A stretch of 64,000 bases of DNA from Haplodiscus bocki (lineage: Eukaryota). Location of the stretch: NCBI GenBank assembly GCA_965655095.1, contig OZ296648.1, forward strand, positions 54,622,001-54,686,000, in the 5' to 3' direction. This document shows, in pieces, positions 1 through 64,000 of the stretch. Numbering within the stretch: the first letter of the stretch is position 1; every line of letters starts with the position of its first letter. The notes beneath the pieces were generated by a model. It made no database searches. It was not told where the DNA came from and saw only the letters and a program-made list of their open reading frames with translations. The position numbers and the translations under genes are program-made.

Positions 1-1779
1 TCAGGATTCCAAAAGCAAGGATCAAGATCCATCAATTTCCTATTGAATAGTTCTCCTCAATGAGACCGGTGTCGCTGGAGCCTTTAATGGAAGAATTCAA
101 GGTCGTAGTTGAGGAGAAACATGAGTTGGAAAACCTAGATGTAAATATTAACATTTTTCGCAGTTTCGGCCCACGAATCTCATGCAAAGAGCAAACACAG
201 GCATCGAGGGCTCACTGCTAGGTTCGCGGCAAGAGCTTTCCAAAACAAGGAAATCGTGCTATCAACCATTAATTAAAACCTCGGTTGTTCAGGGATTTGA
301 CGCAAATCTAAGAATTTAGGAAAAATTTCAAATACATCAATTTTAATTTTTTTTCGGGAAATCCACCAAGCAAATTTTTCTGATGCACTTAAAACACACG
401 CTGTATTACATTGGAATGCGCTTGCTTTGCATTGTCAGATCAGCCTCAATTTTAGTCCTTAGTTACAGGATATCGGACTATGAAGATTCACAAAATGGAC
501 TAACGATTAAATCCCGATCATGAAGTTTCTTTCATTCAAAAAAATCCAAAAACTTTCTGATCACGACCCAGAAAAAAGAGGGAAAAAATGGAGCCTTCTT
601 GTTACATTATTCAAAAAATTTGGTCGTTTTTTAGACGAAATGCCCCAAGATGATCAAATGTGGCAAAAAAGTTCAAAACGAAAAATTAAATCGATTAACA
701 CAATCTCATTAAAAAAACCCGCAAAAAAATTCTGTTTTCAACCACAAGTTACTAGATAAAAAACTGCAGCCTCCCTGTTATGTCGTTGGAGAATCTGGGC
801 CATCTTCAGGCTATTCTTCAGAAATGCAAAGAATCAGGAAAAACCACTCGAAGTTTCGAAACCGAAACGAAATCTTCTTTCTCATGAGAGGGAGTCTTTG
901 ATTGAAGCTATGAAAAATTCAAATAAGTTGGACACTTAGGTGCCAAGAAAAAAGACTTCAAATTGACAAAGATCTGCGGAACGCCAAGATAGGTCCCATT
1001 TTCAATTTTTTTTTCGCAAAAAATGCTTTGTCTGCCAGCAAGCACAAAAAAATAGAAAAAGAATTTGTGACTTCTTCCTGTGCGATCATAAGCTAGGCTA
1101 TCATCTCGGGCTTGCTCCCAATAGAAACAAAATATAATTTGACCGAAATTGTTTAGAAAAAGCTCGACTTTCGAGATCTGTTCGCAAAAAGAGGTTGATC
1201 GAAGAACTTCGTCATTGCAACTAAAAGTGAGTATCTGAAAGATTTGAGTGTTCCTGTAATGGTTGTTTAAAATTGAAGTAAATGGAGGGACTAAGTGCCA
1301 AAAATTCAAGATTTGAAACTCGCAGAGAAATTCGACGCACAAAATGCTCGCTTTTCATGTTTCTCTCGCTGTAAAACAGTTCAAAATTATGTTGGACAGC
1401 AGTTCAGTATGTAACAAAACGGAATTTATTCGTTAAGCTTGTGCAAGTGTCAGGCAATTCGGAGCCCTCAATGTGGAAAAAAGAGAACTACAAGGTGGCA
1501 GCTAATGTCAGACTGTCCAACATAGCTTGATTTTCACGATTTTTTTTGCGAAAAAAACTTTCGAAAAAATAACGGACCGCAACCAAAAAACACTTCTGAT
1601 TGATTAGAGTCTTGTCGTAACGTTCCAGCAAAAATCATAAAAGTCCGTCGAAAAGATGGAGAAAAATTGAGCTTTGAACAAACAATTTGACCGGAAAGGA
1701 AAAAATTTGCATCTGAATTTTCCAAAGTGGGTGTCTGAAGAGGCTTCGCTTGGCTCTCGTTATGCTCGCCTGAAATAGA

Positions 1780-2400
1780 TGAGTTTGTGAAAAGTTCTTC
1801 TCCAGTAAAAAGCTGTCTACCGAGACACTAGCAGGAGTGAAGCAGGTACTATTGAAGACATGAATTTGAATGTCGATTTATTTATATTTTATGAGCACTT
1901 TTTGGCATTCTCCCACTGTCAGGATACCGACACGACAAAAAAACCGATAATTGTTTTATCATAGTCCTCCACAAGAAGAAAGTTAAGCTAAAGATTGAGA
2001 CCTTGATGGAAGAAGTCAACCCAATAGTTATTGAGAAACATAAATTTCAACATCGAGTTATGTCTAAATTAATAGCACTTTTCGAAGTTTTTACACTACC
2101 AGGACTCCGATGGAGGGAACAAAATCGATTCTTTTTCTATTGGATAGCCTTCCTCGAAAAGAGAGCTCTCAGTTGAGCCCTTGATGCAAAAACTAAAGGT
2201 GGTCGTTTTGAGATATTATGTTTTTGGAAACCGAGATGTGTATTTAATAAAAGCCTTTTCGGCCCGTGAGGATTCAGATGCAAAAAAACATTGAACTTTC
2301 TTTAGGAAAATCGTCCTCAAGTAAGAGGCTGAGACTGATACCCTGATGAAAAAAATGGACCATTCAGTTATGGAGAAAACTGAGTCTCAATTTTCAGCAT
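1780..2400. repeat. Degenerate tandem repeat, ~170-180 bp unit (another unit at 1-175)
   Basis: agga(t/c)..c unit starts at 1921, 2101 and 2269, with recurring ccttgatg(g/c)aa..aa and gagaaac motifs. Confidence 0.65.
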
Positions 2401-2439
2401 TATATATAGGAACATTTTGGGGAATTTTTTTTTGAAAAA

Positions 2440-2770
2440 ATTCCGTACTCTGAGTGAAAAAAAATTCGGACTTGGAGCAAAACGTTTTCGGCAGGGTTAC
2501 CAAAAGTCTAGAGGAACAGTTTAGGGCCAAGTTGAAACAAAAAATTCAAATTTTCCGACAAAGAGCGGGAAATTTTCGGAACCTGAGCAAAAAAGTTTCG
2601 GCAGGGTTGTCGAAACTGCATTCTACGTGTCCAGCGGAAAATTTTGGGGAAAACAATATTTTTGAAAATTTTAAAATTGTTTTCCGAAGTGTGAGCAAAA
2701 AATTTCGGCAGTGTTGTCCAAACACATTCTACGTGTCCAGGGGAACAATTGAGGGCTTCAATTTTTTTTC
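2440..2770. repeat. Tandem repeat, ~110 bp unit
   Basis: gagcaaaa..tttcggcag(g/t)gtt recurs at ~2476, 2586 and 2693; cattctacgtgtccag occurs twice. Confidence 0.75.
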
Positions 2771-3284
2771 CAAACGTAAACATGTTTACTTCGAATTGGC
2801 AAATTACGGAGAAGAAAAAGTCTTCATAATGAGCGAATGATTTTCCTTTCCCAATATATTAGGACGGAAAATAACAAGACGTTCGGCGCTTCTCCCTTCC
2901 AGCGCTTTTAAAAATGAGTATTTTTTTAAAAAAAGCTACTTTTAAAAGAAGCTACCTTTTATGATTCATTCAACGCGAATACTGTCAAACCTAAATTTCA
3001 AAAAACTCAATTTCGGTCATAAGAAGCGTATATAGGGAATTTTACCATTTCATATACATTCTACGGTAATTTGCCTCCTTTTCCTAATTTGGGAAGCTTT
3101 TCGTTCATATTTAAGATATCCCACAATTACTACCTTTTGGTGAAGAAAAATTTTTGGAGTCAGAATCGTGCAATTTCGCGAAATCATGCAATTGGCAAGG
3201 AAACGCAAGAAAATGCACGCAGCGAAAAGAAGATTTTGCTTCCATTTTATAAATATGGCGGAAAAGAAACAAAATAAAACTAAC

Positions 3285-6200
3285 GAGAAGATTCCATAGA
3301 CAGCACACAGCACACCTGAAAAGCCGAGCATTGGATAGTCTAGAGCGGACAAGTATCCGTTCGGCCCCACAAACTCCACTGCATAGGTTCCTTTTGCCTC
3401 AACTGTCTTCGCCAAAGATGCATTCAGAGAAACAATTTCAATGACCAGCATAAATGGACCAGATTTCCTGGTCTTGTATATCATATTATCTGTAACAAAA
3501 AAATCTCACATTAACGTGCAGAATCAGTCTTATCGTTCAGAAAATGTAGATCCCAACTTACTCAAAACACTTTCAAGCTTAGTATTTTTGGGCTCATTTT
3601 GACGCCTCTGGCGCCGCTGAGTGCCCACTGCAGGAGTCTCAGATGCTTTCTTTCCCACATCTTTTGATTTCTCCTTAGCAGAGGGTTGTTCAACACGCTC
3701 CGCCTTTTTATCATTCTCTTTATCGTTAGAACCGGCCTGTTTCGTTACCTCCGTGTTGACGCGCATCCAATTTTGATTGGTTAAATCTGCCAACTCTATC
3801 GGCTCTCCACATTTGAATCTGTAGGAAGACACGTAAGATTCATGGGCAGTGAGGCCTGGAGCTATCACGTCACTGTATTCTTCGTTGCTGAACAATGTCT
3901 GAAACAGCAATTGCAATGTCGAGCAACCTAAAAGACGGCATCGTAGCATTCTAAAACTAATCAAATTCGACTGGGCATCTCAATTATAGCTTTCTACGCA
4001 GTCTTGAGAATAGGATATCATTTAATCCATACTTCTATACTTCTTGTCAGTCACAAAATGCTCTCGTCGATTCAACAAAATTTAGGATATAGAGACGCCA
4101 TTTGAAATTAAAATTTCTGGCTCATGGTTTTTTTTGAAAAAATTTCCTAGAATGAACATGAAGCGGTGTGTGGTGGAATTCCATGCGACAAAATACTAGA
4201 ATACGAGAAAGACTCTGTTAATAAGAAAAGGTAATTGAAACATAGCGAATAGCCGGAAATTGGACTAAATAGTTTATGGAGTCAGAGTTCAACCAATAAT
4301 TCAACCGCTTCATCTGGGACGCTTTTCTACCAGCAGTAAAGCTTCAAAATATCAAATGGAAATCATTACGAGTACAAAACCACCAACTGTCAGTCCCAAA
4401 GTGAAAGGAGGAAGGAAAAATAGCAGTTTCCTGTTAGATGTCGAGATGCAAAGTCACAGCAGCAGCTACCGTAAAACACTCAATCCTATATAAAATGCAG
4501 CTAGCGAACCGTGTCTCGGATTTTTTAAAACTATCAAAATCTTCTGACGTCATTGTCGAAAGAACGAAGCAAGCACGTTAAAATAGCGAGCCAATAGAAA
4601 ACGAGTAAATAAGACTCAGCGATTGTGTTTCGGTTATGGCGTCATGACGATCATGCCGAATGAAGAAAGCAAGTGAGTTCATCAAATCATCCGCTACATT
4701 CACTCACGTGTTTTATTCATTCAGCGTGACAACAGTGACTCCGAAGTCAAGAGAAATTTGAGAGGATCTTTGAAATATATTGAACGGATTGACAATATAT
4801 TCTTATACAGCTGCAACAGTTGCTTCTTTAACTAACACATTGTCACAAATCGAAGGACAGGGCCATGCAACAGTACTTGAGTCGACATGAAAAGCAATCT
4901 CGCCCGCAAAGAAAAAAGTCCCAGTCACACTCAGGCCGTACACTCAAAAATGCGCGGATTTGACAGAAAACAAAAAATAAAACGAAACCATACAGAGCGG
5001 GAAAACTCTCCCTTTTTTCCAAGCCCTTCAACCAGGGCTTCCTAAAAAGTTATTTTGGGAAAAATTATTGCAGATATTTTTTTTTGAGAAATTCAGACAG
5101 GAAAATAATTATTTTCGGGGTTTTTAGGTTCCAATATTTATTATTCGAAAAACGATAACTTCAGCAATTAATGAAGCATTAAGCGGTCTTTACGCATCAT
5201 GCCGCGTGTGCCCTAGATAAAAGGAGACAACCAATAGCGTTCGCTTGCTTTGTTCACACCTTCCAACACATGTGTGTTTGCTTACTTGCAACGCTACCGC
5301 TTTACTGTTTACATGCTATACCCTTACTAAATGGCCTCAAACGTTACTAAAAACGAAACTATTGTTGATTTTCATTATGAAGAAACGGAAACCGGGAAAA
5401 AAATGGGGTCATGACGGCTGAAGAAAAACTCGTGGTAGCTCGATTCCGTACGGAAATCGTTGTTAATTCTGAAAATGGTGCGCCCCTATCCCTTTTTGAC
5501 CGGGCCCTGCTCATGGCAAAAAAACAAAGGAAATAAACTATGAGTATCAACCCATGGAACGGCTGAATCCGACATCGAACGTGGTAGAAAGACTTTTTAG
5601 TGGGGCAAAAATGATGCTATCTGACCATCGAATGTCTATGCTTCCAATGAACTTAGACGAAACCCTGTTTTGTACATAAATGGACGATTTTGGGATATTG
5701 ACGTGATAAGTAAATTTGTCGAGCAATAATAAAAAATTATTGCAATGATTTTTTTTGTGAAACAGAGAGCGGCAATTATTATTTTTTCCCAATAGGCTCT
5801 AGCAATTTTTTTTCAACGAACAATAATATTCAAATACAATATTAGGAAGCCCTGCCTTCAACCTTTAAAGTGTTTATTCTGATGCTATTTCTAAAAAAAG
5901 TTACGAATGATTAAACTAAATGAATGGAAATTTTTTAAACTGATACCTCCTTGGCATCTCCCGTAGTTTCTCCCGCAGCATTCACATGACAGGTAAACCA
6001 AGAGCCATTGCTTCTCATAAACTCGGAGGTTTAAACAGATTGATGGATGGCAATTTTTTTACAGAAAGTACAAACACACCAATAAACAAATAAACAAACT
6101 CCGTTCACCGTACCCGCCTTACTGAGATGGAAAAAAACACCTGATTCCAGTCGCTAGTTAAATTGCATGAAGCGCTGAAAATTTGCCCAGCAAGTAATTT

Positions 6201-9200
6201 GTTCTAACTGATGAATCCGAAAGGTTTTTGATAATAGACTAGCACCGCATAAGCAGGTCTGGTTCGCACTGGGAGGATTCGACAGCCAACGAAACCTATT
6301 TGCCCATTGTACAAACCCTAGTACGACATTTGCAATTAATTGGTCCAGCAATGTTTGACTGGCGGCATAAGTATCCGTGACTTTCCGAAAGTAAACTTTA
6401 CTTCGAAGGGTTACGCAATCAATCAAACTTGTCAGTGCCTTCTTTTTGACGTCACTCATGGTTTCAATGGGTGTCAGCATCTTCCACGTACCCTTGAGCA
6501 TCTATGATTTTCTTCCTTTCTGCATGAATGAAAACAACAAAACAAATGATAGTAAGTAAACCGGTGGTTCAGAAACGTCGAAATTTTAAGGATCTCAATT
6601 TTTTTTGGACACAGCAAGTGGTTGAAAGGGGAACCGTTAAAGCAATCCACAGTGAAATATCAAGCATTCTGCCCGAGTGACTTTTTGCCGTTTGGTATTT
6701 TGTCCGGTAGTTTTGAGCTAAATTCTCCGAAGTATCTGAAACTACAGTGTTTGTAACCTCACTCTTCAAAGAAACTTCCACGTTCAGCATGTGACAAATT
6801 GCGAAATGTGCTCCGGTAATATCTTTGGAGATAGATTCATCTATCAGTTCTGTTAATTGCATTGCCATTCAAATTGCACCATACGAGTAGCACGATATTA
6901 AAATCTTAACGGAGCTGACAGCAAACATTTCACAATTGCACTTACAGAAAGCCTTCTGACATGTCAAATCAAGACAAGAGCTCTTTTGATACATAGCTTC
7001 AAAAATGAAACTGCATTCGTTCAAAGTCATTGAAGAAATGAATTTAGGAAAAAACTCAAACACAGTATAGCACCCAATTACAGGTTGGCAGCTTAAGTTC
7101 CAGGTAGACAGAATTTCCTGCCAATTAGAAGCGAGCTTGAGATACGACTGAATGGTCTCCCCAATGCAGACAAAGCAGTTTCTGCAAAGCTTAAAAATCA
7201 ATAAATGATCGATATGAAATACAAGCATTTCTGGAACACAAGACAAATGGACATATGAGAAAATTGCACAGATTCAGAAACCAAACCTGAAAAGACCGCG
7301 GACGTCAATCTCTGAAGTTGACAACGCCGTTGATAGAGAAGTAACACTGAAACCAGCACACGAGCTCAAATCCTACGCAAAGTTGAACAAATACTTCAAT
7401 AAGTCGGAAGCTGAACAATTCAAATTGAACAGAACAGAAATTTAAGACTGCTAGCAAACGTGACGCTTCAGAATTTTGCCATCGAAGAATGGAAAGCATT
7501 GCAAACTCCCAAAAGGGGGACAGCCAAGCAAGCAGGGCTTCCTAAAAAGTTATTTTGGGAAAAATTATTGCCATATAATTGCAGAAATTATTTTTTTGAG
7601 TAAATCAAGCAGGACAATAATTATTTTCCGGGTTTTTAATTTGCAATATTTATTTTTCGAAAAACAATAAATTCAGCAATTAATGAAGCATTAAGAGGTC
7701 TTCACACATTATGCCGCGTATGCCCTAGATGGAAGGAGACAACCAATAGCGTGCGCTTGCTTTGTTCACACCTTCCAACACATGTGTGTTTGCTTACTTG
7801 CAGCGCTACCGCTTTACTGTTTACATGCTATACCCTTACTAAATGGCCTCGAACGTTACTAAAAACGAAACTATCGTTGATTTTCATCATGAAGAAACGG
7901 AAATGGGGAAAATGGGGTCATGACGGCTGAAGAAAAACTCGTGGTTGCTCGATTCCGTAAGGAAATCGTTCTCACTTCTGAAATCGGTGCACCCCCATCC
8001 CTTGCTGACCGGGTCCTGCCCATGGCATAAAATATAGAGAAAATAAACTATGGATATCAACCCATGGAATGGCTGAATCCGACATCGAACGTGGTAGAAA
8101 GACTTTTTAGTGGGGCAAAAACGGTCCTCTCTGACCATCGAATATCTATGCTTCCAATGAACTTTGGAAAAACCCTGCTTTTGTACATAAATAAACGATT
8201 TCGGGATATTGATGTGATGAGTAAATTTGTCGACCAATAATAAAAAATTATTGCAATTATTTTTTTTGTGAAACAGAGAGCGGCAATTATTATTTTTTCC
8301 CAACAGGCTCTAGCAATTTTTATTTTCAACGAACAATAATAGTGCAATACAATATTAGGAAGCCCTGCAAGCAAGACAATATATGACAAAGGAAATGGCG
8401 TACCTTCTATGCACGCAGTTTGAAGAACGACAAGACCATCAATTGCCAATGTCTACTTAGAGCGCAACTATGATATATTTAGGCTCAACGCAACTTGGCT
8501 GACAAAAGACGTTACGAACAAAGCTTTCCTTCTAAACGAATACATCTGGTCTAGAAAGGTATACGGAAACAGATACAAGCAGGCATACTGTAAAATCACA
8601 CCGTGAAATTAACAAAGTTCAGCGTGAAAACCAAAAAGCAAAAAAAAGGTTTATTTCACTGATTCTCCGCCTTTGTTTCAATATCAGACAATCAGACACC
8701 TAGTTTGATGAATTTGAACAAAAAATGCAACTTTTTGAGGCAGGAGGTGCCAACCAAGCTCCCGGAAAGTGTCATGTTGGTAAAACTTGCCAGTTCAGAT
8801 TTTTATCTTGACTAAAAATTTTTCCTGGGACAGAAAATCGGTAACTGATTTTCATCAATTTTATCTGAAAAGTCAACATTTTGCGAAAACTCGCGTGAAA
8901 TCAGCCTCAATTTTCATGAAGTTTAGCGTGGAATTTGACAAAATTCAGCGTGATACCGGAACACAGCAGAGTGTTAATTGCAGAGAAGAAACTACTGCAG
9001 CAACAATGAGTACACTAAATTATTTTCCGCCTCCATATTTTGTATGGTGAGCAAAACTATTGAATGACTAGAGTCGTTTCTTTTCAGACAAATTTTGCCA
9101 ATTTAGAAATCATTGTAGCTTCTAATGATCTGTTAGATGCCCTCTGCGTTTCTTGACTTTGGAGCTGTATATTTGAGAGCGTATTGGTTGGAACGCTATG

Positions 9201-12200
9201 TCGCGTTCGACATACAGCAGAAAGAAAAAGAATAAGAAAAGCTTTGAAAAACTAAACTTAATAATATAATATTTTGGGTCCGCCATTTTGACTGCCGATG
9301 CGCAAGTTCGAACATGTCCGCGATTTGTTTACATCCACTTCAAAACTAACGCCGCCATGAAACTTTCACCTACCTTACATGGACATCGGCGTCACCCAAC
9401 AAAACAATAGACTCAACTCCCGAGATAATAACGTCATCTGACGTCATGTGTGTATTAATATTATCAATACTGACGACTCCCAAGTCACGTGACTGACGTC
9501 ATTTTCGGAGCCAATCCTGTGCTATCTTCATTCTGATTCGCTCCCGAGAGCACAAAATTTAGTATATATAGCGGACGAAAGTTGCCCCTTCAGGGAGGCG
9601 CGTTTCCAGCTCAGATCAGATGTACAATGATCTGTGAAGTCACCCCACCCATTTTCCAACAACAGCAGATCGAATCTAGTGCAGTACTCTTGGAGCGGTA
9701 TCGTTAGTTAAATATTGTTTTCACTTTTGCTTTTGTTTCCAACTTTTTCTTTGGGTGATAATTTCTTTATAATCTAACTTTAACTTTTCTTCTGACGCAA
9801 ACTAAACAACCAAGTAACCAAGTTTAACTTTTAATTCAAAAAAACAGTAAAATAACTAAGTTTAACTTAAACTTTACTAATTTAACTTAGACTTTATTTA
9901 ACTTAAACTTTTAACTGTAACTTATCTTAAAACTAAAATTCTAAAAACAACTTTAACTTTCAATTAATATCTAAAATACAACTCTCAGTTCTACCCATTG
10001 AAGTCAGCTACTCAAATCCTCTGTGAGGTGTTCTCGTCAAGAACGGACTTATTCAGCCTTGGTCAAGTACCGGCTTGATATTTGGAAAATACTCAAATCC
10101 TTTTTGAGAGAGTCTCGTCAAGTACGGACTTGTTCAGCCTTGGTCAAGTAACGGTTGATAAAATATTTACTATGCTTAAAACTGATAACTTTACGTTAGC
10201 TGTATTTAACTTTAACTTTAATTAATATCTAAAACACAACTCTCAGTTCTACTCATTGAAGTCAACTACTCAAATCCTCTGTGGGTTGGTCTCGTCAAGA
10301 ACGGACTAATTTAGCCTTGGTCAAGAACCGGCTTGATATTTGGAAAATAACTAAATACTCTTCTCATCTGAGAGAGTCAATCAGTCCTCAACTGAGGTAA
10401 AGTCCCAGCCTGTGGCGGATATATAAAATACTTACTGTCTTTAAATTTAGGAATCTAATTTTCTAACTTTAAACGTTTTCATAAGATTGACTGATGATCA
10501 TTTTAGATGTCCTTGTGTTCATAATATTTATAATACTTTTCCGCCTTTGTACCTTACCTCTACGATTATACCTTAATTTATTTCATTTGTTTTGATATCT
10601 TAAAACTATTAACCTTTCTGATATTTTGTATTCTTGATTTTATAGAAAATTGTAAGTCACCAGTTGATATTATTTCTGAAACTAATTTATTTGTTTATAA
10701 TAACAAGGTTTCTTCACAAAATTCACCAGATAGAAAAAGTCCTTTCTTTCGAACTCCCGCCTGAGACGACCTTTGCTGAAGTGCAGGAAGGCAACAGTCG
10801 CAAAATTGAATTAGGAGACTTGTCCTGAGTTTCGGGATAGTTTTCTAGCGTGGAAGAGAGTGGCTTTTGCGACTCTCCACTGCTATTCCATAAAGACCAA
10901 CACTCCACATCAACTTTTCCACTTCACAGCTATTTTATGGAAACCTGTATGGCAAGGTTGCCATTGACCATGTCCCAAATTTTTCACGTCCAAAAAATGT
11001 TCGCCGAGAAAGTATTAGCGGAAAGAAACAGAAAATGCAGAAAATTTTTGGGTCAAATCTTCGAATTAGACTAGCAACAAAACTTTGCGCATACGAAGGG
11101 CTCATCTTTTAGTGGGATCGATGCAAAATCAACCTTTCTCGACGCTCCACTGGTTTGATAAATTTTCAGAATTCTCTCGGTGGAGTTTCAGCGGAAAAGT
11201 TCGCGAAATACAAAATCTTTTCAGCAAGGTCAGCACATGAAAGAAATGCAAGTAGCTCGGTCGGTTCGAATTACCCGTTGATTAATTGTCAGTAGTCAAG
11301 TAGACCTTATGGAGTGTCAGATTATTCGCTGTTTTCTGGCGGTGTTCTGGAGTAAGATTTTGCAAGAAAGTAAAACTCATGACTTTCGACAACATCACCA
11401 TCTGCACGGCGTGCAAGTACCCTAGTCGGTCTCCATCATTCGCTGATTAACTGTCAAATAGCCATTGATCTTATGGTGCGTCAGAAGGTTTTCCGCAGCC
11501 TCCTTTCGGCGGTGTCCAGCAGTAAAATTTTGCAAAAAGTAAAAATTATCATGTTTTCCGACAATGTCACCACCTACAAGGCGTGCAGATACCTTGGCTA
11601 CTTCGAATTATTCAACGATTAACTGTCAGTCAGCTACAGCGTATGAGACGTCAGAAGATTCGTTTTCTCATGGCGGTAATTCAGCGGAAAATTCTGCGAA
11701 GATGCGGAAAACTTCATGTTCTTCGATCGTTTCACCACCGTGAAGGCCTGGAAATCGCGTGATTGGATTTTTGAACAAATCGGCCGATTAGCACCGATAT
11801 ATTTTTTGCAGGGACACAAATATTTTGATCAACATTTGCCCACAGTTAAAAACGAGACTATTGTTTAGAATCTAGTTTGCGAAAGTTTTCTACAAACATG
11901 AATTGCACCACTGATTTTTTATATTCTATGCAAAAGAGGGGGGGGGGGGTATCACGACATTTCGTTCAAAACTTTTTGTCTCACACTACCGAAAAATTTC
12001 GTTGGGGAACACTTCGGTGTATCAGAAAATTTCGGGTAGCGAAAAATTTTATGCATAAGAAGGGGATATCACTAAACTCCGTTGAAATATCTTTGTCTCA
12101 CAGTCCCGATAAAATTCGTACGAGAACCCTTCTGTGTTTCGAAAGAATTCTGGTATCGAAAGGTTTCAAGCAAAGAAGGGGGAAGCTTCACGGTTTTGTC

Positions 12201-15200
12201 GAAATTTTTTGATCTCACAGGACCGAAAAAACTTCGCCAGGGAACCATTCTGTGTTTCAGAAAATTTCTGGCAGGGAGAAATATTTTATGGATAAAAGGG
12301 GGGAGGGGGGGGGGCATCACGATTTTCCGTCGAAGTTTTTGTCCCACTGTACTGAAATGTTTCGTAGAGGAACCATTCTGATCTGTGTTTCAGAATGTGT
12401 CCGGTAGCGAAAAAGTTTATGAATAAAAAGGGGGGGAGTATCAAGATTTTCAGTCGATAATTTTTTGTCTCACAGTGCCGAAAAATTTCGTAGGGGAACC
12501 TTTTAGTCTTTCATTAATTTCGGGTGTCGAAAAATGTTAGGGATAAATCGTAAAAATTTTTGGCAGGGCAGTGACTCGAACCCCGAACCTACTGCTTGAG
12601 AACCTTGTTGTCCTACGCCTACCGCTGTTATTTATTTTTGAATAAAAAGAGTTGGCAGTTTTGGTCAGATAAAAAAAGAAAAAGAAATACAACCCTACCG
12701 AATGAAATTTCTTGTATATCACATATACTGCGAAAAATAACAATGGTCGAACTTCCTGAGAACATAGGAAATTTTCGCAACTGAGAAAAAATTACGAGTT
12801 TTTTTGGGTAACTTTTCGGTGCAAAAATAATGTCAGAGTTGATTTTCATTCTCAATTTTTGGAGATTTTGCAAGATGTCACGGGTTTTTAAATTGTTAAA
12901 AATTGAAACGTCAATTCTTTTCCAAAAAAATTGGCCCAGAAAACATCATGGGGATTGGATCGAGTTTTTGGGGTGTGTAAATGTAATTTTCTCGAAAGTT
13001 TGGCGAAAAAAAATATCGACAACTTTTGTTTCTTCGAGCAAATGTGCATCTTTTCGCTCCATCCTCTATTTGTTTTCACAAAGTCAGGGTAGCATTTTAA
13101 CGCAAAGCCGATGTACAAGCGTTGAAAGCCATTGTCTTTTCCAGAGGACTGTATATCTTCTTTTGGCAAATGGCAAAAAAAGGCCAGGAAGATGTAGTTT
13201 GTCTGCCAATGTTCATTTGATTCTGGGGTGACAGATTGCAGCAACGAATCAACTCCGCTTGCACTGAAGCTTTCAACGCGAGGAAAGCTTATCTTTAACG
13301 TGTCTTCTGTTGATTGCAAGCTTATCGGAAAGCACTTTTCACCTATGTCTTACCAATCTATTTTCTTTGTAGATAATGTGACCATGACACAAAAGTTAAG
13401 CACGACACCTATATCTCAACAGTCATGATACATAGCAGGATAGTCTTGCTGCTTCAGCTCGAACAAACTCTGAGCTACGTTCTGCAGTCTTCATGCTTCT
13501 TCCCGCCGAAACGTGAAAAGTCGGAAATTTTCACATATGAATTGGTAATTTTGCAGTTCTAACACCTGTGAGCAGTGCCTCAGAGCCATATAAACTGCAT
13601 GAATGAGGTCTAGTGACATTCTACTGCTTCCAAGAGATTATGGAAAGTTGCACAAACTTTTCTGACAGAGAAAAATTTCGGAAGTAAATGTTTTTTTTCT
13701 GAGATTATTTCCGGTTTAACTAAAAGCCGATGTTTTCCAAGTATCATCATCTCGTCAGAAGTCATTTCTGCTTTCTTCTGGGCCCTGATTCAAATCGTAA
13801 CAAGCTGCGTCTTGCGGTTATCCAAATATTGGTTTTGCTGTCCTTGAGAGAATGGCTATAAAATGTTATTCGCAAACGACAACTTTCATAGCACAACTTC
13901 AGCTTGAGTTCAAACGCTGGAGGAGCGAGCCTTCCTGAGAAGCTGCGCCTATCCTTATTATCATTCACCCCCCCCCCCCGCTTATGATCCATTTATGGAA
14001 GGAAAATTAGTATCTCAACATTCAGTTTTTTTCAATATGAAATTTGCTAACCGCACGATAAAACAAAAATCCACGCTGAAAATTCTCATTTCCTGATTCT
14101 TTTCCCAAGTTTCTTTTAACCGAAGTTTCCTTTTTCTAAAATTCTTTAGCCACAGAATTTGTCTAATATAGTGGTATTTCTCAAAAAATACTTTCTCTTG
14201 CCAGAACTTGCGTTTTGTGAACAATAAATCAAAAAATTTTGAGTTGAGATGCAATTTTGCACATTTTACAGGCATTTTTTCCTTCAAATTCCTGCTTTTT
14301 AACGTTTCTTCTCTAATTCGGAAGTCGAAAAATGTCCCGAAGTTGGCTGGGCATTTTGTTTACATCTTCAATGAGCATATTAGGCAGTTGTAACCCGCGC
14401 ATCAATGAGTACAGCCCGCCGTTCTTTAGTCACTACAAATAGTCCACAAATGAACTTCATATGCTAGCGTATGAAAATCAATGCAGAAGATTATGGATGC
14501 CCAGACACGAAATTCACTAGTAACATTCATTAACTATGAGAAAACGAACTGGACGACACTATCTTCTAGATTAGTCTGAAAACAGTTTCTTGCAAGAAAT
14601 AATCAAGTACTGTTTCGAAGAGTTCTTCAACGACAACTTGCTAACAATTCGACGTTCTTCTAACAAACCATCCGGATGTTGTATTCGAAACCAAAGTTGA
14701 TACACAATTGTCAAGTGCCTATTGTATTAAAATCATTTGCTCTGATCACCAACACTCAAACTTGGTACAAATCATTGCAGAACAATTTTCGAAAAATGAA
14801 TAAAACTGGCCCTCAAGAAGTTCACTTGGAGGAGAAATTCAGCCCTCAAGAGTTCAAAGCTGACTCGAAGAAAATCAACCAAAGGAGACAGGAATTTCTT
14901 TCCACCCTTCGCTACAGAAACCCCACTTTCCTCGTTAAAAAGTGGTACAGAAGAAATCGCAAATTACTTTTTCATCCCGAAAATGGCCGCACACGGAAAC
15001 TCAATGGACCATTGATCACTGGGCATACGTCATACTTCAAGAAAAAAAGAAAACAACACTTAAACGAAACACCAAGGCTTCGATTTCAAAACTTTAGCTG
15101 AAAATCAAAATTAATATACAAAGCTGAATGCATCATGTCAATTTTTTGCAAGTTGCAGAACGGTTCAAATATTGTGAGTTTGTCCAATTAAACTGAACGC

Positions 15201-16356
15201 GTGGTCACAAAATTGAGTTTGAAAGGATATGAGCAAAAACTCCGGAAAAGTCGACCAGTGCCAAAAAAGTAGCTACTTGTCGCCTATTTGTAGCACTGAA
15301 AAAGCCTCTGCACTGATTATTTTTGGAGTATTCTTCTAATATACTCTGTGAGAGACATCTTTCCGTATTTTACTAGTTGGGACTAGTAGCTAGAAAGCTG
15401 AAATGGACAACGAAAGCGCGACAACTCTGGTAAAATAGCGAAATTAGCTATCTAATACCTAATTTAAATACAGCCTTAAAAACATAATTTTTAAAGAAAA
15501 TTTTAAACGTTTGAGACGTTCCTCAAAATTTAACGTTTTGTATTCATATACTCCGGATCCATCGTGGCTAAAAAAGATGATTCCCCGAAAAAAATTACGA
15601 AACTTCGGAGAACTCATCTATTTTCGTACCCTAGAAAAACATATTATCGAAAAGTGTGCGTTTACATTAATCTAGTCTAAGTCTAAGAAGCGAAGAAATT
15701 GATTCGGCAGCGAAAATACGTTCAAAAATAGCAAATTAGTGATTTTTGTTTAATCTAGACTAATGAAAAAGGCAACATGTTAAAAAACACGTTCTTGTAC
15801 CGATTTAGACTGATTTCGTACGTTTGAGGCAATTTAAGCCTAGAAGCCGAAAGTTACCGCGCCGCATGCGGCAACTCAAAATGTGTCAGGAAGAAAAGTG
15901 AACATTAGGGGACTTAACTCGTAAGCTTCTTAAAGGTCTTTTGACTATGCAACGTACTTCAGGTTGAGTAATCAAATTGCAAGCATCTTCCTCCTTGATT
16001 AGATGATATATTCCAGCACATTCTGAATATCGCAGCAGCCATCTCACTTCAAACTCCAAAACAGGTTCAGCTTTTTGCTCACAATTGATCTGCAGCTTTA
16101 CCTAAACCATTTCGTTGATTCAAAATATTCATATAATTCTGAAGGCCTCAAAAGAGAATAACGCTAATCTATCAAAACGAGATGGAAAAGGTTTTACTTT
16201 GGTGTCGTTTGCAAGGACAGCATGTAAGAAAGCTTGTGTGTTTGCCGAAGACTTGAAGTCAATGGGTTGATCGGGCCATTTAGTCTGTTCTGGTAGACAA
16301 TGGATGATGGAAGAAGGCAAAATGACACTTAATAAGAGCAACAAGCACGACCGCAT
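3285..16356 (-). CDS. TMEM87: TMEM87A/B-like GOLD-domain seven-transmembrane (lung 7TM family) protein, 5' part; 3' exons not found, probably left of the window
   Basis: Phase-compatible GT-AG exons: 16356-16198 (signal peptide MRSCLLLLLSVILPSSIIHC then LPEQTKW), 16101-15958 (VRWLLRYSECAGIY), 3898-3562, 3489-~3285 (VEFVGPNGYLSALDYPMLGFSGVLCAVYG, the GPxGYLxxxDYP-TM1 motif of TMEM87). The last donor is approximate. Confidence 0.85.
5033..5854 (+). mobile_element. Non-autonomous hAT DNA transposon, copy 1
   Basis: TIRs cagggcttcctaa/ttaggaagccctg; perfect 8-bp TSD ccttcaac; internal relic PTSNVVERLFSGAKMMLSDHRMSMLPMNL (hAT C-terminal dimerisation motif). Confidence 0.93.
7533..8367 (+). mobile_element. 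Non-autonomous hAT DNA transposon, copy 2
   Basis: Same TIRs and body as 5033-5854, with a different 8-bp TSD, caagcaag. Confidence 0.93.
9250..10720. mobile_element. Unclassified element end with a promoter cassette and internal direct repeats
   Basis: Abrupt composition change; YY1/CRE/E-box/CCAAT/TATA cluster; T-rich aacttt tracts; ~258-bp duplication (9948/10208) containing 81-bp sub-units. No TSD or TIR partner found. Confidence 0.45.
9278..9575 (+). promoter_or_regulatory. Pol II promoter-like cassette, antisense to TMEM87
   Basis: ccgccattttg (YY1-like), two tgacgtca (CRE), gtcacgtgac (E-box palindrome), agccaatc (CCAAT) and gtatatatagc (TATA) within 300 bp. Confidence 0.5.
11100..11760. 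repeat. Degenerate tandem repeat, ~165-172 bp unit
   Basis: gattaa(t/c)tgtca at 11280, 11445 and 11617 with co-linear downstream motifs. Confidence 0.8.
11930..12545. repeat. Tandem repeat, ~110-125 bp unit, ~5 copies (related fragments at ~55215-55450)
   Basis: Recurring gggg.tatcac...tttgtctcacag..ccgaaaaatttcgt.ggggaacc. Confidence 0.85.
12562..12628 (-). other. tRNA-derived (SINE-head-like) sequence adjoining the tandem array
   Basis: Minus strand has B-box-like GGTTCGAGTC in a T-arm-like context; no complete cloverleaf. Confidence 0.45.
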
Positions 16357-16676
16357 TACTGCATCTGAAAAACATCTATAGTGTTGATCCCGAAAAAATA
16401 TCATGTTGATCACGGCTCAAAATAGCTGTAGTCAATAGAATACAGTCAAAATATCAGACCTCAAAATAGCACAGTCAAAATAAAAAAAGGTCAAAGTCCC
16501 AAAAACCAAAATTTTAGAAACCTTTCTCATTTCCTTTTTTAAAAGGGGAAAAGATCTTCATCCACACACGATAAACTCAACGACATTACTAAAATTGCGA
16601 TTATTGTTTTCTATTCAGCAAACCAAAATATGAAAACAAACTTGAAAATCTGCTCTCTATCGGATTGCTCAAACTA

Positions 16677-17347
16677 CAGCCGTGTGATAAAAAAGGTTGA
16701 TTAAGCGTGAAAAATGAGCAGTTTTGGTGCTCGGTATTTCAAAAAATACAAAGAATATTCAGAATATGTAAAAGATTCTTACATTTTCATCTCGTTTACA
16801 TTAGTGTTTGTTTGACTATCCAACCATTATTAGTTTGAAGGTTAGAGTGCCATCTTTGAGGGTTTTCCATTGAGGGTTAGAAGAAACAGTTTCGAGAAAA
16901 ATCGTACAAAATCGACATCATTGGATCTAAAGAAGCCACTAGTATACTTCGATTCCAGAAAAATTTTATTATGAGAAATACCGCAGTTTCTCAGCGAAAA
17001 AACGGGGTTTTACATGCACTAAGGTAGGAAAATGGAGGGTTTCAACATTCAAACTGTGATATTTCTCAAAATTTCTGGTACCAGTGGCTTCATGAGAACC
17101 AAGGCGTCGACTGGGTACAATGTTAGTTAACCCAGTCATAAAATGGAATGAAAATCAAACAAAAACACCAAAAAGGCGTGTCTCTAACTTATAAAGTATT
17201 GGTCGCAGCCTTTTCATACAAACACTTGTGCCAACTAGATGAAACTTACTTTTAACAGTTACTCAAAATTCTCATAGTTTTGGACATATCGAGCACCAAA
17301 AATAGCAAGTTTTTCTACTCATTCAACTTATTTTTATCACACGACTG
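16677..17347. mobile_element. Fold-back MITE, probably Tc1/mariner-type
   Basis: Ends cagccgtgtgataaaaa / tttttatcacacgactg. Inverted similarity continues inward (ttttggtgctcg/cgagcaccaaaa; gaagccact/agtggcttc). TA is present on the left flank only. Confidence 0.75.
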
Positions 17348-18292
17348 GTTTGCTTTTGATTAAGTGGATAAAATGGTATGCGTAGGAAGCGAGGAAAATA
17401 GTTGTGAAAATCCAGAAAATGTGCTTTGAGGCATTTTGAAGCAATTTTACCCGAGCTGAAATTCGATCGCTAAATTTTCTCTGCATAGATAGTTTCTTCG
17501 AACGGCTTTCGATTGAGCATTAACTTAATATGAATAGAATTAAATAGAATATATAATATGAATATATTTGCTGCATGGTTTTAGTGCTGAATGGCCAAAA
17601 GTGCAGCAAAAAGGATAAGAATAATTTCGAATGGGTTCTCTCAACATTTAAAATCATGTCTCTGCAGATGTACTTGTTGCGTTTTTTCCAAAAAGATCCT
17701 CTCGAAAGCTGTTTTTATAAGCCAAATAGATGAAGATAAAATAGGCTACATTAATCGCATTTGAAATCCTATAGAGTGAAACTGCTAAGAAAAAATTTTA
17801 TTAGTTTTTCTTTGGAAACCACTTTCCATCCAAAAAATTCTTATGGCTCTGTTTGTCAAAATAATTTGATGTGTAGTCTATCAATCATTTCTGCGCCCTT
17901 CTGACCCAGTGCTGCTTCCCCTCTTGTTTACTTTGAATAAATCAAGTAACAACCAGAACAATTATTCGGGGCAGTTTATCCGACTAATGCGTTCCTAGTG
18001 TGCCAGTTCGAGCTTCCCCACCGCTCACCTCCTACCTATTCCCCCAATCACACCCCGGTGACCGCTGCGAACTTGACAGAAACCACTCAGCCCAAACATT
18101 AAGAGTAGAAATCTTCTACCTGCTTCAAACGATGGTTCCTGGGTAAGAGTCGCCAGTAGGCACCGTACAGTGCAGGCTGAGTCACACCTGTCTTACTTAC
18201 CTCCTACGATGACTATTTGTAAATTCCATTTGTTCAAGTGGGATGCTAGGTTAGAGCTATTTAGGCTTTTGGTGTACAAAATTCGATAATTT

Positions 18293-21200
18293 AGAAAGAA
18301 AGAAAGAATTTATTTCTCCCAATTTCAAACATACAATTTATTATATAATTGAAATATCGTAACATGAAATAATATAAATAAGATTAGGTCAGCAAAATCG
18401 ATCGATGGAGAGGATAGACTAAGGGCTCACTAGGAGCCCACTTGAGAGTCTACCCTGGCAATGCCTATGCTACTAAATGAACTAGTAAAAAATGACAAAA
18501 TACCATTTTGATTCATTTTTCAATTTTTTCCCTTCTTTTTATAATTCGATTTTCTTCGCTGGATGAAGTGTTTCTTGAGCCCATGCTACTAGATAAAATT
18601 TGGACAGAAAGGCCTTTAGCAATGACCAAAAAAGTCTATTTTCAAGAGTATGACTATCTTTAGTTGAGTGGTATATGCACAGCACCCAACTGCGATGATA
18701 ACCACAAGCCCCCAACCACCACGATGAACTGTGCCAGGAAGACATCTATTAGTTGCTTTTGGCCCCGGGCAGTCATCACAGCAATCAACAACAAGCACCA
18801 ACCATCAAAATAGTCACATTCTTACCTTTCAAAAACAAATTTTACGAGATCTAAGTTTGAAAGTATCTAAAGATGAACAAAATCCGTTACTTCGTGGTTT
18901 TTCATTGAGCCATAAATTTTTGGAAGCAAACCTTTCCGGCTCAAAAAATTCAAAACTTTACTGCCTCTGTGCTTGAATGGAAAAAGAATGGAACGTTGAT
19001 AGCTTGGATGGAATTGTAATAGTGAGCAATTTAGAACTTCTAGTACATTTTTGACCATGATTGAGCTCATAAAAAAATTAGAAAAGCAGTGGTTGAAAGA
19101 TTATTGACCGATTTGCATACAAATTTATGAGTTCATAGACATAGAGCTCATGCACTGTTAGAATTTTAATGTCCTCAAAAATTTTGGATACACTCTTGTG
19201 TTTGCTTTTAAAATAAATTAACCGAAGTATTTTTCTTTGCATTACTAGAATTGTTTCAAGTACAATTAAAGAAGTACATCCATAAACTAGCATGCCATAT
19301 TGAACAATTACTTTCACATTACAAAAATATTACTTCAACAAAATGCTTCGCGGGACGTAATGTCGCATTTTAGAAATCACGCCTGAATGCCTGGCAAGTT
19401 TGAATCTTATATACCTGACATGTTCACAAAACTTGAGATTTCTATCGGCCAAAACTCCTAAACACTTACAATAATCATTTGTATTTAATAAAGACTCATT
19501 TATTTCAAACTGCCGAGTTGAAGCACTCCTCCTTCTCTTAAAAATAACTAAACTCGACTTGTCAGCATTTATAGACAACTTATTGGAAAGGAACCAGTCC
19601 CATATACTGGAGACTTCGTTTTGAAAGCTTGTGGAAGACGAACAAACACTTGTAATGTTGGTATCGTCTGCAAACAGATGCACTTGCGAGAACTGAACAA
19701 CTTTAGCAATGTCATTGATGTAAACCAGGAACAGAAGTGATCCTAAAACAGAACCCTGCAGAACTCCTGTTGTTATATTTGCCCAACCGAACGCTTGACC
19801 ATTGACTTCTACAAACTGCATTCCATTTAAAAGATAACTTTCAAACCATGTGTTTGCGATTCCTCTAACCCCATGGGCCTCTAATTTGCCTAGCAAAATC
19901 GAGTGATCTAGAGTGTCAAATGCTTTTTTGAGATCGAGGAATACACTGATATTATGAGTCTCTTTGGAGCCCATACGAATAATTTTCGTTAATTCAGCCA
20001 GTGCATCTATAGTGCAATGTTTCTTAAGGAAACTGAATTGTTTAGCGTACAGCAGATTATAATTTTCCAAATAGTTATACAAACGTCGCTGCATCACCCG
20101 CTAATATATAGTGTTTTTTTACTAAAAGACACTAGAAGAGAAATAGGTCTGTAGTTATTCAGATCCTTGCGGCACCCAGATTTATAAAGTGGTATAACTT
20201 TAGCTTCTCTTTAACATGTCAGGATACACTCCAGATTCAAAAGAATTGTTAACAAACTCTGCAATGAAAGGAGCAATTGCCCTTGCACAACTTTTGAGTA
20301 CTACATTACTAATATTGTCTGGACCCGATGAATGTTTACTTTTGAGCTGTTGAATTACTTTTAGGCATTCGTTTTCGGTTCTGAACAAGTACGTTGATTG
20401 ATGTGCACGATGGTCTGTTTTCGGTGGTTTCTTCACAGGAAGAGACTAAGCTAATTTCGGTCCAACAAAAACAAAATGATGATTTAAAGCATTGGCCATC
20501 TCCGTGTAGTCATATACTTGAAACCCGTCTACTTCTAAGCTATTTATTTGCCTTGATTGACACCTCTTACCAGTAACTTCATTGAGTACTTGAAAAACTT
20601 GCCTCGAGTCTTCAATACAGTCCGCGAATTTCTTGTAATAGAAATTTTTCTTGGCGAATCTTATTGCTTTATCAACTTTTTGTCTTCGCATCAAGAAAGT
20701 TTTTTCCGCGCTATTTCCTTTAATGCAAAGTCGCTGCAGCTTGTTTCTTTTATTTATCAAACTCTTTATTGAACCAGCCAGCATCAGTTTTCGATCGAGA
20801 TAACTTTTTTCTAAGCAGTACTTGTTTATCGATAATCTCAGTAAACGCGTAATGAAACCTATTGTGAGCCAAATTTGCGTCACCTGAAGATTCCAAGCAT
20901 CGATAACATTTATTAAGTTCCGCTATCGGCTTGTTTTCCAACTCAATTGAATTTTGAGGACACTTCAAAAAGGAAAAAATCTCTGTATTCTCTTTCACTG
21001 CTCTCAACGTTTTCTAATATGGAGAAATCTAGGAGTAACGGAAAATTATCGGTAAAACAGACATCAAGCGCTTTCACATTAACTTCATCTACATTTTTGA
21101 CAATAAAATGATCGATGCATGAACTTGTATCTGCCGAGACTCGTGTAGGTGCATTATTCGTTAACTGGAAACCATTACCAGCTAAAGTGCAGAGATTATC

Positions 21201-22870
21201 CTTTGCTAGCTTATTACTTTTTAAAATGTCAATATTTACATCACCTGTGATTATGATAGGATATTTCTATTTAGTCAATGATTCCAATTCTTTATCAAGG
21301 ATGCTGAGGAAGGCCATTTTATCTACTCGCGGTGGTACGTAAACATTCATTACCGAAAGGAACTGTTTGTCAATCTGTACTAATGCCACTGTAGTTTCAG
21401 TTCAACTAGTTTTCAATTCTGTAACAATAGTCGCAGCATGGCCGACCTGAATCATTGACCCCCTCACCTTCGATTGATTCGACTACTACTAATGACTCCA
21501 TTGTATCCTGGCAGTAGATACAGAAGATTGTTATGACTATTTGCCAACCAGGTTTCACAAAAACACAAGATGCGAGGCGGTGGAGACTCGAGGCAACGGA
21601 GAAGTGCTTCTACATCTGCATAATGCTTTTTCGATGACCGTACATTTAACGAAAGCACCTTGACTGATAATAAAAAAGGAATGGAGGGTTTCACAAATTC
21701 ATTTTTTTCTTTTTCTTTTGCCCTTCTTATATTTACGTTGTTTCTTGTTGCTGTACCCCATCGAAAACTCCAGTAAAACAATTCATGACGTTGGTCGAGT
21801 CCCGCCCTCGAATAGTCCTTCAATTTTGTAACTCTTTTCGTCTTGTTTCCACACAAAAAAGATTGCCGTCCCTTGTCCATACAGATTCTACCCTGTTGTC
21901 ACTTCTCATCAGTTCGACGAAATTCATTCTTGGTCTCGTAATGTCTTCGTAAACCTTGACTTCATTTAATTCACTCAAACTCGCTAGTTTCTTTTTGTTC
22001 TGTAGCAACTTTATTTTCGCAAATCTTCGGTAAAAACGCACTATGACTGGTTTAAGATGCATTCGCGAGGGTAACCGATGTGCTAGAGAAATATCGTCCG
22101 CGGAGAGTCCTGCATCTATGCTGTTGGATACATCTATAACCTTTCTGATGGTGTCATTCCCATTCTCTTTCATCGATACTCCTTCAGTGTTTGATTCACA
22201 TGGAAGTCCAAAGACTTTGACGTTGTCTCTACGATTATACTGTTCGAGAAGTTCTGTTTGCGACATTGAATGTAGGCGGGTTCTCTCTTCCATGAACTTG
22301 AGTTCCTGTTTCACTTCTTTTAATACATCCTCTTTCATGGCTTGCTTGAACAGTAACTACTCGAACAATAACTAGTTGAATGAACTCCTTCTTTAATGTC
22401 TCGATGACCCCAGGAAGCATTGTCTTAATTGATCGCTGAATTGTCTCTTCAGTTTTATTCATCATTAGTTCTTCTGTCTCACTAATAGGGCTGCTGAGTT
22501 CTAAGAAAGGTCTTTTTTGAACGTTTCCTTTTACCAGAGGGGTTTGCTCTTGGTATCGTAACGGAGGAATCTGCGATCATTGGTAACATTTTTGCATTCA
22601 TCATGGTAGGCCAAATCGAGTAATCTGTAGAAGCACCGTATTGTTTATTCCAAGATTCAATTAAATTCAGAAGTTTGTTGCGAACTCTTTGCTCCTGAGT
22701 TTTATTTTGAAGCAGACTCTGAATCTCCTGGTCGAATGCTCGAATTGATATTTGAAGAATGAATTGTTCGCCACAATTTTTCCCACAGTCTCCAGTAGTA
22801 TCAACGTCTAGACAACTTTCATTATCTGACTAGTTGAAAAGGACAGCGGCAGTACATCGGATTATTTAAT
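18293..22870 (-). mobile_element. Near full-length decayed non-LTR retrotransposon of the CR1/L2 group
   Basis: ORF1 ~22465-21820 (LEQYNRRDNVKVFGLP); AP endonuclease (LSLNVRS, LCFCETWL); RT (SSGPDNIS, FLDLKKAFDTLDH, GVLQGSVLG, LFADDT). Broken by stops and frameshifts. 3' AATAAA plus (TTTC)n tail at ~18293-18315. The 5' end is approximate. Confidence 0.92.
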
Positions 22871-23279
22871 AGATTACTTAGACACTGGCCCGTTACAGTG
22901 TGTGAGGTCAGTTGCAAACAAAGCGAGGCAGAAATGTCTGCTTAAATCAGTAATTCCAGCTGTTTGTAAAAAAAGTCAAGAATCGTAACTTTAACAATTT
23001 TCGTCTACCGGTTCCATATTAATCAACTTCGAGTTCGATGTTAATAACTTGTGCATTTTCATACCCGATCATTCCAATGACTTGTGTTATTGATGGAACT
23101 GAAAAGGTTCAACAACTTCTGATTCAGTCAATTTGTACAAGGATAGAATTTCATTAGGGGTCAAAAGATAAATGTCAATATTTACAGCAGCAAGTTGTGA
23201 AGTTAACTGGCAAAACATGTTTGTGAGTACAAAAATTATCACTCAGGTATGTGAACATGAGGAGCACCAACACGGCAAA

Positions 23280-24728
23280 TCATTTGGTAAACAGGTATGT
23301 GTCTTCAAACAATGGCCCTGTTCTTCCTTCTATGATGTGATCTACGGTAGCGTTCTTCATTTCTTTGAGGCCCATGCCCTCCAACTGCTCTTGGACATAC
23401 TGCTTGGGCACAACGTGGGGAGGAAACATACCCCAGTCATGTCTGACCAACGTGACTAAATACCTTCAAAACACATCGGTTTCCTGAGTTTTAACATCTA
23501 AAACTGAATTCGCTATAATTATCTCAGTTTGCATATTTTTGCCATACCAATGTCAATGAACTAAATTTGCTCGAACTAAAATTCGAACTGTCAGAACAAA
23601 AATTGGTCCAATAATTGAAGCCTACCCAAAAATCTACTTTAGTTTGCCTGCCTTGATTTTCAGGACTTTCAAAAAAGAAATGTTTTCATTTAACATTCAA
23701 GACACACATAGAGGCGAAGCGAGATACACTACACTTGCGAGATGAGGAACGGCATCGGCTAATTGCCCACCCACAATAACTGCTCAGTTGATTTTTGACT
23801 TTCTCTTTAAAGCAAATTTTACACAAAAACCGTTTCTATTTGTTAAAATGGGAAATACAGATGTTCAAAGCACTCCTACTTACCAGGATTCAAGTTAAGT
23901 ACTGGATGGTCGCAAAGCAATGACCGCTGAAACTTAATGACAACGGAAAAAAGTTCAGGAATATTCCACTTTCGAGATACAATAAATACCACCGAAGCAA
24001 ATATGACAGACAGTCAATGATACTTCGCAAATTACCATTTCGCTGGGTGTTAAAATGATCGCAAGCTGGTCGAAATCTGCCAGAGGAAAGCATTTTTAAA
24101 AACAATTTGAGACATTGCTCGTTAAAAATACGAACCAGGAAACGCTACTACATCAAAAATTCACCGAAACACGAGATTCTAAAGAGCACTGGATTGCTGC
24201 AAACCAACCGTTAGCTTTCGAGAAAAGAGACCTGAAGAAAGAGGTAGTTAAAAAAACTCTGAATTTGGGATTGTAAGTGCAAAAACTTAGCGGTAAAAAT
24301 ACAAAACAGGAAATCCCTGCTGCTTCGCAGAGATTCCATATTGCTGCTCCTCGAAAGAGCACTACATGGCTGCAATCTTACCGGTAGCCTTCAGTAAAAC
24401 AACAATGAAAAAAAGGAAAAAAGTTCGAAATTTCAACAAAAGTCAAGACATTTCGCAGTACATTATGACAGAAAACAACCCCGCTTCTCCCGATGTTCTC
24501 CATGACGCGTAATTAAGACAGTGAAATGCATGGCGGAAACCCGACCGCTACTCTTCGATATAACAACTCGAAAAAGTTACAAAAAAATGAAAAGCAACCA
24601 AAAGTCAAAATACAAGTACTCCGCGGTAAACGTATGTATAATTATTTGAAGTCAAGTTTTTGAATACCTTCATTTCCGGGCGAGCATGAAAGTAATCGGA
24701 GAGCATTGGGTTCTCTTTGCGATGTTGC

Positions 24729-24782
<54 letters not shown>

Positions 24783-27700
24783 CGAGCAAAACTTTATTCA
24801 ACCAGTATGCTTTTTTGTTACGGTCTCAATCAGGAAAGTTTTTTGTACTTTATATTACCATTCATACTTGAAATATGAATTTACTTAACCATATCCACCA
24901 TCCTATAAGACAAAATTTCCAACTATACAGGATGCTTGTAGATCATCATTGACATTAATTAAAGTTCATGACTTTTATGTCATGACACTCCCCAGTGATA
25001 AAAAATGTATTTTGTTTAATAGGGTCGGTCGTGAAAATGTTTACACAGTCAAAAGTCATTGTGTAACGAGAGTTGGAAAGCTGGCTGATGAATATTGAAA
25101 TACAGCAGGTACATGAAGTTAAGGAAGACCATGTAGAAAGTTGCCACCCATGAGTGAGGAAAGAGCCAGTCATAAATGATAATGAAAAGGCAATGCATAG
25201 GAAGGCTGAGATATATAATATTTAGAGCTGAAGCTGCCGCTGGATGAAGGCAACGAAAGATAATCTAAAGATCCAAAACGGTTGATTGAATTCTGATTGT
25301 GTTCCAACTGGATTGTACCCAGATCCCAATTCACATCGGATGTGATGTTCCCGATTGATTTCAGGGAAGGTGGAAGCAGCAGCAAAGAAATTGCTGGGGC
25401 GGAAAAGGCGAAAACTAAATTTTGTTTCATTTAAATCAATGCTGGAAATTGTTATCAAAGTTGTGCGAAATATTAAATGTGTGCATCATCCAGGTATTCC
25501 TTGTTATCGAACTGAGACAATTTAGTAGTTTGTAGGAAGCCACTTTTGTATCAACTCAGAAAAAATAGAAAGGACAAAAAATTAAAGAATAAAAAGGCAC
25601 AGAGATAATAACGATTGAACTCAAGTCCGAACCGAAAAAAGGGCAAGAATACACTGGAGATTAAGGAGAAACGTAACGTTTGTGGATTAAAGTACGGTAA
25701 TGGAGTCAAAATGAAAACTACTTACCAATCTAAGGGACAATTAAACGATCAACATTTGTTTGAAGGAATCAAAAGGCTTTTCTGAGCAGATAAAAAAGCC
25801 CTGAAGTTGATCTTTGAATTAGTGTGAATGCAAGAATTTCAGAACCGTATTGTGGAAGAAATGATTGCCATCAAGATGATCGTCATATTTTGCATTTGCG
25901 CAATCAACCCTGATTCCTTCGAAAAAGATGTCAAGATAAATCAAGAAAAGCCGATCGGTGTGTTGTGTTTCCCTGATGGCAGCTAACTATTCGAAGGGCA
26001 GAAAAAAACAGCGCGAGCGGAAAAGTTCACAAAACGGCTATGATTCAGTAAAAGCTGCAAAAGGAGTTCGCGACGAGTCTTCGAAAAACAAAGACAATGA
26101 AGAATCAAAATCGCTTCGGGAACATATGCGCATTGATTTTGAGCCGTCTAAACGCAAGCATTTGTAGAGTGCTTCGTGGGATTACTTACATGCGATTGAG
26201 ATGGAAGATTTTAGTCGTGAAGATGGTACGGCAAAGCGTCAACGCTTCAGTTTTCTGTTGACGGTACCTTAACTTTCAGTCTCTTCGAATAAATTAGGGT
26301 TTAGAAAAAGCCACCGTCGTTCATTTTGTTAGTTTAGATTGTTCTACGTGTTTGGAGGTTTTATTTTTATTAGTTTTGTAATTTTTTACTGTTTTGTTTG
26401 CATTTAAAAGTTTATGTGATAAAATCTTTGCGTATAACATTCTCATTTTATTCCTTGATCGTTTATAGGACTATCCTGCTAACCCTGAGAACGTCAGAGA
26501 AAGACCTCCTTCAGCTTTCTTGAGGAAAAAATCCGTTCAACTTCGATAGTTTTCAATTTTGTAAGCGCGATGTTTAACCAATTGCATATGGTTTGAACGT
26601 GTTTAACTAGCGGTAGTAGAAAATTACTGAAATTTCGATGTCTTAGTCTTGCAGTGAGCTCATCATTCAAACGCTCCGGGCCAAGCGCACCGGCTGGAAG
26701 CTTCCCAAACTCTTGAGTGGAGTTGTGAAATGTTTGGTTAGGGCAGCTAGGTGATGTGTTGAGTCGAAGTCTTTTTTCAGTCGCTGTTTCAACCGCACTG
26801 AAAAAAGCTCATCATTTTCCCAGTAGGATTTTGCTATCCCAGGGGCGTTACCCTGCCTAATTTTCTTCCGGTGGGATGAGCCTGATCCGGGGTCCTATTT
26901 CGAAAATATTTAAAAAATCGCAATGAGAAAGTTTCTCGGGTTCCAGTAATTTGAAAAGGTGCATTTTGTTGTCATAAATTTGATGAATGATCAATTCCGA
27001 GGGATGTGTCCGAGTTGCCTGGAACTTCTGTTGTAGACGTCATAGCAGAAGTGACGTAACGTTGATCGCTTTCAGGACGTAAGCAAATGTGAGCGTTCTG
27101 GAAAACAGGATGATCGGGGTGTTGTTGCAAACAATCACAATCCCAATCATTCTTACAAACAACTGCTATGGATTGGATTTTGTTTTGTCGACCAGATAGG
27201 TGCAAAAGGTACGTAACAAGTAGATTGGCTGCGATTGGAAAGACGAAAGAAACGGTAGCAAAAATCAAGTAGGTGGACAATTCGACCGTGTTGTCAAATT
27301 TTGACGAAAACTGCGGATTGAGAACTCATTTTAGTTATTATTGAACCGGTTATTTCCTCAATTTCGAAAAAATCTCGGCGCTTGTAATCAGGAATCTGTA
27401 TACAGCGAGAGTTCTTCCTGAAAAAGTAGATGCAGAGGTGGGGGTGAACTCCGCAACCCATTCTGACTTGTCAGTTGAGATCACGGATTCCAAAAGACGT
27501 TTGAAACCATGATCAGAGATGTAACTGACACTTCTAGAAGAAGTACAACGGAAGTCGATGAAGATATTCTTCGCAAAAATGGAATTGCGAAAATCATCTT
27601 TCAGAAAGTCTTATATTAGAGTGTTAGAAGCACTGCACCAAATGTCAAAAGAGTTTGCAGGCAAAAGTCGAAAAGAAACAAATACCTGTCACAGGGTCTC

Positions 27701-30700
27701 ATGCTCAAAAACATGATATGTCAATCAGGTCTCTCAAGGTTGCTCCATTCTGCCGCTCAATCGTAAGGAAGTTTGTCCAGCATATTACATTTGGTTTCCC
27801 AAATATTTATGGCTCCCTCGGGTGTTGGTATGTATGTGAAAATTGGTACCTATTTGCTAATTTATATGTACCTATATACATACATGAAACTTCTTTTCTT
27901 AAAAATCGTCGGTTCGTGGAAACGTCGTAGACAGTGAAGTCCGTAATCCTAATTATGAACATAGTCAAAGAAGCATAGGCACTAAGGATTAAGAATTGTG
28001 AAGAACGGGAAAAAGCGAATTAAGCATAAGAAACCAATCACTTCGAAAAACTGCACACTATTCAAAAGAGTCGAAGATTTCGCTTTCGATGGTCTACAGG
28101 TCATTCTTTCCACTTTCAAAATTTTTCGACGACTTGTGAACATAAATAGGCTATTCCTCGTTTACTTTCGACCGCGAAACAATCTGGAAAAAAAATTTGA
28201 AAAAAGTGCTGCATGTTAGATTTGTCCTTTCGTATCGTATTAAGTTCAATTATTTAGCTAGAAAGTTGGAATTAAAAACGAAGTGTGAGAATCGCAAAAC
28301 TAGCTATTTTTGTTTTACTCTAAAAACACGAAAAACGCCATTTTTGACAACTTTCAAAGATTTGAAAATTTTTCCAAACTTCAGAAAAAAAACTTTCGTT
28401 GAATTTGTGGATACAATAGCGAAATGTAGGCTGGGAATAGCACATTTAGCAATCTTTGGTTCCTTTTCGATAAGAAAATATGGCAAAATACGCGAAAATG
28501 CCGTCTTGTATGACTTAAGAGACGATTCTTTCGTCTTCGGGTTCATTATCCAATAGTTAGCTTTCTGGCGACGGTACGCGGAACTACAGATTAAGCGTCG
28601 GTCGAAGTTGAAATCGTTAACTGAGATAGAAATGTCCGCAACATTTATTTCGTGGTCTGGAGAAGAAGGTAAACGTAGTCCCTATTTTATTTTTGGCTTT
28701 CGATTTCAAGAAGCGGGAAATAAGATTCGAATTACATTGGCAAAATTGAGAATACTTGAATCAAGAACTTGAAATCCAAGAGTAAATAGTGATTTCAGTC
28801 TAGCCAGGGGAAGTAAATAAAAACGAATCAAAGTTATTAGGAAATTATCTGACTTCACTTTGTCGCTCACCCAACCGGTCAAGAATGCGTTTGCGAAGGA
28901 CGCTCGAATATGCGACGCAGAGAAAAGAGAAAGTAAAATCTATAGGCTTTAAGCCTATAAGCTGAATGCCAAGTAATGTAGGCATACTACAATAGTCCTT
29001 TTCATGAAGTAGATACTACTATAGTCCTTTTCAGTAAAAACTAAAGCGCCGAACAAAAAACTGAACATCAAATGAATTATGTTCCTTCTGTTTATGAAAT
29101 ATGAGCGGAAAGAAATGCTAGTCTGTAGAAAATATGTTTCTTCAAAAGAATCATTGGAAACCATTTTAACAAAAAGGCGGAGCGGAACTTCGCCACACGT
29201 TCTGACTAGGAGTTGAGAACCCAATCAAAAATACAGATTACAGTCAAAGGTCCTCAGAAACCCCATGACCGCGGACCACATGATTCGAACATTTAGAAAC
29301 ACTACAGCAGCTGTCCATCAACATTCTTTCCATCGAATTGCTTTTAGTACTTGTCACAGTGTCTCACTCAAAAACTTGATATGTCAATCATGTCTTTCAA
29401 AGTTACGCCATTCTGCCGCCCAATAGTTGAGAAGATTGCTAGTCAAAACTAAAAAAAAATGAAGAAAATACCAGATGGTCTCTTTAAAAAACTGATCATT
29501 CGTTCATGTCGTGTCTGGTGATGCCATTTTTGTATCCCATGTTCAAGAAGTTAACACCGTACAAGGCAAAAATGTACATGTACGGTACGTGGCACGCACT
29601 CTCATTCAAAGAATTGGTATGTAAATCATGTATCTTCAGGTTACACAATTGTACTGCCGAATGATCAAGAAGTTTTCACACTATTCAACGTGAAAAGGAA
29701 CAACTACAAGCCAAAAAGGCCGTTTTGACCGTTTACGCTAGATGACTCTCTAATGACGTCAAAAAATCCGACTTTTGGACAAAACTATGACCCGGTTTGC
29801 AAACCACATTTTTCTATTAAGTCAGAACGTGCAAAAAGTATCATAAGAACAGCCAAAATAACTCAAATTCAGACAACGAAGGAATGAAAAAAAAATGAAT
29901 GAAGTTAGATTCCGGCCAAAATAATAACTTCTTCGCTGGAAAAGCTGGGCATACAATTAGCCAGCAATATATATCCGGTGTCTGATAGATTCGAGTCTTA
30001 AGTTACTCTCATGCGAGACCCAGGTCATCGGTGGGACTTGGTGCTGGGAGATGTGACCTCAAATAGGACGCAGATACATCAAAATGGGCAAAAATAGTTG
30101 TATTCACTTGATTGTTTCGCGAAAAAAACAGATGAAAAATACTTGTCAAAGTTCAACAAAATCACAATATGGTCGCTCTGGGTCATTTCATTGCATTTCC
30201 CAAATAAAGCGTAGCAAATTTCTCAGATTGAAGATTTTCTCTCATTTGAAAGTTCGAACAGAAAGAAAAAATGGCTCTGGCTTTTCCGCTTTAGCGGTCG
30301 AAAAAACTTTCCGTTCAATAGGATGACAAACTGCAATTGATACTACAACCGAACAAAAAATTGCAAAAGCATAAGAAAAACAATGTAAAATGTAAAGTTT
30401 CACTTTGAACAATACGATCAGGTTGCGGTGAAAATAGGCATATTACGTCATTAGTTGGAACAAAACAGTTTACGTCATTCTCAAAATTGGTAGTAGCCTA
30501 CCTAATAGCAGCGGATTTACTGAACTGACAGAACATCAAACTAGGCCAGTGTCCGATTGCAGTTATGTCCGGTCTGCAAAAACCAATTCCGAAACAATTC
30601 TTCGATCCAAGTGTAACACACATTCAAAACTTCGTTTCATAACACTAGTGAGACTAGGGAAACCAGTTCACTGTTGAGAAAACGAACTTTGAGTGTCTAC

Positions 30701-33662
30701 TTTTACTTACATCAGTGCAAACGTAAGTAAAGAAAGCGAAATTTTAAACTGGGAAAAAGTTGGGAGGCAAAAAAGAATATTTTTGCTATTAACCAAACGT
30801 CCAATTATTTAGTGATGCAAGCAGGGCGCAACAACTACGATCAGATTGATGGATTCCAGGAAAATCATTCTGAACGAAAGATGCAAGTTTCACTTTCTCG
30901 CCTTTCCAGTGTCATTATAAAAGACGTCTCAATGGAAAAGGACAACGGACAAAACATTGTACTCACCAGACGTTCTAGGAGAAATCAATATGGCGGCTGA
31001 TTGCTGCAAGGCAAATGGTTGTAACAACAGAGCGCACCTTCCAAGAGAGTTACATACTTAACTTTGTTGACTTTCTGACTGAAAATAAAAAGTTTTCAGA
31101 AAAAAATAGTGGAATCCACCAGTGTTGCTCCAGAGAGCCTGAACGCAGCACATACTTGAAATTTGAGCAAGTTAGCGCTAGCTGGACGCGATCGGACAAT
31201 TTTTTCGAGAAAAACTGTAAACGAAAGCAGAAAGTAAAAACACGTTTCATTATTGAAATATAACCTAACACCTTTGTCATAAAGGAACATATGAGACAAT
31301 CCGAGCAACTTTGCAGAACACTGTTACTGACCGGTGAAAAACAATTTTTTTTGCAAATGCAAGTTGGTAAGAGATTGCTCGTCTCCAGAACTCGAAATCG
31401 ACGAAAAAGACCAAGCAGGTTCAATGGGAAGAGACTAGCTGTAAAAGCGCTGAAGGTAAATTATCACAATAATATTAAAACTACTTTAAAGGACCGGTCA
31501 AAAAAGATCGTGCCGATCTTTTTCGCGATAGAATACTTTCCATTCCAGCCACTTCTAGGCAGGAAGTAGCCGAAGAGGAGCAAAATGGACGCAATGGGAC
31601 CATTAGGTCCCAATAAACAACGCTCTTAAAGGAAAGCGCGAAGATGGAGCATCTTTGGTTTTTCAAAAACGAATTAACAACGTTCGTGAGAGAAGCACAA
31701 AATGGTAAATCCCAGCTATTGTGCTCTTGCTCCGGTTAGCACGCCCACTTCAGCTGTAGGGACGCAACCGGACGCTTAGCTCCCAAAAAAATGCTAAGCG
31801 AAAGATGCAATTCAAGAACTTTATCAAATTGCTAAATTTAACTTAATTTCCAAGCAAAAAAAACCAACCCAGGCCCTAATCAGAACTCTTAGCTTGCGAT
31901 TAGTGAAATATTTGCTTGACGAATGCAATGGTATCGAATGCTTGAAAAACAACCATGAAGGAAGACGTTGAACAGAATTTGGCAGGTTCCAAAACGTCAT
32001 TTGCGTTGAGTTACCCATTTATTCACAATCCCTTCACAAGCATGTACAAGAAAAACGGCGTGAAAATGTATTTAAAGCAAAACGAGAGCACGTGAACAAA
32101 CTTTGTAGTCCCTCGTGAGCAGTGGTGTCAAGAATTTTATCAAAAATGTCAATTTCTACCGGACGGAAAATACAAATGTCATTTGCTATACACACGATTA
32201 GCTAAACTCAACTCGGTATAAAACGGGCAAAAATACGCTTGGCAAACACTTGCGAAACTTACTTCTACATGAATAATTTCTACATTCTGTAGACTTCACT
32301 CCCACAGACGGAAGCACCAAATATTCTGCGACTCAAAATCAACCTGCTTTTGTATGCTCAATGGAATGGAGAGCTGCCCAATAACAGCGTTGTGAGCTGA
32401 ATAGGACTGGCACTGCTTAAATGAACGCTTCTGTAGCAAATACACCGGAATAGCACAGAAATGAGGAATATGTACTGTCGGAAGTGCCGCCGAAAAATTA
32501 GGAAAGCACAGTCTGATACAACACCAATCTCCCAGAGAACTGGAAGTCGATTGAGCACTGGATGGCCTCAGTCTGAACAATAGTAATCAAAAAACACACT
32601 TCTGGCGAAAAACGCACGAAAAACTCAATAATTTCTCCTTGAAAATTCAGATTTTAAGAAGAAAAGTAGCTAATCTAAACGCCACTGCTACTTCGCAGAT
32701 CATCCAAGCAAAGAGAAGTCGAATTAACAATGGATGGCCCCAATTGAACAGCTGGTTGTCAAGAATATTACCACTAGAGTAAAAAAAATATCATTATTTA
32801 TGTCCAACAGAATCTCAAGACACAGCATTTGATTGAGTCGGAATATCGATCGGGTTCGAATCAATCAACGATTTTTTCTCACAAAATCTCATTTCAACAT
32901 CCATAAAGATTACATTAACCAAAATGGAAGTTAGTGCACTCGCATCAAAAATTGATACGACTAGCACTGTAAATAACCAACTTGCTGCATTTTCCAAGAA
33001 GCCGCATAACATCGAAATACTTGTCTCGAAACGGAGGGTCGATGGCAACGACACTTTTCTGATCAAATACAGCTCCGATTTCAACACCTGCTGGTAGTAA
33101 ATTTGGCCCGAACTGAAACAAATCACCGCAGTACAAATGCATTCGATTGTCGTCTGTTTTGAAGACAGTCCCAAAACCTTCAATGCTTTGTGCAGTGAGG
33201 CTTAAGTTATTTTCTTGTCCAACTAACTGGAGGGCCTTCTCACTGATCTCCAGACCTGAACAGCGTCACGGATGTACAAAAACATCGTCGGGTCAATCTT
33301 TTGATCAGGGACATCAAAGCTAACCTATAACAGTATACCCAAGATTGTAGAAAAACAATAGGTCGACCGACTTTCCACAGAGCGGCACAAAAATAGCCAG
33401 CTGTTTATCTTTCGGAAGAAAGTCATCTGACATTAGAGTAAGGTGTTCGTGTACAACAGGGAAGTGGAAAGCGGGGTTGTCACTCTCGTTCCACATTTCA
33501 TGCCACTGGTCTAAATGAGCCATAACAATCTGTAAAACCAACCAAAGCTATACCGTCTCGCTCAATTCCAGCCAAAACAAGACATGAAGCAGAAATACTG
33601 ATTCTTTACGGTAGAGACATTAATGTGTAAAACATCTGACGCTCAGCAATGCCGCTTACCAT
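23280..33662 (-). CDS. TPMT: Thiopurine S-methyltransferase-like SAM-dependent methyltransferase, complete copy (~221 aa)
   Basis: Exons: ATG 33662-33660 (followed by gtaagc), 33529-33325 (W..MW, IFVPLCGKSVDL), 33255-32982 (GLEISEKA, LYCGDLF, DQKSVVAIDP), 23463-23280 (YLVTLVRHDWGMFPPHVVP...LFEDTYLFTK*). All junction phases match. The last intron is ~9.5 kb. The terminal exon is absent from the ORF track. Confidence 0.88.
24729..24780. repeat. (AG)n microsatellite
   Basis: ~26 AG units with one interruption. Confidence 0.98.
25961..27450 (-). mobile_element. 3' remnant of an LTR retrotransposon: env-like C-terminus, polypurine tract and LTR
   Basis: Putative LTR 25961-26439 with TGTT...AACA termini. 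A purine-rich tract AAGGAATAAAATGAGAA abuts it on the minus strand. Upstream is a frameshifted ORF remnant ending in a TM segment (YLIFATVSFVFPIAANLLVTYLL). Confidence 0.55.
28642..29420. repeat. Dispersed repeat; other copies at 55452-56250 and (truncated) 40899-41630
   Basis: Near-identical ~780-bp block (tttatttcgtggtctggag...ttacgccatt). A diverged short piece occurs at ~27685-27770. Confidence 0.9.
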
Positions 33663-33764
33663 GTGCTGATAATTACAATTATGTTAAGTACTTTTGTACA
33701 TTAAAGCATCATAGAGAATACTGTATGTGCTCTTATAGTGTCTGAGAATTTTGAGTCAAATATT

Positions 33765-33825
33765 TGATGGCGTCATCCAAAGTGTTCTTCAAACCAATCA
33801 CGTGTCAGTGATGTCAGAGTATCAC
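33765..33825. promoter_or_regulatory. Candidate TPMT proximal promoter motifs (also at ~46010-46065)
   Basis: tggcgtca, ccaatcacgtg and tgatgtca lie ~100-160 bp upstream of the ATG. Confidence 0.35.
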
Positions 33826-34559
33826 TTCAACTAAAGTTGGTAATAGTGGGAGATGAATCGAGTTCCCCAAATAACAGTAAAACTCAAGAGAGCAGCAAAA
33901 CTTTCGCATTAGGGAGGCTCGAGATTAGGCATGCAGAAAATCGCGTTACGTGAGAAAAAAATATAGATTGGAAACGTTATGAACACGATGATGAGGATTT
34001 AATGTTAATTCTATTTTTGGATCTTTCCTGTTAACTGTTAGTTAAGTTTAGAGCTCCTGCAGTGGGGGGGGGGGGGTTAACAGAGAAGCTCCCTATTTTT
34101 GAAATCTTGTTGGTATCAGCGCCTGACTGGACGAAGAAATCGAAATGAAGAGAAATCAAAAAGGCTGAAGCGAAAGAAAACAGACTAGAATGACGTTTGT
34201 TTGCTTCCTTACACTTGAGTGAGAAGTGGGAAATTAGCGTCAGGAAGGTAAACCTCAACGCATAACGCCCAGTAACAATCGAGCTACTCAAATTTGACTA
34301 CTCAGGATACTTGGTCTACGCGTTTTTAGCGAATAATTCAATTCAAACCGCTGTAAACATTGAGAACATCAAATTTATCAATTCAAGGACATTTTAAATT
34401 CACTGGAAGTAAACAATTTACAAATGAATATAATATAAATATGCAATCAAGATTTCAGCAATTCAACACTTTCCCAAACCGAAAACACCACTCACGCTTG
34501 GGGCTGACATTTTCTACATTTTTATATCTGCTGTAAGTCCAGGTTACCTTTAATTGAAA

Positions 34560-35564
34560 TTAGAACCACCAAAACCTCAAGTAAATTACACAAGAAATTA
34601 AAATGAAAAAGCCGACACCAAATTTGACGTAATGAGTCCAAGAGTTTAAATTTCTAGCACTTTTGGAATACTTTGCTGACATCATTGAAAGGTTGCTAGC
34701 TTTGTCATCTAAGTCGGACAGCTTGTCTCCTCGCTGGAGAACGTCGTCAATGTTCTGCACCATGACTCTTTGGATATCTATGCAAAAAACAAAAGTTCGA
34801 AAATGAAAGCATGGTCAAAACTACAATTATAGAATCATTGAACCGAACAGAACTGACAGCATATATTTCATCAGTTGTTTCAACTGACCAGAAAGTTCAT
34901 TATAGCAACAAATAAGCAATTAAAACTATACCCAATTTAGGTTAAGCGACGCCATTAGTACTTCTGTCCCTCTACACGAAGTTTTTGAGCATAACCCACA
35001 ACCAAAAAGACATTGTTTTCAATCCAACCTATTGTTCCCTTACCAACTTTTGGTCAAAAAAGGGTGGTCCGCAGAACTAACGAACTAATAACGCTGTAAG
35101 AAGAGATTTAAAAGAGGTAGTTCACCTTGCAATTCATTACTGACATTGACAAGCTGTCGCTTCCCTCTGGCAGATCCATCGGAAAAGGCTTTTTTCTGTC
35201 TCTGTATGTAGGTGTCGAATTCGATAAAAGCGTAAGGCCTGGCGACAGAATTGTATCTTTGAGAATATTGCGTGATGAACTGAGACGATATGTTTTCTAG
35301 AAACTCATAGGCTAGGCGCTTGGAATAGGTTCGTTCACAGAGACAGAGGAAGCAAACATCGTTGGTGATAAGGTAATGGAATAGATAAGGCCCGCTCTCT
35401 AGGGAACATTGTTGCGGTGATCTCGGACTGAGTTTCTTCAGTAGCTGTTTCGCTTGATTCTGATACTCAACTAGTTCTCGACCAGTTTTCTCGTTTTCCA
35501 GGGTGATAGAAGCTGCCAGTGGCAAGCCATCGGTTACACGTCCAATGAAAGTTAATAAAATCAT
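34560..35564 (-). CDS. SEC22B: Vesicle-trafficking R-SNARE SEC22 (longin + SNARE + TM), copy A, 218 aa
   Basis: Exons 35564-35126 and 34777-34560. Motifs MILLTFIGRVTDGLPLAAS, RPYAFIEFDTYIQ, DIQRVMVQNIDDVLQRGDKL and a C-terminal TM ending YLRFWWF. Confidence 0.95.
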
Positions 35565-36170
35565 TCAAACCGAAAAAAACGAACAGTTCAGATAGAGCTA
35601 AAGTCTCCATCAATCTTTGAACTTGTCGTCAGTTCAGCTTCTCAGAATCTTCATTTTTTTCTGGCAAAACACAGAAATTGGATTGAAACTGTGCAAATCA
35701 TTTAAAAAAATTCAAGCAAAAACAGCAGCCTTTCTCTTAATTGGCAATTTCAAAGTATTTGCGGGAGAATAATAATTTTTCACAAAAACAGCACCTAGGA
35801 CTACAGCAATATTGTAGCAATAAAATAATGTTATTGCAGGATAAATATATTATATACGCAGTATCATAAAAACCAACTAAGCGAACACATAGTTTGGGTA
35901 AATCAAATAATATACACTGAAAAACCTATCGAGATATCCTAATACTCAGTAGGTCGATAAAAGTCTGAAGCACCAAAAACACTTCATAGCTTAATTGATT
36001 TTAGCAGCTAAAATTGAGCACATTTAAATATGGAAAAAGCTTTATTGCAATTTCATTTACCAAATGAAGAGTGAGGGCGAACTTTAGATCTAAAACTTTA
36101 GACGTGGCTATTCTGCATATAAAAATTCTGCATTGAAAACTTGGGGTGAGGAGACTAAAGTTCGTTCTTT

Positions 36171-39040
36171 TCAATTTTCGAATTCCGCCGCTGAGTAATC
36201 ATCGTAGTCTTCAATTTTTGCATCGTAATTGGCAATCTTTTCTCCATCTACATTATAGTAGAAGTCAGGGGGTGGCGGGGGAGGCACCGCATGTCCACTG
36301 GGGTTTGGCCTAGTTACGTCACGACCACCCGAGGGCTTACCAGGCTTCTCTTGCTGCTGTTTCTGCTTCTCTTTGTGCTTCCTCAACAAGTCCTTCTTTC
36401 GTTGCAACTCGTAAAAATCTTTCTTCAACTGCTCTTCATATTTCTGCAGCTCTTCTTCCGAGAACTGAGGTTCTTCAGGAACTCCTACAAAAAAAGGAAC
36501 TTGCACACTTAGTAGATCTGCGGAAAATTGAATCAAAATGATTGGCTAGAGTTCAAATTAATCCCATGGAAAAATCGAATTATATTTCCAAATATCAATT
36601 TTGTAGACCAATTTAAAATTTAAGAAGCGTATTAAGCTCCTTAGAGCAGACTTACATGATAGAAAAGGGGAACATTCTATGTATTCTGACACTCTAATAA
36701 AGAACCAATTTTTTATAGCCGGTAAGTTCGAGATTGGCCTTTTGCAGATTGTATTCTCATCAATTGAATGGCGCCGTTTTATTCCAAAACTTGCCAGAAA
36801 CTTGAAAACGATAAATAAAAAACCGTCACGTGAAGATGCACGTACCTTTCCATTCTTCGTCTTCGTTAAATTTGGAGCTATCTGTGAATTCACGAAACTC
36901 CTTCCAAGAGACACTTTTGTCTCCATCTTTGTCCACTTGACTCATTATATGTTCTCGCATTCTTGCTCGCTCTTCCGACATGAGTTGTTCTAACTCGTCA
37001 GCTTCATAATTCGCCTTAGCCGCATTGTTGTACATCTTTTCCACTTCTTTCTGGAACATGGCTTCCAACTCCAACTGATCTGCCAACAAAAGGAATACTT
37101 ATTCCTATAGCCAGTATTACGAGAAGAACACATGTTTGGCTATAATTGATAACTTATCAAGATTGCCAAATCATCAACATTTTGTTCACGGTGAAAAGGT
37201 TAACGATCTGTCCGTGAGTAATTTCCAACAGTTTTCTGTATTCATCAGTGTATTGTACATGATACACGAATAGAAGAAAACTATACGAAATTATTGGAAA
37301 ACATGCATGTCCGCACGAGATACAAAATTTATTTCTGCATGTATGTCCCTGTCTCATTGATTCATTGTTTTGCACGAACTTCTAACCCAGTCTTTCATCC
37401 CCATTTGTGTCATGTAGCTGGAAGAACGTCTTTGGGTTGAAGGTGTCCCTGTCTAAGTGATCTTGCTCCTCCCATACATCTTCTAAACTCTTTTTATGTC
37501 CAGGCTCGTGCACCTTCGGGTGTTGCTTCAACTTCTCCCGCTGTGCGTTGAACTCTCGTTCCTTCTGAGCTCTTTCTTCAGGTGTCAACTTCTCGATGTG
37601 CTTTCTTCTATCCAACTCTCGTTTCATTTCATGCTGCTGAAATTGCCGTCTTCGACGCTCGTCTATTTCATCTGTTTGCAAAGTTTCAGTTTCTAACTGA
37701 TGTGCACTTATTGTTAATTTAATATTCGATGATTTTTTACAGAAGATGTATTTTTTTATACTGACTTTGATTTGCATAATTGATTTTTCAAAATTTGTTA
37801 GTTAAAAATATATAAAACACTCTTCAGGAACATTTCGGGCACCAAGATTTTAACCAAAGTTTTTAGGCAAGAACGGCTACGTAAGCTGTAAAACATTCTA
37901 ACGATATCTTAATTTTTTCCGGGATTTTTCCGCCGAAGATCTGAGATAAATAATGAGCATGCAATAAATTATGAGTCTTAACGCAAGACATACATCATCG
38001 AAATTCAACGTCGTCTTGAAGTGGGGAATTTAATTTAGGACCCTGACGGAGGAGGACCGTGGAAAAGACTGACTAATAGATATTGATCGTTAACTTGAGG
38101 TCGACTTTTGAGTAGATTAGAGAAGTTATAAAGTAAAAAGATTCGTTAAAAATAGTGAAAAAATAACCTAAATCCGCTGTTGCTTTTCTAATGAGCGCCT
38201 GCAGATCATCTTTTGTAAAACTGTCGGCGAACTTGGGATCTTTAGGTTGGGACAAATGAGCCGTCATTGTTTTGATATATTCTGGGTGCACTGCCCTCTC
38301 TTTGTTTTCAAGTCTGGAGAGTTCTCGGAAATCTGTTCTTAACCGGTCCACTTCTCTTCTCTTGGCTTCGTCTAATTTCGTTCGTACAGTGTGATGAGCA
38401 AATTCTAGTTCGTCGGCCAGTTTTCCTGTCATGACATCTTCTCGGGTTGCATTGTTCATTTTCGCTTTGAATGATGGGTCGTCTTGTAGAATGCGAGTTA
38501 CTTCTCTGAGGTACTTTTCATAGGCCAGTTCAGCTATATCGTCGGGTAGAGTGTCACCTGTTTCAGGTTCCAGATGTTTTTCCGGTGTTGGTGGATTTGG
38601 ATTTAATCTTCCTACAAAACAGACATGAGAAAGCTTGCCGAACATTTCAAAAACAAAAACTACCTGGCTTTGATTCAATACACAATTTTAAATCAAGATT
38701 CTGAGAGGTTTAAACAATCGTCTACGATATCATAAATTTTTGCTATAGTTCAATTAGTATTACACGCTATAGCATCTACTCGGAGAATAGAGAATGTTTT
38801 ATGCTCACGAAATCTCTTTCATACGTTATGAACCAATAAAAAAAACTGGCGCCAGAAAGTTTTTAACTAACCTGGATGAGGTGGAGGAGGACCTCGAGGA
38901 ACATGCCTTATATTAGGATTGTCTGCATGCATCTTTGTGATGCGTCTAGAGTCAACTGGCTGCGGTAAATAGAGGGCATTGCAGAGAAAAAGTAGTAGAA
39001 ACAAATAACTCCTCATGACAACAAACGATGATGATGACAT
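36171..39040 (-). CDS. NUCB: Nucleobindin (NUCB1/2-like) secretory/Golgi EF-hand protein, copy A, ~481 aa
   Basis: Exons 39040-38872, 38611-38168, 37671-37387, 37079-36846, 36484-36171, all phase-1 GT-AG. Signal peptide, YEKYLREV, VRTKLDEAKRREVDRLR, FNPKTFFQLHDTNGDERLDQLE (EF1), VDKDGDKSVSWKEF (EF2). The start could instead be ATG 39016. Confidence 0.93.
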
Positions 39041-42000
39041 CTCGTCGAACGAGTCGATGCTCACTCAGCTGAAACCCTCAGCTACTACCAATCCCACTTT
39101 TTGGCACAAAAATGCATAAAATACCTAAAAAAATGATTAATTAAGCAAGAACGGCGTGGGATTTCCTCTGCAACAAATAGAAGACAACCAATTCTCAACT
39201 GTACACATCTCAAAACTACATGCTTCAACTCATGAAATTACACGCAACTCAAGAAAATGACCTTTTTGAAGCTTCAGAGAAAAGTGCGCAATTACTGACC
39301 CCTTTTCATCGTGTATTCAAAGAGTTGAATTCTCCGACACGAACAGAGTGGCTCGAAATTCAAGAGGGATTACGAGAGAAAGACTTGGAACTAACTAGTG
39401 CATGACCAAAAACTTGAAAACAACAAACCAACCCACTAAATCGTTTTCAAAAAAAGCAGAAGCAAGATGGTCAAATTTAGGGAAGATCGAGCATTTCTAA
39501 AAACTCGAAACAATCTACATGGAAAGGCCCCAAAAATGCAAGTCACTGCTAGGCTTCAAGCACTGAGAAAACCGAAAAAAAAGAAGAAAACTAAGTTTAC
39601 GTTAAGCTTACTTAGTAAAGGATTTCACTTTCTTAAGTCGAATTAACCTGAAACTAGAGGCACACGACCAAAGAAACTATTTATCATCGCTAGACAATTT
39701 ACACGCCGTTTGGAACAATTTTGTGAAACAAAAATTTTGGGTGTGAATTCTTTTCATTTATCGTGCAATTGGTAGATTTTATGCTAGGAGCGGCCCAAAG
39801 TAGACGCCACCCGTATGGCCCAAAATATCCATGGTTTTCCTTCATTTTTGAAATATCGTGTCTTTTCAGAGAAAAAATTTGGCATAGCCGTGTTTTTTTA
39901 GTAAAAAAATTGTCTCAGTTTAGTAGAATGACTCATAGTTACGATATATACTTTGTGTGAAAGTTCTTATTTGAAAGACCTTTGGTATAGGTCTTCGCAG
40001 AAATATTTTGGGTATGTGGAGAAAAGGTATCATGCAGAAATTTTGTGCTTAATTTCCAACATTTTTCTGAAGTAAATAAGTTCTTTTCCCGTTTCCGGCC
40101 TGTAATCAATGGGACCCCTCAGCGGCTTTATAAAACAAAACCCATTGCAATAGTTGTGTGCTTTTACCCGACTAAAAACAGGCCAAAAGTCCAACCTGAA
40201 AGCAAACTGCACGTAAAGAAGCTTTCAAATGTTTTGTCGTAAAGCATCACGCTTAAAATTTTTGAACGCGTTCTAGATTTTATGCATTGAGCATTTAAGG
40301 GCCTGAGTGTATTGCAAACTTCCAAATTTCACCCTTCCAACAATTAGACATGCAAATTAAGCCTTTTAAAGTGAGTGATTCTTTACAAAAAACCTTGGAG
40401 AAATGATCACTTTTCTCAATTGTACCGCCTGGAAAACCTGCCTGTAAAAATGGACTGAAATCAAATTGAACATCGAGCAACTAAGTGATTCGTGCTGCCA
40501 CTTCAGCCCAGAATTACGAAAAAAAACAAAAAAATCGTCTCTCGAATTAATTAGATTATCTACTGAAGTTTCAAAAGAACCACTGTAGCTGATTTCAGTC
40601 AAAAGGGAGCGTAATATTAGGCCATGTATACGTGAAAAACTTTTTGACAAGTCGCGACGCTGAATGAAGGAATATTTACAGCAAAGCCAGAGCACATGAA
40701 GGAATTCAGTGAGATTGTGATTTTAGAAGAAAATGATGCGAGTTGGGAACGCGCATAAAAAACGAAAGCGGTCTCCAATACACTTCGCTTGCTCTCTCGC
40801 ACAAAAAATATTCATGCAGAAATTACAGATTACTGAGTTCCTCAAGAAGATGAAAAAAACTACTTTTCAACTTAACACAATTTGATCTAGCACTGCTCTT
40901 GGCTTTCGATTTCAAGAAGCGGGAAATAAGATTCGAATTACATTGGCAAAATTGAGAATACTTGAATCAAGAACTTGAAATCCAAGAGTAAATAGTGATT
41001 TCAGTCTAGCCAGGGGAAGTAAATGTAAACGAATCAAAATTCGTAGGAAATTATCTGACTTCACTTTGTCGCTCACCCAACCGGTCAAGAATGCGTTTGC
41101 GAAGGACGCTCGAATATGCGACGCAGAGAAAAGAGAAAGTAAAATCTATAGGCCTTAAGCCTACAAGCTCAATGCCAAGTAATGTAGGCATACTACAATA
41201 GTCCTTTTCATGAAGTAGATACTACTATAGTCCTTTTCAGTAAAAACTAAAGCGCCGAACAAAAAACTGAACATCAAATGAATTATGTTCCTTCTGTTTA
41301 TGAAATATGAGCGGAAAGAAATGCTAGTCTGTAGAAAATATGTTTCTTCAAAAGAATCATTGGAAACCATTTTAACAAAAAGGCGGAGCGGAACTTCGCC
41401 ACACGTTCTGACTAGGAGTTGAGAACCCAATCAAAAATACAGATTACAGTCAAAGGTCCTCAGAAACCCCATGACCGCGGACCACATGATTCGAACATTT
41501 AGAAACACTACAGCAGCTGTCCATCAACATTCTTTCCATCGAATTGCTTTAAGTACTTGTCACAGGGTCTCACTCAAAAACTTGATCTGTCAATCATGCC
41601 TTTTAAGATTACGCCATTTCACAGCCCGATTTGTAAAAAAACAACGCCAAAATGAAAAACTACCTGTCAAAAAGAGGTCGTTTTTGACCGTTTAAACTAC
41701 ACCACTAAATTATTGGAAGACGTCAAAAAACGTTTCAAACGAGATAATAAAGCTGGGTATAAGCTGTTTCCATTACACATTCTTCTTTTCAGTATTTCAA
41801 AAAAAAGGTAAAACCCAGCTTCACTCAAACCAATTAATATACGATTGACTTTTGGAACAATTTAGGTTGAAAAGAAGGAAATAAAACACAGTGTTCTAAG
41901 AGAAATCGATTGTCTAAATATAAGAGCTGTCATAGGAGAAATTGCAAAATTAATATTCCCTCTCATTTTTTCTGTCGCCAAAAAACAGAACTTCACATCC

Positions 42001-45000
42001 CGAAGGTTGCCAAAATGACCATCGACAAATTTAATTTCTCTGCAATCCACACCACGTTTTCTAACTTCTTATTGCAATTTTCCTGAAACGTTGCACATCT
42101 ATTAATCGTATATTCGTTTGGTATTCTCTTTTCATGCCCTCCTAGCGTACTGTAAGGAAACCCCCCCCCCCAACGATTAAAAATTATCTTCTCTGCTTTG
42201 CCAAAACTCACTGGCACCTAAATTGAACGCAGAGGTGAAATTTAGTTCGCAAACATTTGCCAAAGAAATCACAGCTCAAAATGATTCAAAAACAACAAAA
42301 ATGAAATCGCATTCCACCAACACAATCTCAACACACCTCGAATACAATGAAAGCTCTTTCGCGATAAAATCATTAAATAGACCATCCGCGGTACTCCACA
42401 CAATATGGTCGCTCTGGGTCATTTCATTGCATTTCCGAAATAAAGCGTAGCAAATTTCTCAGATTGAAGATTTTCTCTCATTTGAAAGTTCGAACAGAAA
42501 GAAAAAATGGCTCTGGCTTTTCCGCTTTAGCGGTCGAAAAAACTTTCCGTTCAATAGGATGACAAACTGCAATTGATACTACAACCGAACAAAAAATTGC
42601 AAAAGCATAAGAAAAACAATGTAAAATGTAAAGTTTCACTTTGAACAATACGATCAGGTTGCGGTGAAAATAGGCATATTACGTCATTAGTTGGAACAAA
42701 ACAGTTTACGTCATTCTCAAAATTGGTAGTAGCCTACGTAATAGCAGCGGATTTACTGAACTGACAGAACATCAAACTAGGCCAGTGTCCGATTGCAGTT
42801 ATGTCCGGTCTGCAAAAACCAATTCCGAAACAATTCTTCGATCCAAGTGTAACACACATTCAAAACTTCGTTTCATAACACTAGTGAGACTAGGGAAACC
42901 AGTTCACTGTTAAGAAAACGAACTTTGAGTGTCTACTTTTACTTACATCAGTGCAAACGTAAGTAAAGAAAGCGAAATTTTAAACTGGGAAAAAGTTGGG
43001 AGGCAAAAAAGAATATTTTTGCTATTAACCAAACGTCCAATTATTTAGTGATGCAAGCAGGGCGCAACAACTACGATCAGATTGATGGATTCCAGGAAAA
43101 TCATTCTGAACGAAAGATGCAAGTTTCACTTTCTCGCCTTTCCAGTGTCATTAAAAAAGACGTCTCAATGGAAAAGGACAACGGACAAAACATTGTACTC
43201 ACCAGACGTTCTAGGAGAAATCAATATGGCGGCTGATTGCTGCAAGGCAAATGGTTGTAACAACAGAGCGCACCTTCCAAGAGAGTTACATACTTAACTT
43301 TGTTGACTTTCTGACTGAAAATAAAAAGTTTTCAGAAAAAAATAGTGGAATCCACCAGTGTTGCTCCAGAGAGCCTGAACGCAGCACATACTTGAAATTT
43401 GAGAAAGTTAGCGCTAGCTGGACGCGATCGGACAATTTTTTCGAGAAAAACTGTAAACGAAAGCAGAAAGTAAAAACACGTTTCATTATTGAAATATAAC
43501 CTAACACCTTTGTCATAAAGGAACATATGAGACAATCCGAGCAACTTTGCAGAACACTGTTACTGACCGGTGAAAAACAAATTTTTTTGCAAATGCAAGT
43601 TGGTCAGAGATTGCTCGTCTCCAGAACTCGAAATCGACGAAAAAATACCAAGCAGGTTCAATGGGAAGAGACTAGCTGTAAAAGAGCTGAAGGCAAATTA
43701 TCAGAATAATATTAAAACTACTTTTAAGGACCGGTCAAAAAAGATCGTGCCGATCTTTTTCGCGATAGAATACTTTCCATTCCAGCCACTTCTAGGCAGG
43801 AAGTAGCCGAAGAGGAGCAAAATGGACGCAATGGGACCATTAGGTCCCAATAAACAACGCTCTTAAAGGAAAGCGCGAAGATGGAGCATCTTTGGTTTTT
43901 CAAAAACGAATTAACAACGTTCGTGAGAGAAGCACAAAATGGTAAATCCCAGCTATTGTTCTCTTGCTCCGGTTAGCACGCCCACTTCAGCTGTAGGGAC
44001 GCAATCGGACGCTTAGCTCCCAAAAAAATGCTAAGCGAAAGATGCAATTCAAGAACTTTATCAAATTGCTAAATATAACTTAATTTCCAAGCGAAAAAAA
44101 CCAACCCAGGCCCTAATCAGAACTCTTAGCTTGCGATTAGTGAAATATTTGCTTGACGAATGCAATGGTATCGAATGCTTGAAAAACAACCATGAAGGAA
44201 GACGTTGAAAAGAAGTTTGCAGGTTCCAAAACGTCATTTGCGTTGAGTTACCCATTTATTCACAATCGCTTCACAAGCATGTACAGGAAAAAAGCGTGAA
44301 AATGTATTTAGAGCAAAACGAGAGCACATGAACAAACTTGGTAGTCCCTCGTGAGCAGTGGTGTCAAGAATTTTATCAAAAATGTCAATTTCTACCGGAC
44401 GGAAAATACAAATGTCATTTGCTATACACACGATTAGCTAAACTCAACTCGGTATAAAACGGGCAAAAATACGCTTGGCAAACACTTGCGAAACTTACTT
44501 CTACATGAATAATTTCTACATTCTGTAGACTTCACTCCCACAGACGGAAGCACCAAATATTCTGCGACTCAAAATCAACCTGCTTTTGTATGCTCAATGG
44601 AATGGAGAGCTGCCCAATAACAGCGTTGTGAGCTGAATAGGACTGGCACTGCTTAAATGAACGCTTCTGTAGCAAATACACCGGAATAGCACAGAAATGA
44701 GGAATATGTACTGTCGGAAGTGCCGCCGAAAAATTAGGAAAGCACAGTCTGATACAACACCAATCTCCCAGAGAACTGGAAGTCGATTGAGCACTGGATG
44801 GCCTCAGTCTGAACAATAGTAATCAAAAAACACACTTCTGGCGAAAAACTCACGAAAAACTCAATAATTTCCCCTTGAAAATTCAGATTTTAAGAAGAAA
44901 AGTAGCTAATCTAAACGCCACTGCTACTTCGCAGATCATCCAAGAAAAGAGAAGTCGAATTAACAATGGATGGCCCCAATTGAACAGCTGGTTGTCAAGA

Positions 45001-45224
45001 ATATTACCACTAGAGTAAAAAAAATATCATTATTTATGTCCAACAGAATCTCAAGACACAGAGCATTTGATTGAGTCGGAATATCGATCGGGTTCGAATC
45101 AATCAACGATTTTTTCTCACAAAATCTCATTTCAACATCCATAAAGATTACATTAACCAAAATGGAAGTTAGTTTAGTGCACTCGCATCAAAAATTGATA
45201 CGACTAGCACTGTAAATAACCAAC

Positions 45225-45905
45225 TTGCTGCATTTTCCAAGAAGCCGCATAACATCGAAATACTTGTCTCGAAACGGAGGGTCGATGGCAACGACACTTT
45301 TCTGATCAAATACAGCTCCGATTTCAACACCTGCTGGTAGTAAATTTGGCCCGAACTGAAACAAATCACCGCAGTACAAATGCATTCGATTGTCGTCTGT
45401 TTTGAAGACAGTCCCAAAACCTTCAATGCTTTGTGCAGTGAGGCTTAAGTTATTTTCTTGTCCAACTAACTGGAGGGCCTTCTCACTGATCTCCAGACCT
45501 GAACAGCGTCACGGATGTACAAAAACATCGTCGGGTCAATCTTTTGATCAGGGACATCAAAGCTAACCTATAACAGTATACCCAAGATTGTAGAAAAACA
45601 ATAGGTCGACCGACTTTCCACAGAGCGGCACAAAAATAGCCAGCTGTTTATCTTTCGGAAGAAAGTCATCTGACATTAGAGTAAGGTGTTCGTGTACAAC
45701 AGGGAAGTGGAAAGCGGGGTTGTCACTCTCGTTCCACATTTCATGCCACTGGTCTAAATGAGCCATAACAATCTGTAAAACCAACCAAAGCTATACCGTC
45801 TCGCTCAATTCCAGCCAAAACAAGACATGAAGCAGAAATACTGATTCTTTACGGTAGAGACATTAATGTGTAAAACATCTGACGCTCAGCAATGCCGCTT
45901 ACCAT
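45225..45905 (-). pseudogene. TPMT: Duplicated TPMT exons 1-3 without their own terminal exon
   Basis: Exons 45905-45903, 45772-45568 and 45498-45225 look identical to copy A. The duplication boundary (42399) lies inside the last intron, so exon 4 was not copied. Confidence 0.8.
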
Positions 45906-46802
45906 GTGCTGATAATTACAATTATGTTAAGTACTTTTGTACATTAAAGCATCATAGAGAATACTGTATGTGCTCTTATAGTGTCTGAGAATTTTGAGTC
46001 AAATATTTGATGGCGTCATCCAAAGTGTTCTTCAAACCAATCACGTGTCAGTGATGTCAGAGTATCACTTCAACTAAAGTTGGTAATAGTGGGAGATGAA
46101 TCGAGTTCCCCAAATAACAGTAAAACTCAAGAGAGCAGCAAAACTTTCGCATTAGGGAGGCTCGAGATTAGGCATGCAGAAAATCGCGTTACGTGAGAAA
46201 AAAATATAGATTGGAAACGTTATGAACACGATGATGAGGATTTAATGTTAATTCTATTTTTGGATCTTTCCTGTTAACTGTTAGTTAAGTTTAGAGCTCC
46301 TGCAGTGGGGGGGGGGGGGTTAACAGAGAAGCTCCCTATTTTTGAAATCTTGTTGGTATCAGCGCCTGACTGGACGAAGAAATCGAAATGAAGAGAAATC
46401 AAAAAGGCTGAAGCGAAAGAAAACAGACTAGAATGACGTTTGTTTGCTTCCTTACACTTGAGTGAGAAGTGGGAAATTAGCGTCAGGAAGGTAAACCTCA
46501 ACGCATAACGCCCAGTAACAATCGAGCTACTCAAATTTGACTACTCAGGATACTTGGTCTACGCGTTTTTAGCGAATAATTCAATTCAAACCGCTGTAAA
46601 CATTGAGAACATCAAATTTATCAATTCAAGGACATTTTAAATTCACTGGAAGTAAACAATTTACAAATGAATATAATATAAATATGCAATCAAGATTTCA
46701 GCAATTCAACACTTTCCCAAACCGAAAACACCACTCACGCTTGGGGCTGACATTTTCTACATTTTTATATCTGCTGTAAGTCCAGGTTACCTTTAATTGA
46801 AA

Positions 46803-47807
46803 TTAGAACCACCAAAACCTCAAGTAAATTACACAAGAAATTAAAATGAAAAAGCCGACACCAAATTTGACGTAATGAGTCCAAGAGCTTAAATTTCTAG
46901 CACTTTTGGAATACTTTGCTGACATCATTGAAAGGTTGCTAGCTTTGTCATCTAAGTCGGATAGCTTGTCTCCTAGCTCGAGAACGTCGTCAATGTTCTG
47001 CACCATGACTCTTTGGATATCTATGCAAAAAACAAAAGTTCGAAAATGAAAGCATGGTCAAAACTACAATTATAGAATCATTGAACCGAACAGAACTGAC
47101 AGCATATATTTCATCAGTTGTTTCAACTGACCAGAAAGTTCATTATAGCAACAAATAAGCAATTAAAACTATACCCAATTTAGGTTAAGCGACGCCATTA
47201 GTACTTCTGTCCCTCTACACGAAGTTTTTGAGCATAACCCACAACCAAAAAGACATTGTTTTCAATCCAACCTATTGTTCCCTTACCAACTTTTGGTCAA
47301 AAAAGGGTGGTCCGCAGAACTAACGAACTAATAACGCTGTAAGAAGAGATTTAAAAGAGGTAGTTCACCTTGCAATTCATTACTGACATTGACAAGCTGT
47401 CGCTTCCCTCTGGCAGATCCATCGGAAAAGGCTTTTTTCTGTCTCTGTATGTAGGTGTCGAATTCGATAAAAGCGTAAGGCCTGGCGACGGAATTGTATC
47501 TTTGAGAATATTGCGTGATGAACTGAGACGATATGTTTTCTAGAAACTCATAGGCTAGGCGCTTGGAATAGGTTCGTTCACAGAGACAGAGGAAGCAAAC
47601 ATCGTTGGTGATAAGGTAATGGAATAGATAAGGCCCGCTCTCTAGGGAACATTGTTGCGGTGATCTCGGACTGAGTTTCTTCAGTAGCTGTTTCGCTTGA
47701 TTCTGATACTCAACTAGTTCTCGACCAGTTTTCTCGTTTTCCAGGGTGATAGAAGCTGCCAGTGGCAAGCCATCGGTTACACGTCCAATGAAAGTTAATA
47801 AAATCAT
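46803..47807 (-). CDS. SEC22B: SEC22 copy B (open frame, QR->EL at the SNARE zero layer, N->S)
   Basis: Exons 47807-47369 and 47020-46803; VLELGDKL replaces VLQRGDKL. Confidence 0.88.
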
Positions 47808-48413
47808 TCAAACCGAAAAAAACGAACAGTTCAGATAGAGCTAAAGTCTCCATCAATCTTTGAACTTGTCGTCAGTTCAGCTTCTCAGAATCTTCATTTT
47901 TTTCTGGCAAAACACAGAAATTGGATTGAAACTGTGCAAATCATTTAAAAAAATTCAAGCAAAAACAGCAGCCTTTCTCTTAATTGGCAATTTCAAAGTA
48001 TTTGCGGGAGAATAATAATTTTTCACAAAAACAGCACCTAGGACTACAGCAATATTGTAGCAATAAAATAATGTTATTGCAGGATAAATATATTATATAC
48101 GCAGTATCATAAAAACCAACTAAGCGAACACATAGTTTGGGTAAATCAAATAATATACACTGAAAAACCTATCGAGATATCCTAATACTCAGTAGGTCGA
48201 TAAAAGTCTGAAGCACCAAAAACACTTCATAGCTTAATTGATTTTAGCAGCTAAAATTGAGCACATTTAAATATGGAAAAAGCTTTATTGCAATTTCATT
48301 TACCAAATGAAGAGTGAGGGCGAACTTTAGATCTAAAACTTTAGACGTGGCTATTCTGCATATAAAAATTCTGCATTGAAAACTTGGGGTGAGGAGACTA
48401 AAGTTCGTTCTTT

Positions 48414-51276
48414 TCAATTTTCGAATTCCGCCGCTGAGTAATCATCGTAGTCTTCAATTTTTGCATCGTAATTGGCAATGTTTTCTCCATCTACATTATA
48501 GTAGAAGTCAGGGGTTTGCGGGGGAGGCACCGCATGTCCACTGGGGTTTGGCCTAGTTACGTCACGACCACCCGAGGGCTTACCAGGCTTCTCTGGCTGC
48601 TGTTTCTGCTTCTCTTTGTGCTTCCTCAACAAGTCCTTCTTTCGTTGCAACTCGCAAAAATCTTTCTTCAACTGCTCTTCATATTTCTGCAGCTCTTCTT
48701 CCGAGAACTGAGGTTCTTCAGGAACTCCTACAAAAAATGGAACTTGCACACTTAGTAGATCTGAGGAAAATTGAATCAAAATGATTGGCTAGAGTTCAAA
48801 TTATTCCCATGGAAAAATCGAATTATATTTCCAAAAATCAATTTTGTAGACCAATTTAAAATTTAAGAAGCGTATTAAGCTCCTTAGAGCAGACTTACAT
48901 GATAGAAAAGGGGAACATTCTATGTATTCTGACACCCTAATAAAGAACCAATTCTTTATAGCCGGTAAGTTCGAGATTGGCCTTTTGCAGATTGTATTCT
49001 CATCAATTGAATGGCGCCGTTTTATTCCAAAACTTGCCAGAAACTTGAAAACGATAAATAAAAAACCGTCACGTGAAGATGCACGTACCTTTCCATTCTT
49101 CGTCTTCGTTAAATTTGGAGCTATCTGTGAATTCACGAAACTCCTTCCAAGAGACACTTTTGTCTCCATCTTTGTCCACTTGACTCATTATATGTTCTCG
49201 CATTCTTGCTCGCTCTTCCGACATGAGTTGTTCTAACTCGTCAGCTTCATAATTCGCCTTAGCCGCATTGTTGTACAACTTTTCCACTTCTTTCTGGAAC
49301 ATGGCTTCCAACTCCAACTGATCTGCCAACAAAAAGAATACTTATTCCTATAGCCAGTATTACGAGAACACATGTTTGGCTATAATTGATAGCTTATCAA
49401 GATTGCCAAATCATCAACATTTTGTTCACGGTGAAAAGGTTAACGATCTGTCCGTGAGTAATTTCCAACAGTTTTCTGTATTCATCAGTGTATTGTACAT
49501 GATACACGAATAGAAGAAAACTATACGAAATTATTGGAAAACATGCATGTCCGCACGAGATACAAAATTTATTTCTGCATGTATGTCCCTGTCTCATTGA
49601 TTCATTGTTTTGCACGAACTTCTAACCCAGTCTTTCGTCCCCATTTGTGCCATGTAGCTGGAAGAACGTCTTTGGGTTGAAGGTGTCCCTGTCTAAGTGA
49701 TCTTGCTCCTCCCATACATCTTCTAAACTCTTTTTACGTCCAGGCTCGTGCACCTTCGGGTGTTGCTTCAACTTCTCCCGCTGTGCGTTGAACTCTCGTT
49801 CCTTCTGAGCTCTTTCTTCAGGTGTCAACTTCTCGATGTGCTTTCTTCTATCCAACTCTCGTTTCATTTCATGCTGCTGAAATTGCCGTCTTCGACGCTC
49901 GTCTATTTCATCTGTTTGCAAAGTTTCAGTTTCTAACTGATGTGCACTTATTGTTAATTTAATATTCGATGATTTTTTACAGAAGATGTATTTTTTTATA
50001 CTGACTTTGATTTGCATAATTGATTCTTCAAAATTTGTTAATTAAAAATATATCAAATACTCTTCAGGAACATTTCGGGTACCAAGATTTTAACCAAAGT
50101 TTTTAGGCAAGAACGGCTACGTAAGCTGTAAAACATTCTAACGATATCTTAATTTTTTCCGGGATTTTTCCGCCGAAGATCTGAGATAAATAATGAGCAT
50201 GCAATAAATTATGAGTCTTAACGCAAGACATACATCATCGAAATTCAACGTCGTCTTGAAGTGGGGAATTTAATTTAGGACCCTGACGGAGGAGGACCGT
50301 GGAAAAGACTGACTAATAGATAATGATCGTTAATTTGAGGTCGACTTTTGAGTAGATTAGAGAAGTTATAAAAAGATTCGTTAAAAATAGTAAAAAAAAT
50401 AACCTAAATCCGCTGTTGCTTTTCTAATGAGCGCCTGCAGATCATCTTTTGTAAAACTGTCGGCGAACTTGGGATCTTTAGGTTGGGACAAATGAGCCGT
50501 CATTGTTTTGATATATTCTGGGTGCACTGCCCTCTCTTTGTTTTCAAGTCTGGAGAGTTCTCGGAAATCTGTTCTTAACCGGTCCACTTCTCTTCTCTTG
50601 GCTTCGTCTAATTTCGTTCGTACAGTGTGATGAGCAAATTCTAGTTCGTCGGCCAGTTTTCCTGTCATGACATCTTCTCGGGTTGCATTGTTCATTTTCG
50701 CTTTGAATGATGGGTCGTCTTGTAGAATGCGAGTTACTTCTCTGAGGTACTTTTCATAGGCCAGTTCAGCTATATCGTCGGGTAGAGTGTCACCTGTTTC
50801 AGGTTCCAGATGTTTTTCCGGTGTTGGTGGATTTGGATTTAATCTTCCTACAAAACAGACATGAGAAAGCTTGCCGAACATTTCAAAAACAAAAACTACC
50901 TGGCTTTGATTCAATACACAATTTTAAATCAAGATTCTGAGAGGTTTAAACAATCGTCTACGACATCATAAATTTTTGCTATAGTTCAATTAGTATTACA
51001 CGCTATAGCATCTACTCGGAGAATAGAGAATGTTTTATGCTCACGAAATCTCTTTCATACGTTATGAACCAATAAAAAAAACTGGCGCCAGAAAGTTTTT
51101 AACTAACCTGGATGAGGTGGAGGAGGACCTCGAGGAACATGCCTTATATTAGGATTGTCTGCATGCATCTTTGTGATGCGTCTAGAGTCAACTGGCTGCG
51201 GTAAATAGAGGGCATTGCAGAGAAAAAGTAGTAGAAACAAATAACTCCTCATGACAACAAACGATGATGATGACAT
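48414..51276 (-). CDS. NUCB: Nucleobindin copy B (open frame, EF-hand 1 D->G and other substitutions)
   Basis: Exons 51276-51108, 50847-50404, 49911-49627, 49322-49089, 48727-48414 with intact splice sites; HGTNGD versus HDTNGD in copy A. Confidence 0.88.
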
Positions 51277-54057
51277 CTCGTCGAACGAGTCGATGCTCAC
51301 TCAGCTGAAACCCTCAGCTACTACCAATCCCACTTTTTGGCACAAAAATGCATAAAATACCTAAAAAAATGATTAATTAAGCAAGAACGGCGTGGGATTT
51401 CCTCTGCAACAAATAGAAGACAACCAATTCTCAACTGTACACATCTCAAAACTACATGCTTCAACTCATGAAATTACACGCAACTCAAGAAAATGACCTT
51501 TTTGAAGCTTCAGAGAAAAGTGCGCAATTACTGACCCCTTTTCATCGTGTATTCAAAGAGTTGAATTCTCCGACACGAACAGAGTGGCTCGAAATTCAAG
51601 AGGGATTACGAGAGAAAGACTTGGAACTAACTAGTGCATGACCAAAAACTTGAAAACAACAAACCAACCCACTAAATCGTTTTCAAAAAAAGCAGAAGCA
51701 AGATGGTCAAATTTAGGGAAGATCGAGCATTTCTAAAAACTCGAAACAATCTACATGGAAAGGCCCCAAAAATGCAAGTCACTGCTAGGCTTCAAGCACT
51801 GAGAAAACCGAAAAAAAAGAAGAAAACTAAGTTTACGTTAAGCTTACTTAGTAAAGGATTTCACTTTCTTAAGTCGAATTAACCTGAAACTAGAGGCACA
51901 CGACCAAAGAAACTATTTATCATCGCTAGACAATTTACACGCCGTTTGGAACAATTTTGTGAAACAAAAATTTTGGGTGTGAATTCTTTTCATTTATCGT
52001 GCAATTGGTAGATTTTATGCTAGGAGCGGCCCAAAGTAGACGCCACCCGTATGGCCCAAAATATCCATGGTTTTCCTTCATTTTTGAAATATCGTGTCTT
52101 TTCAGAGAAAAAATTTGGCATAGCCGTGTTTTTTTAGTAAAAAAAATGTCTCAGTTTAGTAGAATGACTCATAGTTACGATATATACTTTGTGTGAAAGT
52201 TCTTATTTGAAAGACCTTTGGTATAGGTCTTCGCAGAAATATTTTGGGTATGTGGAGAAAAGGTATCATGCAGAAATTTTGTGCTTAATTTCCAACATTT
52301 TTCTGAAGTAAATAAGTTCTTTTCCCGTTTCCGGCCTGTAATCAATGGGACCCCTCAGCGGCTTTATAAAACAAAACCCATTGCAATAGTTGTGTGCTTT
52401 TACCCGACTAAAAACAGGCCAAAAGTCCAACCTGAAAGCAAACTGCACGTAAAGAAGCTTTCAAATGTTTTGTCGTAAAGCATCACGCTTAAAATTTTTG
52501 AACGCGTTCTAGATTTTATGCATTGAGCATTTAAGGGCCTGAGTGTATTGCAAACTTCCAAATTTCACCCTTCCAACAATTAGACATGCAAATTAAGCCT
52601 TTTAAAGTGAGTGATTCTTTACAAAAAACCTTGGAGAAATGATCACTTTTCTCAATTGTACCGCCTGGAAAACCTGCCTGTAAAAATGGACTGAAATCAA
52701 ATTGAACATCGAGCAACTAAGTGATTCGTGCTGCCACTTCAGCCCAGAATTACGAAAAAAAAAACAAAAAAATCGTCTCTCGAATTAATTAGATTATCTA
52801 CTGAAGTTTCAAAAGAACCACTGTAGCTGATTTCAGTCAAAAGGGAGCGTAATATTAGGCCATGTATACGTGAAAAACTTTTTGACAAGTCGCGACGCTG
52901 AATGAAGGAATATTTACAGCAAAGCCAGAGCACATGAAGGAATTCAGTGAGATTGTGATTTTAGAAGAAAATGATGCGAGTTGGGAACGCGCATAAAAAA
53001 CGAAAGCGGTCCCCAATACACTTCGCTTGCTCTCTCGCACATAAAATATTCATGAAGAAATTACTGATTATTGAGTTCCTCAAGAAGATGAAAAAAACTA
53101 CTTTTCAACTTAACACAATTTGATCTAGCACTGCTCTACAGCAGCCAAGTAATTTTCAATTTCCAAATTTTTCACAAACCGTAGTAATTAGCACGCTAAA
53201 TTTTTCAAATTCTGTTGCCATTTTGTCCTCCTGGAACAACATTGAAGTTTGAAACGGCACTTCCAATTCAAGGCCTACCGTTGAACTTGAGTGATTTTCT
53301 TGTCAAAACATTTTCTGTTGTCTTAAAAATTCACTTCATGGCAGAAGACAAGAAAATTCACTGTATGGTAAACGACATTTTCATCCGAAAAACTTGCCGC
53401 CTATGAGACGACAACCTTCAATCATCACATACCCATGCCTTGTGCTAAAATCCCAATAGTATGCCGTGATTACCACTAGCCACCAAAGGGCGAACGTTCG
53501 CGAAGCTGCCGCATGGTGTAAAGAGACAGAAATTCTGAACAAGGCCGCAGCCTAAGACAGGGGCTCACCCAACCAAAAAGAAAGCTCATTAGAAGGCCAT
53601 TCAAACTCGCTTTCATTCATTACTCAGAAATGCGTCGCTGTGGAAATATTTAAGTTTGATTTCTTCAACACACTATTCGGAAGGAATTTCACAAAAACCT
53701 TCAGGTTAATGGGGGTTAAAAAATATTTCATTCTTGAATTTTGGTAAAAAATCGCCCAAGTCATTATTTTTGTTTCTTTACTATCCAAAAATGATATGTC
53801 AAACAGAAGCGAAGCTAGGCTGCGCAAAACTTGCGCCAACGGAACATTAGTGAACAAACCCAACAAGTATAACTATTTTAAAAGGATCAGGGTACAACAA
53901 AAGCTGCTGATTAAACGATTCCAAAAATATTTAATTAGCTGAATTAATTCTCAAACTTTCACACAAGTGTAATCAGTACGAAATGGTTATATGCAAAGAT
54001 TTATGACTCTATAATATTTCATTAGCTTCATATTTCAAACGAAAACACTGATTCTGA

Positions 54058-54130
54058 CGAGACCGTGGCACAGTGGTAAAGCATGCGACTGCGACGCTAA
54101 AGCGCCAGGTTAGAGCCTAGGCCAGCCACT
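54058..54130 (+). pseudogene. tRNA-like pseudogene or SINE head
   Basis: A-box TGGCACAGTGG, degenerate B-box GGTTAGAGCC, tRNA-like spacing; acceptor stem does not pair. Confidence 0.55.
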
Positions 54131-57059
54131 TCTTGTTCAAATCTTGTGTTAGTTGTGAACAGAGCGGGAAAAAATTCGAAGACTGTAATTTAACACTTGC
54201 TTACGCAAGTATAAAGATTTACAGATCAAAAACGCAAAAAAAACTAGACGTCCTAGAACAATACAAGGCGTCCCAAAAAACGTTACATGATTCTGCTTCT
54301 GGCTCAATATCTAAACACAGAAGCGAAGCTGTGCTTCGCAACAGCTGCGCCGACGGACTACTAGCAAACAAATCGACTAAAAATAACTGATTTTCGAAGG
54401 GGCCACGATACTACGAATACTACTTATAACAAATGTACAGAAACTCAATTAATTCTTCAAGACTTATATACAAGAAACGGTGTAATATTTCATTCGGTTG
54501 ATATTTCAAATTAAATTACCGATTCTCAAGAGGTAATGCGACAGTCAGTAGAGGATGCAACTGGACAGTACAAGAATTGGTGTTAATGTTATTGCTAAAT
54601 GTGCGTTGATGGCCGTAGGCACAGAAAATGGCCTATTTCTCAAAAAAGTCGAAATCCACCAAATCATTGATAATGAAACGTCCTCCGCGAAAACACATAT
54701 TTAAACAAGTCAAATCGCAGCCAACCTTCAGAATGTTAAGGAATATACCCCGGTCAAAAAGTTTACGGAAAAAATAGGTGAAGTTTTTGCGTTACTGTCT
54801 GAGAAACAAGTCGGTCTTCGAAGTCGAAAATTTTGTTATGTTTTCATTTTACAATGTTTTTAATGGTTGCTTGGTACCAGCAGATAAGGATTGCTTAACA
54901 CATCATCTACAAATGGTGATGACAACACCGAAATTTTTGACATAGCTTTACAAAACGTCGTTACGGACAGTAAAGTCCGTAAAACAAAATAACCTTTGGC
55001 TTAGATATTAAACAAGCCGAGAAAGGCCAAGCCGCCCGTAAGGCTCAAGTTACTCGTAGGGGTGACCCTTTGGCGTTGAGAAAACTTTAGGCTCTTTCAA
55101 AAATTCAGTATTTCAAAGGTTTTCAGAGTGCGAGAGAAAATTCATAATAGTACTCTTTGCCACTTCACGGAAGCACTGTGAAATTCAGTTGCAAAACATA
55201 TGGGCTCCGCAACATAGGTGTGGGGTGTCACAAAAACCATTGGGATTGGCCGTTGCAAAACACTGATTAGGAAATATAAAATTTTGACACGCAGGGGGTA
55301 TCACAAAAACGTTTTGATACTTGTCTACTTGTCTGCTCAAAATTTCTGGATTGAAAAGAGGGTATGGCAAATTTTACCGTTTATTCTGCTTCGGAAAAAA
55401 ATGAATAGTGCAAAGGGAGTATCACAAACTTTTGATATCTGGTTTCACAAATATTTACGGCTCTCTGGTGGTTTATTTCGTGGTCTGGAGAAAAAGGTAA
55501 ACGTAGTCCCTATTCTATTTTTGGCTTTCGATTTCAAGAAGCGGGAAATAAGATTCGAATTACATTGATAAACTTGAGAATACTTGAATCAAGAACTTGA
55601 AATCCAAGAGTAAATAGTGATTTCGCTTTAGCCAGGGGAAGTAAATGGAAACGAATCAAAATTCTTAGGAAATTATCTGACTTCACTTTGTCGCTCACCC
55701 AACCGGTCAAGAATGCGTTTGCGAAGGACGCTCGAATATGCGACGCAGAGAAAAGAGAAAGTAAAATCTATAGGCCTTAAGCCTACAAGCTCAATGCCAA
55801 GTAATGTAGGCATACTACAATAGTCCTTTTCATGAAGTAGATACTACTATAGTCCTTTTCAGTAAAAACTAAAGCGCCGAACAAAAAACTGAACATCAAA
55901 TGAATTATGTTCCTTCTGTTTATGAAATATGAGCGGAAAGAAATGCTAGTCTGTAGAAAATATGTTTCTTCAAAAGAATCATTGGAAACCATTTTAACAA
56001 AAAGGCGGAGCGGAACTTCGCCACACGTTCTGACTAGGAGTTGAGAACCCAATCAAAAATACAGATTACAGTCAAAGGTCCTCAGAAACCCCATGACCGC
56101 GGACCACATGATTCGAACATTTAGAAACACTACAGCAGCTGTCCATCAACATTCTTTCCATCGAATTGCTTTAAGTACTTGTCACAGGGTCTCACTCAAA
56201 AACTTGATCTGTCAATCATGCCTTTTAAGATTACGCCATTTCACAGCCCGATTTGTAAAAAAACAACGCCAAAATGAAAAACTACCTGTCAAAAAGAGGT
56301 CGTTTTTGACCGTTTAAACTACACCACTAAATTATTGGAAGACGTCAAAAAACGTTTCAAACGAGATAATAAAGCTGGGTATAAGCTGTTTCCATTACAC
56401 ATTCTTCTTTTCAGTATTTCAAAAAAAAGGTAAAACCCAGCTTCACTCAAACCAATTAATATACGATTGACTTTTGGAACAATTTAGGTTGAAAAGAAGG
56501 AAAAAAAACACAGTGTTCTAAGAGAAATCGATTGTCTAAATATAAGAGCTGTCATAGGAGAAATTGCAAAATTAATATTCCCTCTCATTTTTTCTGTCGC
56601 CAAAAAAACAGAACTTCACATCCCGAAGGTTGCCAAAATGACCATCGACAAATTTAATTTCTCTGCAATCCACACCACGTTTTCTAACTTCTTATTGCAA
56701 TTTTCCTGAAACGTTGCACATCTATTAATCGTATATTCGTTTGGTATTCTCTTTTCATGCCCTCCTAGCGTACTGTAAGGAAACCCCCCCCCCCCCCCAA
56801 CGATTAAAAATTATCTTCTCTGCTTTGCCAAAACTCACTGGCACCTAAATTGAACGCAGAGGTGAAATTTAGTTCGCAAACATTTGCCAAAGAAATCACA
56901 GCTCAAAATGATTCAAAAACAACAAAAATGAAATCGCATTCCACCAACACAATCTCAACACACCTCGAATACAATGAAAGCTCTTTCGCGATAAAATCAT
57001 TAAATAGACCATCCGCGGTACTCCTCGGATTCTCTATTTGGTGACCGGTTGAATAAGTC

Positions 57060-57800
57060 CTAGCTGGACACAACCGGACCAATAGTCAATGAGAAAAACA
57101 GTTCAAACAAAAAAAAAACGAAAAAGCAACTTCGACTTCCGGTAAATTCAAAATGAAAGTCAATTTTTTCCGCAAAAAAATACAAATAGGGGCCCTAAGC
57201 AGTTTTGGAGGCACACCAGGCCGCAGATAGTCAAGGCCGTGCCAGATGAGCTAGTTCGACAACTAGTCGATGAGAAAAACGCTTTCAAAGAACAACTAAT
57301 TAAAAAACAGAAGTCGAAAATTTCCGCAGCAGAAGAGGCCCTCCCATCTACTTTACATACACTCTATGCCGTGAGAAGCTGAATTATTGCTAGATGGAGC
57401 CAATCCGACCAGTAATCATTGAGGAAAACAATTTCATCAAGCAATAAAAACAAATTTGGTCCCAGGTTAAAAACAAATCCCAGCTTAGAACTTTTCGCAA
57501 TAGCTTCAAAAACAGAGGTTCCGAGTCACTCTAAAGAGACCAAAGGACACAAGTGCTTGAAATAGCAGAGCATCGCCATAATCTGACCGTTACCATTTGC
57601 GAAAGACAATTAGACAGAACAACAGTGAAGCATCTTCGATTTTTCAATAACTAGTCGAATCTCTTGCAAAAAAAATCACGGAAAACACCACCTAAAGTAC
57701 TCCATAGAGCTTCTAGTTCGCAAGGAGATCAAATAGCACTAACCCATTGGAGCAGAAACCCCATGATATCAGTTTCAACGAACATTGTGACTGAAATATT
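57060..57800. repeat. Degenerate tandem repeat, ~150-180 bp unit
   Basis: gagaaaaac-like motif at 57091, 57272, 57421 and ~57601, preceded by ag(a/c)tg(g/a)..c..t.cgac. Similar units occur at ~31180 and ~59450. Confidence 0.55.
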
Positions 57801-60330
57801 AATCTGCTTTTCGATTACAGGTTAGGATTTTCCGCAAAAAAAATGAACACCGCCGATCACATTCACTTTAGAGCATCTCTTGAATTGAATCAAAAGAAAT
57901 AAAATGGGAGTCAACGCAGCACGGCACTGGCGACATCAACTGAAAACGCAACGTGAACAAAATCTTTTCCGCAGCAACACTGCCGGAATGGCAAAGAAAT
58001 TTGCAGTTGAAAAGGGTTGAAAAACGTGGCATTTGAACCATGACTCGAAAACAAAACAAACTTGTGAGACAGTCAAGAATCTGGGCTTTGCAAATACTTC
58101 GGACACACGGAAAACTTCCTGGTGACAGTTATGAAAACATATGCGAGGTAATGGTTATAACAAACTAACGAAAGCAAGCAAACTTTCCAGATTCAAATTG
58201 CTGAACATTCAAAAACTAACAGATAATACCCAGTTAGTCAATGACCTTTCCATTTTTCGTTATTAAACGAGAAACAACCGTAACCGGCGCATGATGATTA
58301 GTCACGGAGAAAATCTCTGACGAATAATGCAGCATATTCGAAACAATAACAACAGACGAAAGAAGAGCTTCTATTTCAATGTACAATTTAAGATATCGGA
58401 CGCAAAAGACCAACAGACCAATTCTGTAGCTCTGAAAAACCTCCAACTACTAGAAAGCGAACTACCGATGAATGCACGACTTCCAAGTACAATTTTCAGG
58501 AGAAACGTTTCAAATGAAGGACCAAAGCAAGAATGCTTTTATAGTGCCTCCTACAAGCTAAGCTACTTTGCAACATAAACATGGCTCAGACTTTTCCTAC
58601 TCAAGCAAGGATTCTCCGAGCCACGATTCGTCCATCTGGCAATGAACTGACGGACTCCGAATAATCGTCTGCGAGAAAAACTTCGAAGCTCAAATTGATT
58701 CGAGCATGGTGGTCAACCGACAATCGGGACCAGTCCGCAGATCCTCTGAGCACCGTAATTCAAGGTAGTGTTCGATAGACGGAATTTAATTAGCACTGTT
58801 CAAGAAACACTTGAGAGGGAAGACGCAAGAGAAAACTTCCTTGATTGAAGGTACGTAAAGGTTATTCAGGCAAAAGTTTAGAATACAGCATTCCTGCTCT
58901 CAGTAGAGATTCTAAGTAACGCATCTTCAAACTGTACTCCAACAGGCACTGGATGTACGTAATTCAACCAATGATTTCTGGGAGAAACATTTCTAACGAA
59001 CAACACCACTGAAAAAAAACGTTGACTTCTCAATTTCAAGTTGACATTATTCCGAATAGAAGATGGAAAAAATCTATCTCCGCTACTTGGTAGAAAGATC
59101 TGGCATTGAGTAGTCGGACTATCCCCGGAAAAACGCAGTTCGACCACCGCGAGAACAGTGCTAACGAAGAACAAGTGAGAACATCTCAGATTTTTCAATT
59201 GAAAGTTGAAAATTTTGGTCATATATAAACGCAACAGACGAATCTAGCCACTCAAAGGCCGATCCAGGAAAAGACTACTGAAAAGAAGCTAGAATTGACG
59301 AAATTGACGAGTAAGCATTCAGAAAATTTTTCGGAGAACGCAAGCAAAAAACATTTTTCAATTTACAATTTAATTTTTCCGTAACAGAAGTACGAAATAG
59401 AATATCGCGGCTATTTCACATATGATCTGGTTCAAAAATAGTCGATTAAGCACTAGATCGACGCAATCGAACAATTGGTTTCCCAGAAAATCACTCTTAA
59501 CGAAAGATGCGAATAATTCGCAAAAAAAGCATTGAATTCCTAATTTTAACTCGAAAAATTTCGCACTAGAAATTAAAAGGAACTTTTCCAGGCTCTCGGC
59601 GGAGCCCTTAGGTTTGGAGCACTAATTGGTTTTCAGAAAAAAAACACTTTTCAAGAATGCATTCACGATTTGTTTTTAATTCAAAGTTTGAAATTGAAAC
59701 CGATAATTTACCGATTTCGTTCAATCGCACTGGCAGGAAATTAGGCTATGTGAAGAAATATTTACAATCGAACGAGAGCGTATGAACAAATTTTGTCGTC
59801 CCACGTAAGCAGTGATGTTAAGAATATTTCATATCAACTGCGAGTTAGCACCTAACGAGAAAAAAGTCGACCGCAAAACCCTTGCTTCACTTGCTACACT
59901 CGATTTGCAAGTGTAGACTTTACTCCGCTTCTTCATTCGCTCATTCATTATCAAATGGGGGCTGATAAATCAGTGAGTGGAAGGTTAACAGGAAAGACCA
60001 AAGAGCCGCAAATTTCTTCAAATGTCGATTATTTTTAGAAGCGCTCCTTAAGTTAATCGATGTTATAGTTCAGCTCGATAAGCAGTTATGTTTTGCGCCA
60101 ACTGTTAGATGTATGAACGGTCAATTCGGTATTACTAAATACAACTTCTGCTTTTCAGAATTCTATCTTTTTCAATGATCTAAAATGATTCTGAATAAAA
60201 TTGAGACGAGACCAGCAACACGTTCATCTGTTCGTTTCCAAAATACAAATTCGATAATTTTTGGGAGAAGTTATAACGAAATATGAAATCAACACAATTC
60301 AAAGTGGTACCCTGGTATTTCACTCAACAG

Positions 60331-60693
60331 TAGGGCTGTACCAGAATTTCGGCCCGGATTCAGAAAAATTCCAGTTTCCGGCCGAAACAGAATTGAAATC
60401 CTGTTTTATCTCGGAAAACAAAACTAAGGATTTTCATCTCGATATGTTTAAAATTTCAATCAACAAATAACATCCTTCTAAAAGAATCTCATGTCGCTGT
60501 GATTTAATTATCTTGTTTCAGGATGACCGAATAGTCAATGATTTCTGTTACTATGTTACATATTTTGTAAAATAGCCCACAAAAAAATCATTAACTGCAA
60601 CAGTCAGTTCGATATAGTTCCGGACCCGTTCAAATTGGAGTGCAATATTCCGGTGCCGACCGGATCAATGAAGGGTGTTCTGGCACAACTTTA
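60331..60693. mobile_element. hAT-type MITE
   Basis: Imperfect TIRs tagggctgtaccagaa / ttctggcacaacttta flanked by a perfect 8-bp TSD ctcaacag. Confidence 0.85.
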
Positions 60694-60899
60694 CTCAACA
60701 GACTTAATTCCTGGTATTTGATGGTTAAATTGGAATCAAAAGATGCTAAATATGACTTTTTTTTCGGCATACGTAAACCATAAACATATACACATTGAAT
60801 TGAGAAATGTATGCACCAAGGTAGAGTTGGAAAGTAAAATGGACTGAAGCATCTAAATAGGGTTTCTTTCTATTTGTTTTGTACAAGTGGAAGCAAAGG

Positions 60900-63732
60900 T
60901 CAAGTTCTGAAGGTATGCACGGCTCTAACAACATACTGTCTACATACAGGGCATTCTGATAACTGTTTACCACAAACCACGCAAGACACCATGTGGCCGC
61001 ATTCAAGGAGAACGCAATTAATAGGAGCATCCATGCAAATTCTACAAGAATCTTCTCCAGGTAGCAAACCATCTTCATCCAAATCTTTCTGCTTGGCTGT
61101 TTTTCGTTGACCTATTTCTTGTCTCCACAGCATCTTTGCCTTCTGAACTAGCTCCTCTTTCTCGCAAAGACCTTTGATAATGACAAAATTGTTGACTAGA
61201 ATTTCTTTCAACTCCCTCACGGTGAGCTTATCGATATCATCTTCGTTTTCAATCGACCGAAGTTGCTTTCGCTCACGTGGTGCTTCTGCAGGTGGATCTG
61301 TTTCGTTCTGTAATGATAATCCACTTAATTACTAATCAGTTGTAACTTGGATAAATTGATTTAATGAGTGCAAAGCATACTTGTGATGAGCCAATGTTGA
61401 ATTGATCTGAAGTTGAATTGTCACTCCTGTTAGGAGATGGATCCGGTCTAGCTTCAGTATTAGGTGACGGGCTGTTTGAATTCACCACGTCGTCCCCAGG
61501 CGCCAACCTCTGTAAAGAAGACTGGTTTGAAACCTCCGGTAATATTTGTACTACATAAAACTAATATCGCCGTGTTATTTTAGTTTGTATAAAAAGACAA
61601 TCAAGAAACTCATCAAAAACAGACGCTCGATTGAACAAAATGCAACACAATTTGCCACATGGTAATCAAAAGCTTCTTAGCGCGTTGTTAGGGGTTTTAT
61701 GTATGTTTATTTCTTTTCAATAATATAGTTTTCAGGTACTTGCTCAAAAAACTGGTCACACTGGCACCCATATTTAAAAATGTGGTCCCCTGGCCGTTCT
61801 CACCCAGATAACGAGACCACAGCCGTTTTTTGGAAAACACACTTTTGAACAAGTAACTATTCATTTCAAGCGAACAAACTCCTTTCATTCGGACATTTTT
61901 TAGACGGCGCTTTTCGTAAAAAAGCGCGCCACTATATATCGTCGTCGTCGTGTCCGCATGATGGTGTCTTCAACCTCCCGTGCTAGTTTGATGGCATTTT
62001 TGGAGGCTTGCCACAGTTGACTTTCTGTCGCATTCGTCTTTTGTGGGCATCACGTAAGATGAGACATTGTTTCAAGTTCTCCGCATGTGCAGTGGGGGTC
62101 GTCTTTTGCACTCCACTTGAAAAGGAAACTGCGATACTTTTCTGCTTTGGCTCGAAGTCAATTTAAACTCATCCATGTTTTCCACGGAAGGTTCCCGCCC
62201 GGTGGGAGTCTCCTTCAGCTTGGTATACATGTTCCCACCTAAGAGCATTCAGGAGTCTCCATTTCTTGATCTCGAAGCCGTCTACGTTCTCGAGTGCTCC
62301 GTGGGTGTTCGAGAAGCTTTGCCCAAACTTCAGTCTCCTCGCCGTTGTGCTCTGCCCGAAAAAGGGGTGTCTTTCATCATTTTCTTCCATTTTTCCTTCC
62401 GCGTGCAAGCTTCCCTTCGAATTTGTGGGGGACTGATGCCTGCCAATGTGTAAAACTTGCTCCCTTTCGCCGACTTAATGCATCCAGTCACGTTTCGGAA
62501 AGTCTTATTCAAGGCTTTGTCCACTTTCTGTCAGTGACTCGATCGGAACCAGACTGGGCAGGCTTATTCTGCTCTAGAAAAGCTGTGGTCCGGAGAACGG
62601 TTGGGTTTGCTCCCAACGAAGCTGATATCAGCTTCCACAGAGATAAATCCGTGCAGATACTTCCAATTGGGTGTAGTTGCAGTGATCTTTAAATGTTAGC
62701 GTCTTCCTCTCAAGGGTTACCCCCACGTTTATCGGGTTTGGTGAATGCTTCAAAGTGGTTCTATTCCAACTTATTTTCATTTGCGTGTGTGCCAGTATAT
62801 TTCAGATGGAAGAAACACTTCTCCGTTTTCGACAGATTGGGCCTGAGATCGTTAGTTCTATAGTATTTCGTAAGATCTTCCCATTATAAATAACTTTGTA
62901 AGACTCACGGCTAAAAGTTACTTTTTTTTAGTTTCAGCAAAATATTTGACAGGCACAAACGCTGGAAAGGAGGCGTATGTTGAATATATTGAAGGAAAAA
63001 TTACTATTTGCATTTTTTTGTGATACCCTGCCGAAAGTTCTGACAGTTGAAAAACCCAAAAACGTCGTGTTAAGATACTCCCTCAGCATTTACCAATTAT
63101 CACAAGCGAAATGTTTTGTGCTACCCCTGTTGTTTCGACAAAGATGCAAACTATATATTAATTGAAAAAAAATCGTGATACAATATACATCTGCCAAAAG
63201 ATCACGTAGTTTTTCGTGATACCCACCCCCTTGCATATTCCGAGCCTTCAAGGCAGCGCCAGAAGAGCTGAGTAAAACACAACTAACTTCGTTAGCATGG
63301 CGCGGACGTTCCTCGTTGATATTTAAGTCATCCATGAGTAGAGTGATTGTTGGGACTGTTGCCAGTAGATCGACCACTTCGGCTTTGGTTAGACAGCCTC
63401 GTGTATTGTTGATGCCTTTTGCTCTTACATGTCGCATCAAGTCACGAACTTTTAGCCTCATGAGTTGACTTCTGCAGAAAAACTTTGATTGAGGAGAGTA
63501 CAAAACAGGTGGATACAAATGTTTAAATCTCATCACAAACGTGAACTTTGATAAAGAACTTTGATAAAAAGTAGCATTAGACGATTCATGGTTACCTGAG
63601 CAAAACGGGTCCCAGAAAGACAAAACATGCTTGACACATTGTGCTGGACGTTAAGGCATTTGAAGCTCCAGTTGACTCAACTGGTATTAGGCACGCCTCG
63701 CAGAAGAGCAGCAGGCATTTCTCACACCTCCA
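60900..63732 (-). CDS. RNF34: RNF34/RFFL (CARP) FYVE-like/SAP/RING E3 ubiquitin ligase, 3' exons; 5' end right of the window
   Basis: Exons 63732-63596 (CEKC..FCEAC..CQAC), 63471-63288 (QLMRLKVRDL), 61509-61381, 61307-60900 (LTVRELKEILVNNFV; CRICMDAPINCVLLECGHMVSCVVCGKQLSECPVCRQYVVRAVHTFRT*). Phases match. Confidence 0.92.
61939..62880 (-). mobile_element. 5'-truncated Ingi/Vingi-like (I-group) LINE fragment in an RNF34 intron
   Basis: Relic motifs LRPNLSKT..FHL, GVTLER, AE*ACPVWFRSSH..VDKALN..RNVTGCIK, LAGISPPQIRR, CGELETMSHL; (CGA)n 3' tail. Confidence 0.75.
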
Positions 63733-63861
63733 CTGAAACACCAGACTCGGACTACATCTCAGAAAAAAATATATCAACTAAGTTGGAAGAAAACTATAGA
63801 AAATTGAAGAGAAATCTTTGAGAGGCTAAACATACCAGCCGTCGCGCAATTTTCTATATCA

Positions 63862-64000
63862 ATTACAAAAACAACCCATTACATAATATTAATGCCAGAA
63901 AACCTCGTACAGCATGATTACACATTACAAAAGCAACCCATTACATAATATTATTGCCGGAAAACCTCGTACAGCATGATTACGCATTACAAAAGCAACC
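63862..64000. repeat. 62-bp minisatellite in an RNF34 intron, runs off the window
   Basis: attacaaaa(a/g)caacc unit starts at 63862, 63924 and 63986; the first two units are complete. Confidence 0.95.

What the first reader, a model, noticed from the sequence alone, without database searches (positions are those of the whole stretch)
46960..46980. Duplicated SEC22 has lost the R-SNARE zero-layer arginine
Seen: copy A reads CAG CGA GGA GAC AAG CTG (QRGDKL) and copy B reads GAG CTA GGA GAC AAG CTA (ELGDKL). That is three substitutions within 18 bp of an otherwise nearly identical gene with intact frame and splice sites. Established: this Arg forms the 3Q:1R ionic layer and is strongly conserved in SEC22/VAMP. 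Inference: copy B is either decaying or encodes an altered, possibly inhibitory, SNARE with a hydrophobic zero layer.
Basis: partly seen in the sequence, partly recalled or inferred. Interest (0 to 1): 0.7.

Follow-up and report, generated by a model that had tools for sequence, protein, structure and literature searches.

The report
Young SEC22 duplicate losing conserved residues
One of two nearly identical neighbouring copies of the vesicle-fusion gene SEC22 has lost a normally invariant arginine, but the gene next to it in the same copy carries equally damaging changes, so this looks like a spare duplicate starting to decay rather than a new kind of fusion protein.

Summary
Two intact two-exon SEC22b-type genes lie on the minus strand inside a 12.2 kb head-to-tail duplication that is 99.2% identical. 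Copy B reads ELG where copy A reads QRG. The arginine is the SNARE zero-layer residue: it aligns with VAMP2 R56 and is present in 116 of 116 homologues.

The coding sequences differ at five positions, not three: Q161E, R162L, N191S and two silent changes.

A third, single-copy version of the locus on another contig of the same assembly (L003, about 97% identical) carries QRG and N191. All four exon-2 changes therefore arose in copy B.

One independent per-run assembly (X1) contains the three ELG letters, so a consensus error is unlikely.

The neighbouring nucleobindin gene in copy B has eight missense and no silent changes. One removes the first Asp of an inferred EF-hand loop. In total, lineage B has 11 missense to 1 silent change, against 4 to 11 in the other lineages (Fisher p=0.0014).

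Best reading: the whole B block is a young, redundant duplicate under relaxed selection. SEC22-B is probably a weakened R-SNARE at the start of pseudogenisation.

Not settled: whether B is transcribed (no RNA data exist), and whether A and B are true paralogues or mis-joined haplotypes. The sharp junctions favour a real duplication. Interest is low to moderate.

The parts
35126..35564 (-). SEC22 copy A, coding exon 1 (Met1 to first base of codon 147; longin domain)
   Evidence: Translation and GT donor; Pfam Longin PF13774 E=9.5e-28
34560..34777 (-). SEC22 copy A, coding exon 2 (SNARE motif, TM anchor, TAA stop); zero-layer codon CGA at 34731-34733
   Evidence: AG acceptor and translation; Pfam Synaptobrevin PF00957 58.9 bits; alignment to SEC22b and VAMP2 chains
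47369..47807 (-). SEC22 copy B, coding exon 1; same protein sequence as A (one silent difference at 47490)
46803..47020 (-). SEC22 copy B, coding exon 2 with Q161E (46977-46979), R162L (46974-46976, CTA), L166 silent (46962-46964) and N191S (46887-46889)
   Evidence: Pfam Synaptobrevin 52.3 bits; all four changes are B-derived relative to L003
30163..40898 (.). Duplicated block Y, copy A (TPMT-like gene, SEC22-A, nucleobindin-A)
   Evidence: Self-BLAST: 99.2% over 10,748 columns, 65 mismatches, 8 gaps; Pfam TPMT and NUCB1_N
42399..53136 (.). Duplicated block Y, copy B (TPMT-like gene, SEC22-B, nucleobindin-B)
40899..42398 (.). Spacer E_B between the two Y copies; a 99.07% copy of 55521-57024; sharp junctions at 40898/40899 and 42398/42399
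53137..55520 (.). Segment U, which follows Y_B (and follows Y in L003) but is missing after Y_A
55521..57024 (.). Element E_C, the parent or sister copy of E_B; an older partial copy lies at 28644-29412
48417..50923 (-). Nucleobindin copy B (the exons seen here), with eight B-derived missense changes and no silent ones, including D to G at the first Asp of the DTNGD loop (site 49650)
   Evidence: Codon comparison of A, B and L003; NUCB1_N E=8.2e-31 and weak EF-hand hits on copy A exons. That DTNGD is an EF-hand loop is inferred from knowledge of the nucleobindin family

Best explanation
A roughly 12.2 kb segment carrying a TPMT-like gene, SEC22 and nucleobindin was recently duplicated head to tail on one haplotype of an animal genome. 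The closest named relative is the acoel Symsagittifera roscoffensis. The other haplotype (contig of L003) still has a single copy. With copy A doing the essential work, the genes in copy B are no longer protected by purifying selection and are collecting missense changes at the neutral rate. In SEC22-B these are Q161E, R162L and N191S. The first two, together with a silent change, probably arose as one clustered mutation event. SEC22-B is still an open, spliceable gene whose intron and flanks, 0.67 kb upstream to 1.6 kb downstream, are identical to those of copy A. If it is transcribed it would make a longin R-SNARE with leucine in place of the zero-layer arginine. By analogy with yeast sec22-3 (R157G, temperature sensitive) and other zero-layer mutants, that protein would probably still enter four-helix bundles but work less well. 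Shown here: the substitutions, their direction, the invariance of the Arg, and the missense excess across the B block. Inferred: redundancy as the cause, reduced function, and real paralogy.
For: Sequence and frame are intact, with five coding differences. The zero-layer identity rests on alignment to SEC22b and VAMP2 chains. R is present in 116/116 homologues, and Q161 and N191 in 114/116 each. The Pfam Synaptobrevin score falls from 58.9 to 52.3 bits. The outgroup L003, from a second contig of the same ENA assembly, has the A-type letters at all four exon-2 sites. In lineage B, SEC22 has 3 missense to 1 silent change and nucleobindin has 8 to 0. In lineages A and C the total is 4 to 11; Fisher p=0.0014, and 11 of 12 is compatible with neutrality (p=0.18). 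Under purifying selection typical for SEC22 (omega 0.05-0.1), three or more missense changes would have probability 2e-4 to 1e-3. The ELG letters occur in the Logan contig of run X1, while runs X2-X4 show the A-type letters. The duplication junctions are sharp with 0-1 bp of homology, and E_B/E_C (0.93%) diverge about as much as Y_A/Y_B (0.79%), as expected for one real duplication event. Literature: sec22-3 is R157G (PMC3861085, Table 1), and an R to Q change in yeast Sec22 causes growth and transport defects (PMC5937789).
Against: There is no stop codon, frameshift or splice defect in SEC22-B, so it is not yet a pseudogene in the strict sense. No RNA data exist. B-derived changes outnumber A-derived ones 44 to 16 even outside coding sequence, and they are clustered and rich in transversions (17 Ts to 27 Tv). 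Plain neutral decay of one of two equal copies does not predict this. Most B-specific letters, including N191S and all nucleobindin missense sites, are absent from the four Logan contig sets. Those contigs drop minority paths, so this is weak evidence. Paralogy was not shown by reads spanning the junctions. Zero-layer substitutions are often tolerated: most Sso1 Q224X alleles (PMC2600744) and fly Ykt6 R164Q (PMC5937789). Loss of function is therefore not certain.
Confidence: 0.6

Rival explanations
1. A and B are not paralogues. They are two haplotypes (alleles) of a single-copy locus, chained head to tail by the assembler through the repeated element X/E. The ELG form would then be a segregating or clonal-lineage deleterious allele masked by a good allele.
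For: The A-B divergence of 0.8% is in the range of heterozygosity. The assembly looks like a metagenome-style HiFi assembly that keeps haplotypes apart: a third version sits on another contig. A repeat flanks the block on both sides. Logan contigs collapse A and B into one mosaic path. The share of the C-type haplotype in bubbles is 0.32-0.45, which does not separate one third from one half.
Against: Both novel junctions (Y_A|E_B and E_B|Y_B) are sharp and lie outside shared repeat sequence. A graph assembler would need reads carrying them. E_B/E_C and Y_A/Y_B have matching divergence. Contig L003 already accounts for a second haplotype, and A-, B- and C-type letters all occur in both samples.
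Confidence: 0.2
2. SEC22-B is a functional, selected variant: an R-SNARE with a hydrophobic zero layer that acts as a regulatory or inhibitory SNARE, or in a specialised fusion step.
For: The reading frame, splice sites and flanks are intact and identical to copy A. All five A/B differences in the 3.3 kb between 32931 and 36237 fall in the 657-nt coding sequence (a post hoc observation). Hydrophobic zero layers still allow complex assembly in vitro (Scales et al. 2001, as cited in PMC2600744).
Against: The neighbouring nucleobindin copy shows the same missense-only pattern, which argues for block-wide relaxation rather than selection on SEC22. Coding sequence is not enriched for differences over the block as a whole (about 14-15 of the 65 substitutions; my estimate of a ~25% coding fraction). 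None of 116 homologues tolerates a non-Arg residue here. There is no expression evidence.
Confidence: 0.07
3. The ELG codons, or many of the B-specific letters, are assembly or consensus errors in the B copy.
For: B-specific changes are clustered and transversion-rich. Most are not seen in any of the four Logan contig sets.
Against: The three letters at 46962/46975/46979 occur together in the Logan contig of run X1. Several other B-specific clusters (44210-44218, 44850, 48936/48954) occur in X1 or X4. The word shares of the runs (0.97/0.94/0.94/0.92) match what the laid contigs show. HiFi errors are mainly homopolymer indels (general knowledge).
Confidence: 0.05

Closest known systems
SEC22b / yeast Sec22p (longin R-SNARE of ER-Golgi traffic, type R.I)
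   Same: Longin domain, synaptobrevin-type SNARE motif and C-terminal membrane anchor. Exon 1 is 82% identical to the Symsagittifera roscoffensis SEC22b-B-like protein. Copy A has the canonical VLQRG zero-layer motif.
   Different: Copy B has Leu at the zero layer, Glu instead of Gln before it, and Ser instead of the conserved Asn just after layer +8. None of the 116 homologues compared shows the Leu.
Yeast sec22-3 (R157G), a laboratory zero-layer mutant
   Same: Loss of the same zero-layer arginine in the same protein family. It is a temperature-sensitive allele (PMC3861085, Table 1; I did not read the original description by Sacher et al. 1997).
   Different: The yeast allele was isolated in a screen and is the cell's only copy. 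Here the change is natural, is R to L, comes with two other missense changes, and sits beside an intact copy.
Young tandem gene duplicates under relaxed constraint (early non-functionalisation)
   Same: A near-identical tandem copy, missense accumulation at the neutral ratio in two adjacent genes, and a wild-type copy retained.
   Different: There is no disabling mutation yet. The mutation load is asymmetric (44 to 16) and also affects non-coding sequence, which remains unexplained.
SEC22A/SEC22C and plant phytolongins (longins without a working SNARE motif)
   Same: Longin proteins related to R-SNAREs that have given up canonical SNARE function (PMC2779197 for phytolongins; SEC22A/C from general knowledge).
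   Different: Those are old, conserved families whose SNARE motif is absent or replaced. SEC22-B keeps a full motif with point changes and is less than 1% diverged from its parent.

Membership tests
SEC22-type longin R-SNARE | N-terminal longin domain | tested here: met
   PF13774 E=9.5e-28 on exon 1; the protein sequence is identical in A and B
SEC22-type longin R-SNARE | Synaptobrevin-type SNARE motif followed by a C-terminal hydrophobic anchor | tested here: met
   PF00957 scores 58.9 bits (A) and 52.3 bits (B), both above the 26.4 cutoff. The hydrophobic tail aligns with homologues
SEC22-type longin R-SNARE | Arginine at the zero layer (the R of R-SNARE) | tested here: not met
   Copy B has Leu162 (CTA). 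Copy A and L003 have Arg. 116/116 homologues have Arg, and the position aligns with the R of VAMP2 VLERD. Copy A meets this feature
Pseudogene (unprocessed, from duplication) | Disabling lesion: stop codon, frameshift or lost splice site | tested here: not met
   218-aa open frame, with ATG, GT, AG and TAA identical to copy A
Pseudogene (unprocessed, from duplication) | Missense-to-silent ratio at the neutral expectation, unlike the parent copy | tested here: met
   Lineage B 11:1 against lineages A+C 4:11, Fisher p=0.0014. 11 of 12 is compatible with neutrality, p=0.18. The counts are small and the nucleobindin exon borders are approximate
Pseudogene (unprocessed, from duplication) | Loss of expression | not testable with these tools
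   No RNA run holds the stretch. No full-length transcript-derived protein of this species is in the protein collection
True tandem segmental duplication | Two head-to-tail copies on one contig with novel junctions | tested here: met
   The same arrangement is on ENA contig ctg88697, which is the window's own source
True tandem segmental duplication | Independent reads spanning the junctions, and raised depth | not tested
   The single read-laying run covered 44000-49999 and returned contigs only, so neither the junctions nor copy number could be read
Inhibitory SNARE (i-SNARE) | Forms non-fusogenic complexes that compete with the cognate SNARE | not testable with these tools
   Needs biochemistry

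The most novel reading that the evidence does not exclude
SEC22-B is transcribed from its unchanged promoter and yields a natural R-SNARE with a hydrophobic zero layer. It enters ER-Golgi SNARE bundles and changes their fusion or NSF-driven recycling, which would make it a naturally arisen dominant modulator. The confinement of all local A/B differences to its coding sequence would then reflect selection.
Probability: 0.06. Interest if true: 0.6.

Novelty: new member of a known kind. Interest (0 to 1): 0.25.

Why it matters
If the main reading holds, this is a snapshot of the first steps of duplicate-gene decay. Two adjacent housekeeping genes in a copy less than 1% diverged have each already lost a signature residue while remaining open. 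That is useful as an annotation warning: SEC22-B and nucleobindin-B should not be counted as functional paralogues. It is not a new mechanism. Only if SEC22-B proved to be expressed and active would it offer a natural test of what the 3Q:1R layer is for.

Tried and rejected
1. RNA evidence. The look-up of sequencing runs returned four runs of one study, none recorded as RNA and all kept as contigs. Expression, strand and depth could not be read.

2. Copy number from Logan contig depth. Bubble shares of the third haplotype were 0.32-0.45, which does not separate 1/3 from 1/2.

3. Transcript-derived full-length proteins. The word search with exon 1 found only the window's own read-through ORF at 100%. 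The next hits were 85% and 82%. The exon-2 ORF is not a called gene in the loci, so I did not attempt an exact look-up of the ELG peptide.

4. A local donor for a templated multi-base change. No 12-mer covering the B-type letters occurs elsewhere in the window.

5. Mosaic or gene-conversion explanation for the excess of B-derived changes. B-derived and C-specific sites are interleaved at a scale of about 100 bp in the nucleobindin region, so simple tracts do not explain it. The 850 bp around SEC22 exon 2 has no C-specific sites, so polarity there rests partly on the deep conservation of Arg.

6. Earlier scan notes. Nothing on SEC22. One note records another recent tandem gene duplication in this genome.

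7. I did not use the large representative protein search or structure prediction, because the family assignment was never in doubt.

Full report
**What is at the coordinates**

The gene lies on the minus strand. The reverse complement of 34719-34736 reads CAG CGA GGA GAC AAG CTG. The reverse complement of 46962-46979 reads GAG CTA GGA GAC AAG CTA. Both copies form a two-exon gene of 218 codons:
- Copy A: 35564-35126 and 34777-34560.
- Copy B: 47807-47369 and 47020-46803.

ATG, GT donor, AG acceptor and TAA stop are identical in the two copies. Exon 1 is a longin domain (PF13774, E=9.5e-28). Exon 2 is a synaptobrevin-type SNARE motif with a hydrophobic tail (PF00957, 58.9 bits for A and 52.3 for B).

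The closest named protein is SEC22b-B-like of the acoel Symsagittifera roscoffensis, 82% identical over exon 1. The remaining hits are animal SEC22b proteins. The window therefore probably comes from a related acoel. I did not identify the species.

**Is the arginine the zero layer, and how conserved is it?**

Exon 2 aligns without gaps to solved SEC22b chains (VLQRGEAL) and to VAMP2 (VLERDQKL). The R in VAMP2 is R56, the zero-layer residue by established knowledge (Fasshauer et al. 1998, as described in PMC11344281 and PMC2600744).

Among 116 full-length homologues aligned with MAFFT, the position is Arg in 116. Q161 is kept in 114 and N191 in 114. VAMP2 has Glu at the position of Q161, so Q161E alone is mild.

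**All differences between the copies**

A global alignment of 30163-40899 against 42399-53137 gives 65 substitutions and 8 indels, 99.2% identity.

Within the coding sequence there are five differences: S106 silent, Q161E, R162L, L166 silent and N191S.

The intron, 0.67 kb upstream and 1.6 kb downstream carry no difference at all.

Three changes within 18 bp are not special to this site. Copy-B-specific changes are clustered throughout, with two further clusters of three within 20 bp.

**Direction of change**

An exact look-up of the exon-1 read-through product found three places in one ENA assembly (ERZ26859043). Two are on contig ctg88697, which is the window itself and holds both copies. 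One is on contig ctg88216 (L003).

L003 carries a single copy of the block, about 97% identical to both A and B. It shares the left flank and segment U on the right. It is most simply the other haplotype.

With L003 as outgroup, 44 substitutions are B-derived, 16 are A-derived and 196 are specific to L003. All four exon-2 changes are B-derived, and L003 encodes QRG and N191.

One caveat applies. In the 850 bp around exon 2, A and L003 are almost identical, so local polarity could be affected by exchange between them. The deep conservation of Arg settles the direction regardless.

**Is the ELG sequence real?**

Only four runs hold the stretch. They come from one study and two samples, none is recorded as RNA, and all are kept as Logan contigs.

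Laid on 44000-49999, each run gives one collapsed, mosaic contig over SEC22:
- Run X1 has the B-type letters at 46962, 46975 and 46979.
- Runs X2 and X3 (same sample as X1) and X4 (the other sample) have the A-type letters.

The runs' word shares (0.97, 0.94, 0.94, 0.92) agree with this. The three letters therefore exist together in raw reads of at least one run, which makes a consensus error unlikely.

N191S (46888) and all nucleobindin-B missense letters were not seen in any contig set. At B-derived sites the B path is the minority, because A and the third haplotype share the other letter, and contigs drop minority paths. This is not evidence of absence, but those sites remain unconfirmed.

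The third haplotype in the contigs (for example G, T, G at 44744, 44772, 44793) matches L003 and is present in both samples.

**The decisive context: the neighbouring gene**

The block also holds a TPMT-like gene (PF05724) and a nucleobindin gene (PF25434 NUCB1_N, E=8.2e-31, plus weak EF-hand hits).

A codon-by-codon comparison of A, B and L003 shows eight B-derived missense changes and no silent one in the nucleobindin exons. One is D to G at the first Asp of DTNGD (site 49650), which I infer to be the first calcium ligand of EF-hand 1.

Combined with SEC22:

| Lineage | Missense | Silent |
|---|---|---|
| B | 11 | 1 |
| A and L003 together | 4 | 11 |

- Fisher's exact test gives p=0.0014.
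- 11 of 12 is compatible with a neutral ratio (p=0.18).
- Three or more missense hits in SEC22-B would be very unlikely under normal constraint (2e-4 to 1e-3 for omega 0.05-0.1).

The loss of the zero-layer Arg is therefore one of many unconstrained hits across the B block, not a targeted change. The nucleobindin exon borders are approximate, and I left out sites near them.

**Is it a real duplication?**

The layout is X_A (28644-29412), a 750 bp segment, Y_A, E_B (40899-42398), Y_B, U (53137-55520), E_C (55521-57024).

Both novel junctions are sharp, with at most one shared base, and lie outside repeated sequence. E_B and E_C differ by 0.93%, close to the 0.79% between Y_A and Y_B.

This fits either of two histories:
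- one tandem duplication of Y-U-E followed by loss of U from the first unit;
- a replication event with two template switches.

An assembler chaining haplotypes through a repeat would not create such junctions without reads. I therefore favour real paralogy. I leave about 20% for mis-joined haplotypes, in which case ELG would be a masked deleterious allele.

**How it most likely works**

Copy A supplies the function. Copy B is redundant and drifting.

If SEC22-B is transcribed, as its unchanged flanks suggest, it would produce a membrane-anchored longin SNARE with Leu at layer 0. Published work bears on this in both directions:
- The same Arg mutated to Gly gives the temperature-sensitive sec22-3 allele (PMC3861085, Table 1).
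- R to Q in yeast Sec22 impairs growth and transport (PMC5937789).
- Many zero-layer substitutions are tolerated elsewhere: most Sso1 Q224X alleles support growth (PMC2600744), and fly Ykt6 R164Q rescues (PMC5937789).
- An all-hydrophobic zero layer still assembles in vitro (Scales et al. 2001, as cited in PMC2600744).

The most likely outcome is a weakened but assembly-competent SNARE. An inhibitory role is possible but has no support here.

**Unexplained**

- B-derived changes outnumber A-derived ones 44 to 16 (binomial p=0.0004), also outside coding sequence. They are clustered, and their transition-to-transversion count is 17:27, against 105:91 for L003-specific changes.
- All five A/B differences in the 3.3 kb between 32931 and 36237 lie in the SEC22 coding sequence. 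This was noticed post hoc, and there is no coding enrichment over the whole block.

**Verdict**

The "decaying copy" reading is supported and generalised to the whole block. The "inhibitory SNARE" reading is unsupported. This is an ordinary process caught at an early and rather clean stage.

Noticed in passing
window 42399-53137 against 30163-40899, with L003 as outgroup: Copy B carries 44 derived substitutions against 16 in copy A (p=0.0004). The B-derived ones are clustered (28% of gaps 20 bp or less, against 8% expected) and transversion-rich (17 Ts to 27 Tv). Simple neutral divergence of two equal copies does not explain this.
   Followed up: partly
window 48417-50923 (-), site 49650: Nucleobindin copy B has eight missense and no silent B-derived changes: Y>C, Q>P, P>Q, P>T, K>N, M>L, H>R, and D>G at the first Asp of the DTNGD loop. 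None of these letters was seen in the four Logan contig sets.
   Followed up: partly
window 32931-36237 and 45174-48480: All five A/B differences in this 3.3 kb lie inside the 657-nt SEC22 coding sequence. The intron, the flanks and the TPMT-like exons (33002-33547) are identical between copies. Patches with no A/B differences alternate with patches of 1.2-1.6% divergence, which suggests gene conversion between the copies.
   Followed up: partly
window 28644-29412, 40899-42398, 55472-57024; L003:16144-18271: A repeated element (X/E, up to 1.5 kb, preceded by U in some copies) flanks the duplicated block. It is present on both sides of the single-copy version in L003. It has no obvious coding capacity.
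   Followed up: partly
L003:1-1971: The other haplotype contig has a LINE-type ORF (Exo_endo_phos plus RVT_1) just beyond the block that the window lacks at that place.
   Followed up: no
window 19330-20097 (-): A 255-aa ORF with a reverse transcriptase domain (RVT_1, E=2.4e-24), probably a retroelement remnant.
   Followed up: no
window 5029-5855 and 7529-8368; 9949-10378; 11940-12546: A 0.84 kb direct repeat at 90% identity, and two short tandem arrays.
   Followed up: no
window 63090-63623 (-): An ORF with a weak RNF34/RFFL SAP-domain match (E=9.8e-05, below the Pfam cutoff).
   Followed up: no
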